From Candidatus Limimorpha sp. (lineage in GTDB: Bacteria; Bacteroidota; Bacteroidia; Bacteroidales; F082), in assembly GCA_045111995.1 (NCBI GenBank), contig JBGUHI010000034.1, positions 66,308 to 130,307 on the forward strand: DNA of 64,000 nt. The letters are read 5' to 3'. The position numbers were made by a program, and so were the translations under genes. Numbering within the stretch: the first letter of the stretch is position 1; the number at the start of each line of letters is the position of its first letter. A model generated the notes under the pieces. That model did no database searches. It had not been told where the DNA came from and saw only the letters and a program-made list of their open reading frames with translations. This document shows, in pieces, positions 1-64,000 of this stretch.

Positions 1-642
1 GCTGATGCCGTCTTGGATGTAACTCAATTCCGCACCAATCCATGTGGTGACGAAAGCCACCGCCACTACGGGTGCTGAGGTGGAATCGACGATATACGAC
101 AGTTTCTCGCGCGAAATCCTCAACTTGTCGGCTATAGGTCGCATAGTGTTGCCCACAACGAGCGTGTTGGAATAGTCGTCGAAGAAGATGCAAAGATCCA
201 TCAGGAAGGTCATCAGTTGGCCCGAACGAGGCCCTTTGGCACGGCGCGAGAGCCAATTCACCACTCCCTGCATCCCGCCGTTGGCAGTGACGACACGCAC
301 CATGCCGCCTATGACCATGGTGAATACGATGATGAGCACATGGTCGGCATCGAACAGCGAACCGACGATATAGGTGTCGACAACCCTTAGAGTCCCACCA
401 AGCAAGGCATTGGCCGGACTTTGCCCCGCATACAGCGCCATGATGAAGGCACCTGTCAGGATGCCGACGAAAAGCGACGACAGCACTTCTTTTATCAACA
501 GGGCCATCACGATGGCGACCAAAGGCGGCAGGACCGACATCCACAAGGGCATCGGGCCTTCGACCGGGCCGAGCGCATAGAGCGAGGCCATGCCCGACAC
601 GAGCACAGCCGCAACGGCCAGCCAACTCCATTTTTTCCTCAT
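1..642 (-). CDS. Na+/H+ antiporter, NhaC family (N-terminal 214 codons; the rest lies beyond the window start)
   Basis: Not in the ORF track because there is no stop in the window. My reverse translation from the ATG at 642..640 reads MRKKWSWLAVAAVLVSGMASLYALGP...MDLCIFFDDYSNTLVVGNTMRPIADKLRISREKLSYIVDSTSAPV. It is hydrophobic and multi-TM. The FFDDYxNTLxVG block is typical of NhaC-type antiporters. Confidence 0.65.
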   Translation of the reverse strand, partial: MRKKWSWLAVAAVLVSGMASLYALGPVEGPMPLWMSVLPPLVAIVMALLIKEVLSSLFVGILTGAFIMALYAGQSPANALLGGTLRVVDTYIVGSLFDADHVLIIVFTMVIGGMVRVVTANGGMQGVVNWLSRRAKGPRSGQLMTFLMDLCIFFDDYSNTLVVGNTMRPIADKLRISREKLSYIVDSTSAPVVAVAFVTTWIGAELSYIQDGIS

Positions 643-725
643 GGCGGACTAAGGCTAAAACAGTTATCGGATAAAACAAGAACGACCATTGCTGGTCGTT
701 CCGTCTTGATTTACAAATGTTGTCA

Positions 726-1061
726 TCAAGCTTCCGTCATGTCGACGATTGCGGCCTCGGGGGCGTTGCGCTTCACCGAAGCAATGCCGTTTCTCATGGT
801 GGCATCGCTGGCATACATCTGGCTGGTGCCGATGATCTGGCCGTTGGTGGCCATCAGGTTGAAGTATGGCTTGCCGTTGGAAGCCACCTTGCAATCGAAG
901 CGTTTGTCCTCTTGACTGTTCTTCTTGACGGATTCGACACCGTTGAGGCAAGTGGCCTTGGTGGCGTAGCCCTGGCTAGTGAGGATGACTTGGCCGTTGG
1001 TGGCCTTAAGGTTGAACTGGAACTCGCCGTTCTTCCTGGTTGTGATTTCAAACTTACCCAT
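726..1061 (-). CDS. YegP (UPF0339/DUF1508) family protein
   Basis: Two tandem ~50-aa repeats (FEITTRKNGEFQFNLKATNGQVILTSQGY / FDCKVASNGKPYFNLMATNGQIIGTSQMY) characteristic of YegP. The track ORF starts at 1070 (MIIMGKF); MGKFEI at 1061 is the more typical start. Confidence 0.8.
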   Translation of the reverse strand: MGKFEITTRKNGEFQFNLKATNGQVILTSQGYATKATCLNGVESVKKNSQEDKRFDCKVASNGKPYFNLMATNGQIIGTSQMYASDATMRNGIASVKRNAPEAAIVDMTEA

Positions 1062-1092
1062 AATTATCACTTTTTGAGGTTGGTTTAGGCCG

Positions 1093-1100
1093 CAAATATA
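1093..1100 (-). promoter_or_regulatory. Bacteroidota -7 box (TAnnTTTG; 'caaatata' on the + strand)
   Basis: Exact match to the TAnnTTTG consensus, 22-31 nt upstream of the YegP start. Confidence 0.45.
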
Positions 1101-1136
1101 CGTTTTTTTTCACTTTGGCTAGAAAAAAGGATTTTT

Positions 1137-1862
1137 TTATTGCAATCGCGCCAAAAGCACGTCACGGTAGCTGGCACCGACGGGCACTTTGTTGCCTGCC
1201 ACGGTCACATCGCTTTTGTCAAGGTCCAGGATGTGCTTGAACGAGACGATGTACGACTTGTGGACTCGGATGAATTTATCCTTTGGAAGTATCTCCTCAA
1301 GGTCCTTAAGGGCGAACAGGGCCGTGATGCGGCGTTGGGTGGTGTGGAACGTCACATACTCGTGCTGCCCCTCGATGAAAAGCAGGTCGTCGTAGTTGAT
1401 CTTATAAAGCTTGTAGTCGGCCTTCACCGTGATGAAATCGTTCGACTTGCTGATGGTGTCGGCGGCGGTTTTCCGGTGGCTCGCCACCTTGGGCTGCTCG
1501 GTGCCGATAGCCTTGTTGATGGCCTGTATGAAACGCGGGAAGTCGAAAGGCTTGAGCAGATAATCGACCACCGAAAGGTTGAAGGCGTCAACAGCATACT
1601 CCGAATAGGCCGTGGTGAAGATGGTCGCAGGCTTTTGTTCGAGGCTCCCCACCAACTCAAGGCCCGTCAGATCGGGCATCTGGATGTCAAGAAACATGAT
1701 GTCGACCTGGTAGTCGTTGAGGGCATTCATGGCTTCTATGGCATTAGAGCATGTGGCCACCAGTTGCAGCGACTCCACTTTCGAGACATAGTCCTGCAAA
1801 AGCTTCCGCGCCAGGTATTCGTCGTCCACAATAATCACGTTGTATTTGTCTTTCGTACTCAT
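1137..1862 (-). CDS. LytTR-family response regulator (REC + LytTR DNA-binding domain)
   Basis: N-terminal receiver (IIVDDE...DIMFLDIQMPDLTGLEL...TTAY) and C-terminal LytTR (IEGQHEYVTFHT...IRVHKSYIV). Its start overlaps the upstream kinase stop by 4 nt. Confidence 0.9.
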   Translation of the reverse strand: MSTKDKYNVIIVDDEYLARKLLQDYVSKVESLQLVATCSNAIEAMNALNDYQVDIMFLDIQMPDLTGLELVGSLEQKPATIFTTAYSEYAVDAFNLSVVDYLLKPFDFPRFIQAINKAIGTEQPKVASHRKTAADTISKSNDFITVKADYKLYKINYDDLLFIEGQHEYVTFHTTQRRITALFALKDLEEILPKDKFIRVHKSYIVSFKHILDLDKSDVTVAGNKVPVGASYRDVLLARLQ

Positions 1863-2932
1863 AACTCTATCTTGACTTTGTAAATATCATTATCTTGCTG
1901 AATGTCAAACCTATAATTACATCCATAATGCAGCATGAGACGCTGCTGTACGTTGGCCTGCCCAATACTCGACTTCTTTTCCTCGACACCGATGCCAACG
2001 ACAGGGATGACGTTGTGGGCGATGGTATTGTGGGCTTCAAAACGGAACGTGTTGCCTTTCTGGAATATCCCGATATACACATACCCTTCGGGATGGGTCT
2101 CCAAACGGCTGTATTTGAAACAGTTCTCGATGATGGGCTGCAACAGCATGGGAACTATCATAAAATCCTCCTTTTCGACCTCTTGCTCAAACACCACGTC
2201 ACTCTTGCCAGCCATGCGCATCATCTGGAAATCGATAAAGTTCTCGATGTATTTGATCTCCTTCCCCAAAGGGATTGTCTCAGCCTGACAGTCGACGAGC
2301 ACGTAACGTAGCATCTCGGAGAGTTTCAACACGCCGTCAGCAGCATTGTCATCATGGGTGTAAACCATTGAGTATATGTTGTTTAGCGCATTGAAAAGGA
2401 AATGCGGGTTGATCTGCGACTTCAGGTAGCGCAGCTCCATGTCGAGTTTCTCGCTTTTCAATCTGTCAGAGATGATTTTTTCCTCGTTCTCCTTGCGTTG
2501 GTAATAGAAGATCACGACGAGGGCATAGGTAGTGAGAAACCAGACCAGACGCACCATGAAGGTGACCAAAACCGAAGGGAAGCCGAATATCTCATCCAGC
2601 GGCTTTTTCGTTATGAAATAAAGCAGAAACCCGTCAATCGCAGTGAAGGCCACGGCCCAAAAAGGGATGGTCAGGAGAGAGAGCAGAATGAACAGCACCA
2701 CCCTACCCTTTTTCAGCAAATGCTCAATCAGCACATTGTTGGTAAAGACAACCAGCAAATAGGCCACGCCCACGAATCCCAACGAACTGGCCGCCCTGAA
2801 GAGATAGTCGCCGTTGGAATGAACCATGAAGAAGATGATGAACAATACAATCCAAACCACGCCGTATTTATATAGGCGTTCGAGCAAGCCCAGATTGGCC
2901 GGCGACAAGGTTGGCAACGTCCGTTTTTTCAT
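1859..2932 (-). CDS. Sensor histidine kinase, LytS/YehU-like (His_kinase + HATPase)
   Basis: Multi-TM N-terminus, then LKSQINPHFLFNALNNI (His_kinase family motif) and a C-terminal ATPase region. The track ORF extends to 3016; MKKRTLPTL at 2932 sits 16 nt downstream of a -7 box and is the likelier start. Confidence 0.85.
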   Translation of the reverse strand: MKKRTLPTLSPANLGLLERLYKYGVVWIVLFIIFFMVHSNGDYLFRAASSLGFVGVAYLLVVFTNNVLIEHLLKKGRVVLFILLSLLTIPFWAVAFTAIDGFLLYFITKKPLDEIFGFPSVLVTFMVRLVWFLTTYALVVIFYYQRKENEEKIISDRLKSEKLDMELRYLKSQINPHFLFNALNNIYSMVYTHDDNAADGVLKLSEMLRYVLVDCQAETIPLGKEIKYIENFIDFQMMRMAGKSDVVFEQEVEKEDFMIVPMLLQPIIENCFKYSRLETHPEGYVYIGIFQKGNTFRFEAHNTIAHNVIPVVGIGVEEKKSSIGQANVQQRLMLHYGCNYRFDIQQDNDIYKVKIEL

Positions 2933-2948
2933 TTCTTCTAATTTGATG

Positions 2949-2956
2949 CAAATATA
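2949..2956 (-). promoter_or_regulatory. Bacteroidota -7 box for the kinase/LytTR operon
   Basis: 'caaatata' on the + strand equals TATATTTG on the - strand. Exact TAnnTTTG match. Confidence 0.45.
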
Positions 2957-3181
2957 GGACGAATCCCGAAAACGGCAATCCCTTTTCGACGAAAAACGCA
3001 AAAAAAGTCGGCACAAAGGGAATTGTCGGCAACTCCAATTTGCATTTGTCGCCCGCAGCCAACGGTTTTTATTGACCTATTACAAAACATTTATTTAAGA
3101 AATCCCCCAATAATGGAACATTTTTCGGTGAACGAACAAAATATTTCGTTGAAATCTGCGTCTTACACCATGCAATTTTAC

Positions 3182-3189
3182 TACTTTTG
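3182..3189 (+). promoter_or_regulatory. Bacteroidota -7 box for the efflux operon
   Basis: 'tacttttg' matches TAnnTTTG, 42 nt upstream of the TolC-family ATG. Confidence 0.45.
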
Positions 3190-3231
3190 CACCTCTTTAA
3201 TATATTCGTCAACAATTGAAAGAAAGAATAA

Positions 3232-4539
3232 ATGAAGAAACTGATTTTTAATGCTTTAGTTTTTACAGCAGCGTTTTTCATCCCCATTCTTGGACTGGCG
3301 CAAGAGCCTTTGCAACTTACGCTTGACCAGGCCTTGGAGATTGCGCTTTCGGAGAGCAACACCATCAAAATCGCGGACATGACCGTGGAAAAGACAGGCT
3401 ATGCGCAAAAAGGCAGCTATGCCGCGCTTTATCCGAATGTGAGCATCAACGGCTCGTATCAGCGCACCTTGCAGAAGCAGGTGATGGTGATGGACATGGG
3501 CGGCCAGCCGATGGAAATCAAGGTGGGCCGCGACAACAACATCAGCACCTCGGCCTCGGCCAGTATGCCTTTGGTGAACGCCCCGCTTTGGGAGAGCCTG
3601 AAACTGTCGGGCATGGATGTGGAACTCGCTGTGGAACAAGCCCGTTCATCGAAAATTGGGATGATCAAGCAGGTGAAGCAGGCTTTCTATGCCGTGCTGC
3701 TCGCCCAAAAGTCACATGACATGATGTCGCAAGTCTATGAGAACGCCCAAAAGAACTACGAGAAGACCGAACAGCGTTTCAACGTGGGCAAGGCCTCCGA
3801 AGTGGAACGCCTGCGCGCACAAGTGACAATGATGAACGCCGAACCGAATGTTTCGAGCGCGGAAAACGCGGTTTTGCTGGCCACATGGCAGCTGAAAGCC
3901 GTCATGGGCATCGACCTCGGCACCGAAATCGAGGTGGTCGGCGACCTGAATGACTACACCAACGAAATGCTCGCGCCTTTCGCCTCAGAAGACAACCTCG
4001 ACGGCAACAGCACTCTGCAACAACTTGACATCCAGAGCCGTATGCTCGAATCGACCATTCGGATGCAGAAGAAACAATACCTGCCGACACTCGCCGCGAG
4101 CATCAACTACAACTACAGCGCGATGGGCGACGACCAACTGAGCTGGTTCCCTTCCTCGACCGCCGCCTTGAGCCTCACCGTCCCCGTTTTCGACGGTTTC
4201 CAGAAACGCTACAACATCAAGCAGAGCAAGGTGACCAAGAACATGCTCGAACTGCAACGCGAGGACACGGAACGCAACCTGCGCATCGCCATCCGCAACT
4301 ACAACGACCAGATGGCGCTGTGTGTGACGAACTTCAAAGCCGCCAACAAGACGGTGGAAGCCGCCGAGAAAAGCTACCAAATCTCGGAAAAGATGTACGA
4401 AGTCGGAAAGACAACCTTGGTTGAACTGAACGACGCGCAACTGGCTTTGCAACAGGCGCAACTCAACCAAGCCCAAGCCGTTTACAACTTCATCGTGGCC
4501 AAAGCCTCGTTGGATGAATTAATTGGAAAAGAAGAATAA
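3232..4539 (+). CDS. TolC-family outer-membrane efflux protein
   Basis: Signal peptide, then LTLDQALEIALSESNTIK and two OEP-type repeats. First gene of an efflux operon. Confidence 0.9.
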   Translation: MKKLIFNALVFTAAFFIPILGLAQEPLQLTLDQALEIALSESNTIKIADMTVEKTGYAQKGSYAALYPNVSINGSYQRTLQKQVMVMDMGGQPMEIKVGRDNNISTSASASMPLVNAPLWESLKLSGMDVELAVEQARSSKIGMIKQVKQAFYAVLLAQKSHDMMSQVYENAQKNYEKTEQRFNVGKASEVERLRAQVTMMNAEPNVSSAENAVLLATWQLKAVMGIDLGTEIEVVGDLNDYTNEMLAPFASEDNLDGNSTLQQLDIQSRMLESTIRMQKKQYLPTLAASINYNYSAMGDDQLSWFPSSTAALSLTVPVFDGFQKRYNIKQSKVTKNMLELQREDTERNLRIAIRNYNDQMALCVTNFKAANKTVEAAEKSYQISEKMYEVGKTTLVELNDAQLALQQAQLNQAQAVYNFIVAKASLDELIGKEE

Positions 4540-4542
4540 GGC

Positions 4543-4694
4543 TATCAGCTGTCAGCTATCAGCCATCAGCCATCAGCAGTCAGCTGTCAGCTGTCAGCTA
4601 TCAGCTGAGTTGTTGCAAGCTGAAAGCTGATTGCTAAAAGCTAAAAGCTAATTGCTGAAAGCTGATTGCTGAAAGCTAAAAGCTAAAAGCTAAA
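4543..4694. repeat. Two-armed inverted heptanucleotide array (9 x NNTCAGC, 12-nt spacer, 11 x WGCTRAW)
   Basis: 4543-4605 is 9 exact 7-nt units ending in TCAGC. 4618-4694 is 11 units of agctgaa/agctaaa/tgctgaa, i.e. the complement family. The innermost units pair tcagct/agctga. Confidence 0.95.
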
Positions 4695-4716
4695 TAAGAA
4701 AACAAACTACAAATCA

Positions 4717-5745
4717 ATGAAATACAACAGACTAACCCTCATCACTCTCGCCGCTGCCCTGCTGATGACGGCTTGCGGCTCGAAAGACAGCTCAACCACC
4801 ACGACGACCCAACCAGCCGCACAAACTGCGCCCGTGGTCAGCGTCGTCACGGCACAGACCGAAGACGTGGATGTCACCAACACTTTCACCTCCAACGTGG
4901 AGCCTTTTGTCACGAACAACATCGCATCGCAGACGGCAGGCCGCATCGCGAGCATCAACGTGGAAGTGGGCAGCAATGTCCGCAAAGGACAACTGTTGGC
5001 CCGCATGGACGACGTGAACCTCGCCAAGACGCGGATGCAGTACGTCAACGACTCGACGGAACTGGCGCGCCTCACCGAGCTTTACAACATCGGCGCCATC
5101 GCGCAATCGGACTACGACATGGCCCGGCTCGCTTTGAACGTAACGAAAAAGACCTACCAGAACTTGGCCGAGAACACCTACCTCCGCAGCCCCATCAACG
5201 GTGTGGTGACCGCCCGCAACTACGACAAGGGCGACATGTACAGCATGGCCCAGCCCATCTTCGTGGTCGAGCAAATCACGCCCGTGAAGATGTTGGTCAA
5301 CGTTTCCGAGAGCCTGTTCACGCAAGTCCACGAAGGCATGGAGTTCGACATCACCGTGGACGCCTACCCGAATGAGGTCTTCAAAGGCAAGGTGAACCTG
5401 CTCTACCCCACCATCAATGCGGCCACGCACACCTTCCCCGTCGAGGTCATTTGTGAGAACAAGGACCAGAGGCTGCGTCCCGGCATGTTTGCCCGCGTGA
5501 CGGCCAACTTCGGCACCAACCACCATGTCGTGGTCCCCGATGTCGCCGTAGTCAAGCAGCAAGGCTCGGGCGAGCATTTCATCTATGTGCTCAACGCCGA
5601 CAACACCGTGACTTACACAAAGGTGGAACTTGGTCGCCGCTTGGGCAGCCGATACGAAATCCTCTCCGGCATCAACGAGGGCGACAGGATTGTCACCGAG
5701 GGACAAGTTAGACTGAAGAATGGAGTAAGTGTAACTGTTAAATGA
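4717..5745 (+). CDS. Efflux RND transporter periplasmic adaptor (MFP/HlyD family) lipoprotein
   Basis: Lipobox LLMTAC, an alpha-hairpin/barrel-sandwich-like sequence, and a position between TolC and the RND pump. Confidence 0.9.
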   Translation: MKYNRLTLITLAAALLMTACGSKDSSTTTTTQPAAQTAPVVSVVTAQTEDVDVTNTFTSNVEPFVTNNIASQTAGRIASINVEVGSNVRKGQLLARMDDVNLAKTRMQYVNDSTELARLTELYNIGAIAQSDYDMARLALNVTKKTYQNLAENTYLRSPINGVVTARNYDKGDMYSMAQPIFVVEQITPVKMLVNVSESLFTQVHEGMEFDITVDAYPNEVFKGKVNLLYPTINAATHTFPVEVICENKDQRLRPGMFARVTANFGTNHHVVVPDVAVVKQQGSGEHFIYVLNADNTVTYTKVELGRRLGSRYEILSGINEGDRIVTEGQVRLKNGVSVTVK

Positions 5746-5754
5746 CACGCTTTG

Positions 5755-5827
5755 CGTCATTGCGAGGAACGAAGCAATCCAGACCAAGCGCTAATTTCTG
5801 GATTGCCGCGCTCCGCTCGCAATGACG
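5755..5827. repeat. Nested palindromic REP/MITE-like element
   Basis: The outer 12-bp perfect inverted repeat is cgtcattgcgag (5755-5766) / ctcgcaatgacg (5816-5827). The inner 10-bp inverted repeat is gcaatccaga (5774-5783) / tctggattgc (5797-5806). Confidence 0.85.
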
Positions 5828-5856
5828 ACACTAAATAGAAAAACGAACAATAGAAT

Positions 5857-8800
5857 ATGAGTCTACAACGAACATCAGTCAATAATCCGGTGACGACTGC
5901 CTTGATTTTCGTCGCCATCGCCATTTTCGGCATTTTCTCCCTGATGAAGCTCTCCATCAACCAGTTACCCAACATGGAGACCAACTTCATCATGGTGATG
6001 ACGTCCTATCCGGGAGCCAGTGCCGCCGATATTGAAACCAACATCTCCAAGACTTTGGAGAACACCCTGAATGCCGTCCCCGACCTGAAGCACCTTTCCT
6101 CCACTTCGCGTGAAAACACTTCGGTGCTTTCTTTGGAGTTTGAAAGCGGCATCGACATTGAAACTGCCACCAACAACGTGCGCGACAAAATCGACATCGT
6201 CAGGAACTACCTGCCCGACGGCGCGACCAACCCCGTGCTGTTCAAGTTCAACGCCGAGGACATGCCCATCATGCTCCTCAGCGTGACGGCAGAAGAAAGT
6301 TTGCCCGCTTTGGACAAGATCATCGAGGACCGCGTCACCACGCCTTTGGCGCGTGTGAGCGGCGTGGGCACGGTGTCGGCCAACGGTGCCCCGAAGCGCG
6401 AAATTCAAGTTTATGTGGATCCTAACAAACTGGAAGCCTACAACTTAACCCTTGAAAGCATCTCCAATACCTTGGCTACCGAAAACCGCAATGTGCCCGC
6501 CGGTTACATCGACATCGGCTCGAACAGTTACAGTTTGCGTATCCAAAAAGAGTTCACCTCGGCCAAGGAAATGGAAAACGTTATCGTCGGGTCACGCGGC
6601 ACCGCACCTATTTATTTGCGCGACGTGGCCACGGTTAGGGACGGTTCGGAGGAACGTATTCAGGAGTCGTACAGCAACGGTCGCCAAGGGGCCACCATCA
6701 TCATCCAAAAGCAGACCGACGCCAACGCCGTGAACGTCATCAAGGGCATCAAGAAACAGTTGAAAACCATCGAGCCGACACTGCCTTCCGACGTGAAACT
6801 GAACATCATCGTCGATGGCTCCACGTCCATCCAAAACACCATCAACAGCCTGCGCGACACCATCTTCATCACTTTCCTGTTGGTGATGTTGGTCGTGTTC
6901 GTGTTCCTCGGTCGTTGGCGCGCCACTTTCATCATCGTTTTGGCCATCCCGATTTCGCTGTTGGCTTCGTTGATTTACCTGTTTGCCACGGGCAACACGC
7001 TGAATATCATATCTATGTCGTCACTGACCATCGCCATCGGCATGGTCGTGGACGACGCCATTGTGGTGTTGGAAAACATCACCACGCACATCGAGCGAGG
7101 CTCGAAGCCCAAGGAGGCCGCCGTTCACGCCACCCAAGAGGTGCAGCTTTCGGTTATCGCATCCACTTTAACCATGTTGGCGGTGTTCCTGCCTTTGACC
7201 ATGATTAAAGGAACTACTGGCGTGATGTTCAAACAGTTGGGTTGGATTGTGTCCATCATTATGATTGTCTCCACCATTGGTGCACTGACATTGGTGCCGA
7301 TGATGTGCTCCAAAATGCTCGTGAAAAACCCACACGAAAGCAAGTTCCACAAGGCCATCTTCCGCCCCATCAACAAGGCTTTGGACACCATCAGCAACGG
7401 TTACGCCCGACTCATCAATTGGACCGTAAACCACCGTAAAGTGGTCATTTTCGGAATGTTAGCGCTTTTCATTTCGTCCGTTGCCTTCCTTGCCCCAACC
7501 TTGAAAACAGAAATGTTTCCGAAAATGGACGAAGGCCGCTTGAGCATCAACATCGAACTGCCGACGGGCACGGGACAAAACGTGACGGGTGCCCTTGCCA
7601 AGAGCCTTGCCGAGGACTTCATGGCCATCCCCGAAGTGAAGATTTGTAACTACAGTTTCGGCCAAGCCGACTCCGACAACGCCTTCGCCTCGATGCGAAA
7701 CAACGGAACGCACATCATGTCGTTCAACCTGCGCCTCGGCACCAAGACCGAGCGTCGAAAGGCGGGCTTGCGCAAGACCAGCGAAGTGGCCGACGAGATC
7801 CGCGCCAAACTCAACGCCATGCCTGAAATCAAGAAAGCCAACGTCAATGAAGGCGGTGGCGGCATGGGCGGCATGAGTACCGTTCAAGTGGAAGTTTACG
7901 GCTACGATTTTACCACCACCGACCGTGTGGCCAACGACATCGCACAAAAGCTTCGCGACCGTGGCATACTGCAAGTCATTGTGGGTCGCGACGAATACAC
8001 GCCTGAGTATCAGGTGGATTTCAACCGTGAAAAACTGGCCTTGAACGGTTTGAACAGCACCACGGCGGCCACTTACGTCAAGAACCGCATCAACGGCTCG
8101 GTGGGTTCATATTACCGCGAGGACGGCGAGGAGTACGACATCCGTGTGCGCTACGCTCCCGAGTTCCGCCAAAGCGTGGAAGACATCGAAAACATCAAGA
8201 TTTACAACAGTTACGGCCAACCCGTCCGGGTCGGCGACCTCGGCGAAGTGGTCGAATCGCTGACGCCACCTCAAATCCAGCGCAAAGACCGTGAACGCAT
8301 GGTCAGCGTCACCGCCGTCGTCGGCAAGGGCATGGTGCTGAGCGATGTGGTCAAGATTTGCGAGGAAGTCATCGCCGACACCGAAATCCCGTCCGAAATC
8401 ATGACCAAAATCGCCGGCGACTACGAGACCCAAAAAGAGATGTTCGGCGACCTGATCACTTTGCTCGTCCTCATCATCATCTTGGTTTACATTGTGATGT
8501 CCTCGCAGTTCGAGAATCTGATGAAGCCTTTCGTCATTATGTTTTCCGTGCCGTTCACCTTCACCGGTGTGTTGCTCGGCCTGTGGGCCACTAACACCGC
8601 CTTGGGCGCGATGGCTTTTGTCGGCATCCTGATCCTGATGGGTATCGTCGTGAAAAACGGTATCGTACTCATCGACTACACCACCCTGCTCGAAGAGCGC
8701 GGTGTGGAAGTCAAGGAAGCCACCGTGAAAGCCGCCCGCTCGCGTCTGCGCCCCATTTTGATGACTACACTGACGACAGTCTTGGGTATGATTCCCATGG

Positions 8801-8991
8801 CCATCGGTCGCGGCGAAGGCGCTGAGATGTGGAACTCCTTGGGCATCACCGTGGCCTGGGGCTTGACGGTTTCGACCTTGATTACCTTGTTGCTCATTCC
8901 GGCATTGTATTGTTCGTTGGAGACCAGAGCGGTGCGCAGAAAGAGAAGAAAAGCAGAGGAAGCTTTGACGAAGACTGAAAATATTAGATAG
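5857..8991 (+). CDS. Efflux RND transporter permease (AcrB/HAE1-like)
   Basis: 1044 aa with a 12-TM architecture and two large periplasmic loops. Typical AcrB-family blocks are present (VVDDAIVVLENI, GIVVKNGIVLIDY). Confidence 0.95.
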   Translation: MSLQRTSVNNPVTTALIFVAIAIFGIFSLMKLSINQLPNMETNFIMVMTSYPGASAADIETNISKTLENTLNAVPDLKHLSSTSRENTSVLSLEFESGIDIETATNNVRDKIDIVRNYLPDGATNPVLFKFNAEDMPIMLLSVTAEESLPALDKIIEDRVTTPLARVSGVGTVSANGAPKREIQVYVDPNKLEAYNLTLESISNTLATENRNVPAGYIDIGSNSYSLRIQKEFTSAKEMENVIVGSRGTAPIYLRDVATVRDGSEERIQESYSNGRQGATIIIQKQTDANAVNVIKGIKKQLKTIEPTLPSDVKLNIIVDGSTSIQNTINSLRDTIFITFLLVMLVVFVFLGRWRATFIIVLAIPISLLASLIYLFATGNTLNIISMSSLTIAIGMVVDDAIVVLENITTHIERGSKPKEAAVHATQEVQLSVIASTLTMLAVFLPLTMIKGTTGVMFKQLGWIVSIIMIVSTIGALTLVPMMCSKMLVKNPHESKFHKAIFRPINKALDTISNGYARLINWTVNHRKVVIFGMLALFISSVAFLAPTLKTEMFPKMDEGRLSINIELPTGTGQNVTGALAKSLAEDFMAIPEVKICNYSFGQADSDNAFASMRNNGTHIMSFNLRLGTKTERRKAGLRKTSEVADEIRAKLNAMPEIKKANVNEGGGGMGGMSTVQVEVYGYDFTTTDRVANDIAQKLRDRGILQVIVGRDEYTPEYQVDFNREKLALNGLNSTTAATYVKNRINGSVGSYYREDGEEYDIRVRYAPEFRQSVEDIENIKIYNSYGQPVRVGDLGEVVESLTPPQIQRKDRERMVSVTAVVGKGMVLSDVVKICEEVIADTEIPSEIMTKIAGDYETQKEMFGDLITLLVLIIILVYIVMSSQFENLMKPFVIMFSVPFTFTGVLLGLWATNTALGAMAFVGILILMGIVVKNGIVLIDYTTLLEERGVEVKEATVKAARSRLRPILMTTLTTVLGMIPMAIGRGEGAEMWNSLGITVAWGLTVSTLITLLLIPALYCSLETRAVRRKRRKAEEALTKTENIR

Positions 8992-8997
8992 TTATTT

Positions 8998-9041
8998 GGC
9001 TGTTAGCCGTTAGCTATTAGCTATTAGCACGGCTGACAGCC
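8998..9041. repeat. Heptamer array (AGCYRTT units) with a local hairpin, 6 nt after the RND pump stop
   Basis: The sequence reads ggctgtt agccgtt agctatt agctatt agcacgg. ggctgttagcc (8998-9008) pairs with ggctgacagcc (9031-9041) with one G-U position. Confidence 0.9.
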
Positions 9042-9064
9042 AAATTATATGCATAGAAGTTTAT

Positions 9065-9415
9065 ATGAGAGATTTTCACAATTATAAGGTTTGGAATAAA
9101 GGGCATCAATTTGCCTTGAACATTTACAAAAAGACCAAATCTTTTCCGAAAGAAGAGTTGTTTGGGATTACCTCTCAACTTAGGCGAGCGGCAACTTCCA
9201 TTCCATTTAATATTGCCGAAGGATGTGGACGAAGAAGCGATGCTGAATTTGCTCATTTCCTGAACATTGCGGCTGGGTCTGCTTCTGAAGTCGAAGAAGA
9301 ACTTCTTTTGTCATACGACTTAGAGTATATGGATAAAGCCTCATATATTCAACTTAATGATGAGGTGAACGACATAAAAGCAATGCTAAACAAACTTATA
9401 GAAACCTTACATTAA
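9065..9415 (+). CDS. Four-helix-bundle protein (23S rRNA intervening-sequence protein / Avd-like family)
   Basis: The sequence FHNYKVWNKGHQFALNIYKKTKSFPKEELFGITSQLRRAATSIPFNIAEGCGRRSDAEFAHFLNIAAGSASEVEEEL matches the hallmark motifs of this family (SQ(L/I)RRAA.S...NIAEG, G S..E). Confidence 0.85.
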   Translation: MRDFHNYKVWNKGHQFALNIYKKTKSFPKEELFGITSQLRRAATSIPFNIAEGCGRRSDAEFAHFLNIAAGSASEVEEELLLSYDLEYMDKASYIQLNDEVNDIKAMLNKLIETLH

Positions 9416-9444
9416 AGCAATCAACCTAACACTACGTAAAATCA

Positions 9445-9479
9445 AGCTAATTGCTAACTGCTAATAGCTAACAGCTTAA
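9445..9479. repeat. Heptamer array (WGCTAAY units), inverted relative to 8998-9030
   Basis: The sequence reads agctaat tgctaac tgctaat agctaac agcttaa. gctaatagctaac (9460-9472) is the exact reverse complement of gttagctattagc (9009-9021). Confidence 0.9.
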
Positions 9480-9490
9480 AAATCACAAAC

Positions 9491-9784
9491 ATGAAATCCA
9501 TCCTAATCACCTACAACCAAGCCTACTACGACGAAATCGCCAAAGTGCTCAACGACAACGGAGTCAAGGGCTTCACCGAGTGGAACGAAATCAAAGGCCA
9601 CGGCAGCGAGACTGGCGAGCCGCACTACGGCACCCACGCCTGGCCTACCTTGAACAACGCCATCGTCAGCATCGTCCCCGACGAGGCCGTCGAAGGCATC
9701 CTGAAGCAACTGAAAGAGAAAGACCGCAAAGCCCCCGAGTTGGGGCTTCGGGCGTTTTACTGGACGGTGGAGGGGATGATTTAG
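9491..9784 (+). CDS. Small P-II-like transporter-associated protein (resembles the PG0541-type gene that trails RND operons in Bacteroidales)
   Basis: 97 aa with a beta-alpha-beta-like pattern (ILITYNQAYYDEIAKVLNDNGVKGFTEW..IKGHG). It is the last gene of the TolC-MFP-RND operon. The family name is recalled from memory, not searched. Confidence 0.5.
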   Translation: MKSILITYNQAYYDEIAKVLNDNGVKGFTEWNEIKGHGSETGEPHYGTHAWPTLNNAIVSIVPDEAVEGILKQLKEKDRKAPELGLRAFYWTVEGMI

Positions 9785-9786
9785 GG

Positions 9787-11166
9787 TTACTTCGACAGAA
9801 TCCGCTCCATCTGCGAAAGGGCAAACAAAGGACAAATCAGCACATGGCGGATAGCGTTGGAATCCTCGGGGGCGGAATAATCGAAAAATCCGAAATTCTC
9901 CAAAGAACACCTGACGGCCTTGTCAAGTTTCTTTTCGCGCATAAAGATCCAAAGGCTTTTCATGCCGCCTTGTGTTCCAGCCTTAACCTCGATAGGCAAA
10001 ACATTTGATTTGTCGTTGGTGACGTAGTCCACTTCGGCCAAAGAATTCTTGGATTGCCGAAGCCAATAATACATCTCGTGACGAATATTGGGAGTCTGAT
10101 AATGAAGCATTTCCAATCCTGCCACCATCTCTGCCATAGGGCCTTTGTTGACCAAATCGGCAACATCATCAGTAAGGATTTGTGTAGTCAGTTCCGAAAT
10201 GTCACCCATTGTCATGTTCAACAGGCGAAGCATCAGACCTGAGTCGAGTAGCAGCATCTTTCGGTAGGAATAGTTTGCCTCGCTGCCAAGCGGAAGCCCA
10301 TTGGCATTCGTGTGCGTGACCGGGACGACAATACCCGCTCGAATCAACAGTTCCAAGGCTTTCTTGACTTCGATGCCCTTATATTCGCCACCCACTTGCG
10401 AATAGACGAACTTCTTTGTGGCTTGCTCGGCCACACTGCGCATCGTCAGGCGTAGCAATACAGGATCTACTTTCTTCTTGTATTTCGGGAAATCGTCTTC
10501 GTAAGTCACGACAATGTCGTCCTGTACCTCTTGGCAGGCCAAATAGTCATGAGTTTCAACCCATTTGCCAACGGCTTCTGGCATCCCTCCAACGAGCATA
10601 TAAGTCCGCAAAAGCGCAACCAGTTTCAGGTACAATGGCTCTGGCAACGGTCGCTCCGATGTCGCTTGATTCCGTGCATCCATAAGTAATTGTTCGCCAT
10701 TGGCAACAAGAAACTCGTCGAAAGTCATCGGATACATATACATGGAATGGATGCGCCCAACGCCGAAAGTAGGCAGTTCCTCAAGAGCAAACTCCAACAA
10801 TGATCCAGCGGCTACAACGTGCAGGTCGGGCATGTCTTCCTTGAAAAACCGTAAGGCCATGATTGCTTCAGGACAGGCCTGAATTTCATCAAGAAAAAGG
10901 AGCGTTTTTCCAGCTTCTATTGGCTTTCCAGCAATCGCAGCCATTTGAGGCACAATTCTTTCCACATCAATATCGGCTTGAAACAACTGCTTGTATATTG
11001 GCTGTTTCTCAAAGTTGACCTCCACGAAATTCCCAAAGCGTTCAGCCAGATGATGAACCGCAGAAGATTTGCCCACTTGCCGAGCGCCGCGAAGCAACAA
11101 CGGCTTGTGTGAAGCGCGTGAAGCCCATTCCACCAAATACTTGTCAATCATTCTTGGATAATACAT
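9787..11166 (-). CDS. AAA+ ATPase with C-terminal DUF4143-type domain
   Basis: Walker A (LLLRGARQVGKSS) and Walker B (LLFLDEIQ). The size and C-terminal layout are typical of stand-alone AAA/DUF4143 proteins. Confidence 0.8.
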   Translation of the reverse strand: MYYPRMIDKYLVEWASRASHKPLLLRGARQVGKSSAVHHLAERFGNFVEVNFEKQPIYKQLFQADIDVERIVPQMAAIAGKPIEAGKTLLFLDEIQACPEAIMALRFFKEDMPDLHVVAAGSLLEFALEELPTFGVGRIHSMYMYPMTFDEFLVANGEQLLMDARNQATSERPLPEPLYLKLVALLRTYMLVGGMPEAVGKWVETHDYLACQEVQDDIVVTYEDDFPKYKKKVDPVLLRLTMRSVAEQATKKFVYSQVGGEYKGIEVKKALELLIRAGIVVPVTHTNANGLPLGSEANYSYRKMLLLDSGLMLRLLNMTMGDISELTTQILTDDVADLVNKGPMAEMVAGLEMLHYQTPNIRHEMYYWLRQSKNSLAEVDYVTNDKSNVLPIEVKAGTQGGMKSLWIFMREKKLDKAVRCSLENFGFFDYSAPEDSNAIRHVLICPLFALSQMERILSK

Positions 11167-11186
11167 GATTTCAATGTTTTACGCGG

Positions 11187-11194
11187 CAAAAATA
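11187..11194 (-). promoter_or_regulatory. Bacteroidota -7 box for the AAA+ ATPase gene
   Basis: 'caaaaata' on the + strand equals TATTTTTG on the - strand, 20 nt upstream of the ATG at 11166. Confidence 0.45.
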
Positions 11195-11200
11195 CAAAAA

Positions 11201-11248
11201 CTGCAAAAATCCAAATATATAAATCATCAATTTCTGCAAAAATCCAAA
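11201..11248. repeat. 15-bp perfect direct repeat (ctgcaaaaatccaaa) x2, period 33 nt
   Basis: Copies at 11201-11215 and 11234-11248, just upstream of the ATPase promoter box. Confidence 0.9.
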
Positions 11249-11294
11249 CAAATAATTTTGAAAAAAGCACAATTTTCCAAAGAAAAACTCTTTT

Positions 11295-11507
11295 TTAACC
11301 ACCTACATTCCACCTATAAGTCAACGCCCCCGAAAGGCATTTCTCAATTTGCGCAATCAGTTCGGCGGTGGTGGCGTTCTCAGGCTTGACCCAAGGCCGT
11401 GCCGATGGGTTATAGACTTTCGGAAGCAAGTACGTACAAGCACCTGCATGAATGCAAAGTTCAGGCTTCCAAATGATTGTGATTTCTCCGTTGGTGTATT
11501 CTTTCAT
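11295..11507 (-). CDS. Small (4Fe-4S)-binding-like protein (divergent mono-cluster domain, DUF1271-like)
   Basis: 70 aa. The block ITIIWKPELCIHAGACTYLLPKVYNP...WVKPENAT is typical of this small domain, which is usually fused to acetyltransferases. It starts 10 nt after the helicase stop. Confidence 0.55.
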   Translation of the reverse strand: MKEYTNGEITIIWKPELCIHAGACTYLLPKVYNPSARPWVKPENATTAELIAQIEKCLSGALTYRWNVGG

Positions 11508-11517
11508 GGTAGATGTA

Positions 11518-14500
11518 TTATAGTTTCTTTTTCAGCAACAATTCTGGCAGCAATACAGCCGTTTCTTCCGATTCGCCTTTACCTCTCCATGCCACAATAT
11601 AGTTCACCTTGGCAGATTGAACTTGATAGCCTTTTTCCGCCCAACCATCTAGTTCGTTGCGCTTTTGAATGGACAAAGACGCAATCTTTTCCCCCGATGG
11701 CAATCGCAAATAACCTTGATCAAATGACAACGGCATACCACTACGGCATTGCAGAATCAACTTCTTCTTGCCCTTGAAGAAATCCAGATACACATCACGA
11801 TGCGTCAGTTGCAAAGTGATTTCGTCAGGCATCAGATACATATTTACATCATATTGATAATCAACAAAATCAAATTTCATCGACTCAAATATGCTGGTGT
11901 TACAATGGATGTAAAGATTCTGTTTTGCCCGCGTCATTCCCACATACAACTTGCGGATTCTCTCCTCCGAATCGGCCTGTTCGCCGTCCAACAACATATA
12001 TACGGAATCAAACTCGCGCCCTTTGGACTTGTGGATGGTGGAAACGAGGACGGTTTGCCTTGTGTCGCCACAAAAATCTTCAAAATTCGACTCATAGACA
12101 AAGTCGGCCAAGTCGCTGCTATATTTGTCTCGTGGATTGGTGCGTTCAAAAACCTTGAAAAACTCTTTGATGTATTCAAGACAAGTGCTTGTTCGATAAC
12201 ACATTAGAGTTTTTTCCTTGGCCTGTTCCCAATGTTCCTCACTGATGACGGGTGATTCCAATCCATCGTCAATGAGTTTAAGGAAATAGCGCACTTCAGC
12301 CAAGTTGAAAAACCGGAACCCATCAACGGACTGAATCAATCTCGCATTGATGCCGTGACGAATCAGAAGCCCAGTAACACGCGCAGCCTCCTCATTGGTG
12401 TTGGTCAGCACACAGGCCTGCTCTTGATGATAAGTGGCAAGCAATTGATTGACCAAAGGAATTTCCAAGTTTTCAGATTGATACTGCGTGATTTGCACCT
12501 TACCAACCTCTTTTGGGACAGCAACATTGGGCAATGTCTTCATCCGATGTCTGCTTCTTTGGATGAACTGGTTCGAGAAAGCCACAAGTGCCTTTTGGCT
12601 ACGGTAATTCTCTGTCATCTCATACTTTGCGGCCTGCATCTCGTCAATGAAGGCTTGCATGTATCGGCTGTCGGAGCCACGGAATTGATAAATGTTTTGG
12701 TCGTCGTCGCCCACAGCAATCACGCGCATCTCCTCGTTGTTTTTCATCAAGGCGCGAACAAGGGCGTATTCGTCTTTGTCCATGTCTTGCGCCTCGTCGA
12801 TGACAAGGACGGCTTTGTTAATACGACCTTGCTCGGCCTCACCGCGTTCAATCATTTCGGCAGCGCGACGAACCACATCCTCGGATTCTTCAAGGTTGCC
12901 GATTTTGCCCAATAGATCGAAACTGAAGGCATGGAAAGTCTTGATTTCCACGAAACTCGCAGCATTGCCAATAAGGTCGATGAGCCGTTGCTTGAACTCC
13001 GTGGCGGCTGCCCGCGAGAATGTCAGCATCAGCAGTTGCTCGTGCTTGACATCCTCCATCAACAGCAAAGAAGCCAATTTGTGAACCAAAACCCTCGTCT
13101 TGCCACTTCCGGGACCCGCAGCCACAACGATGTATTTGGATTGCTTGTCGTCGATGATTTCCCGCTGTTTGGCCGAAAGCGTCCCAAATAGTTTCCGATA
13201 CTTGTCGGGAGTAATATTTCGCTCGATTTCCTCCAACCGTTCTCCTTTGAAGTATTTGGAAACGAACTTCTTATAGTCCATTTGGAAATAATCCTGAACA
13301 TATTGCAAGGCCGCACCATAATCCCTCACCATCATGTTGGCATACTCGCCCACGATATGAATCTGCTGGCGTTTTTGCTTGTAGAACTCATCCAACATCC
13401 GATAGTCTTCCTGCTTGTACCGAAATTTCATGTCTTTTAGGCGATGGACTTCCATAGCGTTGTAAATCACCAAGAAACCACCTTCCAACTTCAATGCTCC
13501 AATTTTTGACAAGTAAAGCAAGGCGTCTTCAATGTCCTCAATGGTGAACATCTCCGATTTCTGGAACAAATTGGTTTTCTGCTGGTTGTCATATTCCTTC
13601 AGCAAGGATGTCACGGAAAACTGCACCAAACTTCCCGAAGATTCAGGCGACAACGGCTTTTGTAAAGCCAAGGCGTGAAGCCTTTCGATAATGAAACGGC
13701 AAATGCCGATCCGACGCTCATATTTCCGCAGAGTTTGGTCAAGGTCATGGCACAACACAGCCTGTACCATGTCATTACGAACATTCTCCCTCTTTTTGAT
13801 ATACGATTTGACCGAAAGGAAATACAGTAAGGTCTTGATGTTCTTGATGGAAGTGCGGATGCCGTTTTCCGTGGCTTTTTCGTTCAGGGCTTTATAAGAG
13901 AAAGCCGTTTCCTCCTTGGCCATTGTCGTAAGAAGGAACTGCTCCAACTTGACAAATTGCTCAAAAACTTGTTTCGATTTGTTTTCGGAATGTTCGATAT
14001 AGGCGGACATGTCTTGCGAGTCAGCCAAGATGCCTTCTTGACGCATTAGGTTCACCGCATTGATGACCGATTCCTTGGTCATGCCGAGCATGTCAGCAAG
14101 ATAGTCCACACGCGATTCGGCATCATTATCCGTCGCCATTGCCCTACTCTTGCTGGAAATCAGCGACTTGATAATGCGGACGGCGTTTTGCTTTTCTTGC
14201 TCGTCAATGAACAGCGGAGAAGCCACAATGCGTTTATGCGCTTCGTCCATGTTTCTCACCATGATTCCCGTGGCGAAAACATGCAGAACATTGTTGCCCC
14301 GACTGACATAGCCTGCTTCTTCGAGTGCGGCAATGGCTGTGCGTACACGGGTTTCGATGGCCGAAACCTCTTCGTTCCAACCTGCCTGCCGGGCAATTTC
14401 CAAAGAGGAACAACAAACATATTTGCGTTGCTTCGTCAAATCCTTTACGGCTTTCCAAACTTGCTGTATCTCGCTGATGCTCAACTTGGTCTGATTTAGC

Positions 14501-16392
14501 AGGATAAAATGCTTGTCCAAATCGTGATCGCTGTAGAGCACATAGCATTTGGCATCGGTTTGTGGGTCACGACCGGCACGACCCGCCTCTTGCACATAGT
14601 TTTCAAGCGAATCGGAAATGTCGTAATGAATGACCAATCCGACATCCTTCTTGTCCACGCCCATACCGAAAGCCGAAGTGGCCACCATGGCTTGCACTTT
14701 GTTGGCAATGAAGTCGTTTTGGTTGGCAATCTTGTCGTTGGAATCCATTTTCCCGTGGAAAGGCAATGCCGAGATGCCGTCCCTACTCAATTTTTGGGAC
14801 AACTCCATGGATTTGCGTGTGCGCGAAACATAAATGATGGTCGGACACGGGTTGCCCAACATCAGGCTACGCAATAGGTTGTACTTGTCTTCTTCCGTTT
14901 CGGCGTAAATGACTGAATAATGCAGGTTTTTCCTTGCAGAAGCCGAGGCAAACAGTTTCAAATCCACGCCCAATTTCCGCTTGAAATAATCGGAAATGTC
15001 AGTAATGACTTTCTGTTTCGCAGTCGCAGTGAAACACGAAACTGGGATTGGCGAAGTCATGCCTTTTTGCTCCTGCAATTTGCGGATGAAGTCGCCAATG
15101 TATAGATAATCAACTCGGAAATCCTGTCCCCATGAAGAAAAACAATGCGCCTCGTCGATGACGAAACGCACCACATTCCGCGACAGCAACAGTTTTTCGA
15201 TGGTTTTGGAACGCAGCATTTCAGGCGCAATATACAGCAAGGTTGCACTACCATTGGCCACCCGCTCAAAGGCTTCGGCGCGGTTGATAGGGTCAAGCAG
15301 TCCATTAATGGTAACGGCCTCGGTGATGCCTTGCTCGGCGAGGTTATCAACTTGGTCTTTCATCAGCGATTGCAATGGCGAGACGACCACTGTCAATCCA
15401 TGCACGGCACGACCTGACATGATGGCCGGCAGTTGGAAAGTCAAGGATTTTCCGCCGCCTGTTGGGAAAATGGTCAGCAGCGACTCTCCATCAACGGCGG
15501 CTTGAACTGCCCGTTCTTGCATGGGTTCTCCGTCGAAAGTGCGAAACTCCTTGAATCCGAACACGTTCTCCAAACCTTTGTGTATGTCCAACTTACTTTG
15601 GCAATAGTCGCAATGCGCATTATGGCAAGGCGTGTTGCAAAGCAGAACAAGCACGTTTTCAATAAATGGGAAATTGCGCAACAACCAAGGTGGCGTAATC
15701 GATGCGCCATCGTCAGTGGAAATCAACGCCAAAGCGTAGGCCAGCTCAATCGGATGCTCCCGAATCAACGAATCGACAGGGCTATATTCGCAGATTTTTC
15801 CTTGAAACGTTTGAAAGACAAGGGTTTCCAAGTCTTGCGTATCGGCACTGAAATTCAGATAGTTGAAAAATCCTACGAACTCCTCAATGCCATGAAGCAA
15901 ACCATAAAAAATGGCCTTCATCTCATTGGAGAGTGCTTCAAAAGCGTTCACTTCGTCATAAAACAAGGAACGGGATTTCAAGCAATCATTAAGCGGATTA
16001 TTGACCTCATCGGTTTGCAACTTGTCATCTTTCAACAGTTTATGGTAAGGCCGTTTCGGAAACAACAGCGGAGAAAGATAGAGCGTATCGATGGCTTTTT
16101 TTTCTTTAATCTCCACAATGTCAGCCAAGTATTTCAAATCATGGTGAATGATGTTGTGACCGCACAAAAACTCGGCATCGGCAACAAATTGGGCAAAACC
16201 TTGTTTCGAGGCGGAATGAAATTCCTCGCCTGATTCCTTGACGGCACCAAAATCATGCGCTTTTTTGTCCTGCAATCCTATCTCGACATCAATGAACACT
16301 ACACCCGACAATGGTCTTCGATTGGTGAACAAGCCATTCCTTAGTCGGTTGATATAGTCGTTGATGATTGGCATTTCACCCTCCAATCTCAT
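11518..16392 (-). CDS. Fusion protein: DnaQ-like 3'-5' exonuclease + RecQ-family helicase + UvrD/PcrA-family helicase
   Basis: - Exonuclease, N-terminal: VVFIDVE (Exo I) and CGHNIIHHDLKYL (Exo II).
- RecQ core: TIFPTGGGKSLTFQLPA, VVSPLQSLMKDQV, VIDEAHCFSSWGQDFR, ATSAFGMGVDKKDV, QEAGRAGRD.
- UvrD core: VVAAGPGSGKTRVLV, LMLTFSRAAATEF, VLVIDEAQDM, VGDDDQNIYQFRG, TENYRS, STIHKSKGREFD, LYVGMTRAK.
- An alternative start, MPIINDY, lies at 16374. Confidence 0.9.
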   Translation of the reverse strand: MRLEGEMPIINDYINRLRNGLFTNRRPLSGVVFIDVEIGLQDKKAHDFGAVKESGEEFHSASKQGFAQFVADAEFLCGHNIIHHDLKYLADIVEIKEKKAIDTLYLSPLLFPKRPYHKLLKDDKLQTDEVNNPLNDCLKSRSLFYDEVNAFEALSNEMKAIFYGLLHGIEEFVGFFNYLNFSADTQDLETLVFQTFQGKICEYSPVDSLIREHPIELAYALALISTDDGASITPPWLLRNFPFIENVLVLLCNTPCHNAHCDYCQSKLDIHKGLENVFGFKEFRTFDGEPMQERAVQAAVDGESLLTIFPTGGGKSLTFQLPAIMSGRAVHGLTVVVSPLQSLMKDQVDNLAEQGITEAVTINGLLDPINRAEAFERVANGSATLLYIAPEMLRSKTIEKLLLSRNVVRFVIDEAHCFSSWGQDFRVDYLYIGDFIRKLQEQKGMTSPIPVSCFTATAKQKVITDISDYFKRKLGVDLKLFASASARKNLHYSVIYAETEEDKYNLLRSLMLGNPCPTIIYVSRTRKSMELSQKLSRDGISALPFHGKMDSNDKIANQNDFIANKVQAMVATSAFGMGVDKKDVGLVIHYDISDSLENYVQEAGRAGRDPQTDAKCYVLYSDHDLDKHFILLNQTKLSISEIQQVWKAVKDLTKQRKYVCCSSLEIARQAGWNEEVSAIETRVRTAIAALEEAGYVSRGNNVLHVFATGIMVRNMDEAHKRIVASPLFIDEQEKQNAVRIIKSLISSKSRAMATDNDAESRVDYLADMLGMTKESVINAVNLMRQEGILADSQDMSAYIEHSENKSKQVFEQFVKLEQFLLTTMAKEETAFSYKALNEKATENGIRTSIKNIKTLLYFLSVKSYIKKRENVRNDMVQAVLCHDLDQTLRKYERRIGICRFIIERLHALALQKPLSPESSGSLVQFSVTSLLKEYDNQQKTNLFQKSEMFTIEDIEDALLYLSKIGALKLEGGFLVIYNAMEVHRLKDMKFRYKQEDYRMLDEFYKQKRQQIHIVGEYANMMVRDYGAALQYVQDYFQMDYKKFVSKYFKGERLEEIERNITPDKYRKLFGTLSAKQREIIDDKQSKYIVVAAGPGSGKTRVLVHKLASLLLMEDVKHEQLLMLTFSRAAATEFKQRLIDLIGNAASFVEIKTFHAFSFDLLGKIGNLEESEDVVRRAAEMIERGEAEQGRINKAVLVIDEAQDMDKDEYALVRALMKNNEEMRVIAVGDDDQNIYQFRGSDSRYMQAFIDEMQAAKYEMTENYRSQKALVAFSNQFIQRSRHRMKTLPNVAVPKEVGKVQITQYQSENLEIPLVNQLLATYHQEQACVLTNTNEEAARVTGLLIRHGINARLIQSVDGFRFFNLAEVRYFLKLIDDGLESPVISEEHWEQAKEKTLMCYRTSTCLEYIKEFFKVFERTNPRDKYSSDLADFVYESNFEDFCGDTRQTVLVSTIHKSKGREFDSVYMLLDGEQADSEERIRKLYVGMTRAKQNLYIHCNTSIFESMKFDFVDYQYDVNMYLMPDEITLQLTHRDVYLDFFKGKKKLILQCRSGMPLSFDQGYLRLPSGEKIASLSIQKRNELDGWAEKGYQVQSAKVNYIVAWRGKGESEETAVLLPELLLKKKL

Positions 16393-18139
16393 CCAACTCC
16401 AACCACCGCAGCTCCTTCTCGTCGAGCAAGTCCTTGATTTCTTGCAGGCGGTTGCCCATCTCGTGGAGTTTTTGGTAGTCGGTTTCGCTGCTCAAAGCTT
16501 CGGTTAGGGTTTGTTTTTCGGCTTCGAGGTCGGCCATTTCTTTTGTAAGACTCTCATATTCACGCTGTTCCTTGAACGAGCGTTTCACCTTTTCGCGCTG
16601 CTTCACCGGACGCTCTTCTTCCTTCACCTGCGCCGACTTCTCCTTGCGTTCCTCTTTCTGTTTGGCATCCAACCAATCCTTGTATTGGGAATAGTTGCCC
16701 ATGAAGCCTTTCACATTGCCATCGCCTTGGAACACAAACAGTTGGTTCACGACTTCATCCATGAAGAAACGGTCGTGAGAAACCACCAACAGGCAGCCTT
16801 TGTAGCCTTGCAAGAAGTCTTCTAATTTCTGTAAAGTTAGCAAGTCCAAGTCGTTGGTAGGCTCGTCAAGGATGAGGAAATTGGGATTCTGCACCAAGAT
16901 AGTCAAAAGGTACAAGCGCCGTTTCTCGCCGCCACTGAGCAGAGCCACGGGCTGGCGGTGCATCTTGTATGGGAAATTGAAATGCGCCAACAGTTGGTCG
17001 GCGGTATAGACCTTGTCTTTTCCGTAGGTCATCACCTCGGCGATGTCGCGCACGGTGCTCAATACTGTTTTGCTCTCGTCAAATTGTATGCCTTCCTGAC
17101 GATAGTAGCCGTAAGTTACTGTTTCACCAGTCTTTATGCGGCCTCGGTCGGGCAAGACGCTACCCGTTATCAAATTCAAAAATGTGGACTTCCCCACTCC
17201 GTTCTTTCCAATCAAGCCGATGCGCTCGCCGCGTTTGAAGACATAGTCGAAGTCCTTCAAAACGGGGAGTTCGCCGTAGGATTTCGACACATTGCTCATT
17301 TCCAGTATCTTGCCGCCAAGACGTTGCATCTGCAATCCGAACTCAAGCCGCTCGTCTTGTTCTTGGTATCGCGACCGCTCCTTCAAGTCGTAAAACGCCT
17401 CGATGCGGCTCTTCGACTTGGTGGTGCGGGCTTGCGGCGTACTGCGCATCCATTCCAGCTCGTGCTTCAGCAGTTGGCTGTTGCGCTCCGCCGTGGCGCG
17501 TTTCACCTCCTCGCGTTCGCGACTTTTCCGAACGTAATAGTCGAAATTGCCGTTGTGGGTGTACATCACGCCTTGGTAGAGTTCAAAAATCTTATTGCAC
17601 ACTCTATCAAGGAAATATCGGTCGTGTGTAACCATCAGCAAGGTCATGTTGGATTGCTTGAGGAACTTCTCCAACCACTCCACCATTTCCACATCGAGAT
17701 GGTTGGTGGGCTCGTCAAGTATCAGGAAATCAGGCTCATGGAGCAAGACTAAAGCCAACGCCAAACGTTTCACTTGTCCGCCCGAGAGTTCGTCAACGGA
17801 TTGTTCCAAATTGTTCAAAGCGAAGCGGGTAAGGTATTGCCTCGCCTTCAGGTGCTGCTCTTCGCTAAGGTCGGCAATCAAGTCGGAAATGCGTGTCCCA
17901 GCGGGATACACGGGAAGTTGTTCCAAATAGCCGATTTTCAGGTCGTTGGCGTAGGTAATCGTCCCCGAATCGGGCGACTCCTGCCCTACCAGAATCTTCA
18001 GCATGGTCGATTTGCCCGATCCGTTGGTGGCAATCAGCGCGGTCTTGTCGCCTTTCTCGATGCCGAAGGTGACATCGTCAAACAAAGTCTTGATACCGAA
18101 CGACTTGGATATGGAATTAACAGAAAGGTAATTCATCAC
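16376..18139 (-). CDS. ABC-F family ATP-binding cassette protein
   Basis: Two ABC ATPase cassettes (GSGKST / LSGGQ / ILDEPTNHLD, and GVGKST / LSGGEKRR / ILDEPTNDLD), no TM domain, and a charged C-terminal coiled coil. Confidence 0.9.
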   Translation of the reverse strand: MMNYLSVNSISKSFGIKTLFDDVTFGIEKGDKTALIATNGSGKSTMLKILVGQESPDSGTITYANDLKIGYLEQLPVYPAGTRISDLIADLSEEQHLKARQYLTRFALNNLEQSVDELSGGQVKRLALALVLLHEPDFLILDEPTNHLDVEMVEWLEKFLKQSNMTLLMVTHDRYFLDRVCNKIFELYQGVMYTHNGNFDYYVRKSREREEVKRATAERNSQLLKHELEWMRSTPQARTTKSKSRIEAFYDLKERSRYQEQDERLEFGLQMQRLGGKILEMSNVSKSYGELPVLKDFDYVFKRGERIGLIGKNGVGKSTFLNLITGSVLPDRGRIKTGETVTYGYYRQEGIQFDESKTVLSTVRDIAEVMTYGKDKVYTADQLLAHFNFPYKMHRQPVALLSGGEKRRLYLLTILVQNPNFLILDEPTNDLDLLTLQKLEDFLQGYKGCLLVVSHDRFFMDEVVNQLFVFQGDGNVKGFMGNYSQYKDWLDAKQKEERKEKSAQVKEEERPVKQREKVKRSFKEQREYESLTKEMADLEAEKQTLTEALSSETDYQKLHEMGNRLQEIKDLLDEKELRWLELDEIGG

Positions 18140-18597
18140 ACAAACCGCTTGACGTACTCAATGGGATACTGGCTTTTTTCGGAGACCTGCTCCACCGTCA
18201 TGCCCGACTTGAGCATCTTCTTGATGACGGCATCCATCGCCTCACCAACTTCAATGATATGGAAATCAGGGTCGTAGAAGCGGACAATGCGCTGTCCCCA
18301 CGGCATTTCCTCCACGCCATGCACATACTTGAGTTTGGGGAATTCCTTCAGATAGTCGATGAATTTGTCAAAGTCTTCCTCCTCGAAATACAGCTCAACG
18401 GCATTGTTTTTGCGCCGCACGTTGTCGGTATGAATCATGGCTTTCCATTTCTTCATCTCCTGAAGTGCGAAACCGCCTTCAAATTGTACGTTTTCGCCAA
18501 AGTCCATGGCAACTCGGTCGCCAATGACTTCCTCATAGAAACCGATGGACTTCTCCATGTCGGTGACCGCCAGCAGCGGGCATTTGAATCTCAGCAT
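18136..18597 (-). CDS. VOC (glyoxalase/bleomycin-resistance) family protein
   Basis: The sequence LLAVTDMEKSIGFYEEVIG and a beta-alpha-beta-beta-beta pattern repeated twice. Its stop overlaps the ABC-F start by 4 nt. Confidence 0.7.
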   Translation of the reverse strand: MLRFKCPLLAVTDMEKSIGFYEEVIGDRVAMDFGENVQFEGGFALQEMKKWKAMIHTDNVRRKNNAVELYFEEEDFDKFIDYLKEFPKLKYVHGVEEMPWGQRIVRFYDPDFHIIEVGEAMDAVIKKMLKSGMTVEQVSEKSQYPIEYVKRFV

Positions 18598-18617
18598 ATC
18601 GTTTGGTTTTGATTGTG

Positions 18618-18625
18618 CAAAAATA
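18618..18625 (-). promoter_or_regulatory. Bacteroidota -7 box for the VOC/ABC-F/helicase transcription unit
   Basis: 'caaaaata' on the + strand, 20 nt upstream of the ATG at 18597. Confidence 0.45.
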
Positions 18626-18655
18626 AAAAAAGCCTCGCATCCACAGACACGAGGC
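18624..18655 (-). terminator. Rho-independent terminator after galM
   Basis: Read on the - strand: gcctcg-N12-cgaggc hairpin (18632-18655) followed by a T-run (the A-run 18624-18631 on the + strand). Confidence 0.6.
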
Positions 18656-18674
18656 GATATCTTTTTCCGAAAAC

Positions 18675-19820
18675 TTATTTCTTCGCTTCCTTGGGAAGGA
18701 CAGCAAACTTGTAGATACAGAGTTGGGTATACTTCTCGCCAGGATTCAAGACCGGCTTGGGGGACAGTGTCTCTTGGTTGATGGCATCAGGGAAATATTG
18801 AGGCTCAAGTGACAGGCCTTCGCGATATTTCAAGGCTTTGCCCCACTTGCCCATGCCTTTGCCATCGATGGAGTTTCCGCTGTTGAATTGCAAGCCCACT
18901 TGGTCGCTCCACACCTGCATCTCACGTCCGCTTTGAAGTTCGGTCAGCGTGGCGTTCCATGTGTAGGCCCTAATGTCGGTCTTGTCGATAATCCAATTGT
19001 GGTCGTAACCTTTGGCATTCTTGATTTGTTCGTCGTCGGCGGCGATGTCATTGCCGATGCGGTGTTTCTCGCGGAAGTCGAACGGGGTTTCTTTCACGCC
19101 AGAGAACTTGCCGTTGGGAACCAGGTGCTCGTCGATGGTGGTCATATAGCGCGAGTTGATTTGCAGTTCGTGGTCAAGGATGTTGCCGTTGCCTTCTCCC
19201 TTCAGGTTGAAGAAGGAATGGTGCGAGAAATTGCAAAGCGTGGGCGCGTCGGTGGTGGCTGCATAGCGGATCTGGAACTGGTTGTCGTGCGTCAACGTGT
19301 AGCTCATCGTCACGTCAAGATTGCCGGGGAAGCCGTCTTCGCCATCGGCGAACACGGTGTGCATGGTGATGACGCTGTCGTTGGCCGAAGCCACTTCCCA
19401 CACACGTTTGTCGGCACCGATGAGGCCGCCATGGAGCGTATTTCCGCCATCGTTATCGGGAAGTTGATACTCGGTCCCGTCAATGGTGAACTTGGCATTG
19501 GAGATACGGTTGGCGCAACGGCCCACCACGGCACCGAGATAACGTTCGCCCTTGTTGTCCAAATACTTGTCGATATGGTCGTAACCGAGAACGATGTCCT
19601 CATAGCTACCTTGACGATCGGGCATCCAAAGGGCGACGACACGACCACCGTAGTTGGTGACCTGCATCGTCAGGAAACCGTTGCGCAAGGTATACAGCGA
19701 CACTTTCTTGCCTTCCACTTCGGTGTTGAAATTCTCGGCTGGAATCAGTTTGACTTCTTTTTTCTTGTTGCAACCGACTAACGACAAAGCCATTGCAAAA
19801 ATCAATAACGCTTTTTTCAT
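18675..19820 (-). CDS. galM: Aldose 1-epimerase (galactose mutarotase) lipoprotein
   Basis: Lipobox LVGC. Mutarotase blocks are present (GRCANRI, NTLHGG, HSFFNL, YREGLSLEPQ). Confidence 0.85.
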   Translation of the reverse strand: MKKALLIFAMALSLVGCNKKKEVKLIPAENFNTEVEGKKVSLYTLRNGFLTMQVTNYGGRVVALWMPDRQGSYEDIVLGYDHIDKYLDNKGERYLGAVVGRCANRISNAKFTIDGTEYQLPDNDGGNTLHGGLIGADKRVWEVASANDSVITMHTVFADGEDGFPGNLDVTMSYTLTHDNQFQIRYAATTDAPTLCNFSHHSFFNLKGEGNGNILDHELQINSRYMTTIDEHLVPNGKFSGVKETPFDFREKHRIGNDIAADDEQIKNAKGYDHNWIIDKTDIRAYTWNATLTELQSGREMQVWSDQVGLQFNSGNSIDGKGMGKWGKALKYREGLSLEPQYFPDAINQETLSPKPVLNPGEKYTQLCIYKFAVLPKEAKK

Positions 19821-19892
19821 TTTTCTTGGTTCAAATCTTCAAAAATCGGGCGGCAAAATTACAAAAACTCTTTGTTCCTTGCAAACACATTT

Positions 19893-21362
19893 TTACTTCG
19901 TTCTCACTACCCCCTGATAATCAACCTCTTTATGTCTGCGCAAAAATTCTATCATCATTTCCTCCGAAGTCTTGAACATACTGATGCCGTCGTCCACGCT
20001 TTCTATGGTGACCGTGGAAGCCATGTAGCTGTTCATCGCCACCTTATATGTCTTGGAGGTCGAGAAGGTCTTTCCTTCCATGCTGACCCAAACGTTTCTG
20101 CCGTCGTCGTCGACAGAATAGGTCATGCCCGAGACATACGAGGGGAAGCCGCCGTTCTTGCGATAGGAGTTGAGGATGTATCTCTTCACTTGCGAGCCCG
20201 TCATCTGAAACACGACGATTTCGTTGTTGAACGGGTCGATGCTGTAGATGTCCTTGATAGTGATGGGGCCTTTGTTCAAGTGCTTGACGCGCACGCCGCC
20301 GGTGTTTTGGAAGGCGAAATCTGCACCGCTGATCTCGCGAATGGCATCGGTCATCATGCAGCCTATTTCCTCGGGAGTCTCGAATTTGGTCTTGGCCACG
20401 GCGATGGCCTCGTTCAAGCCTTGCGAGTCGTTAAACTCGCCCACCAGTTCCCTAATCTTTGCATTTTCCTTTCGCACATTGTTGACATTCAACACAATGC
20501 CTTCCTTCTCCACGACCTTGTGGCCTTTCACCGTCAGTTTCACCAAAGTGGCATTCTTGAGATGCGATCCCGACTGGGTAACCAGAACACCGCTGGTCTG
20601 TGACGGATGCTCGACTAAGGTGTGGCTATGGCCTCCTATGACAACATCAATCCAGGGGTTGGCTTGGGCAAGCTCCATGTCGTCCTCAAAGCCGCAATGC
20701 GAAAGCAAAACCACCACGTCGTTCGCGTTGCGGAGATGTTTGTATTCGGGCAACACCACCTCGGGAGCCTTGAAACTCACTGTCCTGATGTTGTCGGGAT
20801 GTGTCCCGGGAATGTTGCCGTGGCGCACTTCAATCATGCCGATGACGGCTATCTTAACCCCCTGACTCTCAAAAGTCTCAAACGGCTTGATATCGAGACC
20901 TACATCATTGGGTATGAACACATTGGCGCAAACAAAAGGAAACTTGGCCCTTTTCATGTCGTTCTGCAAGTTGACGATTTTTGCGTCCCATTCATGGTTG
21001 CCGACGGCACTGAGGTCGAAGCCCGTGCGGTTCATCAACTCGATCATGGGATAGTTGACGGGCGAGTATTGGTCGTTGACGGGATTGCCCGTGCGGTTGT
21101 CGCCCGCCGAAAAAAGCAGCAGGTCGGGATAGACGGCGCGCAGGCTGTCGACCATGGCGGCAAACTTGGGGAACTGGTCAATGCTGGAATGCATGTCGTT
21201 GACCGAGAGGATGACTATTTCGGCATCGCCCACAGACAACTGATTCTCAGTTTGTTTCGTCGGAACGGCTTGTTCATTCACGCCATCGTCACGAGTGCGA
21301 AGCAACAGGAAAAGCACTACAGCAACCAAGGCAAGCGCCAACAACAACTTCTTCTTGTTCAT
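19893..21362 (-). CDS. Bifunctional metallophosphatase / 5'-nucleotidase
   Basis: Calcineurin-like motifs (ILSVNDMHS, SAGDN, GNHEWD, VVLLSHCG, GGHSH) plus a C-terminal 5'-nucleotidase substrate-binding region. Confidence 0.85.
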   Translation of the reverse strand: MNKKKLLLALALVAVVLFLLLRTRDDGVNEQAVPTKQTENQLSVGDAEIVILSVNDMHSSIDQFPKFAAMVDSLRAVYPDLLLFSAGDNRTGNPVNDQYSPVNYPMIELMNRTGFDLSAVGNHEWDAKIVNLQNDMKRAKFPFVCANVFIPNDVGLDIKPFETFESQGVKIAVIGMIEVRHGNIPGTHPDNIRTVSFKAPEVVLPEYKHLRNANDVVVLLSHCGFEDDMELAQANPWIDVVIGGHSHTLVEHPSQTSGVLVTQSGSHLKNATLVKLTVKGHKVVEKEGIVLNVNNVRKENAKIRELVGEFNDSQGLNEAIAVAKTKFETPEEIGCMMTDAIREISGADFAFQNTGGVRVKHLNKGPITIKDIYSIDPFNNEIVVFQMTGSQVKRYILNSYRKNGGFPSYVSGMTYSVDDDGRNVWVSMEGKTFSTSKTYKVAMNSYMASTVTIESVDDGISMFKTSEEMMIEFLRRHKEVDYQGVVRTK

Positions 21363-21409
21363 AGGACAACTGATGATTGAATTTGCAGCAAAGTTACGAA
21401 AAAAATTCT

Positions 21410-21417
21410 TACCTTTG
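21410..21417 (+). promoter_or_regulatory. Bacteroidota -7 box only 7 nt upstream of the hybrid-kinase ATG
   Basis: 'tacctttg' matches TAnnTTTG. The spacing implies a leaderless or near-leaderless mRNA. Confidence 0.4.
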
Positions 21418-21424
21418 CGCCGTC

Positions 21425-23881
21425 ATGTCGAAGAAAAGCCAAAACGATTACCCGAGCGGGAGCCGGACGAGCTGGAAGGTGGTCATCACCTACTTGTTCG
21501 TCATCGCACTGTGCGCGGCCTTGTTTTACTACATCTTCAACCTGCGCAAGAGCATCGAGAGCCAACGCTCCAACATCAACTCCCAGCACGAAGCGCTCAG
21601 CTGGGTCAACGAGTTCACCAAAAACGTCCATGCCGCCCAAAACGCCGCCAACCTATACGCCTTCACCGAACAGCAGAAATACAAACGCGAGTTCAATGCC
21701 TACCGCGACATGATTGAGTCCTTGACCGACTCATTAATGACTTTTGAGATTAGCAAAGACAACAAATTGATGGTAAACGAGATAAACAAGCTCATTAAAA
21801 GCAAAGGTCGAATCAGTAGCGAGTTGTCTCGACAGTTCCATGATTTCAACCCGTTGGCCGAGTTCGACCGCACCATCGATGCCTACTCACCCCCGCCACC
21901 CGAGGAGGAAATCGTGGTCACCACTGTCTCGAAAGACACCGTACTCCGCGTGCCAAAGGCAGAGAAAAAGAAGAGTTTTTGGCAACGTGTAGGCAACGTG
22001 TTCAGCCCCGACGAAAAAGAGGAAGACAGTCTGGTGTATTTCAGCATCGAACGCACCGACACGCTGCGCATACAACAACAGCCTACCGACACCATCGACA
22101 TCCTCGCCGACCTGCGCATCCTCTCCGAGAAAGCCAAAACCGAATACTGGAGCAAAATCAAGCAATACGAGAAGAACACGCAAGAACTGACCAAGGCCGA
22201 CAACCAACTCTCGGAACAGATATCCACCTTATTAATCCGCCTCAACCAAGAAATCCTCGACTCCACCGTCGCCGAAATCGAAAAAAGCGAGTTGATCATC
22301 CACGAGAACACGAAGACCTCCATTCTCATCGGCGCGGCAACATTGGCCTTAATCATCATTTTCATCATATTGATTATCAGCGACGTAAACAAAGGATATC
22401 GAGCCCGTCGCGCCGCCGAGGAAGCCAAGAGAAAGACCGAGGAAATCATGGAAAGCCGCCACAAGCTGCTGCTCTCGGTGTCGCACGACATCAAGGCGCC
22501 GCTCACTTCCATCATGGGCCACGTGGAACTCATGGACAAGTCCGAGAACGAGAAAGACATCGTCTCCATCCAACAATCCGCCGACCACATCCTCAACCTC
22601 CTCAACAATCTTTTGGAGTACTCCCGCCTCGAACAAGGCAAGCTGCAAATCAACAAGGAGACTTTCGACATCGTACAGCTTTGCGAAGAGATTGCAGAAA
22701 TGTTTGCCCCCATCGCCAAGCACAAGAACCTGCAATTCAACTTTGAGAACACCATCGGAACGGGCACACACATCAACTCCGACAAGCTTAAAATCAGGCA
22801 GATATTAACCAACATCATTTCCAATGGCATCAAATACACCTTGGAAGGCAGCGTCTGCTTCAAGGCTCGCTTAGGGCGCAGCCTGGTCGTCTTCGACATC
22901 ATTGACACCGGCGTAGGCATCCCGCAAGACAAACTGGAAGAGGTGTTCAAGCCTTTCGTGCGCATCGAGACCTACAACCAGTTCGCCGAAGGCAGCGGCT
23001 ACGGAATGTCGGTCGTCAAAGGTCTCGTCGACCTGCTCGGCGGCGAAATCCACACCGAGTCGGAAGTGGGAAAAGGATCACACTTCGAGGTTAGGATTCC
23101 TGTAGAAGAGGTAGACCAGCCTATTGAAGAAAAGAATGAAGTAACAGGTAGCAATAAAAAGAGCCTCAATATCTTAGTATTCGATGATGACAACACCTTG
23201 CTCTCGGTCATCGACAACATGCTGCACCGTCTCGGACACCAAGCCGTTCCTTGCCGTTCGATGAACGATTTAGACAACGCCATGCAGCAAATCCAAGACT
23301 ACGACTACATCCTCACCGACCGTGAGATGGGTGCAGTGACAGGCAACGACGTGCTCCATCAGGTCAAGGAAGTCGACCCCAAGAAACCCATCATCCTGAT
23401 GACTGGCCGCATCGAGTACACCACCGAGAAAGCCAAGGAAGAAGGTTTTGATGGATTCTTGCAAAAACCATTCAACCTTAAGCAATTAGAAAACCTGTTC
23501 GGAAGCGTTGCTTTAAGTGATAACGAAACCGAAACCGCTTTCCCCGACTTCCCGGCCTTTAGCGAGATGATGGGCAATGACAAGGAAGCCATGACCGCGA
23601 TTCTCAATGTCTTCGTGCAGTCGACAGCCGATGATTTGGTTGCAATGAACACTTTAATTGAAGAGTCGGATTTTGTTGGTATGCAGAGCCTTTGCCACAA
23701 GATGCTTCCCATGTTCACCCAACTGGAACGCGACACCACCTTCCTATCCAAGATGAACGCCCTTCGCGGCACTGGAAAAAAAGAGAAGCATTACCGCAAA
23801 TGGAAAGACGACTCCCGTCGATTCATGGAACAAACCGACGAACTGATGGACTTGTTGGCGGAGAAATACGGGATTGGCTGA
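21425..23881 (+). CDS. Hybrid sensor histidine kinase / response regulator with C-terminal HPt-like region
   Basis: Domains seen: HisKA (LLLSVSHDIKAPLTSI), HATPase (DTGVGIP, GSGYGMSVV), REC (ILVFDDD...ILTDREM), and an HPt-like CHKMLPMF. The track ORF begins at 21377; MSKKSQ at 21425 fits the promoter box. Confidence 0.85.
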   Translation: MSKKSQNDYPSGSRTSWKVVITYLFVIALCAALFYYIFNLRKSIESQRSNINSQHEALSWVNEFTKNVHAAQNAANLYAFTEQQKYKREFNAYRDMIESLTDSLMTFEISKDNKLMVNEINKLIKSKGRISSELSRQFHDFNPLAEFDRTIDAYSPPPPEEEIVVTTVSKDTVLRVPKAEKKKSFWQRVGNVFSPDEKEEDSLVYFSIERTDTLRIQQQPTDTIDILADLRILSEKAKTEYWSKIKQYEKNTQELTKADNQLSEQISTLLIRLNQEILDSTVAEIEKSELIIHENTKTSILIGAATLALIIIFIILIISDVNKGYRARRAAEEAKRKTEEIMESRHKLLLSVSHDIKAPLTSIMGHVELMDKSENEKDIVSIQQSADHILNLLNNLLEYSRLEQGKLQINKETFDIVQLCEEIAEMFAPIAKHKNLQFNFENTIGTGTHINSDKLKIRQILTNIISNGIKYTLEGSVCFKARLGRSLVVFDIIDTGVGIPQDKLEEVFKPFVRIETYNQFAEGSGYGMSVVKGLVDLLGGEIHTESEVGKGSHFEVRIPVEEVDQPIEEKNEVTGSNKKSLNILVFDDDNTLLSVIDNMLHRLGHQAVPCRSMNDLDNAMQQIQDYDYILTDREMGAVTGNDVLHQVKEVDPKKPIILMTGRIEYTTEKAKEEGFDGFLQKPFNLKQLENLFGSVALSDNETETAFPDFPAFSEMMGNDKEAMTAILNVFVQSTADDLVAMNTLIEESDFVGMQSLCHKMLPMFTQLERDTTFLSKMNALRGTGKKEKHYRKWKDDSRRFMEQTDELMDLLAEKYGIG

Positions 23882-24655
23882 TTATTTGGCAAGGTGGAAA
23901 CGGTAGCCGTCCCAGACGAACTCCTTCTCCTCTTTCCCCTTCACAGAATAAACTGTAGCCTTGATGTTTTTGCCGGTACGGGGCAACGAAAGCACCACCA
24001 CAGGACGTTCTTCAAACCACCGGCCAAATTCTTCCATAGTCATCTGTTTCCTCTCGCCAGTCACATGGTCGTTGGCATAGTACCACTGTTCGCCGTCAAA
24101 CTCATACTCCTTGGACGAAGTCAGGCTGGACAACTCCTCAATATCGATGGCATCAGGAATCGTGACCAACTTATGCGTAGCCTTGTCGTACAAATAAAAG
24201 ATGACACCGTCATACTGTCCTTCGTCATGAGGCACACCATCGATGGTACCGCCTGTGTTCTCAGCGAACACCTTATGCTTGCCATCGGCGCAATTCCACG
24301 CCACCATCTCCACGAAAACAGTGTTCCTGTAGATTTCGGTGGTTCCTTCATTTTCGTATTCATCGACAAACTCCGTATCATACCTGAAATAGCCGTTCTT
24401 TTCGTCCAGGAGAATCGTAGTGCCATCGTCCAAAGGTTTTTTTTGGAGATAGTTTTTCCATGCTTCACTCATAGGGCCACGCACCTCATCCTCGGGTTCG
24501 GCGAGTATGAACGAGACGAACTCCTTGATGGATCCGGTTTTCCCAAAGGTTCCTACTTCATACATATATGCCTTTTCGTACGGCAACTGTGCGTATGAAC
24601 TCATACAGAAAAGCATCATTATTGTTCCACAGATGAGTTTAGACTTGTTCTTCAT
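23882..24655 (-). CDS. Hypothetical secreted protein
   Basis: Signal peptide (MMLFCMSSYAQ) and no motif I recognise. It starts 20 nt downstream of the sigma-54 activator stop. Its stop codon directly abuts the convergent kinase stop. Confidence 0.6.
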   Translation of the reverse strand: MKNKSKLICGTIMMLFCMSSYAQLPYEKAYMYEVGTFGKTGSIKEFVSFILAEPEDEVRGPMSEAWKNYLQKKPLDDGTTILLDEKNGYFRYDTEFVDEYENEGTTEIYRNTVFVEMVAWNCADGKHKVFAENTGGTIDGVPHDEGQYDGVIFYLYDKATHKLVTIPDAIDIEELSSLTSSKEYEFDGEQWYYANDHVTGERKQMTMEEFGRWFEERPVVVLSLPRTGKNIKATVYSVKGKEEKEFVWDGYRFHLAK

Positions 24656-24675
24656 AATAATACTGTTTTGATAGT

Positions 24676-26016
24676 TTATAGTTCTATCCCGTAAAGATGC
24701 ATCTTATTGTACAAGGTCTTGCGGTCGATTTGCAACAGCTTGGCCGCCACGGTCTTGTTGCCCCTCGCCTTCTGCAAGGCGGCCTCAATCTGTTCCTTCT
24801 CGTGCTCTGGGCGCAGTGCCCAGTCGTCTTCGGCGGCAGGCGTGATGATGTTTTTCTTGTTGGGTGGGCTGAACACAGGAAGGTCGTCCATCTCGATGTT
24901 CTCGCCCTCGGCGAAGAGCACGCAGCGGCGCAACACGTTGCGCAACTCACGCAGGTTGCCGTTCCAACGTTGTTCCTTCATTCGCCGTAGGGCATCGTCG
25001 GAGACGCCTTTCACGTTCTTGCCCAGCTCCTCGTTGGCCTGACGGATGAAAAACGCCGTCAGTTCCTCGAAGTCTTCGAGGCGGTCGCGCAAGGGCGGTA
25101 CCTCGATGGCGAACTCGTTGATTCTGTGGAACAAGTCCTGACGAAAGCGTCCTTCTTCAATGGCTTGCTCCAGGTTCTCGTTGGTGGCGGCGAGGATGCG
25201 TACGTCGACGTGAATGTCGGTGGCCGAACCCACGGGCCTCACTTTCTGCTCCTGCAAGGCGCGGAGCAACTGCATCTGCACCTCGTAGGGCAGGTTGCCC
25301 ACCTCGTCGAGGAACACCGTGCCACCCTTGGCCTGCTCAAAGACACCCTTCTTGTCGGCGATGGCGGAGGTGAACGAGCCTTTCAGATGCCCAAACAACT
25401 CACTGGGTGCCAGTTCTTTGGATAGGCTTCCGCAGTCGACGGGAATGAAAGGGCCGTCCTTGTATTGGCTATGGTCGTGGATCATACGGGCGATGTATTC
25501 CTTTCCCGTACCACTCTCGCCCAGGATGAGCACAGAGAACTTTGTGGGCGCCACCAACTCGACATGCTTGTATAGCCGTTGCATGGCTGGGCTTTTGCCC
25601 TTGACCCATTGCTTGTTGGCGGGCAAAAACGCCTCTTCCGCCTCTTCCTCGGTGGAAGTCATGGCAGCAGAGATCTTCTCTTCGAGCACGCTGGGATTGA
25701 TGGGTTTCTTGAGGTAGTCGAAAGCGCCAAGCTTCATGGCCGACACGGCGGTCTGCACTTCGGCATAGCCCGTCATCACGATGATAGGCACCTTGCTTTT
25801 CAGCTTTTCGCGCACCCAAGTCATCAATAGGATGCCGTCGCCGTCGGGAAGGCGCAAGTCGGTAAGAATCAAGTTGAAAGCTCCGTTGGAGATTTCAGCC
25901 TTAGCCTGCTCGTAGCGCGAAGCCAGCACAGCCTCATAGCCGTTCTTCTTCAGCCACGACTGGATCATCAGGCCGAAGGAAGCGTCGTCTTCCACAACTA
26001 GAATTCTACATTTCAT
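24676..26016 (-). CDS. Sigma-54-dependent Fis-family response regulator (NtrC-like)
   Basis: REC (ILVVEDD...LILTDLRLPDGDG), an AAA+ sigma-54 interaction domain (GESGTGKE, GAFTSA-like GSFTSA, FLDEVGNL, RLEDF), and a C-terminal Fis HTH (AAKLLQIDRKTLYNKM). The start MKCRIL at 26016 is preferred over 26064. Confidence 0.9.
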   Translation of the reverse strand: MKCRILVVEDDASFGLMIQSWLKKNGYEAVLASRYEQAKAEISNGAFNLILTDLRLPDGDGILLMTWVREKLKSKVPIIVMTGYAEVQTAVSAMKLGAFDYLKKPINPSVLEEKISAAMTSTEEEAEEAFLPANKQWVKGKSPAMQRLYKHVELVAPTKFSVLILGESGTGKEYIARMIHDHSQYKDGPFIPVDCGSLSKELAPSELFGHLKGSFTSAIADKKGVFEQAKGGTVFLDEVGNLPYEVQMQLLRALQEQKVRPVGSATDIHVDVRILAATNENLEQAIEEGRFRQDLFHRINEFAIEVPPLRDRLEDFEELTAFFIRQANEELGKNVKGVSDDALRRMKEQRWNGNLRELRNVLRRCVLFAEGENIEMDDLPVFSPPNKKNIITPAAEDDWALRPEHEKEQIEAALQKARGNKTVAAKLLQIDRKTLYNKMHLYGIEL

Positions 26017-26020
26017 GGCG

Positions 26021-26028
26021 CAAAGATA
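26021..26028 (-). promoter_or_regulatory. Bacteroidota -7 box 4 nt upstream of the sigma-54 activator ATG
   Basis: 'caaagata' on the + strand equals TATCTTTG on the - strand. This implies a leaderless transcript. Confidence 0.4.
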
Positions 26029-26062
26029 AGAAAAAATCCGTTGATTCCACAAAAATACACAC

Positions 26063-26105
26063 AAAAAAAAGCCTCACATTGGGGAAATGTGAGGCTTTTT
26101 GAAAA
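26063..26105. terminator. Bidirectional rho-independent terminator
   Basis: 9-bp stem gcctcacat / atgtgaggc (26071-26095), flanked by an A-run and a T-run. It lies downstream of the 26140 gene. Confidence 0.7.
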
Positions 26106-26139
26106 AAAATTGAAAACGAGCAGTTCCGTAAAACGGATT

Positions 26140-27030
26140 TTATTTGATGGATACTACCAAATAATTCGAGATACTCCAGAAAGCTTCCTTGTCGATGACT
26201 TGGAGGATTTTGTTGCCATCCTCGTTCTCAACGACTTCATAGCTGTTCTCCGGGTGGTTGGTCATGAACTTGGGTTTCTTGGTGTTGAGCGGTATGGACT
26301 CGACTTCTCGCTTGTCCATCTTGACGAACTGGCCTTTGTCAAAGCCTTGTTTCGATATGGCGCTTGAGGAGAAGAGTCCGCCCTTGCTGAGGATGCCCTT
26401 GTCGATCAAGGTTTGCTGAGGGGCGATGCAAATCCACACTGTGTTGAGCATGGAGTCTTGGTTCTCTATTGTGGCCTGCTGCACGGCGTTCTGAACCGTC
26501 ATGACGTCAAGGTTGCTGCTCAGCTCATCGATATTGTCACTCAAGTCGGAGACCTGTTCGTTGAGCATGGCAATCTGTTGCTTGCTCTGCTGAAGCTCGT
26601 CCTTGAGGCCGGCAACATAGACGTCTTTCTCTTCCAGCTGCTTCTTAAGGCGGCTTACGGTTTGGCTGAGGGCCTGGGAACTGGCGCCCTGCTCGGCCAA
26701 TTGTTTCTCCAATCTATCGATCTTCTGACGATTCTCCTTAAGAGTCTGTTGGATGGCATTGATTTCCGAAACGGCCCTTTGGGTGTTGCCTTCCTGGTTC
26801 TCCATCAGAATGATGCTCTCCTGAGCGCGCACCGCTTCCAAGGCATTCTCAATCTCGTTGATGGTATTCAAAGCCTGATTGAAACCACCTTTGGCAGCTA
26901 CCGCTTCGGTGTAGAGCGAATCTCGCTCCGCCAGCAACACCTGATACTTCTCGGAACGTTCCACATCGCAGGCAGTGACCCACAAGAGAACGCTTAACCC
27001 GCAAACGAATGTCAATTTAGCTTTCATCAT
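26140..27030 (-). CDS. Coiled-coil lipoprotein, function unknown
   Basis: Lipobox (LWVTAC), about 170 aa of heptad-rich Q/E/L sequence, and a globular C-terminal ~110 aa. The track ORF starts at 27066; MMKAKL at 27030 is the likelier signal-peptide start. Confidence 0.6.
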   Translation of the reverse strand: MMKAKLTFVCGLSVLLWVTACDVERSEKYQVLLAERDSLYTEAVAAKGGFNQALNTINEIENALEAVRAQESIILMENQEGNTQRAVSEINAIQQTLKENRQKIDRLEKQLAEQGASSQALSQTVSRLKKQLEEKDVYVAGLKDELQQSKQQIAMLNEQVSDLSDNIDELSSNLDVMTVQNAVQQATIENQDSMLNTVWICIAPQQTLIDKGILSKGGLFSSSAISKQGFDKGQFVKMDKREVESIPLNTKKPKFMTNHPENSYEVVENEDGNKILQVIDKEAFWSISNYLVVSIK

Positions 27031-27197
27031 GTTGATTTTTTGCATTAAACCTATATCATATTTCATACCTAACTATGAAGCTAAAGACAATTTATTGAAT
27101 ATCAAGTTATTACAAAACAAAGCAAACAACAACAAACTGTGGAAAAGTGTGGAATTGTGTCATCGCCTACTGTATCAAACTGAGGAATCTTGTAGAC

Positions 27198-28019
27198 TTA
27201 GAGATAGACAAAACCCGTGCATTTGTGGCGAGGCAAGGGGAACACCGAGGTGGTTGGGGCAAGACGAACGTGTTTTTTGCTGAACTGTTGGTAGAGGCAC
27301 TGCATGGCCTTTTCGGGCGTGTTGTTGTTCTCGCTGAGGTGGCAAAGCATGATGTTCTTGATTTGTGGATGGTAGATCTCGGCGAGAAAGCGAGCCGTCT
27401 CGATGTTGCTCAGATGCCCGAAAGGTCCTGAGATTCTTTGTTTCAGAATATATGGATAAGGGCCTTTTTCGAGCATCTCCACGTCGTAGTTGGACTCGAT
27501 AACGATGTTGTCGGCACATCGGACCTTTTCTTTCACCACATTGTCGAGCATCCCGATATCGGTGGCAATAATCAATGTATGTCCTTCATATTCAAAGCAA
27601 TACCCCATCGCCCCTCTCCCATCGTGCATGATGGGGTAAGCCTCGATGCGTATGCCGCAGATCTCGAACGGGCAGAACGGCTCCACCTCTTTTAGAAGGA
27701 TGGGGGCAACACCTTTCGTGGCCTTGCCTTCCATGATACCTTGAAGACAGTCGGGATGCGCATGGATGGGGATGGCCGCCTGACGGGTCAGTGTCTCCAA
27801 GCCCTTCACGTGGTCGATATGGTCGTGCGTAACCAAAATGGCCTTGATGCCACCCAAAGGCAAATCGTTTTGCGCCAAGCATTTGACGATTTGCGTCGCA
27901 CTGATGCCCGCGTCAACAAGCACACCTTCGTCCTGCTTGCCCACGTAATAGCAATTGCCGCTGCTGCCAGAGGCAAAACTGCAAAAAACAAAAGGCGACA
28001 TGAAGGAGAAGAGATCCAT
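27198..28019 (-). CDS. MBL-fold metallo-hydrolase
   Basis: VTHDHIDH (HxHxDH motif), with downstream His/Asp ligand positions. Confidence 0.85.
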   Translation of the reverse strand: MDLFSFMSPFVFCSFASGSSGNCYYVGKQDEGVLVDAGISATQIVKCLAQNDLPLGGIKAILVTHDHIDHVKGLETLTRQAAIPIHAHPDCLQGIMEGKATKGVAPILLKEVEPFCPFEICGIRIEAYPIMHDGRGAMGYCFEYEGHTLIIATDIGMLDNVVKEKVRCADNIVIESNYDVEMLEKGPYPYILKQRISGPFGHLSNIETARFLAEIYHPQIKNIMLCHLSENNNTPEKAMQCLYQQFSKKHVRLAPTTSVFPLPRHKCTGFVYL

Positions 28020-28067
28020 TGCAAATCATTTAAGGCGCAAAAGTAGTCATTAAATCGGTTTTTTCCT

Positions 28068-28075
28068 TATTTTTG
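28068..28075 (+). promoter_or_regulatory. Bacteroidota -7 box for the ureohydrolase-family gene
   Basis: 'tatttttg', 19 nt upstream of the ATG at 28095. Confidence 0.45.
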
Positions 28076-28094
28076 TCCCCAAATTTATCAACAA

Positions 28095-29126
28095 ATGGAA
28101 AACAACTTCGATCCCAACGCCGCCGCTGTTGCCGATTCCGGCATCTATGGCCTGCCCTGCTCAGCCGAGGAAGCGCAAATCATCATCATTCCCGTGGAAT
28201 GGGAGCTCACCACGAGCTACAACCGTGGCACCGTCGACGGTCCCGCCACAATCATGGAGGCCTCTTTGCAGGTCGACCTCTGCCACCACGACTACCCCGA
28301 CCTGTGGCAAAAAGGCATCTGGTTGGACGAGTTCCCCAAGGAATTGCGCGAGTTGCACGACGAGATGGCACCGCTGAGCGAGGACATCATCAATGCTTTG
28401 TACGAAGGCACCATCGACGACGAGCCGGAGAAATACGCCGAACTTTACGCCCGCATCGAAGCCGCCACAGAGAAGAAAAACGCCTGGCTCCGTGAGCGCA
28501 TCGCCTACTGGAAGACACAAGGCAAGGTGGTGGGTCTTTTGGGCGGCGACCACAGTTGCCCCCTCGCCTATCACCAATACCTTAATAGTATAGGTGTGGA
28601 ATACGGCATCCTCCACGCCGATGCCCATTGCGACCTGCGCAAGGCCTTTGAGGGATTCAAATACTCACATGCCTCAATCTTCTACAACACACTGAAATTC
28701 AGCAATATGAAAAAACTCGTACAAGTCGGCATCCGCGACTACTGCCATCAGGAGAAGGCCTTGTCCGAGAGCCAACCCGAGCGCATCAAGGTCTTCTTCG
28801 ACCGCGACTGCCGCCGCCGCATGTACGAAGGCACGACTTGGAAAGACATTGTAGACGAGATGGTTGCGGCCTTGCCTGAAAAGGTCTACCTCTCCATCGA
28901 CATCGATGCCCTTGACCCGAAGCTCTGCCCCAACACGGGCACGCCCGTGCCTGGCGGATTGGAATACGAAGAGCTGACGTACCTCCTCAACCGCATCCGT
29001 GAGGCCGGCAAGGACATCATCGGCTTCGACCTCTGCGAGGTGTCGCCCTCACCTGATGGCGGCGACTGGGACGGCAACGTTGGGGCTCGCGTGCTGTTCC
29101 ACCTCTGCGGCGTGGCAGCGAAATAA
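28095..29126 (+). CDS. Arginase/agmatinase/formimidoylglutamase (ureohydrolase) family protein
   Basis: Mn-ligand blocks GGDHS, DAHCDLR and SIDIDALDP, plus TGTPVPGGL. Confidence 0.8.
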   Translation: MENNFDPNAAAVADSGIYGLPCSAEEAQIIIIPVEWELTTSYNRGTVDGPATIMEASLQVDLCHHDYPDLWQKGIWLDEFPKELRELHDEMAPLSEDIINALYEGTIDDEPEKYAELYARIEAATEKKNAWLRERIAYWKTQGKVVGLLGGDHSCPLAYHQYLNSIGVEYGILHADAHCDLRKAFEGFKYSHASIFYNTLKFSNMKKLVQVGIRDYCHQEKALSESQPERIKVFFDRDCRRRMYEGTTWKDIVDEMVAALPEKVYLSIDIDALDPKLCPNTGTPVPGGLEYEELTYLLNRIREAGKDIIGFDLCEVSPSPDGGDWDGNVGARVLFHLCGVAAK

Positions 29127-29163
29127 AAAACATCGTAATTGTAATACCAATATAATTTTTATA

Positions 29164-29171
29164 TAACTTTG
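29164..29171 (+). promoter_or_regulatory. Bacteroidota -7 box for the DUF47/PiT operon
   Basis: 'taactttg', 70 nt upstream of the ATG. A small hairpin gccgaa-N7-ttcggc (29188-29206) lies in the leader. Confidence 0.45.
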
Positions 29172-29241
29172 CCCAATCATTCACTAAGCCGAAATTTTAA
29201 TTCGGCACAGCCAACCTAACGATTTCAAACCCATTTAGAAA

Positions 29242-29892
29242 ATGGCACTGAACAACCTATTCACCAAGGGAAGCAACCGCGAGAAGCACTTCTTCCCCAC
29301 CTACCTGCAACAGGCCGAGGCGGCACAGGTGGCCGCCAAATACCTCAAGGAACTTGTCAAGAGTGACGACCCTGAAGAACGTCGGCTGCTCACCCGCATG
29401 ATCAAGAAACAAGAGACCACTGGCGACGAACTGCTGCGCGAGTTCTACGTCGAACTCAACGAGGCCTTCGTCACGCCCTTCGACCACGAGGACATGAACG
29501 CCCTCGCCATGGGGCTCGACACCTTCCTCGACTTCATCAACCACTCGGCCAAGACCATCCTGATGTACACGCCCAAGAAAATCGACAAGCAAATCAAGGA
29601 AATCGTCGACAACATCCACGAGGACGCCAACACCATGATCCAGATCTTCAACCTGCTCGAAGACCTCGGCAAGAACCACAAGGAAATCGGCGAGTTGTGC
29701 GACAAGGTGACCCAAATCGAACATACCGTCGACGAAATCTATGGCGACTACATCTCCTACCTTTTCGAGAACGAGAAAGACGAGATCGAGTTGCTGAAAT
29801 ACAAGGAGATAGCCCAAGCCGTTGAAGACACCACCGACCGTGCGAAAGACGTCACGGGCATCGTGAAACTGCTGATCATAAAAGAATCGTGA
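29242..29892 (+). CDS. DUF47-family (PhoU-like) phosphate-transport accessory protein
   Basis: About 215 aa, all-helical. Blocks: ETTGDELLREF, FVTPFDHEDMNALAMGLD, TDRAKDV. It overlaps the PiT start by 4 nt. Confidence 0.8.
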   Translation: MALNNLFTKGSNREKHFFPTYLQQAEAAQVAAKYLKELVKSDDPEERRLLTRMIKKQETTGDELLREFYVELNEAFVTPFDHEDMNALAMGLDTFLDFINHSAKTILMYTPKKIDKQIKEIVDNIHEDANTMIQIFNLLEDLGKNHKEIGELCDKVTQIEHTVDEIYGDYISYLFENEKDEIELLKYKEIAQAVEDTTDRAKDVTGIVKLLIIKES

Positions 29893-30959
29893 TGAACCTC
29901 TTGACCATAGCCATCATCCTGTCCATCGTCCTTGCCTTCGTCTTCACTTTCCTGAACGGCATGAACGACGCGGCCAACTCCATCTCGACCATCATCGCCA
30001 CCAAGGTGATGACACCCGTGCAGGCCATCCTGTGGGCCTCGTTTTGGGAGTTCGCCGCCTTCCTCATCATCCGCCTCGTGCTCAACCAGCAGTTCGCCGT
30101 GGGTAACACCATGGCCAACTTCGCCGAGCAAAGCGTCATCGACCCCTACCTCATCCTCTCCGCCCTTGTCGGAGCGGCAATATGGGTGGCGATATGCACC
30201 AAGAGCGGGATGCCCATCTCCACTTCGCACGCCCTCATCGGCGGCATCATCGGAGCGGCATGGTTCGTCAACGGCAGCGCTGTGCTGCAAATGAAACCCA
30301 TCCTCATCACCTTGGCATTCATCGTCTTATCCCCCCTCATCGGACTGTTCCTGGGTTTCTTCTTGGAATGCGTTTTCTTGAAAATCTGCAAAAACAAGCC
30401 TCGGAAGCGTGTCGACAAACTCTTTAGGATACTACAGCATTTCTCGACGGCGGCTTTCTGCATCGGCCACGGCTCCAACGACGCGCCTAAGACCATGGGC
30501 ATCATTGCCGTGCTGATGGCCAGCGTGTTCACTACAGATGGCGTAAGCGAAGGCATGAAAGCGTTCATCGGCAACTTCTACGACAGCAGCCGGGGGTTCC
30601 ACATCCCTGACATTCTGGCCGTTTCGTGTTATATCATCATGTCATTGGGCATTTTGATTGGGGGCAAGAACGTCATTAAGACCATGGGCGGCGGTTTGGC
30701 CAAGATCACACCTGTCAGAGGTTTCTCGGCAGAGTTCGCAGGTGCCACTACCTTGATTGCCACCTCGTTCCTTGGCATTCCCGTCAGCACGACACACACC
30801 ATCACAGGCGGCGTCATCGGCGTAGGCCTCACAGATGGCATGAAATCCGTGAAATGGGTCACGGCCAAGCGCATCGTCCTGTCGTGGATACTCACCATCC
30901 CAGTGCCGCTCGTCATCGGCGGACTCCTGAACCTGTTGTTTCACCTCTTAGTAAAGTAA
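29889..30959 (+). CDS. Inorganic phosphate transporter, PiT family
   Basis: NGMNDAANSI and GSNDAPKTMG (the duplicated PiT signature), with a multi-TM profile. Confidence 0.9.
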   Translation: MMNLLTIAIILSIVLAFVFTFLNGMNDAANSISTIIATKVMTPVQAILWASFWEFAAFLIIRLVLNQQFAVGNTMANFAEQSVIDPYLILSALVGAAIWVAICTKSGMPISTSHALIGGIIGAAWFVNGSAVLQMKPILITLAFIVLSPLIGLFLGFFLECVFLKICKNKPRKRVDKLFRILQHFSTAAFCIGHGSNDAPKTMGIIAVLMASVFTTDGVSEGMKAFIGNFYDSSRGFHIPDILAVSCYIIMSLGILIGGKNVIKTMGGGLAKITPVRGFSAEFAGATTLIATSFLGIPVSTTHTITGGVIGVGLTDGMKSVKWVTAKRIVLSWILTIPVPLVIGGLLNLLFHLLVK

Positions 30960-30963
30960 TGCC

Positions 30964-31617
30964 ATGAGCCTCAACAGTTTCTTCCAGTATTTCGTCCCCA
31001 AGGAAAAAAAATTCTATCCGCTTTACGAGAAGCAGGCGGAATACATCGACAAGGCCGCCAAACTGCTGCGGCAGATGCTCCTTGAGACCGACCTCGAACG
31101 GCTACAGAAGCTGAAAGCGGACATCAAGGCCTGCGAGACGGGTGGCGACGCCGTCTTGGACGAGTTCCACAGCACGCTTTTCTGCACCGTCCTTACGCCT
31201 TTCCAACGCGAGGACGTCCACGAACTGGCAGAGTTGATGGACGACTTAATGGATCGCATCGACGACTGCGGCAACATTGTCCTCACCCGCCGTTTCCTGG
31301 ACGTAGACGAAGACCTCACCACCATGGCGGAAAACATCATGTTTGCCACCGAGAGCCTGAGCAACATCATCAGCCGCATCCCCTATCTTTCGGACGACAA
31401 TAAACGAAAGGAAATCAACCGCCTCTGCCAAGAAATCAAGACCCTTGAGCACGACAACGACGAACGCTACGGCAGTTACATCCACAAACTCTTCAACCAA
31501 AACTACAGCCTCACCGAAATCATCAAACGCAAAGACCTCGTGCAAGTGCTTGAAAACACGACCAATTCGGTCAAGTATATATCGGATAAAGTTAGAAGTA
31601 TAATAAGTAAACTGTAA
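30964..31617 (+). CDS. Second DUF47-family (PhoU-like) protein
   Basis: Paralogous to 29242-29892 (ETGGDAVLDEF, VLTPFQREDVHELAELMD). Confidence 0.8.
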   Translation: MSLNSFFQYFVPKEKKFYPLYEKQAEYIDKAAKLLRQMLLETDLERLQKLKADIKACETGGDAVLDEFHSTLFCTVLTPFQREDVHELAELMDDLMDRIDDCGNIVLTRRFLDVDEDLTTMAENIMFATESLSNIISRIPYLSDDNKRKEINRLCQEIKTLEHDNDERYGSYIHKLFNQNYSLTEIIKRKDLVQVLENTTNSVKYISDKVRSIISKL

Positions 31618-31626
31618 ATCAATAGC

Positions 31627-31845
31627 TATCAGCTGTCAGCTGTCAGCAATCAGCTGTCAGCCATCAGCAATCAGCTGTCAGCCATCAGCAATCAGCTGTC
31701 AGCAATCAGCAATCAGCTGTCAGCAATCAGCAATCAGCAATCAGCAATCAGCTGTCAGCAATCAGCAATCAGCTGTCAGCTGTCAGCAATCAGCAGTCAG
31801 TAGTCAGCTGTCAGCCTCGGTTCAAACAAGCTGAGAGCTGAAAGC
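31627..31845. repeat. 27 tandem NNTCAGC heptamers (31627-31815) plus a short inverted arm agctgag agctgaa agc (31829-31845)
   Basis: Counted unit by unit. The units are tatcagc, tgtcagc, aatcagc, catcagc, agtcagc and one agtcagt. The phase never slips over 189 nt. Confidence 0.97.
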
Positions 31846-31861
31846 CCAAAAACAAAACACC

Positions 31862-33055
31862 ATGCGACAAATCATCACTAGCCTGTTAGACAACGACCTC
31901 TACACCTTCAGCGTGTGCTACGCCTACCTCCAGAAGTTCCCCCGCGCCATGGGACAATACACTTTCGTCGACCGCAACAACACGGTCTATCCCGAGGGTT
32001 TCGCGGAGAAGCTTCGCGAGCAGTTCGACAGCTATGCCAACATCCGCATCACCGACGAAGAAGTGCATTTCATGAAGCGGAAATGCTACTACTTCCCGCT
32101 GTGGTTTTTCACCTTCCTGCGCGGTTTCCATCTGCGGCCCAACGAGGTCGAGGTGAGCCAAGACGAGGAAGGTCATCTGCACATCCAAGTGACGGGCCTT
32201 CTGTGGCGCACTGTGTTTTGGGAAATGCCTATCCTGGCCACCGTCTCAGAGTTGATGCACGAACTGAAAGGCGAGTTTGAGCACTACGATGCCGAGAACG
32301 AATACCAAAAGTCCTACGCCAAGGGCATCCGTCTTATCAGCAACAGCGTAAAATTCAGCGACTTCGGAACACGTCGTCGTTTCTCCTTCGCACACCAGGA
32401 CTTGGTGATTCGTTCGTTCATCGAGGCACAGGAACAATTCTCCAAGACCTATTTCGTGGGTACCAGCAACGTGCTGCTGGCCATGAAATACGACCTCACC
32501 CCCATCGGCACCATGAGTCACCAGTTCATCGAGACCTGCTCGCTCTACGGTTACAACGAGGCCAACTACATCGCCATGGACTACTGGCAGGAGGTCTACG
32601 CCGGCAGCCTGGGTGTGTTCCTCTACGACACCTACACTCGCAAGGCCTTCTTCCAGAACTTCACCCAACTCCACGCAAAGTTGTTTGACGGCCTGCGCGT
32701 CGACAGCGGCGACAACTATGAGGCTTTGGAGGACATCATCGAGAAATACAAGGAACTCGGCATCGACCCAGCGCAGAAGTCCATCATCTTCAGCAACGGC
32801 CTGAACGTCGACGAGGCCATAGCCATCCACGAGGCCGTGGCAGGCCGAATGCAGGATTCGTTCGGCATTGGCACCCACCTCACCTGTGATATCGACAACG
32901 TGAAGGCCATGAACATCGTGGTGAAGCTCACGGCGGCCAAGATCACCGAGAAGCGCAACTGGAAGAAAGTGGTCAAGCTCAGCGACGACCTCGGCAAATA
33001 CACCGGCGACCCAGAAGAGATCGAGATTTGCAAGAAGACGTTGGAGATAGAGTAA
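31862..33055 (+). CDS. pncB: Nicotinate phosphoribosyltransferase
   Basis: SLLDNDLYTFSV at the N-terminus, FGTRRR, GTSN, and a size of about 397 aa. Confidence 0.9.
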   Translation: MRQIITSLLDNDLYTFSVCYAYLQKFPRAMGQYTFVDRNNTVYPEGFAEKLREQFDSYANIRITDEEVHFMKRKCYYFPLWFFTFLRGFHLRPNEVEVSQDEEGHLHIQVTGLLWRTVFWEMPILATVSELMHELKGEFEHYDAENEYQKSYAKGIRLISNSVKFSDFGTRRRFSFAHQDLVIRSFIEAQEQFSKTYFVGTSNVLLAMKYDLTPIGTMSHQFIETCSLYGYNEANYIAMDYWQEVYAGSLGVFLYDTYTRKAFFQNFTQLHAKLFDGLRVDSGDNYEALEDIIEKYKELGIDPAQKSIIFSNGLNVDEAIAIHEAVAGRMQDSFGIGTHLTCDIDNVKAMNIVVKLTAAKITEKRNWKKVVKLSDDLGKYTGDPEEIEICKKTLEIE

Positions 33056-33092
33056 CAGAAAGACATGCGGAAATGGTTGTCAAACATATAAA

Positions 33093-33126
33093 AAGCAGGC
33101 TGCCCAAAGGCAACCTGCTTTTTCTT
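33093..33126. terminator. Bidirectional terminator between convergent pncB and the 757-aa gene
   Basis: aagcagg-N14-cctgctt hairpin with a flanking A-run and T-run. Confidence 0.65.
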
Positions 33127-33143
33127 TCATAACCGCCTATGGT

Positions 33144-35417
33144 TCAGTTGTGATAGTCCCGATAATACACACAGTTGGATGACACCGCACCATGATAGGC
33201 TGTGCCTGCATATTGGTCGAACTCGTTGAACTGCTTGTCGGCGACCACCATATGGTAGGCCCAATACGATGTGTTCTGCTCCATCAACTGCTGGGCGTTC
33301 TTAGCCTGGGCGAAAATGATATGCGCCAGCAGCTCCCTGTCGGTGGCCGTCTTCCTGGCTTTCTCCAGATAGGCATTCGACAACTCTAGCGTGTTCTTAT
33401 AAGCCGTGGCATCGGGACCGAACTTCCAATAGCTGAAGGCATTGTCGTTGTCGAAACGAAGGTAATGGCGGAAATAGCCCGTCCTACTGGCGTTATAGAA
33501 GAAGTTGGCAATCAAATAGTTGGCCATGGCAGCCTCGTCGCCTTTCTTGTCGCCGAGCTTCTGTAGCTGGATAAGGGCATTGGTCACGTCGAGCTCGCTC
33601 ATGTTGTCGTGGATGAAGGGGAAGTAGTCAATGTAGTCGGCACGCATGATGTATTCTTCATCACCGCTGTAATACACCTCGATATTGTGTCCGAAAATAA
33701 GGCGCGAGACCTGCAAGCGGGTATGCTTCTCAAAGAGGCTCTTGGCCGTCTTGAAGTCGCCGTCGGTGAGACGCAGCACGCCTTTCACATAAGAGAGGTA
33801 GTTGTTGGGGTTGGCAATATCAACCGTGCTGTTCTCGGCGAGGTATTCCTCCAACGGGGTTTTCTTCTTCTTGTTGAGGAAGGTCTGGATGTCGTTGACC
33901 AGTGCCTCGGTGGGTTCGTCCGTCACTTGGACAATGTGATGCAGCGTCAGGTACGACTTGGCCTTCTCGCCTTGCAAGGCATAGCGGTTGGCAAGCACCA
34001 TGCCGACGAAGGTGTTATAGGCGTAGTTGTAGTTATAGTTCGCATCGCCCTTAATCAGGTCGGCGTAGTTGTTAAAGAGATATCGCTCGGCGTCGGCGTC
34101 GATCTTCGGTTGGCGGCAGATGTCGATGTAGGCGGTCAGATGGTTCACCATGTCCATATAATCGGTGTCGGTCGACTTCACGTTGCCGAGGCATCTTGAA
34201 GCCAGGTCGAAGTCCTTGTTCAGGAAATGCAGATACGACGAGGCGAGGTTCCAGAAGTTCTTGTCGGAGGCCTTGTCGCGCTGCGTGTCGCTGACTCTCA
34301 TGGCCTGGTTGAAGAAAGCCTTACCCTCCGTGTCGGTAGGACTCAGATAGGGATAACGAGAGACCTTGCTTTCACCCTCCCAGTTGGGCTCGGAGGAGAG
34401 CATACGGCGTTCAAGCATGTTGACGGCACGCACCATCAGCACCTTGGCCTGGATGGCATCGGGGTCGGTGACCACGATTTTCTCGATTTCGTTGACGGGG
34501 TTGTTGAAATCGCTGTAGCCCATCATGAAGAAGATGTTGTTGCGTTCGTTGTTGTCGGCGGCACCAGCCACAAAGTCGGCGAAGTTGATGTCATTTTCCA
34601 TGCCCATAGTCAACGACGTGTAGGCCATGGTCTTCAGGTCGTAGGAGTTGGCGAACACGCGGATGAAGGCACGGTTGGCCTTCACGGTCTCACCCATGCC
34701 GCGCAGGGCGCCCGCCTTCTGGCTGAGGGCGTAGTAATACATCTCGGTGCGCATCTTCAGCGGTTCCACGTACTGGTCGAAGAGTTGCACGGCCTCTTGG
34801 TAGCGGCGCGTGTAGTGCGCCAATCGCACCAGTTGGTAGCCGTAGCGCAACTTTAACTCATTGTCGCTCTCAGCGTTCCAACTCTTGGCGAGCACGGTCT
34901 TCACCTTGTCGTAGTCCAAGTCGCCAGCGTTGTGTTCATATTCAGGCAGGTCCCAGTAGTAGTCTGCATCCTCGCCGGGAATGATGCGCATGTATGGCTC
35001 CAGGTATTTGGCGTAGGCCAGATAGAGCAAAGCCTGCTTGTGGCTCTTCATGAAACCAGCATTGGCGAACGAGAGGTTGCTGTCTTTCGCCGCCTTGCCC
35101 TTGGAGAGGTTCTGGAGGTCTTCACGCGATGCCTTGAACACCAGATATTGGGTGTCTTCGTAGTTCAGTCCCAGATACTGGCTCCACTCCTCGATGTTGC
35201 CATTCCGGAGCGTGTCGTTGGTGTAATAGCGACTGCCGTAGACCAGCAAGAAAGGCCTATAGCGCTCGTCGCTCATGATTTCCTGGTTGAAGAGGTTGTA
35301 GTAATACCAATCCCCTTCGTCCCATCCGCAGGCAAATGACTTGCCCCACAACGCCGTCAGCATGACGGCAACGAATAAGAGTTTCTTTCGCATATTCATT
35401 AGGTTTTTAATTGACAT
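33144..35417 (-). CDS. Large secreted/lipoprotein-like hypothetical protein (757 aa)
   Basis: A signal peptide ending in SFAC. Helical-repeat-like composition, rich in Y/N/D, with no catalytic motif I recognise. An alternative start, MRKKLL, lies at 35393. Confidence 0.6.
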   Translation of the reverse strand: MSIKNLMNMRKKLLFVAVMLTALWGKSFACGWDEGDWYYYNLFNQEIMSDERYRPFLLVYGSRYYTNDTLRNGNIEEWSQYLGLNYEDTQYLVFKASREDLQNLSKGKAAKDSNLSFANAGFMKSHKQALLYLAYAKYLEPYMRIIPGEDADYYWDLPEYEHNAGDLDYDKVKTVLAKSWNAESDNELKLRYGYQLVRLAHYTRRYQEAVQLFDQYVEPLKMRTEMYYYALSQKAGALRGMGETVKANRAFIRVFANSYDLKTMAYTSLTMGMENDINFADFVAGAADNNERNNIFFMMGYSDFNNPVNEIEKIVVTDPDAIQAKVLMVRAVNMLERRMLSSEPNWEGESKVSRYPYLSPTDTEGKAFFNQAMRVSDTQRDKASDKNFWNLASSYLHFLNKDFDLASRCLGNVKSTDTDYMDMVNHLTAYIDICRQPKIDADAERYLFNNYADLIKGDANYNYNYAYNTFVGMVLANRYALQGEKAKSYLTLHHIVQVTDEPTEALVNDIQTFLNKKKKTPLEEYLAENSTVDIANPNNYLSYVKGVLRLTDGDFKTAKSLFEKHTRLQVSRLIFGHNIEVYYSGDEEYIMRADYIDYFPFIHDNMSELDVTNALIQLQKLGDKKGDEAAMANYLIANFFYNASRTGYFRHYLRFDNDNAFSYWKFGPDATAYKNTLELSNAYLEKARKTATDRELLAHIIFAQAKNAQQLMEQNTSYWAYHMVVADKQFNEFDQYAGTAYHGAVSSNCVYYRDYHN

Positions 35418-35469
35418 TCATTTTTTTGACGCGGGACTTCGGAACTTCGAGACGCGAGACCCGCAATTG

Positions 35470-36468
35470 TTATTTTAGTTCATCTATGGTATATCGGTTC
35501 AGGAAACCTTGGCTCAGGTGGAAATAGACCCACGGGAAGTCGCGGTCGATCTGGCGGTCAAGGTATTGTTTCGCTTCGGCGAGCAGTTCGGGCGTGATGG
35601 TCTCAATCTTGACGGTGAAGCCCGCGTTGACGTAAAGCCCTTGCACGAAACCGTCTTCCTTCACGAGGTAGAGGTTGTCGTCCTGCTTCTCGAACATAGG
35701 CGTTTGGAGGTCGTCCTCAGTGAGGCCGTTGATGAGTTTCACCTGCCCGAAATGATTGGTGACGATGCCCCACGAGTAGATGGGCAAGATGACATCGAAG
35801 TCGAGCGGGTAGTCGTTGATGTTGGTCGTGTAGGCCTTCAGCAGTTCCATGTCGAGGATGGAGTTGCGTGTCATGCCTTCCATGGGACTTGAGGTGGCGT
35901 AGCACATCAGGCTGCCCCTGCTGACAGGCGGCACGCCAGTTTTCTCGCGGTCGCGGATCTGGTGCAGTCGCAGCGTGCAACTGAGGTTGCGCAGCGACTT
36001 CTCGGCCAGCGCCTCAAGGAACCGGAAGTAGGTGTCGCGGGTGCGTTCCGTCCAGTCGCAGTCGATTTGGATTTCGTCGTAATGGATGTCGGCCTTGCCC
36101 ATATAATGCGCGATGCCGTTGCAGACGTTGGCGGCCAGCCGTGAGACAGACTCGTCATCGGTGCGATTATAGAACGTCTCGTTGGTGATGAACACCACGG
36201 GGATGACCGTGACGCTGTCGTTGGGGAGCACCTCTTTGTCGAACCCCTGTATGGGCCCAACAGGGACAGCCACGCCACCTTCCATGGCCACGTCGAAGAG
36301 ACGGACGAAGAGGCGTTGGCTCCCGAGTTGGCTGAAATACCCACGCTCCGTCTCCCCTATCGCACACTTCGACTTCCAGTAATAGAAGTCCACGTCGTGA
36401 CTACGCTTGGGCGAGCAAGCGGCCAGCACAAGTGAGAGCAGGACGATAATGAGCAAAAAACGCTTCAT
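35470..36468 (-). CDS. Hypothetical lipoprotein (332 aa)
   Basis: Start MKRFLLIIVLLSLVLAAC (lipobox). The track ORF's N-terminal extension to 36606 would overlap topB. A -7 box lies at 36487-36494. Confidence 0.6.
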   Translation of the reverse strand: MKRFLLIIVLLSLVLAACSPKRSHDVDFYYWKSKCAIGETERGYFSQLGSQRLFVRLFDVAMEGGVAVPVGPIQGFDKEVLPNDSVTVIPVVFITNETFYNRTDDESVSRLAANVCNGIAHYMGKADIHYDEIQIDCDWTERTRDTYFRFLEALAEKSLRNLSCTLRLHQIRDREKTGVPPVSRGSLMCYATSSPMEGMTRNSILDMELLKAYTTNINDYPLDFDVILPIYSWGIVTNHFGQVKLINGLTEDDLQTPMFEKQDDNLYLVKEDGFVQGLYVNAGFTVKIETITPELLAEAKQYLDRQIDRDFPWVYFHLSQGFLNRYTIDELK

Positions 36469-36509
36469 ATAGGTTTTATTTAGCGGCAAAGATAGTTTTT
36501 TTTCGATAA

Positions 36510-38555
36510 TCAGAACGTCTTCCTCCACCCGCATCCATTCCTCCATTTGGAGCATCCGTAAGCCGTCTTGCCTTTGATGACATGCCCTTTGCCGCATAGC
36601 GGACATGGTTGTCCGATGATGGCGTCGGGATTGGCTTCCGCTGTCGCTGGTTTGGCTTTCTTCGGTTTGGGTGTCGGGTCTTTCTTGGGCGTCGCTTTCT
36701 TCGGCTTTTCCTCCACCACCGCAATCGCTACACGACGGTTGCTGTTATCCATCATCACCGTGGTGACAATCTCCGTGACCATCTGTTTCAGTTCGTCAAG
36801 AAATTGTCGGGCTTCGTATTTGTGTTGCTCAATCTCGCGGAGTTTCTTCTCCCAGATGCCCGTCAGTTCGGCACTTTTCAGCAAGTCTTCACGGATAAGT
36901 CCGATGAGTTCGATGCCCGTTGGCGTGGGTTCGAGGCTCTTGCGCACCTTTTTTATATAATTGCGCTTAAATAGGGTTTCTATGATGGCGGCACGTGTGG
37001 AAGGACGCCCGATGCCGTTTGCTTTCATCACCTCTCGTAGGGCTTCGTCGTCAACTAACTTGCCTGCCGTCTCCATGGCACGTAGCAGGGTGGCCTCGTT
37101 GTATGGCTTTGGCGGCGAGGTCCACTTTTCGGCTAATTGCGGCTGGTGAGGCCCGTGTTCGCCTTTGGTGAAGACGGGCAAGGTCTTTTCCTCGTCCTCC
37201 TGCCCTTCCTTTTTCTCATCGTCCTGTTTCACCGGCTTGATGACCTCGCGCCATCCCGGCACCAAGATTTGCTTGCCCGAAGTCTTGAATTCCACCTCCT
37301 CCACTTTGCCCAAGACCGTAGTCGTAGCAAACTGACAGTCAGGGTAAAACACGGCGATGAAATGGCGGCACACCTCATCATAGACCTTTTCCTCGGCAAA
37401 ACTCAATCCCGTGGGCACTACGCCCGTCGGGATGATGGCATGGTGGTCGGTGACTTTGCTGTTGTCGAACACCTTCTTGCTCTTGGGCAGTTTCTTGCCT
37501 GACAACGGCGCGGTGTATTGGGCGTAATTGGTCAGTCTCGCCAAGATGTCGGGACACTTGGGATAGATGTCGTCGCTCAAGTAGGTGGTATCCACGCGCG
37601 GATAAGTGGTGTATTTCTTCTCGTATAGGCTCTGTATGGTTTGCAGGGTCTGTTCGGCGGAGAAACTGTATTTTTTGTTGCACTCCACCTGCAACGAGGT
37701 GAGGTCATAGAGCCTTGGTGGAGCCTCTGTGCCGTTTTTCTTCTGCACTCCAGTCACCTCAAACTCTTTGCCCCTTATCGACTCGAGCGCTTTTCTGCCC
37801 TCTTCTTCGTTCTTGATGCGGTTGCGGAACTTGTCGGTGTTTCCCGATTCTTCATCTTCGGGAGCCACCATGTTAAAGAGAGTGTCGCGATACACCGTTG
37901 AGAGCAGCCAGTACTGCTCGGGCTTGAAGTTGGCAATCTCATGGTAGCGGCTGACTATCAACGCCAAGGTAGGCGTCTGCACCCTGCCGATGGACAACAC
38001 CTGTCGGTTTTGGCCATATTTCAAGGTGTAGAGCCGCGTGGCGTTCATGCCTAAAAGCCAGTCGCCGATGGCGCGTGAGAGTCCCGCCTCGTAAAGCGAC
38101 TGAAAATCAGACTGGTCTCTCAGGCTCTTAAAGCCTTCGCTGATGGCCTCTTCGGTGAGCGAGTTGATCCAAAGGCGTTTCACGGGACACTTCACTGCGG
38201 CCTTCTGCATCACCCAGCGCTGGATGAGTTCGCCCTCCTGTCCGGCATCGCCGCAGTTCACGATTTCATCGGCCTTCTGGAACAGTCCCTCGATGATGTG
38301 GAACTGTCTCTCGTAGTTCTTGTTGTCTATCAACTTGATACCGAAACGCGGCGGAATCATCGGCAACCGGCTCAACGCCCACGCCTTCCATTGGTCGGTG
38401 TAGTCGTGAGGCTCCTTCAGCGTGCAAAGATGTCCGAAAGTCCAGGTCACCTGATAGCCGTTGCCTTCCATATAACCATCATGTTTGGTATTGGCTCCCA
38501 ACACTTTGGCGATGCTACGGGCGACATCCGGTTTTTCGGCGATACAGACGATCAT
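36510..38555 (-). CDS. topB: DNA topoisomerase III (type IA)
   Basis: Toprim N-terminus (MIVCIAEKPDVARSIA, TWTFGHL). Active-site region QSLYEKKYTTYPRVDT. Lys/Pro-rich tail with a C-terminal CPLC...C..W..GC zinc-ribbon. Confidence 0.85.
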   Translation of the reverse strand: MIVCIAEKPDVARSIAKVLGANTKHDGYMEGNGYQVTWTFGHLCTLKEPHDYTDQWKAWALSRLPMIPPRFGIKLIDNKNYERQFHIIEGLFQKADEIVNCGDAGQEGELIQRWVMQKAAVKCPVKRLWINSLTEEAISEGFKSLRDQSDFQSLYEAGLSRAIGDWLLGMNATRLYTLKYGQNRQVLSIGRVQTPTLALIVSRYHEIANFKPEQYWLLSTVYRDTLFNMVAPEDEESGNTDKFRNRIKNEEEGRKALESIRGKEFEVTGVQKKNGTEAPPRLYDLTSLQVECNKKYSFSAEQTLQTIQSLYEKKYTTYPRVDTTYLSDDIYPKCPDILARLTNYAQYTAPLSGKKLPKSKKVFDNSKVTDHHAIIPTGVVPTGLSFAEEKVYDEVCRHFIAVFYPDCQFATTTVLGKVEEVEFKTSGKQILVPGWREVIKPVKQDDEKKEGQEDEEKTLPVFTKGEHGPHQPQLAEKWTSPPKPYNEATLLRAMETAGKLVDDEALREVMKANGIGRPSTRAAIIETLFKRNYIKKVRKSLEPTPTGIELIGLIREDLLKSAELTGIWEKKLREIEQHKYEARQFLDELKQMVTEIVTTVMMDNSNRRVAIAVVEEKPKKATPKKDPTPKPKKAKPATAEANPDAIIGQPCPLCGKGHVIKGKTAYGCSKWRNGCGWRKTF

Positions 38556-38556
38556 T

Positions 38557-38612
38557 GGATTTCAGATTTCAAGATTTAAAATTCAAGATTTTAGAGTTTC
38601 GGATTTCAAATC
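38557..38612. repeat. Degenerate heptamer array (RGATTTC-like, ~8 units) spanning the CPA2 stop / topB start junction
   Basis: The sequence reads ggatttc agatttc aagattt aaaattc aagattt tagagtt tcggatt tcaaatc. It overlaps the last ~10 codons of the 38583 gene. Confidence 0.7.
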
Positions 38613-40880
38613 TGCCGCACGCAGTTTCATCAGATATTCAGCTTTGTCTTTTTGTGCCACAAACCACACCAAATCAGCGGGTTGGAAGGTGATTTTCGCT
38701 GAGGGATTGAGGATGAAATGCCTGTCGCGCTCGATGGCAATCACCATGGCGTCGTATTTGTCGGCCAATCCTGAATCCATCAAGGCCACGCCGACGAAGG
38801 GGCTGTCGGGCTCCACCTCCACCTTGTAGAGGTCAACCTCGCCTTCCTCATGTTCATGAATCAACGTGTCATCAAAGACCTCCACCTTGGGCAACAGCAG
38901 CCGCAAATGGTCTTCATGGCCCACGAAAGTAATCCTGTCGAACGGGAACAACTGGAAGTCGGACTTGGGCAACTCAAAGACCTGCTTGCCGCGCTCCACG
39001 CTCACCACGCTCACGTTGTAGTTGTCGCGGAAGTCGGTGTCCCTGATGACTTGGCCTGAATAGGTGCTGTCGGGACTGAGCGTCATTTTCTGTAAGTGGC
39101 AGTTCTCTTGCAGGATTTCGGGGATGGTGAACACCTGCACCGACTGGCGCTTGTTCAAGTTGTCCATGAACCGCTCCTCGATGCGCTTGTAGAACTTCAT
39201 CGCCGGACTCAATGCCTTCAGCAAAATGGTGTAAATCAAGGCAAATCCGATATTGATCAGATGATACCATGGCGAGCCGATGCCGAGACACGACCAGAAC
39301 AGACCGTTCAGGAAATGTTGGATGACACTATAGGCAAGCACCCAAACGATGACAGTTCGAAGAATAAAGACAATGAGTATCAAGGTCTTATTGAAACGGC
39401 TTGCGTCCATTAGCTTATGTGTCGTCTTCACCAAGGTGTGCTTGAAGCCCATCGCCCAAAGGAAAGGCGAAACGAGCACGAGGCTCACCGCCGTGCTGAC
39501 GGCAGGTCCCCACGGCCTCGGCACGTATCTCATAATGAACGAACCGATAAAAAACGCTATCAGGATCACCGCGATGCTGATGGCAAGATAGATGACTATG
39601 TCCTTGAACTGTCGCACGATGAAACTCGCCATGTTTATCTTCTTCCCGCCTTTCACCTTAATCCCTGACTCGCTGTTTTCCAACTTCTTGACCCAGTTCT
39701 TCGGAAAACTCCTGACCACCCATTCGTAACTCGGAACGGCGGCCTTGATGGCGTAGGGCGTGATGAAAGTGGTGATGATGGACACCGAGACGATGATGGG
39801 ATAGAGGAACTCGTCGATGACACCAAAACTCATGCCCAAAGTGGCGATGATGAACGAGAACTCGCCAATCTGGCTGAAGCAAAAGCCGCCTTGCATGGCC
39901 TGTTTCAGGCCCAAGCCCGCCAAAAGCCGACCGACGACATTGCTCAAAGGCTTGAAGATGAGCAAAACAAGGGTAACTACCAGGATCTGCCACCAATAGT
40001 TGACCAAAATCTGCGGGTCGACCATCATGCCCACCGACACGAAAAACACCGCGCCAAACAAGTTCTTGATAGGTGTCGTCACCTTATGGATCGCCTCCGC
40101 CTCAAGGGTCTCGGCAAGAATGCTTCCCATGATGAAGGCACCCAAGGCGGACGAGAAACCCGCCAAGTTGGCCAACACGACCATGAGAAAACACAAGCCC
40201 ACCGAAAACACCGTCAACGTCTCTTCCGACATGAACTTGCGCGACCATCGCAAGACGGTGGGCACCAGGAAAATGCCGCCCAAGAACCACACCACAAGGA
40301 AGAACCCGAGTTTCATCATGCTGGAAACCAACTGCATACCATCGAAAGTCTTGCTCACGGCCAAAGTGGAAAGGATGACCATAAGCAACACGGCCTCAAG
40401 GTCTTCCACCACCAACTCGCCGATGACGTTGCCGCTGAACTTCTCGCGGTGCAGCTTCATGTCATCGAACGCCTTGGCGATAATCGTCGTCGACGAAATC
40501 GAGAGCATGGCACCGAGAAAGATGCTGTCCATCTGCGACCAGCCCAATGCCTTGCCCAGCAGAAACCCGACCACGCACATCGTCACCAACTCGGTAAGTG
40601 CTGTGACGCCAACCGTCCCTCCTACCTTCTTTAGTTTCTTGAAGCTGATCTCCAAGCCGATGCCAAACAACATGAACACCATACCGATTTCGCTCCAGGT
40701 CTCCACGCTTATATGGTCGCTGATAACAGGAAACCACTCGAAATTCGGCCCGATGAGGAAACCGGCAATGATGTAGCCCAACACTACGGGCTGCCTCATC
40801 CACTTGAAAATCACGGTAGTAATACCGGCCGTAACCAGAATCAAGGCGAGGTCGAAAAATAGTGCAGGCAAGGACTCCAT
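38583..40880 (-). CDS. Cation:proton antiporter (CPA2/Kef-like) with two C-terminal RCK_C (TrkA-C) domains
   Basis: Na_H_exchanger-type TM core (GYIIAGFLIGP, ILAETLEAE) and two TrkA-C-like repeats near the C-terminus. Confidence 0.85.
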   Translation of the reverse strand: MESLPALFFDLALILVTAGITTVIFKWMRQPVVLGYIIAGFLIGPNFEWFPVISDHISVETWSEIGMVFMLFGIGLEISFKKLKKVGGTVGVTALTELVTMCVVGFLLGKALGWSQMDSIFLGAMLSISSTTIIAKAFDDMKLHREKFSGNVIGELVVEDLEAVLLMVILSTLAVSKTFDGMQLVSSMMKLGFFLVVWFLGGIFLVPTVLRWSRKFMSEETLTVFSVGLCFLMVVLANLAGFSSALGAFIMGSILAETLEAEAIHKVTTPIKNLFGAVFFVSVGMMVDPQILVNYWWQILVVTLVLLIFKPLSNVVGRLLAGLGLKQAMQGGFCFSQIGEFSFIIATLGMSFGVIDEFLYPIIVSVSIITTFITPYAIKAAVPSYEWVVRSFPKNWVKKLENSESGIKVKGGKKINMASFIVRQFKDIVIYLAISIAVILIAFFIGSFIMRYVPRPWGPAVSTAVSLVLVSPFLWAMGFKHTLVKTTHKLMDASRFNKTLILIVFILRTVIVWVLAYSVIQHFLNGLFWSCLGIGSPWYHLINIGFALIYTILLKALSPAMKFYKRIEERFMDNLNKRQSVQVFTIPEILQENCHLQKMTLSPDSTYSGQVIRDTDFRDNYNVSVVSVERGKQVFELPKSDFQLFPFDRITFVGHEDHLRLLLPKVEVFDDTLIHEHEEGEVDLYKVEVEPDSPFVGVALMDSGLADKYDAMVIAIERDRHFILNPSAKITFQPADLVWFVAQKDKAEYLMKLRAADLKSETLKS

Positions 40881-40944
40881 GATGCGTTTAGTTTATGGTG
40901 CAAAATTACAACTAAACACGGAAAAACCAATGCACAATGGGAAA

Positions 40945-43221
40945 TTAATCTTCAACGGCACGCACATTGTCCATCAGTTCCTTGGCCTTTGGCGATGAGG
41001 CCACAAACCATACCGTGTCGCCCGATTGGAACACTGTGTTGGCGTCGGGGTTGAGCATAAACTCCCCGTTTCGTTCCACTGCAATCACCAAGATATTGTA
41101 GCGGTCGCGAATGTCGGAATCCTTCAACGAAACACCACGATACGGACTGCGGTCGCCAACCACCGACATATAGATGTCCACGTCGCTTTGCGGCCTTTCC
41201 CTGACGAGCACCTCGTCTTCCACTTCCACCTGCGGGCGAAGCTTTCCCAAATGTTCCTCAGTGCCCACAAAAGTGACCTCGTCGGTCGGGAAAATCATGA
41301 AATCGCGGTTGGGCAGGTCGAAAACCGTGTCGCCTCGCTCCACGCTGACGACACTTGCGCCGTATGCCTCGCGGAAATCGCTTTCGGCGATGGTCTTGCC
41401 AACGTAGCGGCTTTTCGGGCTGACGGCCATCTTCTCCAAGGCAAAGTTCTCTTGAAGCACTTCCGGCACCACAAACGACTGCTGAGACTCGCGCTTGTTC
41501 ATGTTTTCCAAGAAGCGGCTCTCTATGCGTTCATACCATTTCATCGCCGGACTTAATCCCTTCAGCAACAACAAGAAAGCCAAACTTGCAACGATGGCTA
41601 TGATGATGTCGTCCATTTGGACGTTGATGGTACGCCAAAACGTGTCATCAAGGAAATGCCTGAAGATATGCGAGGCGAAGAACCAAACGGCGATGAATCG
41701 CATAGCATACAAAAGCCACACCATTCGGCGGTTGGCCTTGTTCGCCTTGACCATCCTCTCCGTTTCCTCGTCCAAATCGTGCTTGAAGCCCAAGGCCCAT
41801 ATAAACGGCGAGGTAATCAACAAGGTGACTGCCAATGCGATAACATCGACATACGGGCGAATCTGGGCATTGCCAATCGGTGTGTAGATGGAGAAACAGA
41901 CCAGGTTCAAGGCCAAAAGTATCGCCGCATAGAGTATGCAGTTCTTGAGTTGGCCCAAGACAAATGCGCGCATCGTCTCGTTCTTGCCGCTCTTCTCCTT
42001 GATACTCTTTTCCTTGTTCCCGAAAAACGAGGTCCAGCTTTCAGGCGTTTTCCGCTCAATCCACCGGTAAAGCGGCTCGCCGCCCTTGATTAGATAAGGT
42101 GTGAGGAAGGTCGTGATGATGGACACCGAAACAATGATGGGATAGATGAAGTCGTCGATGACTCCGAAACTCATGCCCACCGTGGCGATGATGAAGGAGA
42201 ACTCGCCGATTTGCCCGAAACACATTCCGGCACGCACCGAGTTGTGCAGGTTGTCGCCCGAAAGCAACATGCCCACGCCAGAACTCAATGATTTCAAAAC
42301 CACTACAACCACAGTAATGACCAAAATCTGCCACCAATACTGGACCAGAATGGCCGGATTGACCATCATGCCCACCGACACGAAAAACACTGCGCCAAAA
42401 AGGTTCTTGATAGGTGTGGTGACCTTGTGAATCATCTCGGCCTCAAGTGTCTCGGCCAAAATACTGCCCATGATGAACGCGCCCAAAGCCGACGAGAAAC
42501 CGGCTTTGTTGGCTAACCAAACCATGAAGAAACACAAGCCCACGGCAAACACCGTCAGCGTTTCCTCCGACATGAACTTGCGCGACCATTTCAGTATGGT
42601 GGGAATCAGGAACACGCCACCGACATACCATACCAGGAGGAAGAAAACCAGCTTGAACACGCTCATCATCAACACTCTACCATCGAAAGCCGCACTCACC
42701 GCCAAGGTGGAAAGAATCACCATCATCAGGATGGCTGCCAAGTCTTCCACCACCAAAACGCCGATGACACTGCCCGTGAACTTCTCCCCTTTCAGCTTCA
42801 AGTCCTCGAATGCTTTCGCGATGATCGTGGTAGACGACATGGAAAGCATGGCGCCAAGGAAGATGCTCTCCATCTGCGACCAGCCCATGAGCTTGCCCAA
42901 GAAATAGCCGATGATGCACATAAATACCAACTCCGTAAGTGCCGTAATTCCCACTGTGCCAGACTGTTTCTTCAGTTTCTTGAAGCTAAACTCAAGTCCG
43001 ATGGCAAACAGAAGAAACACCATCCCGATTTCGCTCCAAATCTCCACGCTATGGTGGTCGTTGATGACCGGAAACCACGGGAAATATGGCCCGATGAGCA
43101 GACCGGCGATGATATAACCCAACACCAGAGGCTGTTTCAACCACTTGAACAACACGGTGGTGACACCTGCGGTAACGAGTATCAGGGCAAGGTCGGAGAA
43201 TAGTGCAGGTAGTTCGGACAT
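40945..43221 (-). CDS. Cation:proton antiporter (CPA2/Kef-like), tandem paralogue
   Basis: Collinear and highly similar by eye to the neighbouring gene (MSELPALFSDLALILVTAGVTTVLFKW...). The start at 43221 is preferred over 43278. Confidence 0.85.
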   Translation of the reverse strand: MSELPALFSDLALILVTAGVTTVLFKWLKQPLVLGYIIAGLLIGPYFPWFPVINDHHSVEIWSEIGMVFLLFAIGLEFSFKKLKKQSGTVGITALTELVFMCIIGYFLGKLMGWSQMESIFLGAMLSMSSTTIIAKAFEDLKLKGEKFTGSVIGVLVVEDLAAILMMVILSTLAVSAAFDGRVLMMSVFKLVFFLLVWYVGGVFLIPTILKWSRKFMSEETLTVFAVGLCFFMVWLANKAGFSSALGAFIMGSILAETLEAEMIHKVTTPIKNLFGAVFFVSVGMMVNPAILVQYWWQILVITVVVVVLKSLSSGVGMLLSGDNLHNSVRAGMCFGQIGEFSFIIATVGMSFGVIDDFIYPIIVSVSIITTFLTPYLIKGGEPLYRWIERKTPESWTSFFGNKEKSIKEKSGKNETMRAFVLGQLKNCILYAAILLALNLVCFSIYTPIGNAQIRPYVDVIALAVTLLITSPFIWALGFKHDLDEETERMVKANKANRRMVWLLYAMRFIAVWFFASHIFRHFLDDTFWRTINVQMDDIIIAIVASLAFLLLLKGLSPAMKWYERIESRFLENMNKRESQQSFVVPEVLQENFALEKMAVSPKSRYVGKTIAESDFREAYGASVVSVERGDTVFDLPNRDFMIFPTDEVTFVGTEEHLGKLRPQVEVEDEVLVRERPQSDVDIYMSVVGDRSPYRGVSLKDSDIRDRYNILVIAVERNGEFMLNPDANTVFQSGDTVWFVASSPKAKELMDNVRAVED

Positions 43222-43255
43222 AATCAAACAATTTATATGGTGAAAACGGTATCGC

Positions 43256-45079
43256 TTACTCCGCAAACATCCCGTCAATCAAATCTTTGTAGTGTTCGGC
43301 CACCACTTTGCGACGCAACTTCAGGCTCGGCGTGATTTCGCCTTCGTCGATGGTCCACTCGCGGTCGACCAACTCGAAGCACTTCACCTTCTCGAAATCG
43401 CCGAAGAACTTATTGTAGCTCTCCACCTCCTTACGGTAGCGGTCAATGACCTTTTTCTCGCGGATGACCTCGGCATTGCTGGTGAAGGCGACGTGGTTTT
43501 CCTCGCACCATGTCTTGAGGTTCTCGAAATTCGGGACGATCAAGGCGGCGGCAAACTTCTGGTTCTCGCCCACCACCATCATCATGCTGATTAGCGGCGA
43601 CTCGGTGAACTTGCCCTCAATCAAAGCGGGTGAGATGTACTTGCCCATCGAGTCCTTGAAGATCTCCTTCATGCGACCCGTGATCTTCAGCAAGCCGTCC
43701 TCGTCGAACTCGCCGATGTCGCCGGTATGGAAATAGCCGTCCTCGTCAATGGCCAGTTTGGTCTGTTCCTCATCCTTGTAGTAGCCTTTCATCACGGGAG
43801 AGCCTTTCACCAGGATTTCCCCTGTTTCGGGATCGATCTTGAAAGTCACGCTTCCACATGGCACCCCTACCGTTCCCGACTTCACGACACCTAACGCGAG
43901 GCTGTTGGTGCAAATCACCGGCGAGGTCTCGGTCAAACCATAACCCTCGATGATGGGAATGTTCATGGCCGCAAACAAGCGCACCAAACGGGGCTGCAAA
44001 CTGGCGCCACCCGAGATGATGAACTCCAAACGCCCACCAAACGACTTCCTCACTTCCTTGAAAACCAACTTGTTGGCCCAATACAACTTGATACGATAGG
44101 TCCTATTGTTTTTCTTCTCGGTCTCGTCATATCGCTCGGCCAACTGGAAGGCCCAATGGAAGATGCGTTTCTTCATGCCCTTCAGTTTGTCGCCCTTGCG
44201 CACGATGCCATTATACACCTTCTCGATGACACGCGGCACGGTGGTGAAATGCTCAGGCTTGATATCGGCGATGTCGCGCATGATGGTGCCAAAGTTCTCA
44301 ACATAGTAGGTCGAGTTGCCGAGATAGAGATGGGTGAAAAGCACCGAACGCTCGTAGATATGCGACAAAGGCAAGAAACTCACCACCTTGTGCGAACTTG
44401 GAACGGGATAGTGCGGACCGTAGTGCGCCACGCAGGTCATCAGGTTGTAATGTGTCAGCATGACGCCCTTTGGGGTGCCTAGCGTACCGGACGTGTAGAT
44501 GATGGTGGCCACGTCATAGTGTGAGACCGACTCCTTGCGCGCCTGCAAAGCGGCAAGGCTCTTCTTGTCGATCTTCACCGAGACCATCAGCCCGCGAAGG
44601 GTCAGTTGTCCAGCCACGGGATTGAACACAAAGACCTTGGGCTTCTCCGTCATCTTCTCAAGGACGCTTTTGACCTTGTTGAGAAGCAGCGAGCCCTCCA
44701 CGAAAATGACCTTGGGATCGGCGTGGTTAATGATATACTCATAGTCGCTTTGGCGCACGGTGGGATATATCGGCACAAGGATGGCTCCTATTTGCTGTAC
44801 CGCGAAATCGACCATGTTCCACTGCGGACAATTGTTGGAGATGACGGCCACCCGGTCGCCCTTGGCCACGCCAAGACCCATCAGACCCTGGCTGAGCACA
44901 TCCGTCATCTTGACGAAGTCCCGCGCTCGGAATTTCTTCCACTCTCCATCGATCTTGGAGGCAAACATGGCTTTCTTCTTCCCATATTTCTCCACAAACC
45001 TCGGAAGCAGGTCGAATGTACGTGGTGGTATGTCAGCATAAGGCTGAACAGTCTTCGCTTGGGTCTTTTTCTTTTCCAT
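43256..45079 (-). CDS. Long-chain-fatty-acid--CoA ligase (AMP-dependent synthetase)
   Basis: The AMP-binding signature IIYTSGTLGTPKGVMLTH, plus GYGLTETS, TGDIG and a C-terminal lid. The start MEKKKTQ at 45079 is preferred over 45121. Confidence 0.85.
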   Translation of the reverse strand: MEKKKTQAKTVQPYADIPPRTFDLLPRFVEKYGKKKAMFASKIDGEWKKFRARDFVKMTDVLSQGLMGLGVAKGDRVAVISNNCPQWNMVDFAVQQIGAILVPIYPTVRQSDYEYIINHADPKVIFVEGSLLLNKVKSVLEKMTEKPKVFVFNPVAGQLTLRGLMVSVKIDKKSLAALQARKESVSHYDVATIIYTSGTLGTPKGVMLTHYNLMTCVAHYGPHYPVPSSHKVVSFLPLSHIYERSVLFTHLYLGNSTYYVENFGTIMRDIADIKPEHFTTVPRVIEKVYNGIVRKGDKLKGMKKRIFHWAFQLAERYDETEKKNNRTYRIKLYWANKLVFKEVRKSFGGRLEFIISGGASLQPRLVRLFAAMNIPIIEGYGLTETSPVICTNSLALGVVKSGTVGVPCGSVTFKIDPETGEILVKGSPVMKGYYKDEEQTKLAIDEDGYFHTGDIGEFDEDGLLKITGRMKEIFKDSMGKYISPALIEGKFTESPLISMMMVVGENQKFAAALIVPNFENLKTWCEENHVAFTSNAEVIREKKVIDRYRKEVESYNKFFGDFEKVKCFELVDREWTIDEGEITPSLKLRRKVVAEHYKDLIDGMFAE

Positions 45080-45245
45080 ATCCACTGAGAAAACAGTTGC
45101 GAAAATAAGATAATTTCCCATCTACTCAACATATTATCCAAACGAGAGGGATTTTTTTTGAACAAAATGGTGGATTTTATCAACGAAATCATTTTTTTTC
45201 GGCGTTTGCCCAGGAATGATTATCTTTGCATCGTAATAAAGACCG

Positions 45246-45818
45246 ATGTTCAGCATTTTCGACGATATGACCCAAGTGTGCGAAGCCGAGGTGCAACGCA
45301 TGTTGCCTTTGGTGAACGGGCAACGCCGCGACGAAGCCTTGCGCTACAAGCACCTTTTCGGGCAGTTCGCCTGCCTCAAGTCGTGGATGATGCTTGAAGG
45401 GCTATTGAGACCGTTGGGGGTCAACGACTTGGAAATCGGCAAAAACGAGCACGGCAAGCCTTATTTAATAAGGTGTCCTGAGGTGCACTTCAACCTTAGC
45501 CATTGCAAGAACGGCATCGCCGTGGCGGTCGACTTCTCCCCTGTCGGCATCGACATCGAGAGTTTCCGCAGCGGCAGCCTCGCTCTCGTCCACAAAACGA
45601 TGAGCCCTGCCGAGGCCGCGTGGATCCAAGCCTCATCCGAACCTGTCGAAACCTTCACCCAGTTTTGGACCAAGAAGGAAGCCGTAGTGAAACTACGTGG
45701 CACGGGCATCACTGACGACCTGCACCATGTTTTGGACGGCAAGGGCTACCGTTTGGAGAGCCATATTAATAGAGAAAAACGCTACGCTTTCAGCATAGCG
45801 TTTTCACAAATCCTGTAA
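45246..45818 (+). CDS. 4'-phosphopantetheinyl transferase (Sfp-type)
   Basis: GKPYL, FNLSHCKNGIAVAV, VGIDIE, and FWTKKEAVVKLRG (W/F-x-x-KEA-x-x-K motif). Confidence 0.8.
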   Translation: MFSIFDDMTQVCEAEVQRMLPLVNGQRRDEALRYKHLFGQFACLKSWMMLEGLLRPLGVNDLEIGKNEHGKPYLIRCPEVHFNLSHCKNGIAVAVDFSPVGIDIESFRSGSLALVHKTMSPAEAAWIQASSEPVETFTQFWTKKEAVVKLRGTGITDDLHHVLDGKGYRLESHINREKRYAFSIAFSQIL

Positions 45819-45827
45819 AGCGACAGA

Positions 45828-46763
45828 TTAAGCGACAATCCTCGTCCCGCAAGTCGGGTCGCCGAGTTTGGTGGCCTCGGTGATGATGGCCTCGTGGCCG
45901 GTGTGTTCGACGAACAGCACGGCGGCACGAATCTTGGGCGCCATGCTGCCTTCGGTGAAATGACCCTCGGCAAGGTATTGCTTGGCTTCGGCCACGGTGA
46001 TGGTGTCCAATGCCTTCTCGTTTTCCTTGCGGAAGTTGATGTAGACCTTCGGCACGTCGGTGAGGATGTAGAACTCGTCGGCACCGATGTTGATGGCGGT
46101 CATGGCCGAGGCCAAGTCCTTGTCTATCACGGCCTCAACGCCATAATGGATGCCGTCTTTCTCGATGACGGGAATGCCGCCGCCGCCCACCGTAATGATG
46201 ATGTTGCCTTCGCTGGCAAGGCGCTTCACGATGTCGACGTTCTGGATGCCAATCGGTTTGGGCGAGGCCACCACCTTGCGCCATCCGCGACCCTTGGGGT
46301 CTTCCTTATAGACGGCACCTGTTTCGGCGGCGTAAGTCTCGGCCTGCTCCTTGGTGTAGTAAGGGCCAACAGGCTTGGTGGGGTTCTGGAACATCGGGTC
46401 ATCCTTATCGACCACCACTTGCGTTACAAAAGTGATGACGTTGCGTTGGATGTTCTCTTGCACGAGAACACGGTTCAAGCCCAACTCAATCATATATCCG
46501 ATCATGCCTTGGGTCTCGGCACCGCACACATCCATAGGCATGGCGGGAATGCCATCTTTTTCGCCTGCGGCATTCTGAATCAGAACGTTACCCACTTGGG
46601 GACCGTTGCCGTGGCCAATGACCAAATTATAACCCTGTTTCAGGAAAGGCAGCAGCGACTGGCAAGTGTCGGCCACGTTCTGCATCTGTTCCTGGCAAGT
46701 TCCTTTCTGACCGCTTCTCAACAAGGCGTTTCCGCCAAAAGCGACAACTGCTAGTTTTTTCAT
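45828..46763 (-). CDS. arcC: Carbamate kinase
   Basis: VVAFGGNALL, VIGHGNGPQVG, and PMDVCGAETQGMIGYM. Confidence 0.9.
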   Translation of the reverse strand: MKKLAVVAFGGNALLRSGQKGTCQEQMQNVADTCQSLLPFLKQGYNLVIGHGNGPQVGNVLIQNAAGEKDGIPAMPMDVCGAETQGMIGYMIELGLNRVLVQENIQRNVITFVTQVVVDKDDPMFQNPTKPVGPYYTKEQAETYAAETGAVYKEDPKGRGWRKVVASPKPIGIQNVDIVKRLASEGNIIITVGGGGIPVIEKDGIHYGVEAVIDKDLASAMTAINIGADEFYILTDVPKVYINFRKENEKALDTITVAEAKQYLAEGHFTEGSMAPKIRAAVLFVEHTGHEAIITEATKLGDPTCGTRIVA

Positions 46764-46816
46764 ACTTATAATTAATTCGATATTTAGGATTCAAGGTTGT
46801 GGATGACGAGGCTCTG

Positions 46817-47164
46817 TCATTTTCTATGATAGGTTACGGAATAGCCGTCTTGTCCTATCACCAACAGGGTATCGGTGAGCGAGATGATGTTGTTGGTGTC
46901 GGCAAAGCTGGTCGGGGCGCTTCCGCTGGTCGTGCCATTGAGGATCAGCAAATCGCCGTTCTTCTCCCATGTCTTGTATTCGCGGAAGCCCGTATTGATT
47001 GAAACCACTTCGCCGTTTTCGAGCAAGGTGAAGCCCACTTCGCCAAGCAGGCTGCCCTCAACAGCGGGTTCGACCCAAGTCCCGACAATCGAAGGCTGCG
47101 AGCACGAGGCGAAAAACAGCCCCATTATTGCACATAAAGCAATCAATTTCAAATGTTTAGCCAT
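46817..47164 (-). CDS. Lipocalin-like small lipoprotein
   Basis: Lipobox FFASC followed by IVGTWVEP (a lipocalin-like-domain start). The start MAKHLK at 47164 is preferred. Confidence 0.6.
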   Translation of the reverse strand: MAKHLKLIALCAIMGLFFASCSQPSIVGTWVEPAVEGSLLGEVGFTLLENGEVVSINTGFREYKTWEKNGDLLILNGTTSGSAPTSFADTNNIISLTDTLLVIGQDGYSVTYHRK

Positions 47165-47263
47165 TTTTATTCTCTTTATTGTTTGGAGCGGCAAAGGTAG
47201 AAATTATTTCCTTAAGCCAAACACTTTCAGCGAATTATTTTATTGGATGATTTCTCAACAAAC

Positions 47264-47296
47264 AAAAAAGCACCGCCAATAATGACGATGCTTTTC
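47264..47296 (-). terminator. Rho-independent terminator after the 100-aa gene
   Basis: Read on the - strand: aaagcatcg...cggtgcttt hairpin with one mismatch, followed by TTTTTT. Confidence 0.5.
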
Positions 47297-47315
47297 GTTG
47301 AATAATGCAGGTTCT

Positions 47316-47618
47316 TTATTCCTTGCGACGTTTCTTGACAACAGCGTAAGCTGCACCAAAAGTCAGCATGAGCAAGACACCTGAACCGATAGGTGCAGGT
47401 TGGTCACCGCCCAAGTCATGGCCTGGCAAACCCGGCAAAACAGCATTGTTGAACAAACCGTATTGGTTGACAAAGGCTCCATAATACACTTCATCTGTCA
47501 CATGCCCACGACCAAACAATCCTCCTCCGTATGGGCTATCCTTGCTCGTTAAGTACTGCGAATAAGCATTTGTGCTCATGCACAATGCAACGGCCATTAT
47601 CATTATCATCTTTTTCAT
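47316..47618 (-). CDS. Small secreted protein with a C-terminal motif / TM helix / basic-tail signal
   Basis: Signal peptide (MAVALCMSTNAYSQ) and a Gly-rich middle section. The C-terminus is LPGLPGHDLGGDQPAPIGSG-VLLMLTFGAAYAVV-KKRRKE. Confidence 0.65.
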   Translation of the reverse strand: MKKMIMIMAVALCMSTNAYSQYLTSKDSPYGGGLFGRGHVTDEVYYGAFVNQYGLFNNAVLPGLPGHDLGGDQPAPIGSGVLLMLTFGAAYAVVKKRRKE

Positions 47619-47629
47619 ATCAATTACAT

Positions 47630-49528
47630 TTAATGGTTAATGACTACTTTTTGAACCAAGCTCTTTGTCTTGTCGTCAAGACGGACAAGATATACTCCCG
47701 ATGGCAAATCGGCAACGAGACAGGTGTTGCCTGCCAAGTTCACTGACTTCACCGTGCGACCCAACATATCCGTCATAGTCAGTTGGGCGCTTTCGGCCTC
47801 CTCGTTGAGGTAGAGAACGCCGTCTTTGACAAAACAGAAATGCTGTGCTGTCAGTTGGTCATCAATGCCCGTGTTGTGCCTGAAAACGAGCATGAAACGC
47901 GCCGCATACTCATTGCCGTTGGCGTGGAAGGTGTAGCTCGGCTGCTCCAGCAGATTGATGTCGGAGCCCGTAAGGTGGTCGATCAGGTGCAGGTAACTGA
48001 ATTGGGAGTCGCCGCCTACAGAGAGGGTGAAGTCACCGTTGTGTCTGTTGTAAAACATCACATCCACCGACTCGGCTTCAGCGCCAAGGTGGGCGATGGC
48101 GTAGTCTTCCCCTGCGTTCCGTATGCTGAGGCTTGGTGCTTCTTCGTCGAGGTTGTCCATTTTGTCGAGACCGATGCCAGGAGCAAAATAGGCAAAAGCC
48201 TTGTCGTCGCCACGAAGTCCCGAGACTGTGAGTTCCAAGCGTGCGGAATGGGTCTTGGCATTTCCCATTTCGGCCGTGGCAGCAGCATTAGTCTTATGGA
48301 TGGTCAAGTCCGTTGCCACAATGGTTTTCACCAATATACCTTGCCCAGGTTGGATGGCATCATCATAGGTATGGACGTGCCACGCGCCCTCGTTGGTAAG
48401 CGTGTAGTAGCCCGAAGCCAAATTGGTGTTGTCAATGGCGCCACCTTCGCCTTTGTAGATGACATGCGGGAAGGGGTTGCCGATGAGGTTGAAGCCGCTC
48501 ATGCCGTCGGTGCGCTCGGTGTAGGTCAACGGGCGGGTGATGTCGGTCGTGTTCAAAACCCCAGTAAACACGGGTGAGAACGTGTTGGTGTTTGCATAGA
48601 GGTAGCCGCGACCGTTCTCGAAAGTGGTGAAGTCGGCATGACCGGTTTTGTAGTTCTCCCATTCGTTTTGGTTGGTGTTCATCTCGTTAAAACGATACAG
48701 GTCATAGCTTTCCGTGAGGAAACTGCTGCCCTCGATGGGCATTTCGTTCATCGGTGAGGCGATGGTGTACCAGCCACCCAAGCCGTCCCTGTTGTACGAG
48801 AAAACGTTTTTCTCCATCGTGGCAAAGACGTTCTCAGTGGCATTGACAATCTGACCTCCGTCTTGGATGACGATACCAGAAGCCGTGGTATTGTTCAAGT
48901 CGCCCGTAACGGTCAAGATGCTTCCCGATTCGACGGTCAGCGTCTGTCCTTCGATGATGGTGATGGCCGCCACCGTGGCATTCATGTCGAGGAGGCAGTT
49001 GTTGAGGACAAAGACTTCGTCTTCCACCGAGGTTGGTGGCTCCTCGTCTCTCCAGTTCTCACTGTCTGACCAAGTGGTGCTTGTTCCACCCGTGTAAACC
49101 GGGCCTCCAAAATTCAAGGTGAACGGAAACACGAAGGGATTGCTTGTAGTCCCAAAGAAGTCGTTTGGCTGGAACGTATAGGTAATCAGGGGGGTCACAT
49201 TCAATTCCTCGTCCGTGGCATGGTTCCAAAGGCGGAATGTCATCTCCATCCCTGCCTCGCCATTGACGGTGAGGCAGGCATAATAGCGGTCTTTGTTCGC
49301 ATTGTAAAGGCAGATGATGCTGCCACGGCACTCGTCGTTGTAGAATGCACCAATCTCAAGCTGTTCGCTGCGTTGCTCGACGCCTTCGATGGTGATGATG
49401 CCCACAAACGTGGAGTTGTTGGGATATGCGTGGGAATTCCATGTCCAATGCTCGTTTTGTGCTTTGGCCGATCCGAAAACGACGACAAAAAGCATCAGCA
49501 ATGCCAGTTTTATTCTTTTGCTTTTCAT
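47630..49528 (-). CDS. T9SS-sorted secreted protein (C-terminal type-A sorting domain), function unknown
   Basis: Signal peptide. The C-terminal ~70 aa (LTMTDMLGRTVKSVNL...LPSGVYLVRLDDKTKSLVQKVVINH) fits the Por secretion tail pattern. The N-terminus carries the ~85-aa HW...DECRGS...DRY module. Confidence 0.8.
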   Translation of the reverse strand: MKSKRIKLALLMLFVVVFGSAKAQNEHWTWNSHAYPNNSTFVGIITIEGVEQRSEQLEIGAFYNDECRGSIICLYNANKDRYYACLTVNGEAGMEMTFRLWNHATDEELNVTPLITYTFQPNDFFGTTSNPFVFPFTLNFGGPVYTGGTSTTWSDSENWRDEEPPTSVEDEVFVLNNCLLDMNATVAAITIIEGQTLTVESGSILTVTGDLNNTTASGIVIQDGGQIVNATENVFATMEKNVFSYNRDGLGGWYTIASPMNEMPIEGSSFLTESYDLYRFNEMNTNQNEWENYKTGHADFTTFENGRGYLYANTNTFSPVFTGVLNTTDITRPLTYTERTDGMSGFNLIGNPFPHVIYKGEGGAIDNTNLASGYYTLTNEGAWHVHTYDDAIQPGQGILVKTIVATDLTIHKTNAAATAEMGNAKTHSARLELTVSGLRGDDKAFAYFAPGIGLDKMDNLDEEAPSLSIRNAGEDYAIAHLGAEAESVDVMFYNRHNGDFTLSVGGDSQFSYLHLIDHLTGSDINLLEQPSYTFHANGNEYAARFMLVFRHNTGIDDQLTAQHFCFVKDGVLYLNEEAESAQLTMTDMLGRTVKSVNLAGNTCLVADLPSGVYLVRLDDKTKSLVQKVVINH

Positions 49529-49540
49529 TGTTTCAGTTTT

Positions 49541-52500
49541 TTATTCAACAATCAGTTTGCAGGTGTAGATGCCTTTGCCGTCGATGGCGACCTTCATCAC
49601 ATAGACCCCCTTCGTGGCGGGAGCCTTGATGGCGGAGGAAGATCCCGTTACGTTTTCAGCCGAGACCATGGCACCCAAAGCGTTGACAATCTCAACACGG
49701 GCTTCGGATTCGTAAGGCATGTTGATTCTAACCAAGCCATTGGCATTCACGGGATTCGGATATGCTGCCAATCCGTTGGCAAAAGGTTCATCCGTCTCGG
49801 TTGTGGTCGAGAAGTCCACGATGAACGGGTTGGCAAGGCTACCGACAATACCATCCACCTCGAAGTTGAGGCTGCTGTTGGGGTTCTCGTATTCCATGCC
49901 CGTTTCATGGTCGTAGAGCTTCAGGGTAAGCGTAGCGGCTTCTTCGCCCGTCACGGTGAGGAAGGCGACATAGCGGTCAAGATGCTCCACATACAGCAGA
50001 CGCGCGCTGCCACGGCACTCGTCGCCGTCAAACGCGGCAAGCTCGGCATCGCCACCAAGTTCGTTTTCGTCGAGGCAAACAACGGCCATGACGCTCATGT
50101 TGTAAGGATAGGCCTGCCTGTTGGCCATCCAGTGGTTGTCAGTCATGCTTGGGATTTCGTCCAAGCATCTTCCTCCGTTGGCATAAACAAATGAGGTGTT
50201 GCCCGTGGCACTGGAATTGTACATCAGGCCCGTGCCTGGATAGATGGTGTTGAAACTGCCGACCCAACCCATACCAGCGATATAGACGGAGAAGTTGTCT
50301 TGGTTCTTAATCATGTCGCCGTCCTGTGCGGCAAGTCCGCCCAAGGCGGTATTGAGGTCGAGGGCATTGGTGGAAGGATAACCTATCCAGTTCCAGCCGT
50401 TGGACAAAGTGATGGGGTGTTGGTCGGGGGTGACGAAACTGCCGGCAACGCTCATCACACAGTCGGCACTAGTATTAATAAGGTAGGTGCTCTCGTTGTT
50501 CACTGTTGTCAGCGTCCCGAACCATTCGCCAGCGTCGTAGGTGGTGAAGCCGTTGGATTGCGACTTGATCATCAGGCCGCTTTCTCCCAAGCTATTAGTC
50601 ATCATGTCGAGGCTGCCAGTACCGAGTTCCACATAGCTCGAATGCCAGTTCCAGCCTTGGCTCAAGATGGAGTTCTGTATGCTGACGAAGTTGAACACAT
50701 GCGGATCCTGATAAGAGCCAACGATGTTGTCGGGGACGAAAGTCATCACCTCGGTGCATACCAGCAGCGATTCTTGGCTCGTTGCGTGGTCGTAAAGGCG
50801 GAAGGTGAGTTGGTCGTTATGCTCGCCATACAGGGTGAAGAATAGGAGATAGCGGTCGATTGGGGGATAATAGGTAAGGATTTGGCTGCCACGGCACTCA
50901 TCGTTGCAGAAGGCGCCAATTTCCAATGTTCCGACAGTTTGTTCCACACCGCCGATTTGGATGATGCCGATGACCGTCATGTTGAAGGCTGACTGGTGAG
51001 GGTTGGGTTGCCAATGGTTGGAGTTGGGCGTTGGCCCGTAGCCTTCGGTGATGTTGAAGAACTCTTGCCAATAGGCCGCATTGCGGTAGTCGTCGCCTGA
51101 GCCGAAAGGCACGATTACCGGGATGCTGCGCGAGACGGTGGCGAAAGTGCTGGCGCCAATGGTGGGCGGCACGGCCACGGCCACGGTCATGTCTTCCACC
51201 GTTGAGCAACGCTTGAAGGCGTAGTTGGGGATGCTCAACACGTTGTCGCCGATGTTGATGTGGGCCAGCGAGGCGCAGTCGAAGAACACAGGGTGTTGCG
51301 CATCGCCCATTTGGGTGCAGCTGGTGGCATTGTAGTTGACGGTGGTGATTTCGTCGCAGCTGGCGAAGGCGTGGTTGCCCACCGAGAGCAAGGTTGCGGG
51401 TAGGGTGAGTTCGCCGCGAATGCCTCCGCAGTTGCGGAAGGCCTCGTTGCCGATGGTCTCCACCGAGTTGCCCATCACGATGCCCTCCAAGCCGGAGCAG
51501 TTGTAGAAGGCCTGGTCGCCGATGCTGGTGAGGCTGTTGGGGAGAATAAGGTTTCCAGTGAGTGTGGAACAATCCTTGAAAGCAATATCTGAAATGCTTT
51601 CCACGTTGTTTCCAATATTCAACGTGGTCAGAGAAGGCATTCCTGTAAAGGAATTAGGAGCAAATTGATACCCATAATAATCATTCCAGACACTCCCTCC
51701 AATTGTACAATTGGTCGCATTGTAATTCATGGTCGTGAAACCTGTGTTCATGAAAGCATTACCGCTAACAGCTGAAACGTTTGTTCCGATGGTAAGAGTT
51801 CCACTAAAGCCTGTACAATTTCTAAAAGCCTGACTATCAATAGTATCAACCAAATTTGGAATTACGAGTTCTCCTGTAAAACCAGAGCAACCATAAAATG
51901 ATCGCATTCCAATTGATTGCAAGCTGTTAGGCAAAGTCAATGATCCCTCCAATGTGTTGCAAGAAACAAAAGCATAATCGGGAATGGTTTGCACTTCACT
52001 TCCTAAGTTCAACGTTGTCAGATTATTGCAATTGTAGAATGTGGAAACAGGGATATCGGTGCCATTACTCCAAAGCCACCCCGTTCCCATTGCTGTACAA
52101 TTGGTTGCATTGAAGTTCAAGGTTGTAAAGCCATTATTGGAGAATGCATAGCTGCCAATCGATGTTACGGATTCGGGAATGACCAATGTACCCGTAGCAC
52201 CAATGTTGTCAAACGAATAGTCTCCAATGGTCTCAACGGAATTGGGCAGATTGAGCGCTCCTGATATGCCTTGCAAGTCCTTGAAAGCACCTGTCGGAAT
52301 TTGTTGCACATTTTCTCCAATTTGCAGCGATTCAATATTGGAACAACCATAAAAAGCTGAAATGAATTCGAGTTCGTTATAACCACTATTCAACCAATAT
52401 AAATAGCCTATTGTAGAACAATCTGTTGCATTGAAGTTTATGGCGGTGACACCTGTGTTAGCAAAAGCCTTAAGCCCAACAGAGGTGACATTCTCTGGGA

Positions 52501-53809
52501 TTGTTAACACTCCACTCAAACCAGTTCCAGCAAAGGCATAGTCTCCAATGGTAACCACAGAACTTGGAATGTTGAAATTCCCTGTTATTCCCGACAAATC
52601 CCTAAACGCTCCATTGGGAATAACCTGTACACCTTCGCCAATCTGAAGCGAAGTGATATTGCTGCAGCCAGAAAACGCAGACGTAAAATAACAATATGGA
52701 TCATCAGTATAGTATTGACCATTGCCATAATAGTAATCAAAGCTATTAGTATCATTTCGATAATACCCAATTGCGGTACAATTAGTGGCATTAAAAACAA
52801 TGCCTGTCAATCCCAAACAGTTGGCGAATGCGTTTTGGCCAATCGAAGTGATGTTGGTTCCTATGGTTAGACTCCCAGTAAGGCTGCAATCTTGAAAAGC
52901 GCCTTCGCCGATTGAAGTGAGCGAATTTGGTAGGGGCAGAGTACCCGTAAAACCAGTATTGGCAAAAGCATATTCGCCAATCGTGGTAACGGAATTGGGA
53001 ATATTCAACGCTCCTGTCAAGCCGGAGCAACCATTAAAAGCATATCCGCCAATTGTAGTAACAGAACTGGGTATTACCAATGTTCCGCTCAAGCTGGAAT
53101 GGCCGTCGAATGCCTTATAAGGAATGGTTTGCACATTGTTTCCGATGTTCAATGTGGTCAATGGACAGTTCGCGAAGACCCCGACATCCCATCCATAATA
53201 ATAATAAAAAATTCCCATCGTACAGTTGGTAGCATTGAAGTTCAAGGTTGTGAAACCATTATTGGCAAACGCATAACATCCAATAGAAGCAACCGATTCG
53301 GGAATGGTCAATGTACCGCTAAAACCAGCACCCCAAAACATATAGTTAGGGATAACCTGGACTCCTTCTCCAATATTCAGATTGGTCAAGCTAGAACAAT
53401 CAGTAAATATAGAGTTTTGAGAACTAAGAGTACAGTTTATTGCGTTGTAGTTTACCGTGGTAAAGTTAGCCCCTTGAAAAGGCAAATAACCTGTAGATGA
53501 AATGGTACTGGGAATGGTCACTGATAGATTTAGGCCATTAGGATTATAATCATAAAACGCACTCTCACCGATACAATTCACGGTATAAGAAGTGCCATTA
53601 TCAGACACGCTTTCAGGAATGTCAACATCCAAATCATATTCCACATAACCGACTACGGTTACCGAAACTCCGTCGTCGTTAACGGAGTAGTTCAAGTTGC
53701 CCACCGTAAAGTTCTGGGCGTGTGCATTCTTCATTCCCGCCACACTCAGCAGCAGGACGAACAAGGCGGCACTCGTCGCCTTCCCGAATCGTAAAATTCT
53801 TTCTTTCAT
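49541..53809 (-). CDS. BspA-like leucine-rich-repeat surface protein, T9SS-sorted (1422 aa)
   Basis: About 30 LRR_5-type units (IPxSVTSIGxxAFxxCxxLT). Two copies of the HW...DECRGS module follow. The C-terminus has a T9SS tail (YPNPVNANGLVRINMP...KGVYVMKVAIDGKGIYTCKLIVE). Confidence 0.9.
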   Translation of the reverse strand: MKERILRFGKATSAALFVLLLSVAGMKNAHAQNFTVGNLNYSVNDDGVSVTVVGYVEYDLDVDIPESVSDNGTSYTVNCIGESAFYDYNPNGLNLSVTIPSTISSTGYLPFQGANFTTVNYNAINCTLSSQNSIFTDCSSLTNLNIGEGVQVIPNYMFWGAGFSGTLTIPESVASIGCYAFANNGFTTLNFNATNCTMGIFYYYYGWDVGVFANCPLTTLNIGNNVQTIPYKAFDGHSSLSGTLVIPSSVTTIGGYAFNGCSGLTGALNIPNSVTTIGEYAFANTGFTGTLPLPNSLTSIGEGAFQDCSLTGSLTIGTNITSIGQNAFANCLGLTGIVFNATNCTAIGYYRNDTNSFDYYYGNGQYYTDDPYCYFTSAFSGCSNITSLQIGEGVQVIPNGAFRDLSGITGNFNIPSSVVTIGDYAFAGTGLSGVLTIPENVTSVGLKAFANTGVTAINFNATDCSTIGYLYWLNSGYNELEFISAFYGCSNIESLQIGENVQQIPTGAFKDLQGISGALNLPNSVETIGDYSFDNIGATGTLVIPESVTSIGSYAFSNNGFTTLNFNATNCTAMGTGWLWSNGTDIPVSTFYNCNNLTTLNLGSEVQTIPDYAFVSCNTLEGSLTLPNSLQSIGMRSFYGCSGFTGELVIPNLVDTIDSQAFRNCTGFSGTLTIGTNVSAVSGNAFMNTGFTTMNYNATNCTIGGSVWNDYYGYQFAPNSFTGMPSLTTLNIGNNVESISDIAFKDCSTLTGNLILPNSLTSIGDQAFYNCSGLEGIVMGNSVETIGNEAFRNCGGIRGELTLPATLLSVGNHAFASCDEITTVNYNATSCTQMGDAQHPVFFDCASLAHINIGDNVLSIPNYAFKRCSTVEDMTVAVAVPPTIGASTFATVSRSIPVIVPFGSGDDYRNAAYWQEFFNITEGYGPTPNSNHWQPNPHQSAFNMTVIGIIQIGGVEQTVGTLEIGAFCNDECRGSQILTYYPPIDRYLLFFTLYGEHNDQLTFRLYDHATSQESLLVCTEVMTFVPDNIVGSYQDPHVFNFVSIQNSILSQGWNWHSSYVELGTGSLDMMTNSLGESGLMIKSQSNGFTTYDAGEWFGTLTTVNNESTYLINTSADCVMSVAGSFVTPDQHPITLSNGWNWIGYPSTNALDLNTALGGLAAQDGDMIKNQDNFSVYIAGMGWVGSFNTIYPGTGLMYNSSATGNTSFVYANGGRCLDEIPSMTDNHWMANRQAYPYNMSVMAVVCLDENELGGDAELAAFDGDECRGSARLLYVEHLDRYVAFLTVTGEEAATLTLKLYDHETGMEYENPNSSLNFEVDGIVGSLANPFIVDFSTTTETDEPFANGLAAYPNPVNANGLVRINMPYESEARVEIVNALGAMVSAENVTGSSSAIKAPATKGVYVMKVAIDGKGIYTCKLIVE

Positions 53810-53895
53810 TAGTTTGATATTTAAAGATTAGTGTTTTCCATTATGCTTTCCTTGGGCTATAAAAACAGCGAAGGCTTTACTTTCTGTACGTTGCC

Positions 53896-54014
53896 TAAGG
53901 GGGCCTTCGACTGCCAAACAATACAACTATACAAGTAAAGCCCACGTGTAGAAAACACGCGAGCGTTACGCTTTACTTGCTTGTATTGTTTTAGAGAGTT
54001 GTCGAAGTTCCCTT
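53896..54014 (-). other. Extended rod-like RNA hairpin in the putative 5' leader of the LRR gene
   Basis: Five nested stems:
- aaggg / ccctt
- cttcgac (53905-11) / gtcgaag (54001-07)
- aacaatacaa (53917-26) / ttgtattgtt (53981-90)
- caagtaaagc (53932-41) / gctttacttg (53970-79)
- cgtgt (53945-49) / acacg (53955-59). Confidence 0.6.
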
Positions 54015-54117
54015 AAACAAGCTGTTAAGCTAACGCTATTTCTTCAAATATGTCGGGAGATGGGGATTTAGGTCATTCGTTGGATTTTTGGTTAGACTTT
54101 TGTTTCGTTTGACGGGG

Positions 54118-54125
54118 CAAAGATA
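54118..54125 (-). promoter_or_regulatory. Bacteroidota -7 box ~308 nt upstream of the LRR gene ATG
   Basis: 'caaagata' within ggggcaaagataat. The same 14-mer context recurs at 54741-54754, upstream of the 54713 gene. Confidence 0.4.
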
Positions 54126-54245
54126 ATAAAAATTGGTTTGTCCAAGTCGAATAAGAACTTTTTTCAGCAAAAAGCTTGCGGAATGGGAAAATGTTTGTAT
54201 TTTTTTTGCACCGGTTTAAGCAACCACCAGAGGCGAATAGCGGTT

Positions 54246-54713
54246 TCAGTCCGAAGGCTCAAGAATTAGAGAGGCGAAAGCCTCTCCTTTGAACATGCCC
54301 GTATCCATGTGCTCAAGTTGAAGAACGATAGTTCCTGCTTGCTTAAAACCGTGTTCCAATTCTTTGGCCAAAGTGTTGGAACTTGTGGTGACGCAGTATT
54401 TAAAGTCAGCCAGCCTATAGATTTTCCCTGTCATAATCAGACTGTCTGCCCAGGTTCCATCATCAATCTCGGGGATGAAGGCCACATCGTAACCAGCCTT
54501 ATTGAGTCCAGCAGCCATTTGCTTTGTCTGTTCCCAAGTATTCGTTTTCGGACCTTTGTTTTCCGAAAACAGCACCGTTTTGTGACCATTCACCTCGAAA
54601 AGGACCGTGGTGGTCGGGTCGTTCATAATGGATTCAAGAAAGGCATTCTTGCCTTTCCTATCCTTGATTTCGCCTAATTTTTGTTCGATATATCGGGAGT
54701 TGTATGATGGCAA
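54246..54713 (-). CDS. Hypothetical protein (155 aa), possible PD-(D/E)xK-like fold
   Basis: No family recognised. IPEIDD...(20 aa)...RLADFKY resembles a PD...(D/E)xK arrangement. The last codons run through a gagaggc-gaaa-gcctctc hairpin. Confidence 0.45.
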   Translation of the reverse strand: MPSYNSRYIEQKLGEIKDRKGKNAFLESIMNDPTTTVLFEVNGHKTVLFSENKGPKTNTWEQTKQMAAGLNKAGYDVAFIPEIDDGTWADSLIMTGKIYRLADFKYCVTTSSNTLAKELEHGFKQAGTIVLQLEHMDTGMFKGEAFASLILEPSD

Positions 54714-54759
54714 TAGTAAGGTGTTTTGAAATGACTAATCGGGGCAAAGATAATCAATT

Positions 54760-57537
54760 TTACCTTTCCTCAAACTTTTTCTCCGAAATCCTTTTCATCC
54801 ACCGCTCTATCTCCCCTATCCAAAGAATCACCGAGGTGCCGAGGATGATGCGCAGCCAGTCGCCAAAATGCAAGGGCGTGACGTTGAACATCTCGCCGCC
54901 GAAATTCACGATCAGGATTTGGCCCACAAAGATGATGAGCAAGGTGAAGTCGAAGCCTCGGCGCATGGCCCTCCCTTTCAGGCCCTTCAGCGCGGAAGCG
55001 GTGGTATGGTAGGCCTTGGCGTTGAAGATGTTCCAAAACTGCATGAAAACGAAGATGGTGAACAGCAGCGACAGCTCGTAGGCATCGATGCCGTTGCGCA
55101 CATGGTGGAAGTTGAAGAAGTTGCGGAAATAGTCGCCGAGCGAGAAGTCGGCCAACGAACTCACCTCGCAATGACCGAAATATTGCACGAAACCGAACAG
55201 CACCACCACAAACAGCAAACCCACGCCGATGATGCGCGCTCCCATGTCCTTCGTGATGATGAAAGCCTTGCGCGAGCGCGGCTTCGCCTTCATCACCTCC
55301 GAATCGGGGGGCAACGAGGCCAAGGCCAAAGCCGCGAAGGTGTCCATAATCAGGTTGATCCACAGCATCTGCGTCACGGTGAGCGGTGAAGTGGTGCCTA
55401 ACATGGCGCCAATCAGCACGATGAGGCAAGCCGCCACGTTGATGGTCATCTGGAAGAGAATAAACCTCTGAATGTTAAGGTATAGCGAGCGTCCCCACAT
55501 CACGGCGCGGGCGATGCTCTTGAACGAGTTGTCGAGGATGGTGATGTCGCTGGATTCCTTGGCCACCGAGGTACCGTCGCCCATCGACAGGCCGATTTGG
55601 GCACGGTTCAAGGCGGGCGCATCGTTGGTGCCGTCGCCCGTCACGGCCACCACCTCTCCCCGCTCCTGCAGCAGGCGCACGAGACGTTCCTTGTCGGACG
55701 GCCGCGCCCGCGACATGATCTTCAAGTCGCCGATGCGCTCCATGAGCTCATCATCAGACAAAAGGTTAAACTCCTTGCCCGTGATCATCTGCCGTTCAGG
55801 GTCGTCGTCATCGGTCCATAGGCCCACCTGACGGCCGATCTCTCGCGCCGTGCCTGACGTGTCGCCAGTCACAATCTTGATGCTGATGCCTGCGTCGAGA
55901 CAATCTCTCACTGAGTCGGACACGTCGTCGCGGATAGGGTCGATGATGCCTACGATGCCCAAGAAGCACAAGTCCTCTACCGTCAACTTGCCGTTGGCGA
56001 ACACCGTCTTCACCTCTTCTTCCGTCAGGTACTTGAAGGCAAAGCCCAAGGTGCGCATGGCCTTGTTCTGGTATTCCAGCAACTTGGACTCCACCTCTTC
56101 CTTGGCCCACTGGATGCCCGCCTCGCGGTCGGCCAGCCTCACCGTGGCACTGCGTTTCAGCATGATTTCTGGCGCACCTTTCACATAAAGCACATACTCT
56201 CCGGAGAATGCCGTCTGCACCACCGTGGCCATGTACTTGTATTTTGTCGTGAACGGCAGCTGCTTGACAATCTGCACGTCGTCGCGAATCTTGACGAAGT
56301 CGACGTTGTTGTCGAACAGCCACAGCAGCAACGCGCCCTCGGTGGGGTTGCCGATGACTTTCACTTTCTGCGGGTCGCTGTAGTCCAGAAACGCCGTCGA
56401 GTTGACGGCGATGCCTTCGGCCATGAGATGCCCTACCTCCGAGCCGTCGATTTCTCCATCAGGCAAGCCATAGATGAGGCTGTCGCCCAGGCTCATGCGG
56501 TTTCTGGTGAGGGTGCCTGTCTTGTCGGAACAGATCACCGTGGCGGCACCCATGGTCTCGCAAGCGTGCATCTTGCGCACTAAGTTGTTGGTCTCAAGCA
56601 TCCGCTTCATGCTCAACGCCAGACTCAGCGTGACGCTCATGGGCAAGCCTTCGGGCACGGCCACCACAATCAGCGTGACGGCAATCATCAAGCTATTGAG
56701 CACATAACGCACGATGTCCATCCAGTCATAAGACACATTGCCATGATATAGGAAATACATCAGCAGACGCGACACGACAATCATTCCTGCGATGACATAG
56801 CTGACGATGGTGATGCCATGGCCCAACCGGTCAAGTTGCTCGTTGAGCGGTGTCTTCACTTTGCTGTCGATTTGCGCGCCGCGATATACCTTGCCCCACT
56901 CCGTCGCGTCGCCCACCTTTTCGACCACGAAGACACCGTGGCCTTCCATCACCGAACTGCCTCGGCAGACATAGTTGGAGGGATAAGTGGCGTCCTCCTT
57001 GAACTCGGCCTCGTTGGTCGTCTTGCTGCACGAAGGCTCGCCCGTCAGGTCCGACTCGTTGACCCTCAGCGAGACAGCATCCACCAACCGTCCGTCGGCA
57101 GGCACCTCGTCGCCCGTGTTGATCACGACGACGTCGCCCACCACCACGTCCTTGCGCTCGATGCTTTGTATCATGCCGCCACGAAACACCGTCACCATCG
57201 CCTCGTCCTCGGCTTGGTTCAGGATGTCGAACTTCTTGTTGGCACTCAACTCGAAAACGAAGCCTATCGTGGTGGCCAGCATCACCGCAACGAAGATGCC
57301 CAAAGGCTCAAGCAGCACGCCCACCCCAGCAGCACCGCTGAACAGCTGATACAACGACACGGCCACCGACAGCAGCAAGGCTATCAGCAATATACGTATG
57401 ATGGGATCGGAAAACTTCTCCAAAAACTGTTTCCAAAGCGGCTCTTTCTCAGGCGGTGTCAACACGTTGTCGCCATGTTTGCGACGGCTTTCCTCAACCT
57501 GCTTCTGCGTCAAGCCGTTCCTATAATCTCTAGCCAT
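54760..57537 (-). CDS. Calcium-translocating P-type ATPase (PMCA/P2-type)
   Basis: Motifs present: TGEP(S), ICSDKTGTLT, KGAPE, MVTGD-like VTGDTSGTA, and VTGDGTNDAPAL. It has 10 predicted TM helices, with PEGLP in M4. Confidence 0.9.
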   Translation of the reverse strand: MARDYRNGLTQKQVEESRRKHGDNVLTPPEKEPLWKQFLEKFSDPIIRILLIALLLSVAVSLYQLFSGAAGVGVLLEPLGIFVAVMLATTIGFVFELSANKKFDILNQAEDEAMVTVFRGGMIQSIERKDVVVGDVVVINTGDEVPADGRLVDAVSLRVNESDLTGEPSCSKTTNEAEFKEDATYPSNYVCRGSSVMEGHGVFVVEKVGDATEWGKVYRGAQIDSKVKTPLNEQLDRLGHGITIVSYVIAGMIVVSRLLMYFLYHGNVSYDWMDIVRYVLNSLMIAVTLIVVAVPEGLPMSVTLSLALSMKRMLETNNLVRKMHACETMGAATVICSDKTGTLTRNRMSLGDSLIYGLPDGEIDGSEVGHLMAEGIAVNSTAFLDYSDPQKVKVIGNPTEGALLLWLFDNNVDFVKIRDDVQIVKQLPFTTKYKYMATVVQTAFSGEYVLYVKGAPEIMLKRSATVRLADREAGIQWAKEEVESKLLEYQNKAMRTLGFAFKYLTEEEVKTVFANGKLTVEDLCFLGIVGIIDPIRDDVSDSVRDCLDAGISIKIVTGDTSGTAREIGRQVGLWTDDDDPERQMITGKEFNLLSDDELMERIGDLKIMSRARPSDKERLVRLLQERGEVVAVTGDGTNDAPALNRAQIGLSMGDGTSVAKESSDITILDNSFKSIARAVMWGRSLYLNIQRFILFQMTINVAACLIVLIGAMLGTTSPLTVTQMLWINLIMDTFAALALASLPPDSEVMKAKPRSRKAFIITKDMGARIIGVGLLFVVVLFGFVQYFGHCEVSSLADFSLGDYFRNFFNFHHVRNGIDAYELSLLFTIFVFMQFWNIFNAKAYHTTASALKGLKGRAMRRGFDFTLLIIFVGQILIVNFGGEMFNVTPLHFGDWLRIILGTSVILWIGEIERWMKRISEKKFEER

Positions 57538-57573
57538 TTTCCAACAATTTTACTTTTATATCGATTTTATGAC

Positions 57574-57581
57574 TATTTTTG
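57574..57581 (+). promoter_or_regulatory. Bacteroidota -7 box for the TerB-like gene
   Basis: 'tatttttg', 87 nt upstream of the ATG at 57669. Confidence 0.4.
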
Positions 57582-57668
57582 CAATGAAAAACGGCGCAAA
57601 AATACAATCTCGCACACAACCGAAGAAAGGTTGCAAGGTTACAACCCAAAACTTGGAATCCTAACCCG

Positions 57669-59042
57669 ATGAAATTCAAGGAACCACATAAAACCGCCTT
57701 GGCCAAGGTCCTCTCCGACCTCGTGCAGTGCGACGGCATCGTCAACCAAGGCGAGATCGACTTCCTGCATCGCGCCTACTCGGTCTTCCGCATCACCACA
57801 ACCAGCCGCAAGAAAGCCACGCGCCTCAGCCTCGCCGATGCCGTCAGGACACTGAAAACCCTCGGCGACGAGGAGAAAACCGCCATCCTCAGGGTGTTGC
57901 AGATGCTATCCGTATCAGACGACGACCTGGCCCAAAGCGAGTCGCAGTTCATCACAGCCCTGCTGCTTTCCATCGGCTTGCGGCTGCCCGAAACCGTGGG
58001 CATCAAATCCGAATTCGTCTCCATCCCCAGCCTCAGTTTCGACACACGCAATGCGGTGCTCTACGTAGAACCCACCTACGACAAAGCCGTCAACGCACGC
58101 ATCGAACACGACTACGAGACCATCAGCCAAGTCATGGCCTCCATGGGGCGCGAGTTCATCTACCTGCCCCGTGTCGTCAGCGACCTCAACAGCAAAAAAG
58201 ACACCTTCCGCAACACATTAGGCTACCTTGAACCTTCACTCTCCACCGAACAACTCGACCACATCGACCGCAACCTACCCCAACTCAGCAGCGTGTTCTT
58301 CTCCAAGGAGATATTCCTCAACCACCTCAACGCCAACGGCTTGAGCATCGAAAAGCCTGCATATCTCCTCAAAATCAACACGCCGATGATGGGTCGCGGC
58401 CACGACTTCCTCATCATAGAAATCGACAACGACCCGTTGGACACGATAAGGCGCACAGCCTGGCTCAAAACCAACATCCTCAACATCGACCCACCCATGA
58501 GCAGCCCAAGGGAGAAGCGGCTCATGGAGAAGTTCAATACCATCGAAAGCAGCACCAGCCGCGACGAGCTGCATTATACCGGACTTCACAAGATTATCAT
58601 CGACACCGTGCTGAAACACAACGTCTCGCAACATCCCAGCCGACTTTACATCAACCATCGAGGCGACCTCTTCCTCACCGATCGCAACAATACCGAGGTG
58701 AAGATGCCCGCACTATGCAAGGCCCTCTACATCTTCTTCCTCATCCATGAGGACGGAATGTCGCTGACACACCTTAACGACCACAAGACAGAGCTTTACA
58801 ACATATACCGCTACATCTCGGCTTACGGCGACGATGACCTCTTACGCAAAACCATCGACAACCTCACCGACTTCATCGGCTCGACGATGAACGTCAACCT
58901 CTCGCGCATTCGCAAGGCCTTCCGCGACATCTTGGGCGATGAGGCCAGCATCTACTTAATCAAAGGCGAAAAAGGTGGACGAAAAATCATCCACCTCGAC
59001 CGTCGTCTCGTGGTCTTCGAAGACCGCAAGGCATTTGATTAA
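57669..59042 (+). CDS. Hypothetical protein with N-terminal TerB-like domain and an uncharacterised ~340-aa C-terminal region
   Basis: Two TerB-like half-motifs are present: ALAKVLSDLVQCDGIVNQGEIDFL and EEKTAILRVLQMLSVSDDDLAQSESQFITALLLSIGL. The C-terminal part has no motif I recognise. Confidence 0.5.
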   Translation: MKFKEPHKTALAKVLSDLVQCDGIVNQGEIDFLHRAYSVFRITTTSRKKATRLSLADAVRTLKTLGDEEKTAILRVLQMLSVSDDDLAQSESQFITALLLSIGLRLPETVGIKSEFVSIPSLSFDTRNAVLYVEPTYDKAVNARIEHDYETISQVMASMGREFIYLPRVVSDLNSKKDTFRNTLGYLEPSLSTEQLDHIDRNLPQLSSVFFSKEIFLNHLNANGLSIEKPAYLLKINTPMMGRGHDFLIIEIDNDPLDTIRRTAWLKTNILNIDPPMSSPREKRLMEKFNTIESSTSRDELHYTGLHKIIIDTVLKHNVSQHPSRLYINHRGDLFLTDRNNTEVKMPALCKALYIFFLIHEDGMSLTHLNDHKTELYNIYRYISAYGDDDLLRKTIDNLTDFIGSTMNVNLSRIRKAFRDILGDEASIYLIKGEKGGRKIIHLDRRLVVFEDRKAFD

Positions 59043-59812
59043 ACGCTCAGCCCTCCAAGCAGAAACGTGACATCGCTATTCGGGTCAATCTCCAACGCCT
59101 CCTTGCCATAACGCATCACAATCATCTTCTTGCCACCCTTCAGCAACATCTTGCCATCGGTCACCCAAAGCGCCGTGGCTTCACGCAACCCGACTACCGT
59201 CATCTCCTGATTGACGGCGAGGTACTCGTTGATGCGGTCCTGACGTGTCTCGCCGCCATGCTTGATCATCTTGTCAATCTCGGGATGGGGGTCGAGATAG
59301 TGCGGGTTGATTTGGAACGGCACCAGGTTGAGGCACTTGAACGAAGCAGGTTGCACTATAGGCATGTCGTTGGTAGTGCACAGCATAGGGCAAGCCACAT
59401 TCGAGCCTGCACTCCAGCCCATATAGGGCACACCGGCGAGGACACGCTCACGGATGGCATCCATCAGACCGTAGCGGTGCATCTCGGCCACGAGGTGGAA
59501 CGTGTTGCCGCCACCCACCACGATGCAGTCGGCCTCCTTGACGGCCTTCACCTTGTCGTCGAAATGGTGAACGGAAACAAAGTTGTCGAGGCCGAACTTC
59601 TCGCTGAAGATGCCCTTGACCCTTGCCTCGTATGCGTCATAACTCTCCGGATAGGCCTTGCCGCCGATGTTGACGCCAGCGAAAGGGACGAAGACGACAC
59701 GCGACTCCTTATTAATATTGTTCTGCAAGCAGAAAAGCTCGATTTGGCTTGATGGCCAAGCCAGATAGTTCTCGCCGAAATTGGTCGAATTACTGATTAG
59801 AAGTAGTCTCAT
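59039..59812 (-). CDS. pepE: Dipeptidase E (peptidase S51)
   Basis: Collinear with E. coli PepE: LLLISNST, FVPFAGV, IVVGGGNTFHL, GWSAGSNVACP, TTNDMPIV, LNLVPFQINPH. Confidence 0.85.
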   Translation of the reverse strand: MRLLLISNSTNFGENYLAWPSSQIELFCLQNNINKESRVVFVPFAGVNIGGKAYPESYDAYEARVKGIFSEKFGLDNFVSVHHFDDKVKAVKEADCIVVGGGNTFHLVAEMHRYGLMDAIRERVLAGVPYMGWSAGSNVACPMLCTTNDMPIVQPASFKCLNLVPFQINPHYLDPHPEIDKMIKHGGETRQDRINEYLAVNQEMTVVGLREATALWVTDGKMLLKGGKKMIVMRYGKEALEIDPNSDVTFLLGGLSV

Positions 59813-59984
59813 GATAGTATTTATTGGTTAACGATGGCGCAAAAATAGCAAAAAACCCGTTGCGACAGCATGAAAGCAAAAAAATGCAACCGACAGAAAG
59901 CAAAATATCGGTTTGATAATCAAACATTTGTAAAAACAACAAAAAAAATCTCGTTTTTTTTGCTTGCACAAACGAAAAAAGCTG

Positions 59985-59992
59985 TATTTTTG
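59985..59992 (+). promoter_or_regulatory. Bacteroidota -7 box (with TTTG at 59959-59962 as a -33 candidate) for the tRNA pair
   Basis: 'tatttttg', 17 nt upstream of the tRNA-Arg 5' end. Confidence 0.5.
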
Positions 59993-60009
59993 CAACGTCA
60001 AAAGCGACT

Positions 60010-60086
60010 GGACTAGTAGCTTAATTGGATAGAGCTTCTGACTACGGATCAGAGGGTTGGGGGTTCGAGTCCCTCCTAGTTCACCA
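60010..60086 (+). tRNA. tRNA-Arg (anticodon ACG), CCA encoded
   Basis: Hand-folded cloverleaf:
- acceptor ggactag / ctagttc
- D stem gctt / gagc
- anticodon stem tctga / tcaga, loop ctACGga
- T arm ggggg-ttcgagt-ccctc
- discriminator A followed by cca. Confidence 0.9.
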
Positions 60087-60111
60087 AGGTATAAAAAAAA
60101 CGCCTTGCTTC

Positions 60112-60183
60112 GGCCCATTCGACTAGCGGTTAGGTCGTAAGTTTCTCACACTTAAAACAGCGGTTCGATTCCGCTATGGGCTA
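60112..60183 (+). tRNA. tRNA-Glu (anticodon CTC), CCA not encoded
   Basis: Hand-folded cloverleaf:
- acceptor ggcccat / atgggct
- D stem gact / ggtc
- anticodon stem taagt / actta, loop ttCTCac
- T arm agcgg-ttcgatt-ccgct. Confidence 0.85.
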
Positions 60184-60185
60184 CG

Positions 60186-60227
60186 AAAAGTGCTTCAACT
60201 CAATGAGTTGAAGCACTTTTCGTTTTT
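60186..60227 (+). terminator. Rho-independent terminator of the tRNA operon
   Basis: 15-bp perfect stem aaaagtgcttcaact / agttgaagcactttt, loop caatg, followed by cgttttt. Confidence 0.85.
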
Positions 60228-60498
60228 ATGGTACACGTCCACGGTATTCCACAAACAAGAAAACCCCAGCCGAAGCCAAGGTTTTCAAGAACCAAAAACC
60301 AAAATTTATGAAACCATTAACTTGCAGCCACTTGCATGGCCACAGGTCTTTTTGATAAGAACCGCCGCAAAAATAATGTTTTTTCGGAACATACAAGCTT
60401 TTTTGACAAAAAAATTGGCTTTTTGCCATCTCCGACCTTGACAACTGATTGTTTTTTCCCTATTTTTGCGACCTGATAACACAAAAAGAACCACTATT

Positions 60499-60738
60499 AT
60501 GGGAAAATTCATGGACAAACTCATTGAGGCTATCATCAAGAGCGACGGGCTCTCAGATATTGAAGCCAAAGCCAAACTCAACCTGATCTACATCAAGATG
60601 AACCATTCCGAAATCAAGGACTTCGTCGACGAATACATCGATTGGCTTATGACTGAAAAGAAGATGAACTACAAGGCCATCCTACAAGCAACCGACCATC
60701 AGCTTCACGACATGTTCCTGTTTGAATTCAAGCATTGA
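60499..60738 (+). CDS. Hypothetical small protein (79 aa)
   Basis: ORF with a -7 box (tatttttg, 60461-60468) 30 nt upstream of MGKFMDKL. No recognisable motif. Confidence 0.4.
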   Translation: MGKFMDKLIEAIIKSDGLSDIEAKAKLNLIYIKMNHSEIKDFVDEYIDWLMTEKKMNYKAILQATDHQLHDMFLFEFKH

Positions 60739-60820
60739 TCCAACCACGGAAAGCACGCCCAAGCCTCACGTGATGGAAACCACGGGCGCATCCATGCCGA
60801 GGTCGACCGCCTCTGCCTTT

Positions 60821-61564
60821 CTATTCCAACTGACACACGTCAAAGTGACGCATGTCGTACAACTCGTCAAGGTGTTTCTTCAGCCTGCGCGCCATGGGGC
60901 GGAAGGTGTAGTAGGTGATGGTGGCAGATATGGGCGCACCCACCAAGGGCAACACCTTGCCCGCACCTTTCGCGAAGCCCTCTTTCGTCATGTTCACGCC
61001 GATCCACTGCGCTATCTTGATGGCATAGTTTGCCATGACGGACTCTGAAATCCTGACACTCGCATTCTTCGACACCTGCGACACCACTTTGCCCAAAGCT
61101 TCCACAGCCAACTTGTTACCCATCATAACGCCTACAAACAACGTCATGATGTTGAGCGACTCGTCGTCCAACTGGTTCTTGTAGTCAGTTAGCGAAGGCC
61201 AACCATATAGGTACATCAACTTTTGCATCAACGACAATATGTGGCCGTAGAACTGAGCAAGGTCGGTGGGAATGGTTCCCGCCATCCACCAACCGCCCGG
61301 CAAGCCCATCAAGGCTGAGGTGCCGCACACCATGGTCAAATGATAACTGATGCATTGGTTGGCCAGCTTGTCGATCTCTTTCTTTGTCAGCACCTTGAGC
61401 GGGCTCTCGTTCAAGGCGGTCATCACCTCCATCGGGGTGCAGAACTTAGTCAACTCCTTGGTCAGGAACTCGTCACGGTCGACCTTCACGAAAGGCAGTT
61501 TCACGCTGGTGGACAGCACCCTGTTCCAAAGGGTTACGCTTTTGTCTTTGTTTTCTTCGCTCAT
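60821..61564 (-). CDS. EcsC-family protein (tentative)
   Basis: The layout resembles B. subtilis EcsC. There is a central Gly-rich hydrophobic segment (GTSALMGLPGGWWMAGTIPTDL) followed by YGWP. The C-terminus has GKVLPLVGAPISATITYYTFRPMARRL, comparable to the EcsC IPLVG...NY.FT block. Confidence 0.5.
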   Translation of the reverse strand: MSEENKDKSVTLWNRVLSTSVKLPFVKVDRDEFLTKELTKFCTPMEVMTALNESPLKVLTKKEIDKLANQCISYHLTMVCGTSALMGLPGGWWMAGTIPTDLAQFYGHILSLMQKLMYLYGWPSLTDYKNQLDDESLNIMTLFVGVMMGNKLAVEALGKVVSQVSKNASVRISESVMANYAIKIAQWIGVNMTKEGFAKGAGKVLPLVGAPISATITYYTFRPMARRLKKHLDELYDMRHFDVCQLE

Positions 61565-61609
61565 TCTTTTCGTTTTTATGCAGGGACTTACGTCGCCTGC
61601 TTATTATAC

Positions 61610-61680
61610 GGCATCCGCCTATTTCCCCGACGTTTCGCGTCGTTTGGGCATCCGCCATTTTTCCCGACGTTTCACGTCGG
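61610..61680. repeat. Tandem ~34-nt repeat x2 (period 37), each with a hairpin
   Basis: Copy 1 is ggcatccgcctatttccccgacgtttcgcgtcg (61610-61642). Copy 2 is ggcatccgccatttttcccgacgtttcacgtcgg (61647-61680). The stems are cgacg/cgtcg and ccgacg/cgtcgg. Confidence 0.9.
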
Positions 61681-61714
61681 GCTGAATTAAATCGCCCTTT
61701 CAGGGCTTCCCTCC

Positions 61715-61770
61715 CACCTCCTAACTTCACACCTCATACCTCATACCTCAAACTTCACACCTCATACCTC
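61715..61770. repeat. 8 tandem heptamers (A[CTA]AC[CT]TC family) immediately 3' of the rarA stop
   Basis: The sequence reads cacctcc taacttc acacctc atacctc atacctc aaacttc acacctc atacctc, in exact 7-nt phase. Confidence 0.9.
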
Positions 61771-61774
61771 CCAA

Positions 61775-63082
61775 CTAATACCCATACTTCTCCTTCCACT
61801 TGTCGCGCAGGTTCTTGCGCAGTTCGCGTTCACGAGGGTTATCTTGTGGCTCATACAAAACCGTGCCAGAAATTTCGGCTGGCAGAAATTCCTGTTCCAC
61901 AAAATTGCCTGAATAGGCGTGGGCATATTTGTAGCCATCGCTATAGCCAAGGTCTTTCATCAGTTTGGTCGGGGCGTTACGCAGGTGCAAGGGCACCGAC
62001 AAATCGCCGGTTTCGCGCACGAGGGCTTGTGCCGCGTCGATGGCGGCCACGGCGGCGTTGCTCTTGGGCGACGAGGCCAAATAAGTGACCGTCTGCGCCA
62101 AGATGATGCGGCTCTCCGGCCATCCGATTTTGTTCACCGCATCGAAGCAGGCGTTGGCGAGCAACAAGGCGTTGGGATTGGCATTGCCGATGTCCTCGGA
62201 TGATAGAATCAGCATACGGCGGGCGATGAAAAGCGGGTCCTCCCCTGCCTCAATCATGCGGGCGAGATAGTACAAGGCCGCGTTGGGGTCGCTGCCACGC
62301 ATCGACTTGATGAAGGCCGAAATGATGTCGTAGTGCATCTCGCCCTGCTTGTCATATTTCACGAGGTTACTCTGGATGCAGTCGGTGGTGAAATCGTTGG
62401 TGATGACGAGTTCCTCGGCGGTTTCGTCCAAGTCGTTCAAAGAGGTAACAACCAATTCGGTGGCATTCAACAACTTGCGCCCGTCTCCGCCGCTGATTTG
62501 CATCAAAGCCTCAGGCTCCTTGACGGTGATTTTCTTGCCGAAATCGTATTCCAAAGCCTTCACGGCCTTGGCCAGAAGAATCTCCAAATCCTCTTTTTCC
62601 AGCGACTTGAGCACATACACTTGACAACGCGACAGCAAAGGCGAAATGACCTCGAAACTTGGATTCTCCGTCGTCGCGCCAATCAGCGTGACCAAACCGC
62701 GCTCCACGGCACCCAGCAACGAGTCCTGCTGCGACTTGCTGAAACGGTGGATTTCGTCTATAAATAATATAGGTGCTTCGGGTGCCATGCGCGCACGGTC
62801 GATGACTTCACGCACTTCCTTCACACCGCTACTGACGGCGCTCAGTTGGAAAAACTGCCGTTTCACCTGCTTGGAGATGATGAAAGCCAAGGTGGTCTTA
62901 CCCACGCCAGGCGGTCCCCAGAAAATCATGGACGGCACGCGCCCGCTTTCGATGGCACGGCGCAGCACGGCGTTTTCGCCGATGATGTGCTTCTGCCCGA
63001 TGTAATCGTCAAGCGAAGTCGGGCGCAGGCGTTCCGCTAATGGGATGGTTGATTGCATTACCATAATGTTTTCGGGAAACAA
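61775..63082 (-). CDS. rarA: Replication-associated recombination protein A (RarA/MgsA AAA+ ATPase)
   Basis: PLAERLRP, a GQ.H-type block (IGQKHIIG), the Walker A motif GPPGVGKTTLA, FIDEIHRF, GATTENPSFE, and the C-terminal MgsA_C region. An alternative start, MQSTIPL, lies at 63058. Confidence 0.9.
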   Translation of the reverse strand: MFPENIMVMQSTIPLAERLRPTSLDDYIGQKHIIGENAVLRRAIESGRVPSMIFWGPPGVGKTTLAFIISKQVKRQFFQLSAVSSGVKEVREVIDRARMAPEAPILFIDEIHRFSKSQQDSLLGAVERGLVTLIGATTENPSFEVISPLLSRCQVYVLKSLEKEDLEILLAKAVKALEYDFGKKITVKEPEALMQISGGDGRKLLNATELVVTSLNDLDETAEELVITNDFTTDCIQSNLVKYDKQGEMHYDIISAFIKSMRGSDPNAALYYLARMIEAGEDPLFIARRMLILSSEDIGNANPNALLLANACFDAVNKIGWPESRIILAQTVTYLASSPKSNAAVAAIDAAQALVRETGDLSVPLHLRNAPTKLMKDLGYSDGYKYAHAYSGNFVEQEFLPAEISGTVLYEPQDNPRERELRKNLRDKWKEKYGY

Positions 63083-63955
63083 TTACTTTTTGTTGTATTC
63101 TTTTCTATATTTTCTTTGGATAAAACTCCTATTCCACTCTATAGAGTAATCATACCCGACCTTGAAGCCTGTATTGGGAAGATACTTTTTCAACAATTCC
63201 AGCGGAGCATTCTCTGATTCATTCAACAACACATAGACGGAATCCACCTGAACTTCTTCCCATGAATCCGGCATTTCGATATTCAAAGGCTGCCAATCAG
63301 GTCCAACAACTATTGGCTTGTACCATAAATCATCTTCATGACCTATAATCTTAGCATCAAGGTACAACAGTTTGACATGTCTCAATCCTTCTATTTGTTC
63401 AAAAACATTGCCATTTTCTATTTTAGCAATCCAACCGTCCCCAATATTGAAATACCAAGCATTATCTAATGTGACATCATCAAAATGTTGCAACAGAATA
63501 CGCCGTTGTTCCTCGCTTATTTTTCCCTTTACCCTCAACTGTTCGATGTTCAAATCCCAAAACCAATCGGGGAAATAGGGTTTTTCTCTAAAATCGATCT
63601 CAAGCTCCCGAATAGGAATGGTATCGAATTGTCGCAAGGCAACAGGAAAATTCTGGACAAAACGCAAGGAATAGCCGTCCTCATTTTCCTTTTTCAGTTT
63701 TTGAAACTCGTTACCGATATCCTTCACTCGGACCATCCAACCTAACTTTGGTGTTAGCAAATAGTTTTTGTTGTTTTGTGCTAGTCCAACAAAACCAGCC
63801 CATAATTCCACAGGCGTATCCTCTCCTGTCATCATGTTGAACACTCTGGCATCCACCTTAACCATCTCATCCGGCAAACGATCAATATTGTCCAAATACA
63901 GCGTATCCAACGGCAGCCTTTTTTCATAACGATCATATGGGAAAAACTTGGCCAT
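63083..63955 (-). CDS. Hypothetical protein (>=290 aa), AT-rich; the frame stays open upstream to the window end
   Basis: ORF from the track. The 45 nt upstream (63956-64000) continue in frame without a stop (..TKKAYGSPECLDGW-MAKFF..), so the true start may lie outside the window. No motif recognised. Confidence 0.5.
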   Translation of the reverse strand: MAKFFPYDRYEKRLPLDTLYLDNIDRLPDEMVKVDARVFNMMTGEDTPVELWAGFVGLAQNNKNYLLTPKLGWMVRVKDIGNEFQKLKKENEDGYSLRFVQNFPVALRQFDTIPIRELEIDFREKPYFPDWFWDLNIEQLRVKGKISEEQRRILLQHFDDVTLDNAWYFNIGDGWIAKIENGNVFEQIEGLRHVKLLYLDAKIIGHEDDLWYKPIVVGPDWQPLNIEMPDSWEEVQVDSVYVLLNESENAPLELLKKYLPNTGFKVGYDYSIEWNRSFIQRKYRKEYNKK

Positions 63956-64000
63956 CCAACCATCGAGGCATTCCGGACTGCCATACGCTTTCTTGGTATG

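Follow-up and report, generated by a model that had tools for sequence, protein, structure and literature searches.

A gene-less, heptamer-armed hairpin between the tolC and adaptor genes of a Candidatus Limimorpha efflux operon is probably related to intervening-sequence-like PF05635 cassettes

Intergenic repeats built from seven-nucleotide units are known from several bacterial groups. They include the STRR of heterocystous cyanobacteria and the TAACTGA repeats of Beggiatoaceae, Cyanobacteria and five Bacteroidetes (PMC4679880), while the GGGAATC repeats of Xanthomonas include 70-75 convergent pairs that are capable of forming stem-loops (PMC4692102). The element analyzed here lies between the genes for a TolC-family protein and its periplasmic adaptor, in a stretch of 64,000 nucleotides from Candidatus Limimorpha sp. 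that we refer to as the window. In common with these heptameric simple sequence repeats (SSRs), it and its relatives consist of tandem 7-nt units that are almost wholly intergenic, are found mostly between co-directional genes, start near the stop codon of the preceding gene and differ in length among closely related genomes. The resemblance to the Xanthomonas pairs extends to architecture, as two arrays of the same unit are inverted, 12 nt apart and 77% complementary. However, the units here follow the scheme RGC-YR-T-N, contain no G runs and are incapable of forming G-quadruplexes; many unrelated unit families occur within one lineage; an apical loop is common to several sites; and a link to the protein family PF05635 is evident.

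That family leads to a second group of described elements. PF05635 comprises the ORF of 23S rRNA intervening sequences (IVSs) (PMC4990558) and the DGR protein Avd (PMC10053308). The IVSs of Leptospira and Coxiella carry this ORF ('S23p'), but ORF-less versions exist, their sporadic distribution has suggested mobility, and in Coxiella the PF05635-bearing IVS stem is excised by RNase III (PMC4990558). Cassettes in the present lineage likewise place a stem of terminal inverted repeats around a PF05635 gene. Unlike IVSs, the elements described here occupy gaps between protein-coding cistrons, and their stems are built from heptamers with 5-6 pairs per unit. The tolC–adaptor copy carries no ORF: its 154-base hairpin has a loop of just 12 nt, its site is flanked by protein-coding genes rather than set in a 23S rRNA helix, and no rRNA lies within the window.

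Two further comparisons are more distant. REP/BIME, REPINs and MITEs are also short intergenic palindromes dispersed between co-directional genes, and are known to stabilize upstream mRNA in some cases; the elements here share with them a polymorphic presence and a loop sequence common to different copies. In contrast, the arms here are tandem arrays of variable length rather than a fixed sequence, and no RAYT, transposase or other mobility enzyme was noticed within the 64-kb window. Eukaryotic foldback transposons have long inverted arms of short tandem sub-repeats, variable arm length and sometimes a coding middle, but are much larger and, when full-length, come with a known transposase, so that the analogy is one of architecture only.

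The layout of the junction and of other features in the window is given in Table 1. The tolC stop codon is TAA (4537-4539), and the left arm begins 1-4 nt past it, with nine units that share an invariant TCAGC core at 4543-4605. The right-arm units (AGCTGAA, AGCTGAT, TGCTAAA and so on) contain GCTGA in five cases and GCTAA in six. Direct reading of 4400-4820 thus bore out an earlier sequence-only reading, which had reported the heptamer arms with their coordinates and unit counts, the 12-nt spacer, the adaptor ATG at 4717 and the many right-arm units with gctAa. Tandem Repeats Finder called the left arm at 4541-4606 (period 7, 9.4 copies, 88% matches) and the right arm at 4617-4694 (period 7, 11.1 copies). 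Within the right arm it further detected a 35-nt higher-order period (1.9 copies, 96%), the result of a block of five units having been duplicated recently. An inverted-repeat finder paired 4541-4606 with 4625-4690, the source of the complementarity given above. The sequence 3' of the hairpin is AATAAGAAAAC, and the 22-nt leader in front of the adaptor ATG is the counterpart of the entire 11-15 nt gap at empty junctions.

Table 1. Features of the efflux operon and of other repeat-bearing sites in the window
Feature	Position	Strand	Basis
TolC-family outer-membrane efflux gene, 435 aa	3232-4539	+	Pfam OEP PF02321, E 2e-58; ORF list
Left arm, nine full NNTCAGC heptamer units, scheme RGC-YR-T-C	4541-4605	+	Direct reading, tandem-repeat calls, pattern count
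Apical loop TGAGTTGTTGCA, 12 nt	4606-4617	+	Direct reading; comparison with orthologues and other loci
Right arm, eleven WGCTRAW heptamer units	4618-4694	+	Direct reading, tandem-repeat calls
A-rich unstructured leader ahead of adaptor ATG	4695-4716	+	RNA fold; orthologue comparison
Membrane-fusion (periplasmic adaptor) gene, 342 aa	4717-5745	+	Pfam HlyD_D23 / HlyD_3
Non-heptamer hairpin (cattgcgag...ctcgcaatgac) in adaptor–RND gap	5753-5830	+	Fold, -39.4 kcal/mol
RND inner-membrane pump gene, 1044 aa	5857-8991	+	Pfam ACR_tran, E 6e-255
Left heptamer array of cassette, GCYRTTA x4-5	8996-9030	+	Repeat calls, fold
PF05635 / TIGR02436 four-helix-bundle gene, 116 aa	9065-9415	+	Profile, structure and orthologue searches
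Right heptamer array of cassette, GCTAANN x4, reverse complement of 8996-9030	9446-9476	+	Duplex energy, MFE fold
PG0541-family transporter-associated gene	9491-9784	+	Family search, orthologue comparison
Second TCAGC-type element, PhoU_div–NAPRTase	31620-31846	+	Repeat calls, orthologue comparison
Further period-7 array	38558-38608		Window repeat search
Further period-7 array	61721-61764		Window repeat search

The element is a genuine long imperfect palindrome. When the region 4535-4700 was folded, the minimum free energy was -72.6 kcal/mol for the + strand as RNA (z -6.7), -82.2 kcal/mol for the - strand as RNA (z -8.4) and -39.7 kcal/mol for the + strand as DNA (z -5.3); in each case none of 200 shuffles was as stable. 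The long imperfect zipper hairpin proposed from the letters alone is therefore recovered on both strands. The greater stability of the - strand fits the earlier remark that GCTAA units give C-A mismatches on the + strand and G-U pairs on the other. This holds for the window but not as a general trait: across 24 orthologous hairpins, the sense and antisense strands have 47 G-U pairs each, and the sense fold is better in 8 and worse in 16, with a mean energy difference of 0.5 kcal/mol. The G-U asymmetry is peculiar to the window hairpin. Given these counts, the hairpins bear no sequence sign of selection on the sense RNA in particular; the missing sense-strand excess of G-U pairs speaks neither for nor against an RNA role, but provides no positive support for one.

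Several conventional identities were considered for the element. An intrinsic terminator is rejected, as no site was called at 4540-4716 and there is no T-run tail; a consensus scan of the same interval returned nothing terminator-like or promoter-like, and inspection of the tolC–adaptor gap by eye revealed no Bacteroidetes-type TAnnTTTG box. A known RNA family is likewise rejected: Rfam 15 gave no match at gathering score, and a permissive search returned only generic miRNA-precursor hairpins far below threshold. A CRISPR-like array is rejected because there are no unique spacers.

In this clade, gaps that separate co-directional genes are usually filled by arrays of 7-nt units, which often form inverted pairs. 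The window and 65 orthologous loci, 802 kb in total, contain 84 arrays at lag 7, as against 0-5 for lags 5, 6 and 8-11; a control set of sequence from unrelated bacteria (854 kb, made up of the chance matches of a first pattern scan) contains 8 lag-7 arrays. Nearly all of the 84 (82) lie outside coding sequence, with 2 inside, and 74 lie between co-directional genes, usually starting a few bases past the upstream stop and ending a few bases short of the next ATG. The window itself holds 7 such arrays in 64 kb, and mononucleotide shuffles of it hold 0; the pattern TCAGCNNTCAGCNNTCAGC, three consecutive TCAGCNN units with at most 1 mismatch, matches 36 times in the window against an expectation of 0.01. 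A chance origin of the heptamer arrays is excluded.

The other gaps of the operon are filled in a similarly varied manner. Across 51 loci, the adaptor–RND gap is empty in 10, contains direct heptamer arrays in 10 and contains hairpins in most others, several of them with heptamer arms of four other unit families. The junction between the RND and PG0541-family genes is 2-3 nt and overlap-type in about 28 loci, with the gene start just past the RND stop, while other loci have direct arrays, a hairpin or a gene cassette there. All three junctions of the efflux operon in the window bear hairpins.

The tolC–adaptor junction was compared with its orthologues. The 65 orthologous loci (individual loci are cited by L number) were found with the adaptor protein at 74-89% identity and derive from rumen and hindgut Bacteroidales MAGs (Ca. 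Limimorpha, RUG and RGIG genomes); the sample is centered on one operon, and repeats may be collapsed in MAG assemblies. Presence, absence and arm length, which the sequence-only reading had singled out for comparison, all proved variable. The junction is empty in 26 loci, with a gap of 11-33 nt (for example 'aaacatacaaatca' in L012). Heptamer arrays occupy 25, nearly all of them as inverted arms of 2-11 units (the window, L004 and L024 among them), and unrelated hairpin inserts, such as two REP-like hairpins or a 200-nt MITE-like element, occupy 14. A hairpin-type insert of some kind is therefore present at 39 of the 65. In every case the insert spares the A-rich leader preceding the adaptor ATG.

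These states are patchy across the adaptor tree. The junction of L024 is filled, whereas those of L025 and L026 are empty; L004 and L009 have TCAGC-type arms and L015 has TTGGC-type arms with a different loop, although the flanking coding sequence is almost identical. The copy number at the junction ranges from 2 to 11 units per arm among relatives. The window has the longest arms of all, while its closest relatives in junction sequence, L023 and L277, have 4-5 units per arm. Genomes that are nearly identical thus differ in whether the junction is filled, in how long its arms are and in which type of unit they use. This variation and the block duplications lend good support to the earlier suggestion of a replication/recombination hotspot, read here as one of replication slippage or recombination. 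AATAAG on either side of the hairpin in the window suggests a target-site duplication, but could be due to chance given the A-rich flanks; alignments of filled against empty junctions gave no clear picture for the other copies.

Despite this turnover of unit type, the 5-nt cores of the two arms remain complementary over several unit families. Left-arm units across the orthologous junctions follow the RGC-YR-T-N scheme, and the two arms are dominated by the cores TCAGC/GCTGA (10 loci), TTGGC or CTGGC opposite GCCAA or GCCAG (5 loci), TTAGC/GCTAA (2 loci), and TAAGC opposite GCTAA or GCTGA, complementary at 4 of 5 positions (3 loci). The complementarity of the spacer dinucleotides is not kept, and this accounts for the 5-6 pairs per 7 positions. 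Left and right unit numbers also correlate (rho 0.54, p 0.012, uncorrected for shared ancestry).

At the tolC–adaptor junction the loop TCAGTTGYTGC(C)A is conserved in the TCAGC, TTAGC and TAAGC versions, and the loop of the window is homologous to it and to the loops of copies at other loci. Genome and metagenome scans found an identical 13-nt loop, TCAGTTGCTGCCA, together with the same arm families, both at tolC–adaptor and at non-homologous sites: atpH–atpA of ATP synthase (L191, L194), the gap separating two hdr-like genes (L192, and as two tandem copies L136 and L275), and a site 5' of a 768-aa gene (L193). At adaptor–RND in L026, L036 and L064 the loop is present in a closely similar form. 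Identical-loop copies thus occupy non-homologous junctions in one orientation relative to transcription; every dispersed copy is in sense orientation, with a stop codon before it and the next ATG after it, although 6 of 6 site types makes for weak statistics. As to the reach of the scans, the first genome-wide pattern, with 17 specified bases, returned 4 real copies among 120 matches, the rest being chance; the second demanded 1-2 extra loop bases, so that the variant TGCAAGCT lay outside its reach; and a metagenome scan with N{0,1} returned mostly additional tolC–adaptor copies and the hdr-like site. The identity of an unpaired loop at unrelated sites argues for copying, by transposition or gene conversion, rather than independent slippage.

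These observations bear directly on whether the hairpin is an adaptive RNA determinant of this operon, selected as a processing site or 3'-end stabilizer that gives TolC and adaptor/pump mRNAs different lifetimes. Its very stable sense-strand stem, its position straight after the stop codon with the 22-nt leader left free, the hairpin-type inserts at 39 of 65 orthologous junctions, the hairpins at three of three junctions in the window's operon and the sense orientation of every dispersed copy are all consistent with such a role. However, 26 of the 65 junctions are empty, including those of genomes with almost identical flanking genes; the inserts at orthologous junctions are of unrelated sequence; operons unrelated to this one (ATP synthase, the hdr-like pair and PhoU_div–NAPRTase) contain the same element; the sense strand has no enrichment in G-U pairs, and the antisense fold is slightly better in 16 of 24 hairpins; there is no terminator-like tail; and an ancestral cassette whose gene requires transcription by the host would account for the orientation equally well. 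We consider this reading unlikely. The tolC–adaptor hairpin is probably no purpose-made regulator of this operon, and the earlier proposal that it is placed to uncouple TolC from adaptor/pump expression finds no specific support in a junction that is empty in 26 loci and filled by unrelated hairpins in 14, in an element that recurs elsewhere, or in a gap with neither terminator nor promoter. The 39 junctions with an insert could nevertheless mean that a hairpin is mildly favored at this position.

A different possibility is that the element is purely a by-product of simple-sequence repetition, in which a small palindrome, the self-complementary AGCT, expanded on both sides by slippage favoring 7 nt, with no mobility, cassette kinship or transcript role. 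Heptamers are the most over-represented class of long SSR in many bacteria, and slippage has been proposed as the cause (Mrazek 2007, as cited in PMC4679880; PMC4692102). In L038, L051 and L063, direct arrays have visibly grown out of AGATAA, the context of the RND stop (...TAGATAA GAGATAA TAGATAA...), which shows that arrays can originate in place by 7-nt duplication, and the block duplications within arms and the one-sided arrays of L001 and of the window at 31620-31815 point in the same direction. Yet local slippage does not explain why non-homologous junctions share one identical unpaired loop of 13 nt, the arm cores co-vary outside AGCT and in families that lack a palindromic core, the arrays are strongly associated with PF05635 genes, and a remnant cassette is preserved in L036. 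A by-product of slippage and nothing else is thus an improbable account of the element.

The association with PF05635 is seen within the same operon, where a gene of this family stands between the RND and PG0541-family genes of the window, enclosed by complementary heptamer arrays (Table 1). In the predicted MFE fold of the 499-nt cassette (8992-9490), 8998-9028 pairs with 9446-9476 around the whole ORF, and the array duplex reaches -40.8 kcal/mol against -14.1 +/- 3.7 for shuffles; the left array additionally pairs locally with 9031-9045. The solved structure closest to the encoded protein is that of Xanthomonas XCC0516 (PDB 2GSC, deposited with five chains). About 14 orthologous operons have the cassette at this position and most do not. 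We know of no catalytic role for PF05635 proteins.

The enclosing arms are a general feature of close relatives of this gene. When 27 close PF05635 homologues were fetched independently, 26 had complementary heptamer flanks scoring above every shuffle. Among 53 more distant homologues, flank complementarity exceeded all shuffles in about 24, including members of Chitinophagaceae, Azobacteroides, Gastranaerophilales, Verrucomicrobia, Gemmatimonadales and Elusimicrobia and one alphaproteobacterial MAG. The 17 distant loci that were inspected have 3-6 heptamer units in inverted orientation, and these units are quite unrelated in sequence (for example TAAGTNN/ACTTANN, GTGAGCN/GCTCACN, GTGAANN/TTCACNN). 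Across 80 loci, lag-7 arrays are 21x denser within 150 nt of the ends of PF05635 genes than elsewhere.

The same arm families that form the hairpins enclose the PF05635 gene as a unit, and gene and arms are inherited together and occupy different sites. The three clades of the PF05635 protein tree correspond to the arm families TTAGC, TAAGC and TCAGC, and the TTAGC clade occurs at two sites; this match, and the presence of one clade at both sites, indicates that gene and arms stay together and have moved between sites. A mirror order of unit variants between arms, which copying of one arm from the other should produce, was not found on inspection of the L016 cassette arms.

Gene-less deletion derivatives of the cassette exist. 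The gap between PhoU_div and NAPRTase holds a four-helix-bundle cassette in 12 related genomes, while the window has a gene-less array there, with 27 left units (31620-31815, with a 21-nt higher-order period), the loop CTCGGTTCAAACA (31816-31828) and 2-3 right units (31829-31846). The outer ends of this array are homologous to those of the cassettes. In L036 the 3' flank of a cassette is kept, including bases past the stop ('taaccataaag...'), and the ORF and left array are gone; judged by this retained flank, the L036 remnant is a deletion derivative.

Taken together, these results lead us to consider it reasonably likely that the tolC–adaptor element is a gene-less ('solo'), slippage-prone member of a lineage-wide set of intercistronic palindromes with tandem-heptamer arms, derived from IVS-like cassettes. 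The hairpin is hypervariable, is probably selfish or neutral, and is probably related to the IVS-like PF05635 cassettes. The descent of this particular copy is suggested by its arm families, its orientation and the resemblance of its loop, which is like cassette-derived loops at 7-8 of 12 positions, rather than by a remnant. The spacer dinucleotides of its right arm (AA, TT, GA) are not the exact YR complement that cassette arms have, and a four-helix-bundle gene stands at the tolC–adaptor junction in none of the orthologues.

We propose the following scheme for how such an element could spread and persist. The simplest source of its sense orientation would be a parent cassette with a gene that relies on transcription by the host. 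Its exact placement between the stop codon and the next gene's A-rich leader of roughly 20 nt may be the reason why it is tolerated. Complementarity of the arms could be maintained by selection for the stem, by template-switch correction of quasipalindromes, or by both; such correction is a known mutational mechanism in E. coli. The arms would lengthen and shorten through slipped-strand mispairing by 7 nt and through block duplication, a mechanism that agrees with the polymerase slippage proposed in PMC4679880 and PMC4692102.

Once transcribed, the stem should form in the polycistronic mRNA. By analogy with the stem of 23S rRNA IVSs, it may then act as an RNase III-type cleavage site, as a barrier to 3' exonucleases, or as both, and a generic effect of so stable a stem on processing or stability is plausible. 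Any resulting shift in the ratio of TolC to adaptor and pump would be a by-product of a selfish or neutral element rather than a conserved operon design; with 26 of 65 junctions empty, no effect on the mRNA can be a conserved feature of the operon.

That the heptamers are instead iteron-like DNA sites or RNA-stem sites for a protein, with the pentameric four-helix-bundle protein of the cassettes as a candidate binder to be titrated or recruited, would suit the match between PF05635 clades and arm unit families, the binding of nucleic acid and reverse transcriptase by Avd of the homologous family (PMC10053308), the five chains deposited in 2GSC and the 21-nt period of the 31.6-kb array, which equals two helical turns of DNA, but joint inheritance of gene and arms accounts for the clade match with no need for binding, and the same genomes contain arrays of unrelated heptamers at a large distance from any PF05635 gene, so that we regard it as very unlikely.

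Descent from PF05635 cassettes, the reading we prefer, is deflating for an interpretation in terms of operon regulation, and the tolC–adaptor hairpin is best annotated as a repeat element. It touches on two old puzzles, namely the dominance of heptamers among long intergenic SSRs of bacteria and the role of PF05635 'intervening-sequence' proteins, which are tied together by the finding of a PF05635 gene inside inverted heptamer stems at several sites in one lineage and in distant phyla. We tentatively raise the broader possibility that PF05635 genes are cargo of widespread mobile IVS-like cassettes with inverted heptamer bounds that insert between cistrons in many phyla, that armed hairpins are their gene-less derivatives, that part of the heptamer excess traces to them, and that the protein acts on the stems in RNA processing or DNA mobility. 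The phyla concerned may be Bacteroidota, Verrucomicrobiota, Gemmatimonadota, Elusimicrobiota and Melainabacteria-like cyanobacteria, together with Xanthomonas. We found no description in the open-access literature covered by our search of PF05635 or four-helix-bundle genes in association with heptamer or inverted repeats, and this cross-phylum link of gene and repeat is the part most worth pursuit.

In practical terms, inverted heptamer flanks are a simple sequence signature by which such elements can be found, and heptamer arrays are hotspots of assembly collapse and length polymorphism within the operons of rumen Bacteroidales. An example from outside this lineage is already on record. In Xanthomonas campestris, a GGGAATC array lies between bccP (XCC0517) and XCC0516 and overlaps the annotated start of XCC0516 (Rehm et al. 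2015, PMC4692102 supplement), which provides independent support for the link between PF05635 and heptamers.

The four-helix-bundle gene in the gap between the RND pump and PG0541-family genes is enclosed by inverted heptamer arrays, tandem runs of 7-nt units; their predicted pairing with each other would enclose the entire open reading frame. This cassette is present at the RND|PG0541 junction of some orthologues and missing from others. In locus L036, only its 3' flank is left in the gap (10266-10348): the open reading frame is absent, and what persists is the hairpin together with the bases downstream of the four-helix-bundle stop codon. The segment is clearly a deletion remnant of the cassette. 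The PG0541-family gene starts 2-3 nt past the RND stop in most orthologues; because of this spacing, we suggest that its translation is coupled to that of RND and that cassette insertion breaks the coupling.

Features discussed, in window positions unless stated otherwise
Feature	Position	Location	Detail
Non-heptamer hairpin	5753-5830	fills adaptor|RND gap	cattgcgag...ctcgcaatgac, -39 kcal/mol
Inverted heptamer arrays	8996-9030 and 9446-9476	flanking four-helix-bundle gene	
PF05635/TIGR02436 four-helix-bundle gene	9065-9415	inside cassette 8992-9490	
PG0541-family transporter-associated protein gene	9491-9784	after pump	97 aa; weak P-II fold match
TCAGC-type array	31620-31846	PhoU_div|NAPRTase	27 units, 13-nt loop, then only 2-3 complementary units
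TCTTGAA-type array	38558-38608	between - strand genes	
GAGGTRT-type array (on - strand)	61721-61764 (region 61565-61774)	between - strand genes	
Direct arrays in orthologues	about 10190-10240 (locus coordinates)	RND|PG0541	units GAGATAA, GAGTTAA, GAATTAA

The cassette is also found at a second junction. The window's PhoU_div|NAPRTase gap holds a lopsided array with a higher-order period of 21 nt, and in 12 related genomes (L195-L199, L201-L205, L210 and others) the four-helix-bundle cassette lies in its place. The same design of a gene within inverted arrays occurs in distant phyla, with heptamers unrelated in sequence. The closest solved structure to the window protein is XCC0516 of Xanthomonas campestris (PDB 2GSC); a GGGAATC heptamer array directly adjoins XCC0516 and lies 6 nt from bccP (XCC0517), according to the supplement of PMC4692102, a paper that passes over the XCC0516 gene family without comment.

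Heptamer arrays also occur in direct form. In six orthologous loci (L038, L051, L054 and L061-L063), purine-rich direct arrays occupy an RND|PG0541 gap of 16-35 nt. They appear to be seeded from the final 7 nt of the RND gene, stop codon included (TAGATAA), and so to have arisen in place.

In the tolC|adaptor gap of many orthologues (L004, L009, L010, L020 and L281 among them), the heptamer-armed hairpin is followed by a third array of 3-8 TTGAATN units, which the window lacks. Since some copies (gcTAATTTTGaat) match the Bacteroidetes -7 promoter box TAnnTTTG, this array could generate an internal promoter. Between the two genes of an hdr-like pair in L136 (560-745) and L275 (about 4230-4410, matched strand), two complete heptamer-armed hairpins stand in tandem, each followed by a TTGAAWN array. 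The heptamer-hairpin loops of L018 and L021 contain 'attgcgg...ccgcaatga' cores related to the hairpin of the window's adaptor|RND gap.

The GAGGTRT-type array lies next to a pair of small cccgacg...cgtcggg hairpins, and one member of the pair (61663-61707) matches the Rfam family Acido-Lenti-1 at 42 bits, against a gathering score of 37.

Follow-up and report, generated by a model that had tools for sequence, protein, structure and literature searches.

A single-gene cassette bounded by inverted arrays of heptamers sits in the window (the whole stretch of 64,000 nucleotides analyzed here) between the stop codon of an RND efflux pump gene and the start codon of a PG0541-family gene, and comparison with related loci shows that it was inserted exactly into the 2- to 3-nt spacer between these two codons. 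By its architecture, which matches that of ribosomal RNA (rRNA) intervening sequences (IVSs) that bear an open reading frame (ORF), the cassette is an IVS-type element living in mRNA operons. The original prediction had suggested that IVS-like cassettes can colonize mRNA intercistronic regions, and this is borne out by the insertion itself, by a second junction that is occupied in relatives, and by family members found across many phyla. We think it probable, though well short of certain, that positions 8992 to 9490 represent a resident small selfish cassette that is transcribed by read-through and whose arms pair and, by analogy with rRNA IVSs, are cut by RNase III.

The cassette at the RND/PG0541 junction

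The cassette spans 8992 to 9490 of the forward strand (499 nt), filling the interval from the pump stop codon TAG (8989-8991) to the ATG at 9491. The upstream host gene encodes an AcrB-family RND pump (5857-8991, forward strand; PF00873, E = 6.5e-255), and the downstream one a P-II-like, PG0541-family transporter-associated protein (9491-9784, forward strand; NF045581, E = 6.8e-31; PF00543, E = 7.2e-07). Between them lies an intact gene for a four-helix-bundle protein of 116 amino acids (9065-9415, forward strand), which matches PF05635 (E = 1.3e-39; 135.1 bits against a cutoff of 33.8) with residues 6 to 110 on profile positions 2 to 106 of 106 and TIGR02436 with 135.9 bits against a cutoff of 24. 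It is the only PF05635 ORF of the window. The left (5′) array (8999-9029, forward strand) is made up of about four units of the form NN-TTAGC (TRF period 7, 4.3 copies), extracted by regular expression as TGTTAGC, CGTTAGC, TATTAGC, and TATTAGC. The right (3′) array (9445-9476, forward strand) contains about four GCTAA-NN units, inverted with respect to the left (TRF period 7, 4.6 copies). TRF calls of period 7 at 8999-9028 and 9445-9476, and likewise at 4541-4694 and 31620-31815, identify all four as heptanucleotide tandem arrays, and array copy number varies among relatives.

An inverted-repeat search aligns the cassette arms as 8992-9028 with 9446-9482 (37 nt, 78%), with a core of 9012-9029 and 9459-9476 (18 nt, 94%). 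A local hairpin is also present around the left array at 8994-9045 (forward strand; stem 8994-9010 with 9029-9045), where the inverted repeat is 17 nt long and 94% matched. The heptamers listed in the original prediction are found letter for letter at 9002-9029 (gttagcc, gttagct, attagct, attagca) and at 9445-9472 (agctaat, tgctaac, tgctaat, agctaac), and its 13-nt pair is exact, gttagctattagc (9009-9021) being the reverse complement of gctaatagctaac (9460-9472). Profile matches put the ORF where it had been placed, between the AcrB-type pump and the P-II-like gene, and the by-eye impression of an AT-rich ORF agrees with measurement, GC content being about 0.38 in the cassette against 0.55-0.58 in the flanks (0.315-0.435 and 0.51-0.60, respectively, in 200-nt windows). 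Chance repeats are ruled out, as TTAGCNRTTAGC occurs six times in the 64-kb window, every time within the two cassette arrays, against 0.03 occurrences expected, and cross-locus and intergenic controls point the same way. Rfam covariance models gave no match at 8992-9490 and no rRNA match in 4400-9900; the sole Rfam match was a chance match of a miRNA model to an ORF-less array (25.9 bits against a gathering score of 119). A promoter and terminator scan of the cassette, covering sigma-70-type signals and not Bacteroidota promoters, returned nothing convincing.

The extent of the insertion is set by relatives that lack it. A metagenome scan with the PG0541-family protein gave 80 related loci in which that protein is 80-95% identical, 67 of them with both flanks usable. 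At 46 of the 67, the junction is empty and reads as the pump stop codon, 2 to 3 nt (GCC, CC, or GCT), and the ATG, so that the entire interval 8992-9490 is inserted DNA. A further 19 junctions are occupied by an insert of 360 to 593 nt bearing the four-helix-bundle ORF, and two are scarred: locus L112 retains 38 nt in which the left array is fused to the A-rich cassette tail, and locus L154 retains 18 nt of tail only. At locus L141 the four-helix-bundle ORF is degraded. The alignment of related RND operons that had been proposed as a check thus gives an indel with its boundaries at the repeats. Since the entire interval is inserted, the last 14 nt of the cassette, an A-rich tail (taaaaatcacaaac; 9477-9490, forward strand) not present in empty sites, now lead the downstream gene, and the comparison shows that this leader was brought in by the cassette. 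Host arrays already resident at the junction are ruled out by the same empty sites, which have just the 2 to 3 nt.

The cassette has the inverted termini of insertion sequences and MITEs but not their other marks: comparison of empty with occupied junctions showed no target-site duplication, and no transposase or integrase was found, the sole ORF being the PF05635 gene. Divergence differs between cassette and surroundings, pS being 0.27-0.64 for the host flanks and 0.68-0.94 for the cassette, except for 0.44 against the cassette of locus L003, which is a true ortholog. On a rough host-flank tree built on 711 nt, the four states (empty and three cassette classes) are scattered and need no fewer than 17 changes across the 67 taxa, and among the closest neighbors of the window are loci with an empty site, with a TCAGC cassette, and with a TAAGC cassette. 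Together, the scatter and the excess divergence indicate that the site turns over. The source of this turnover could be repeated site-specific insertion or old polymorphism moved by homologous recombination.

Both observations also count toward a different reading, in which the arrays would be terminal inverted repeats acting at the DNA level as iterated binding sites, each with a T-AGC core and two variable bases and mostly four to an arm. A pentameric four-helix-bundle protein or an unlinked recombinase would bind these repeats to move, home, or maintain the cassette, and ORF-less inverted arrays would be non-autonomous copies, in parallel to REPIN/RAYT or to free-standing homing endonuclease genes. 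The conserved core, the variable spacers, and the mode of four units per arm agree with this DNA-level reading, and the missing target-site duplication speaks against it; on balance we regard it as rather unlikely.

The four-helix-bundle protein and the predicted pairing of the arms

Against its ortholog at locus L003, the four-helix-bundle gene has a dN of 0.05 and a dS of 0.65 (dN/dS of about 0.08), a comparison made on this pair as synonymous sites are saturated in most others. By this measure the gene is under strong purifying selection and functional, and selection of this kind on the protein of a dispensable cassette is a point for DNA-level binding. The same is true of the solved homologs: the nearest is 2GSC (XCC0516; E = 1.5e-18 over residues 6-112), followed here by 2RLD (E = 2e-09), and both entries contain five chains each. 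Members of the PF05635 family were found in rRNA IVSs and, in CPR bacteria, are present at several insertion sites in rRNA, beside homing endonuclease genes, which again would suit an element that moves as DNA. On the other side, the protein matched no recognized nuclease, transposase, or recombinase family, no residue tracks the repeat core type among about 25 semi-independent representatives, and the core type switches inside a single cluster of proteins that are at least 65% identical. PADLOC defense models gave no match to the protein, and a 2024 preprint calls the PF05635 family functionally uncharacterized.

The family is also related to Avd, the accessory protein of diversity-generating retroelements (DGRs), and the gene might be an Avd gene or the remnant of one. 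Apart from the family resemblance, there is a weak match to an Avd model, the NF033474 equivalog, at 16.5 bits where the cutoff is 80, and on this failed cutoff we reject DGR Avd identity. The indel consists of one gene between two host genes, and no reverse transcriptase was called in the contexts read, which leaves this explanation extremely improbable. The window itself had been said to lack a reverse transcriptase, a statement that stands to the extent of a crude motif scan, which found none.

The two arms covary between cassettes. Three classes occur, all at the RND/PG0541 site. TTAGC on the left is matched by GCTAA on the right in the window and, for example, in L003, L103, and L164, where the four-helix-bundle proteins are 87-91% identical to that of the window; TCAGC by GCTGA, for example in L099, L101, L127, and L148 (74-80%); and TAAGC by GCTTA, for example in L118, L120, L124, and L167 (76-79%). 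The core types of the two arms correspond in 23 of 24 cassettes. Fourteen cassettes with four units on each side form a 28-bp stem in which 88% of cells are paired, six pairs are altered on both sides, and the four core positions alternate among C:G, A:U, and U:A. None of 500 shuffles reached the covariation score, which collapses when the register is slid. Across 108 dereplicated cassettes, the complementarity of an arm to its own partner has a median of 14, against 7 for arms of other elements (p = 7e-25).

The covariation, which spans three related lineages, could also come from inter-arm conversion or concerted evolution instead of selection for pairing. Mismatches between the arms are G·T in 60 cases and A·C in 62, with no excess of G·U and hence no wobble signature of a sense RNA, so the pairing constraint is not assignable to the sense RNA. 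The lack of G·U bias is a further point for DNA-level binding sites.

Folding predictions divide the geometry originally proposed, in which the ORF lies in the loop of a long-range stem. The inverted arms are present, and for 64% of 75 cassettes the mean predicted probability of a long-range arm-arm stem exceeds 0.5, with values of 0.85-0.88 in L003 and L005. In the window copy, however, a local hairpin wins. There the predicted fold places the left array in a hairpin of -33.2 kcal/mol that dominates the ensemble, and pairing of the two arrays with each other has a probability of about 0.006. The long-range form, when imposed, lies about 10.6 kcal/mol higher, and the right array is predicted to pair weakly with 8975-8995 (P = 0.65).

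Under the selfish-cassette reading that we favor, the cassette would be transcribed by read-through from the host operon, and its two arms would pair into a duplex of roughly 20 to 30 bp with the gene looped out. By analogy with rRNA IVSs, RNase III would then cut the arm duplex and detach the cassette transcript from the cistrons of the host, and this proposed separation would let the operon tolerate the insertion. Excision at the RNA level by RNase III, as in rRNA IVSs, is plausible. At the DNA level, the inverted arrays would drive array expansion and hairpin-mediated deletion, with scars as the outcome. The arrays may also have a DNA-level role as iterated binding sites, in cruciform or hairpin formation, or in inter-arm conversion.

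A second junction, ORF-less arrays, and the wider family

Homologs 91-92% identical at the protein level were found in rumen-type Bacteroidales metagenome-assembled genomes at two places, the RND/PG0541 junction (L002-L005) and a PhoU_div/NAPRTase junction (L006-L017 and L178-L182). The flanks of the gene are alike at both, with a left array within a GGCTGT...ACAGCC hairpin and an inverted array on the right, and the left-array hairpin is conserved in L003, L103, L164, and the cassettes at the PhoU site. Alignment between the two junctions shows similarity from TGGCTGTTAGC (about 8997) to the last right-hand unit (about 9476). These limits are nearly the same as the coordinates given in the original prediction (8998-9479). 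For the subfamily of at least 74% identity, the homolog contexts examined gave only these two junctions, so moves to new sites would be rare and frequent transposition is not supported, and the small number of sites is a point against the DNA-level reading as well.

The window has its own PhoU_div/NAPRTase junction, which holds arrays only, whereas in relatives the four-helix-bundle cassette sits there. At 31620-31846 (forward strand; TRF period 7), an array of 27 NN-TCAGC units is accompanied by a short inverted array with no ORF, and the loop motif cggttcaaacaagctga of this region is similar to the motif found ahead of the right array in cassettes. The second ORF-less case lies between the TolC-like and MFP genes at 4541-4694 (forward strand; TRF), where a forward array of nine GCTATCA units is joined to an inverted array of eleven AAGCTRA units and the whole is predicted to fold as a single 150-nt hairpin (-72.6 kcal/mol, z = -6.6). 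Both ORF-less inverted heptamer arrays of the window look like decayed or expanded derivatives of the cassette.

Very stable predicted hairpins such as these, at other operon junctions of the window, could alternatively mean that the arrays are RNA elements of benefit to the host, acting as intercistronic stabilizers, attenuators, or processing hairpins. The protein would then be an RNA regulator that binds single-stranded repeats, much as TRAP does with triplet repeats, and tunes the expression of its own gene and of the downstream gene. It fits this host-beneficial role that the leader of the downstream gene comes from the cassette, that alternative local and long-range pairings are predicted, and that the DGR relative Avd is described as acting within an RNA-handling complex. 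About two thirds of close relatives, however, are free of the cassette and keep the coupled junction of 2 to 3 nt, and the scars point to ready loss. The two host operons (efflux on the one hand, phosphate/NAD genes on the other) are functionally unlinked, and the wobble signature of an RNA is absent from the arms. We therefore consider a host-beneficial role quite improbable.

Beyond the close relatives, one genome per species was scanned and the best 80 loci with two conserved peptide motifs were taken (47-78% identity), the gene calls in these diverse loci being simple ORF calls. Among these best 80, loci span the Bacteroidota, Acidobacteriota, Chloroflexota, Planctomycetota, Verrucomicrobiota, Desulfobacterota, and Poribacteria, along with others. 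When the 150-nt flanks are compared with each other, the best inverted repeat reaches a z score of at least 4 in about 50 of 79 loci, as judged against shuffles that preserve mononucleotide content only, with heptamers such as AGCTGTCAGCGATCAGC, and locus L040 has a perfect 30-nt inverted pair. Of the period-7 arrays, 76 lie no farther than 150 nt from the gene, and about 60 are spread over the other 413 kb or so. Such arrays are present in 47 of 110 gaps adjoining the gene (43%) and in 19 of 192 other gaps of the same loci (9.9%; odds ratio 6.8, p = 9e-11). Array polarity is fixed, with TNAGC upstream in 132 cases against 11 and GCTNA downstream in 76 against 19, and runs are most often four units long.

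Of 74 loci, 57 have the gene in the same direction as both of its neighbors, and nine have it antisense to both. The median gap is 64 nt on the upstream side of the gene and 45 nt on its downstream side, and the left array begins no more than about 13 nt past the upstream stop codon in 28 of the 32 loci that could be evaluated. These comparisons show that the window cassette belongs to a cassette family that spans many phyla and lies mostly in the sense orientation within operons. So strong a sense bias (57 against 9) is not needed by an element working purely at the DNA level.

Tentatively, the pattern can be carried further. PF05635/TIGR02436 proteins might be the trans-acting factor of widespread, unrecognized selfish elements with inverted heptamer-array ends, of which rRNA IVSs would be a special case and the ORF-less arrays of Bacteroidota, Cyanobacteria, Xanthomonas, and others the non-autonomous derivatives; we hold this possible, with the balance tilted against it. 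If true, a pentameric ring would engage four to five of the heptamers for homing, maintenance, or RNA processing. The PF05635 family has thousands of members, with a known function only for DGR Avd, and the present results link its free-standing genes with a defined DNA architecture that recurs and with individual operon junctions that are polymorphic for presence or absence. rRNA IVSs may accordingly be recast as one habitat of a broader element, and intergenic heptanucleotide arrays, so far without an agreed origin or function in several studies, gain a candidate origin. For annotation, it matters that the cassettes split translationally coupled gene pairs and give the downstream gene a new leader. 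In the literature, within a limited coverage of subscription journals, free-standing PF05635 genes were not found associated with inverted heptamer arrays, nor was any description found of the cassettes as presence/absence insertions in operon junctions; a prior description of the cassette architecture may nevertheless exist.

Comparison with known systems

The likeness to ORF-bearing rRNA IVSs, put forward in the original prediction, holds for the IVS of Coxiella burnetii, where an ORF of the same family is combined with a terminal stem of 28 bp and with tandem heptamers that vary in number, and where cleavage by RNase III falls at the first repeat (PMC4990558). As in the ORF-bearing 23S rRNA IVSs of Leptospira, C. 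burnetii, and the Xanthomonas/Brucella type (S23p ORF), the cassette contains an apparently promoter-less sense ORF of this family. The ORF is enclosed by terminal inverted repeats that could pair into a stem of about 28 bp (the arm-arm duplex of the window copy is predicted at -40.1 kcal/mol), and tandem heptamers of variable copy number stand at the 5′ end. The sizes are close, at 428-444 nt for the Coxiella IVS (PMC4990558) and 499 nt for the window cassette. The differences begin with location: the cassette lies between the stop codon of the RND pump and the start codon of the PG0541-family gene in a protein-coding operon, not in a helix of a 23S or 16S rRNA gene, such as helix 25 or 45 of 23S rRNA. 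Both of its arms are heptamer arrays with a T-AGC core, unlike those of rRNA IVSs. The Coxiella ORF is decaying and probably untranslated, whereas that of the cassette is intact and under purifying selection. RNase III cleavage has been demonstrated for the Coxiella IVS (PMC4990558) and is proposed for the cassette by analogy.

Intergenic tandem 7-nt units of variable copy number are also the hallmark of cyanobacterial STRR, long simple sequence repeats, TAACTGA repeats, and the GGGAATC arrays of Xanthomonas. In Xanthomonas, 70 to 75 pairs of heptamer arrays are in convergent orientation (PMC4692102), and for Bacteroidetes and Cyanobacteria long heptanucleotide arrays are on record (PMC4679880), such arrays being frequent in the intergenic DNA of some phyla. 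The papers on STRR, long-repeat, and Xanthomonas arrays do not connect them with four-helix-bundle genes. Unlike the arrays described there, those of the cassette come and go with a gene at a defined site.

Compared with DGR Avd, the cassette protein is of the same fold superfamily, its free-standing homologs 2GSC and 2RLD having five chains per entry, but the cassette is a single-gene indel with no linked reverse transcriptase and no template or variable repeats.

In the REPIN/RAYT system (REPtron), hairpin-forming inverted repeat doublets are dispersed in intergenic regions, and a single-copy protein gene is itself flanked by the repeats. RAYTs are HUH/Y1 transposases. The cassette resembles this system in having a protein gene with flanking inverted repeats that also occur intergenically, but its protein is without an HUH/Y1 domain and its repeats are tandem heptamer arrays, not single palindromes.

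Free-standing homing endonuclease genes, which spread by "intronless homing," consist of one small gene that is present or absent at an exact intergenic position between conserved genes. The cassette protein differs in being without a recognized nuclease domain. What the cassette has in common with these genes is a polymorphism at the same position and an element more divergent than its flanks.

Cassette remnants and neighbouring copies

In three relatives, the junction between the RND pump gene and the PG0541-family gene holds what remains of the four-helix-bundle cassette, each in a different form. The related locus L141 retains a 360-nt cassette copy (locus positions 2141-2500) whose ORF is degraded, while L112 carries a 38-nt scar (2463-2500) in which the left array is joined to the A-rich tail, and L154 an 18-nt scar (2483-2500) made up of the tail alone. 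These three loci show stages of cassette decay, and their structures fit hairpin-mediated deletion. In four of the 80 diverse loci (L030, L067, L077, and L088), less than 2 kb separates the four-helix-bundle gene from a second such gene or gene fragment, which suggests local clustering or tandem insertion.

Arrays with and without an ORF

Between PhoU_div and NAPRTase, the window contains a 27-unit NN-TCAGC array and a short inverted array (31620-31846). Because this junction is occupied by a four-helix-bundle cassette in relatives L006-L017 and L178-L182, the arrays look like an ORF-less, expanded derivative of the cassette. The gap between the TolC-like and MFP genes of the efflux operon that houses the cassette is likewise filled by two heptamer arrays in inverted orientation with no ORF, GCTATCA x9.4 followed by AAGCTRA x11 (4541-4694), and folding predicts a single 150-nt hairpin (-72.6 kcal/mol, z -6.6).

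Many cassettes contain a third array, located either 5' of the ORF or directly before the right arm beside the conserved loop motif CGTNCAAANCAAGCT; examples lie in the upstream flank of L019 and L101 and in the downstream flank of L006 and L148. Since this array is predicted to form a local hairpin with one arm in many cassettes, it seems usual for cassette arms to have both a local and a long-range pairing option.

Elsewhere in the window, there are two period-7 arrays with unrelated units, GATTTCA-like (38558-38608) and CCTCATA-like (61710-61782), and Tandem Repeats Finder reports a 72-nt unit repeated 1.9 times with 77% match (52964-53098).

The flank downstream of the efflux operon

Directly 3' of the operon are three genes on the minus strand (9787-16392): one for an AAA_14/DUF4143 ATPase that matches PDC-S01, a candidate system in PADLOC (E 1e-137), a small Fer4_19 gene, and one for a helicase of 1624 aa, parts of which are DpdF-like and UvrD-like. 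In relatives, this flank holds other genes, namely ResIII/SWI2_SNF2 restriction-like, AAA_15/21, and DUF1508, and it looks like a variable defence island.

Follow-up and report, generated by a model that had tools for sequence, protein, structure and literature searches.

A 27-unit heptanucleotide array upstream of pncB in Candidatus Limimorpha as the probable overgrown arm of an intercistronic hairpin element

A tandem array of 27 heptanucleotide units lies between a DUF47 gene and pncB in Candidatus Limimorpha sp., within the 64-kb stretch of DNA analysed here (the window). With a probability of roughly 0.6, it forms the upstream arm, greatly expanded, of a hairpin element between cistrons that is made of 7-nt units and carries no cargo gene at this site. 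In elements of this family, each unit would combine a 5-nt pairing core (TNAGC, here TCAGC) with two more variable bases, and the downstream arm would be the reverse complement (GCTGANN). The elements appear to start within a few bases of the preceding stop codon and to end ~15-25 nt ahead of the next start codon. Their usual form would be a solo hairpin with about five units per arm, and such arms also seem to be the usual setting of PF05635 genes, which would lie in the loop, across many phyla. The array shares with this family its inverted arms with complementary cores and its place in a co-directional spacer, a few nucleotides past a stop codon. The PF05635 ORF that can lie between the arms is missing here, the 13-nt loop holding no ORF.

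Reading of the sequence and its division into 7-mers bear out the original prediction of 27 consecutive, in-phase NNTCAGC units at 31627-31815, a figure that comes from this assembly alone. The units comprise 12 AATCAGC, 10 TGTCAGC, two CATCAGC and one each of TATCAGC, AGTCAGC and AGTCAGT, and an exact TCAGC is present in 24/27. A degenerate 28th unit, CAATAGC, precedes them at 31620-31626, and the expanded left arm as a whole, delimited by 7-mer cutting, Tandem Repeats Finder and shuffles, covers 31620-31815 on the + strand. The array starts 9 nt past the DUF47 stop codon (TAA, 31615-31617), and the element composed of array and right arm ends 16 nt before the pncB start. Tandem Repeats Finder reports 27.1 copies of period 7 (score 203); a 21-nt higher-order period fits better (89% matches, score 259), which points to multi-unit duplications. 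Three TCAGC spaced 7 nt apart occur 30 times in the window, compared with 0 occurrences in dinucleotide-preserving shuffles.

The array is non-coding, as had been proposed. No ORF of at least 40 aa in the ORF list crosses it on either strand, which rules out a coding repeat. With a length far above the expectation from composition and a non-coding location, it has the defining properties of long simple repeats of the LSSR/STRR type. A CRISPR array, with repeats of ~23-47 nt and unique spacers of similar length, is likewise ruled out by the 7-nt period and the lack of spacers, in agreement with the original prediction. Rfam covariance models gave no match at gathering score at any heptamer element in the window.

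A 13-nt spacer and a short inverted arm follow the array, both as first described. The spacer CTCGGTTCAAACA (31816-31828, +) forms the loop between the arms and aligns with the loops of homologous hairpins in relatives. The right arm AGCTGAGAGCTGAAAGC (31829-31845, +) consists of two GCTGANN units plus GC, shares the 7-nt phase of the array and is homologous to the GCTAA/GCTGA right arms of relatives (L128-L132, L123 and L122). RNA folding predicts a terminal stem-loop at 31807-31845 (+), in which the right arm pairs with the final one and a half units of the array (15 base pairs, -20 kcal/mol). Its z-score is -3.65, 0/200 shuffles fold as well, and the same hairpin recurs in the centroid structure of a 271-nt fold. 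An A-rich leader, CCAAAAACAAAACACC (31846-31861, +), lies directly 5' of the pncB start codon and is conserved in relatives. It had also been claimed that about 25 units are left unpaired. This holds in that only about two units have a partner in the right arm. However, it is not strictly true, because each TGTCAGC unit makes a CAGCTG palindrome and the array is partly self-complementary; as single-stranded DNA, it folds in many registers.

The gene upstream of the array is a DUF47/PhoU_div gene taken from the ORF list (30964-31617, +; Pfam PF01865, E 7.8e-24), the last of a DUF47-PiT-DUF47 group. Downstream lies pncB (31862-33055, +), which encodes nicotinate phosphoribosyltransferase and is identified by Pfam PF17767 and PF04095 and by its homologues. 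This gene order is kept in relatives. The nearest upstream TAnnTTTG box, TAACTTTG (29164-29171, +), is a motif match from a pattern search that lies ~70 nt upstream of the first DUF47 gene, and on sequence grounds it is a candidate promoter of the whole group, including pncB. The absence of such a box between the array and pncB was confirmed, with none on the + strand between 29164 and 45221. Since the spacer has no recognisable Bacteroidetes -7 box, pncB is probably part of an operon that is transcribed through the array. A mosaic or recombination boundary at the element was ruled out, as DUF47b is less conserved than pncB in all relatives.

The same spacer takes several forms in relatives. 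In L126 and L127, it is 3 nt long and holds no element. L128-L130 carry a TTAGC hairpin of 2-3 units, L122-L124 a degenerate hairpin and L125 an 8-nt array. In the closest relatives, L131 and L132 (pncB 93-94% identical), a PF05635 gene with heptamer arms is followed by a complete hairpin before pncB. When seven loci are aligned over the hairpin, leader and start codon, 1-5 right-arm units are seen, and the spacer hairpins of the relatives are homologous, their unit numbers differing by steps of 7 nt. The proposed length change in 7-nt steps is thus seen between species only, in homologous hairpins of 1-5 units per arm.

Further copies of the unit family had been predicted elsewhere in the window. 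They are present, but the sites are inverted pairs and not simple arrays. For example, a solo hairpin at 4541-4694 (+) has nine NNTCAGC units (4541-4606), a short loop and 11 GCTRANN units (4617-4694). It begins 2 nt past a stop codon, ends ~22 nt before the next start codon and folds with -72.6 kcal/mol on the + strand and -82.2 kcal/mol on the - strand. A second pair, at 8996-9028 and 9445-9478, which had been taken for a 'T-for-C variant' of the array, represents two arms around a PF05635 gene. The left arm of this cassette (8996-9028, +) holds five NNTTAGC units and lies 5 nt past the stop of an RND pump gene (5857-8991), and the right arm (9445-9478, +) holds five GCTAANN units and ends ~13 nt before the next start codon. 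The cargo gene (9065-9415, +) is the only PF05635 copy in the window. It encodes a four-helix-bundle protein of 116 aa, which matches Pfam PF05635 (23S_rRNA_IVP, E 1.3e-39), NCBIfam TIGR02436 (E 5.9e-40) and PDB 2gsc and 2rld. In orthologous cassettes at the same gene junction (L133-L136), the arms have changed together. The window also contains a match to Acido-Lenti-1 at 61663; this RNA was rejected as a general partner of heptamer arrays because Rfam models give no match either at the window's heptamer elements or in 18 acidobacterial loci with such elements.

Heptamer arms accompany PF05635 genes outside the window too. In a set of 80 PF05635 loci from metagenomes, which are the best matches to one query and therefore sample a subfamily only, period-7 arrays occur in 60/78 upstream flanks (77%) and 40/78 downstream flanks, compared with 22/885 control segments (2.5%). 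Inverted arms were found at 57/75 loci. The two arms co-vary within a locus: arm cores from the same locus match at 5.08 of 7 positions and those from different loci at 4.00 (permutation p < 1e-4). Because the loci share similar cores, a mismatched-partner control for the inverted arms was uninformative, and distant-segment controls and permutation of the unit consensus were used instead. The commonest arm length is five units and arrays of at least 10 units are rare; with 27 units on the left and 2 on the right, the pncB element is an outlier relative to the usual ~4-6 per arm. In addition, 40/79 PF05635 ORFs end in GCTGA or GCTAA, which places the stop codon within the first arm unit.

Pairing between arms is concentrated in the core, with Watson-Crick matching of 75-86% at core positions versus 53-66% at the two variable positions. 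The excess of G.U pairs expected of a stem selected in sense RNA is absent from the sense-strand arm mismatches (88 G.U versus 129 A.C), which lends no support to an RNA-level stem; DNA may instead be the molecule in which pairing is maintained. Classification of arms as direct or inverted is confounded by near-palindromic cores such as TAGCT, and examples with direct as well as inverted arm copies (L131, L132, L101 and L136-L138) were kept by eye only.

The heptamer-arm architecture has a wide taxonomic spread, with elements in at least 120 genome stretches from many phyla and in at least 120 viral stretches. Most left-arm/right-arm pairs are simple hairpins, with loops below 100 nt in 84/102, and a cargo survey of these pairs revealed no recurrent cargo besides PF05635. 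The elements lie between co-directional ORFs in 16 of 24 cases, and their median distance past the stop codon is 5.5 nt. Among the matches listed, a PF05635 gene is found near TCAGC arrays at 4/120 genome loci and 0/120 viral loci. Most TCAGC arrays thus have no PF05635 gene nearby, indicating that the protein is not required for the hairpins to exist. Long arrays are also found elsewhere, including one of 23 units in an acidobacterial locus (L096), made of the same TGTCAGC, AATCAGC and CATCAGC units, and one of 19 units in L003. Octamer variants occur in L125, L164 and L186, and viral contigs such as L254 carry heptamer hairpins at successive gene boundaries.

A small homologous hairpin would be ancestral at the DUF47-pncB spacer, where the nearest relatives would have gained, or kept, a PF05635 gene. 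The window's lineage has neither cargo nor more than two right-arm units, and its left arm would have been amplified to 27 units. Slipped-strand mispairing or unequal recombination may account for this expansion, which is supported by the 21-nt higher-order pattern and by the CAGCTG self-complementarity of the TG units. The locus probably tolerates the 25 additional units and does not need them.

A comparable architecture is known from 23S rRNA intervening sequences (IVS) with an S23p/PF05635 ORF, found in Leptospira, Coxiella and Xanthomonas relatives (PMC4990558). Here, terminal inverted repeats form a stem with the PF05635 ORF in its loop, RNase III cuts this stem in rRNA, and the distribution of IVS is sporadic, with gain and loss (PMC4990558). 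The cassette at 8996-9478 and the pncB-spacer cassettes of L131 and L132 have exactly this layout. However, heptamer elements lie between protein-coding genes in mRNA and not in rRNA helices, and their stems are built from tandem 7-nt units. The array at pncB differs further in having no ORF and a lopsided stem (27 versus 2 units). A true 23S rRNA intervening sequence is ruled out by the protein-coding flanks, and Rfam finds no rRNA in the window.

By analogy with IVS, heptamer elements in RNA may form similar stems, which could be places between cistrons where RNase III processes the transcript or where it is stabilised. In the window's copy, only the 15-bp terminal hairpin upstream of the pncB leader would remain as a stem. 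Phage T7 early mRNA contains intercistronic RNase III hairpins, which are unique sequences without 7-nt periodicity. Heptamer elements such as those of the viral L254 resemble them as stems between the genes of a polycistronic transcript. They differ in their 7-nt periodicity, and RNase III processing would be carried over to them by analogy.

To our knowledge, it has been recognised for decades that no long simple repeats are as over-represented in bacteria as heptanucleotides, and the excess has gone unexplained. Cyanobacterial STRR heptanucleotide repeats were reportedly described by Mazel et al. in 1990. Other heptanucleotide repeats (TAACTGA, and GGGAATC in Xanthomonas and Nostoc) are mostly intergenic, often just downstream of the 5' ORF, and their length varies between close relatives in 7-nt steps; their function is unknown (PMC4679880, PMC4692102). 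The heptamer elements share with repeats of the LSSR/STRR type their tandem 7-nt units, mostly intergenic location and length change in 7-nt steps. However, LSSR/STRR repeats are described as direct repeats of one unit, whereas here a 5-nt core is kept and two positions are variable, an inverted arm is paired with the array and the family is linked to PF05635. The original prediction knew of no described function for such arrays in Bacteroidota, and none was found in the literature searched here either. Searches on the unit sequences and on the link between PF05635 and heptamers also returned no match. Heptanucleotide arrays and IVS stems are each known, but their union as one widespread family was not found described in the searched literature. 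The array locus links heptanucleotide repeats to PF05635 genes.

PF05635 '23S rRNA IVS proteins' are very common small proteins, for which we know of no function. One alternative gives them, or IHF/HU-type proteins, a direct part: each 7-nt unit would be a putative site for one subunit of a multimeric protein, such as the pentameric PF05635 protein, and 27 units would form a high-capacity site or a sponge. This is unlikely, although several observations are in its favour. The commonest arm has five units, and the homologue XCC0516 (2gsc) is a homopentamer (PMC4990558). PF05635 genes are usually set in heptamer arms, with the stop codon in the first unit, and the variable positions hold a fixed phase relative to the core. 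Supporting this, paired heptanucleotides in Geobacter metallireducens have been annotated as global regulator binding sites, of which class 3 consists of five tandem heptanucleotides (MTYCTGA) and class 1 of four octanucleotides (PMC2700814). They occur as opposite-strand pairs at variable distance between operon genes, for instance proB-proA, and were read as IHF/HU sites (PMC2700814).

The Geobacter sites resemble heptamer elements in their opposite-strand array pairs, five units and intra-operon location, and their octamers recall those of L125, L164 and L186. They were, however, described in one genome and have another unit sequence, and no link to hairpins, PF05635 or other phyla was drawn there. 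Against protein binding, cores differ widely between loci and arm complementarity is kept, a pattern that pairing explains better than a fixed recognition sequence does. Most arrays lie far from any PF05635 gene, and the window's only PF05635 gene sits in TTAGC arms, whereas the array consists of TCAGC units.

A broader proposal, which we regard as doubtful, is that heptamer hairpins and PF05635 proteins form one system comparable to REP/RAYT, with the pentamer recognising five-unit arms. Each PF05635 subunit would take one 7-nt unit, as RNA or single-stranded DNA, and the arms would help the protein either to propagate itself or to control the cistrons nearby. The solo hairpins of bacterial and phage genomes would then be trans targets or relics, and the runaway 27-mer a high-capacity binding site or a by-product. 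REP/BIME elements are short palindromes in co-directional spacers, often in inverted pairs, with many solo copies and few that flank a specific gene. Heptamer elements are similar in filling co-directional spacers and in having many solo copies and few flanking a specific gene. REPs are, however, single palindromes of 20-40 nt rather than tandem heptamers, and RAYT is an HUH transposase, while no catalytic activity is known for PF05635. If true, this proposal would assign a function to a small protein family that ranks among the most widespread of those still uncharacterised, and it would offer a mechanism by which heptanucleotide repeats came to be in excess in bacteria, as has long been noted.

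It is also improbable that the array is a contingency repeat, in which slippage in the pncB 5' untranslated region tunes pncB expression. The model for such a rheostat is the (ATCTTTC)n repeat of Haemophilus influenzae hmw1A/hmw2A, which is transcribed in the 5'-UTR and forms the left arm of a long hairpin (PMC12721329). RNase III processing of this hairpin raises hmw1A expression, and the unit number, which changes by slippage, sets the expression level (PMC12721329). The array likewise forms the left arm of a hairpin beside a leader, occupies the interval from a stop to the following start codon, has no promoter box downstream of it, and differs in unit number among relatives. However, the hmw1A repeat occupies one locus only, in front of an adhesin gene, and has a non-repetitive G-rich right arm, rather than being part of a dispersed family; phase variation is demonstrated there, and unit-number change is seen here between species only. 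Furthermore, pncB is a housekeeping gene of NAD salvage rather than one for surface structures or virulence, the same elements occur between unrelated genes in many phyla, mostly with ~5 units, and a relative with the 3-nt spacer has no element at all.

A transcription stop or insulator between the phosphate-transporter genes and pncB, whether an intrinsic terminator or a site for Rho loading, is very unlikely. The array does follow the stop codon directly, would yield ~190 nt of RNA that is not translated and shows the dinucleotide UC once per 7 nt, and has a hairpin at its end. Nevertheless, an intrinsic terminator was rejected, because the tail after this hairpin is the A-rich leader and not a T run, and a terminator scan found no + strand site at the array locus. 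The C excess, counted from the unit list, is only weak (C 29% versus G 21%), and the self-folding predicted for the RNA would disfavour the loading of Rho. Since pncB itself lacks a promoter box, full termination would also silence it.

In an independent short-read assembly of the same strain, contigs break inside the array from both sides, which indicates that assemblers struggle with it. These contigs carry 6.5 units (left) and 9 units (right), identical to the window, so that the array has at least ~15 distinct-context units. An assembly artefact, with a short hairpin of few units as the true locus, is accordingly the least credible explanation, given also the comparable long arrays of L096 and L003 and the non-trivial order of unit variants, whose 21-nt pattern is not that of a collapsed perfect repeat. 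Heptamer arrays break short-read assemblies, and they could provide strain markers in uncultured gut and rumen Bacteroidales. In exact-protein look-ups for strain-level comparison, DUF47b and PiT gave no record; pncB and DUF47a led to one sample, the contigs of which end inside the array.

The spacer between the second DUF47 gene and pncB (31618-31861) holds 27 NNTCAGC units at 31627-31815, as the original prediction had described, and cutting the sequence into 7-mers from 31620 confirms their unbroken phase; Tandem Repeats Finder gives period 7, 27.1 copies and score 203. The same cutting places a degenerate unit, CAATAGC (31620), before them; the 27 comprise 12 AATCAGC, 10 TGTCAGC and 2 CATCAGC, with one each of TATCAGC, AGTCAGC and AGTCAGT. 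A 21-nt period fits the array better (89% matches, score 259), which argues that it grew partly through multi-unit duplications. Across the window, three TCAGC motifs spaced 7 nt apart occur 30 times, compared with none in 100 shuffles. Following a 13-nt spacer, a short inverted right arm, AGCTGAGAGCTGAAAGC (31829-31845), continues in the same 7-nt phase. Together with the last array units, it is predicted to form a 15-bp stem-loop (31807-31845; -20 kcal/mol, z-score -3.65); the A-rich pncB leader and its start codon come directly after it.

The array is bordered by DUF47-PiT-DUF47 on one side and pncB on the other. It does not lie within a translated ORF, as no ORF of at least 40 aa crosses it, and a motif search upheld the claim that the spacer has no TAnnTTTG box on the + strand; the closest lies at 29164, ahead of the first DUF47 gene. 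Judged by the absence of this promoter motif, pncB may be transcribed by read-through. At 29242-31617, the phosphate transporter (PF01384) has a DUF47/PhoU_div paralogue on either side, the second of which shares 62-78% identity among relatives, versus 83-94% for PiT or pncB. In an independent assembly of short reads from this strain (sample SRR25030118), contigs end inside the array from both sides, with edges identical to the window. The array is present outside this assembly, and its 27-unit length is this assembly's count.

Recurrence beyond this locus was borne out by hairpins at 4541-4694 and 8996-9478 and by at least 120 genome stretches elsewhere. The first is a solo hairpin of 9 NNTCAGC units, a short loop and 11 GCTRANN units, with predicted folding energies of -72.6 (+ strand) and -82.2 kcal/mol (- strand). 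At the second, sites originally read as a T-for-C variant are the arms (8996-9028 and 9445-9478) of a cassette enclosing a 116-aa ORF (9065-9415). Its product is a four-helix-bundle protein of the '23S rRNA intervening-sequence protein' family (PF05635/TIGR02436), with solved structures for homologues (2gsc, 2rld). All three window elements begin 2-9 nt past a stop codon and finish some 13-22 nt ahead of the next start, they lie within apparent operons, and none matched an Rfam family. In L133-L136, orthologues of this cassette at the RND-pump junction have retained the gene, with both arms altered together; the arms of L134 are TAAGC/GCTTA. Immediately within the left arm lies a small GGCT-N-AGCC stem, CGGCTNNNAGCC, which the window (9030-9041) shares with L131-L133. 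Most contigs bearing close homologues of the window PF05635 protein are only 0.5-2 kb, which fits assembly breaks at flanking heptamer arrays, though short contigs are common in the collection anyway.

The history of the spacer can be followed in relatives, where the order arginase-DUF47-PiT-DUF47-pncB is kept and the content of the DUF47-pncB spacer differs. Whole elements and their PF05635 cargo have been gained or lost here. Where pncB is 91% identical to the window, the spacer is either 3 nt long without an element (L126/L127) or holds a hairpin with 2-3 TTAGC/GCTAA units in each arm (L128-L130). At 86% identity, there is a degenerate hairpin that terminates in GCTGAAAGCC or GATGAAAGCC (L122-L124) or, in L125 (3853-4000), an array of about 12 copies of an 8-nt unit, GAWACCYC; the same spacer has therefore gained a different short-period repeat. 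A G+C-rich segment precedes the L125 array. The closest loci found (L131/L132, pncB 93-94% identical) carry a heptamer left arm and a PF05635 gene, followed by an entire TTAGC hairpin immediately upstream of pncB.

Alignment from the final left-arm units through the start codon of pncB shows that the hairpin, its loop and right arm, and the leader are homologous in 7/7 loci. Unit number shifts by 7-nt steps between relatives (right arms of 1, 1, 2, 2, 2, 4 and 5 units), and the core switches on both arms jointly, TTAGC with GCTAA and TCAGC with GCTGA. Because of this homology, the window array is read as an ancestral hairpin's left arm that has grown from a few units to 27. In L131 (1212-1500), a block of about 95 nt, made up of the left heptamer arm, a small GGCT-N-AGCC stem, a leader and the first PF05635 codons, stands in three tandem copies upstream of an intact PF05635 gene, suggesting unequal recombination between arm arrays.

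The association with PF05635 extends well beyond this spacer. Among 80 metagenome loci picked solely by similarity to the protein, period-7 arrays lie near the gene in 60/78 upstream and 40/78 downstream flanks, compared with 22/885 control segments from the same loci, and 57/75 loci have inverted arms. Cores vary across loci (TCAGC, TTAGC, TAAGC, TGAGC, TCGGC, TCAGA, TTAGG and more, a few versions being 8 nt long), but at any one locus the upstream and downstream units are reverse complements. Accordingly, arms match at 5.08 of 7 positions within a locus versus 4.00 across loci (permutation p < 1e-4), with pairing of 75-86% at the five core positions and 53-66% at the two variable ones. This is a hairpin family with co-varying arms. 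The commonest arm length is five units (30/74 upstream arms), and arms of at least ten are rare. Half of the PF05635 ORFs terminate in GCTGA or GCTAA, so the stop codon is the first right-arm unit. The converse fails: among the matches listed, a PF05635 gene lies near a TCAGC array in only 4/120 genome and 0/120 viral loci. In one metagenome-assembled genome (L101:1560-2150), direct copies of a block of about 60 nt, holding a right and a left arm, flank the PF05635 gene, whose last codons and stop fall inside the block; the layout suggests that recombination within heptamer arrays caused an insertion or a duplication. A more distant homologue in a Verrucomicrobiota MAG (L005:4150-4700) has inverted arms of a 6-nt unit (AATCNN and its complement).

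A scan for four TCAGC at 7-nt spacing, with one genome per species, yielded the genome stretches, and viral contigs gave at least 120 more. Among the genome matches listed, most are from Acidobacteriota, with others from Chloroflexota, Verrucomicrobiota, Planctomycetota, Cyanobacteria, Bacteroidota, Patescibacteria, Proteobacteria and further phyla. Solo hairpins are the main form, as 84/102 arm pairs have loops under 100 nt. Of the 24 hairpins with callable neighbours, 16 have co-directional ORFs on both sides, with a median start 5.5 nt past the stop codon. Some arrays, such as those in Pantoea and Liberibacter, are simple homogeneous repeats, while others mix unit variants as the window array does; an acidobacterial MAG (L096), for instance, has 23 units of the same TGTCAGC/AATCAGC/CATCAGC types. 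In IMG/VR viral contigs (L254:280-3150, L245 and L246), TCAGC/GCTGA hairpins crowd successive gene boundaries, and one arm pair in L254 encloses an ORF of 54 aa bearing a C-x-x-C motif. Across 1.04 Mb of heptamer-hairpin viral loci, PF05635 genes were looked for and none was found.

The original prediction of an element family and slippage substrate stands, but it overlooked that the elements are hairpins, that they are linked to PF05635/IVS and that this array is an outlier; the interest lies in the family that the array exposes more than in the array itself. Growth would have occurred by slippage or unequal recombination, which the 21-nt pattern and the self-complementarity of CAGCTG fit. 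This palindrome arises at each TGTCAGC unit, allowing a single strand to fold in many registers, and the predicted single-strand ensemble (-40.8 kcal/mol) has no dominant structure. By analogy, the family most likely functions as an RNA stem between cistrons: RNase III cuts the stem that surrounds the same ORF in rRNA intervening sequences (PMC4990558), and it also processes a 5'-UTR hairpin whose left arm is the hmw1A heptamer repeat (PMC12721329). Sense-strand arm mismatches show no G.U excess, so the RNA-stem step gains no support from this indirect test and the arms could instead be maintained at the DNA level. At the window array, only the 15-bp stem beside the pncB leader would remain of the RNA stem, and we think that the remaining 25 units are merely put up with and serve no need.

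Unexplained but already recognised as a class, heptanucleotide repeats include TAACTGA, known from a few Bacteroidetes, and GGGAATC, known from Xanthomonas and Nostoc; their over-representation was noted by Mrazek and colleagues, according to the summaries in PMC4679880 and PMC4692102. The nearest earlier description of this architecture is in Geobacter metallireducens, where paired tandems of five heptanucleotides lie on opposite strands between operon genes, with IHF/HU binding guessed (PMC2700814). IVS elements carrying S23p ORFs are known from rRNA. An incomplete literature search found neither TCAGC-type units nor a link between PF05635 and heptamer arms. The array is a variant of kinds already known, not categorically new.

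Several unrelated short-period intergenic arrays occur in this genome. An Rfam Acido-Lenti-1 match (61663-61707; 42.2 bits, gathering score 37) has an incomplete second copy of its first hairpin upstream (about 61610-61642) and a different heptamer array, CCTCATA/CCTCACA, directly after it (61710-61782); no Acido-Lenti-1 match was found beside TCAGC arrays in 18 acidobacterial loci. About seven copies of a 7-8-nt GATTTCA-like unit (38558-38608) occupy a spacer immediately preceding a start codon on the minus strand, and Tandem Repeats Finder reports 1.9 copies of a 72-nt unit at 52964-53098 (77% matches, score 172).
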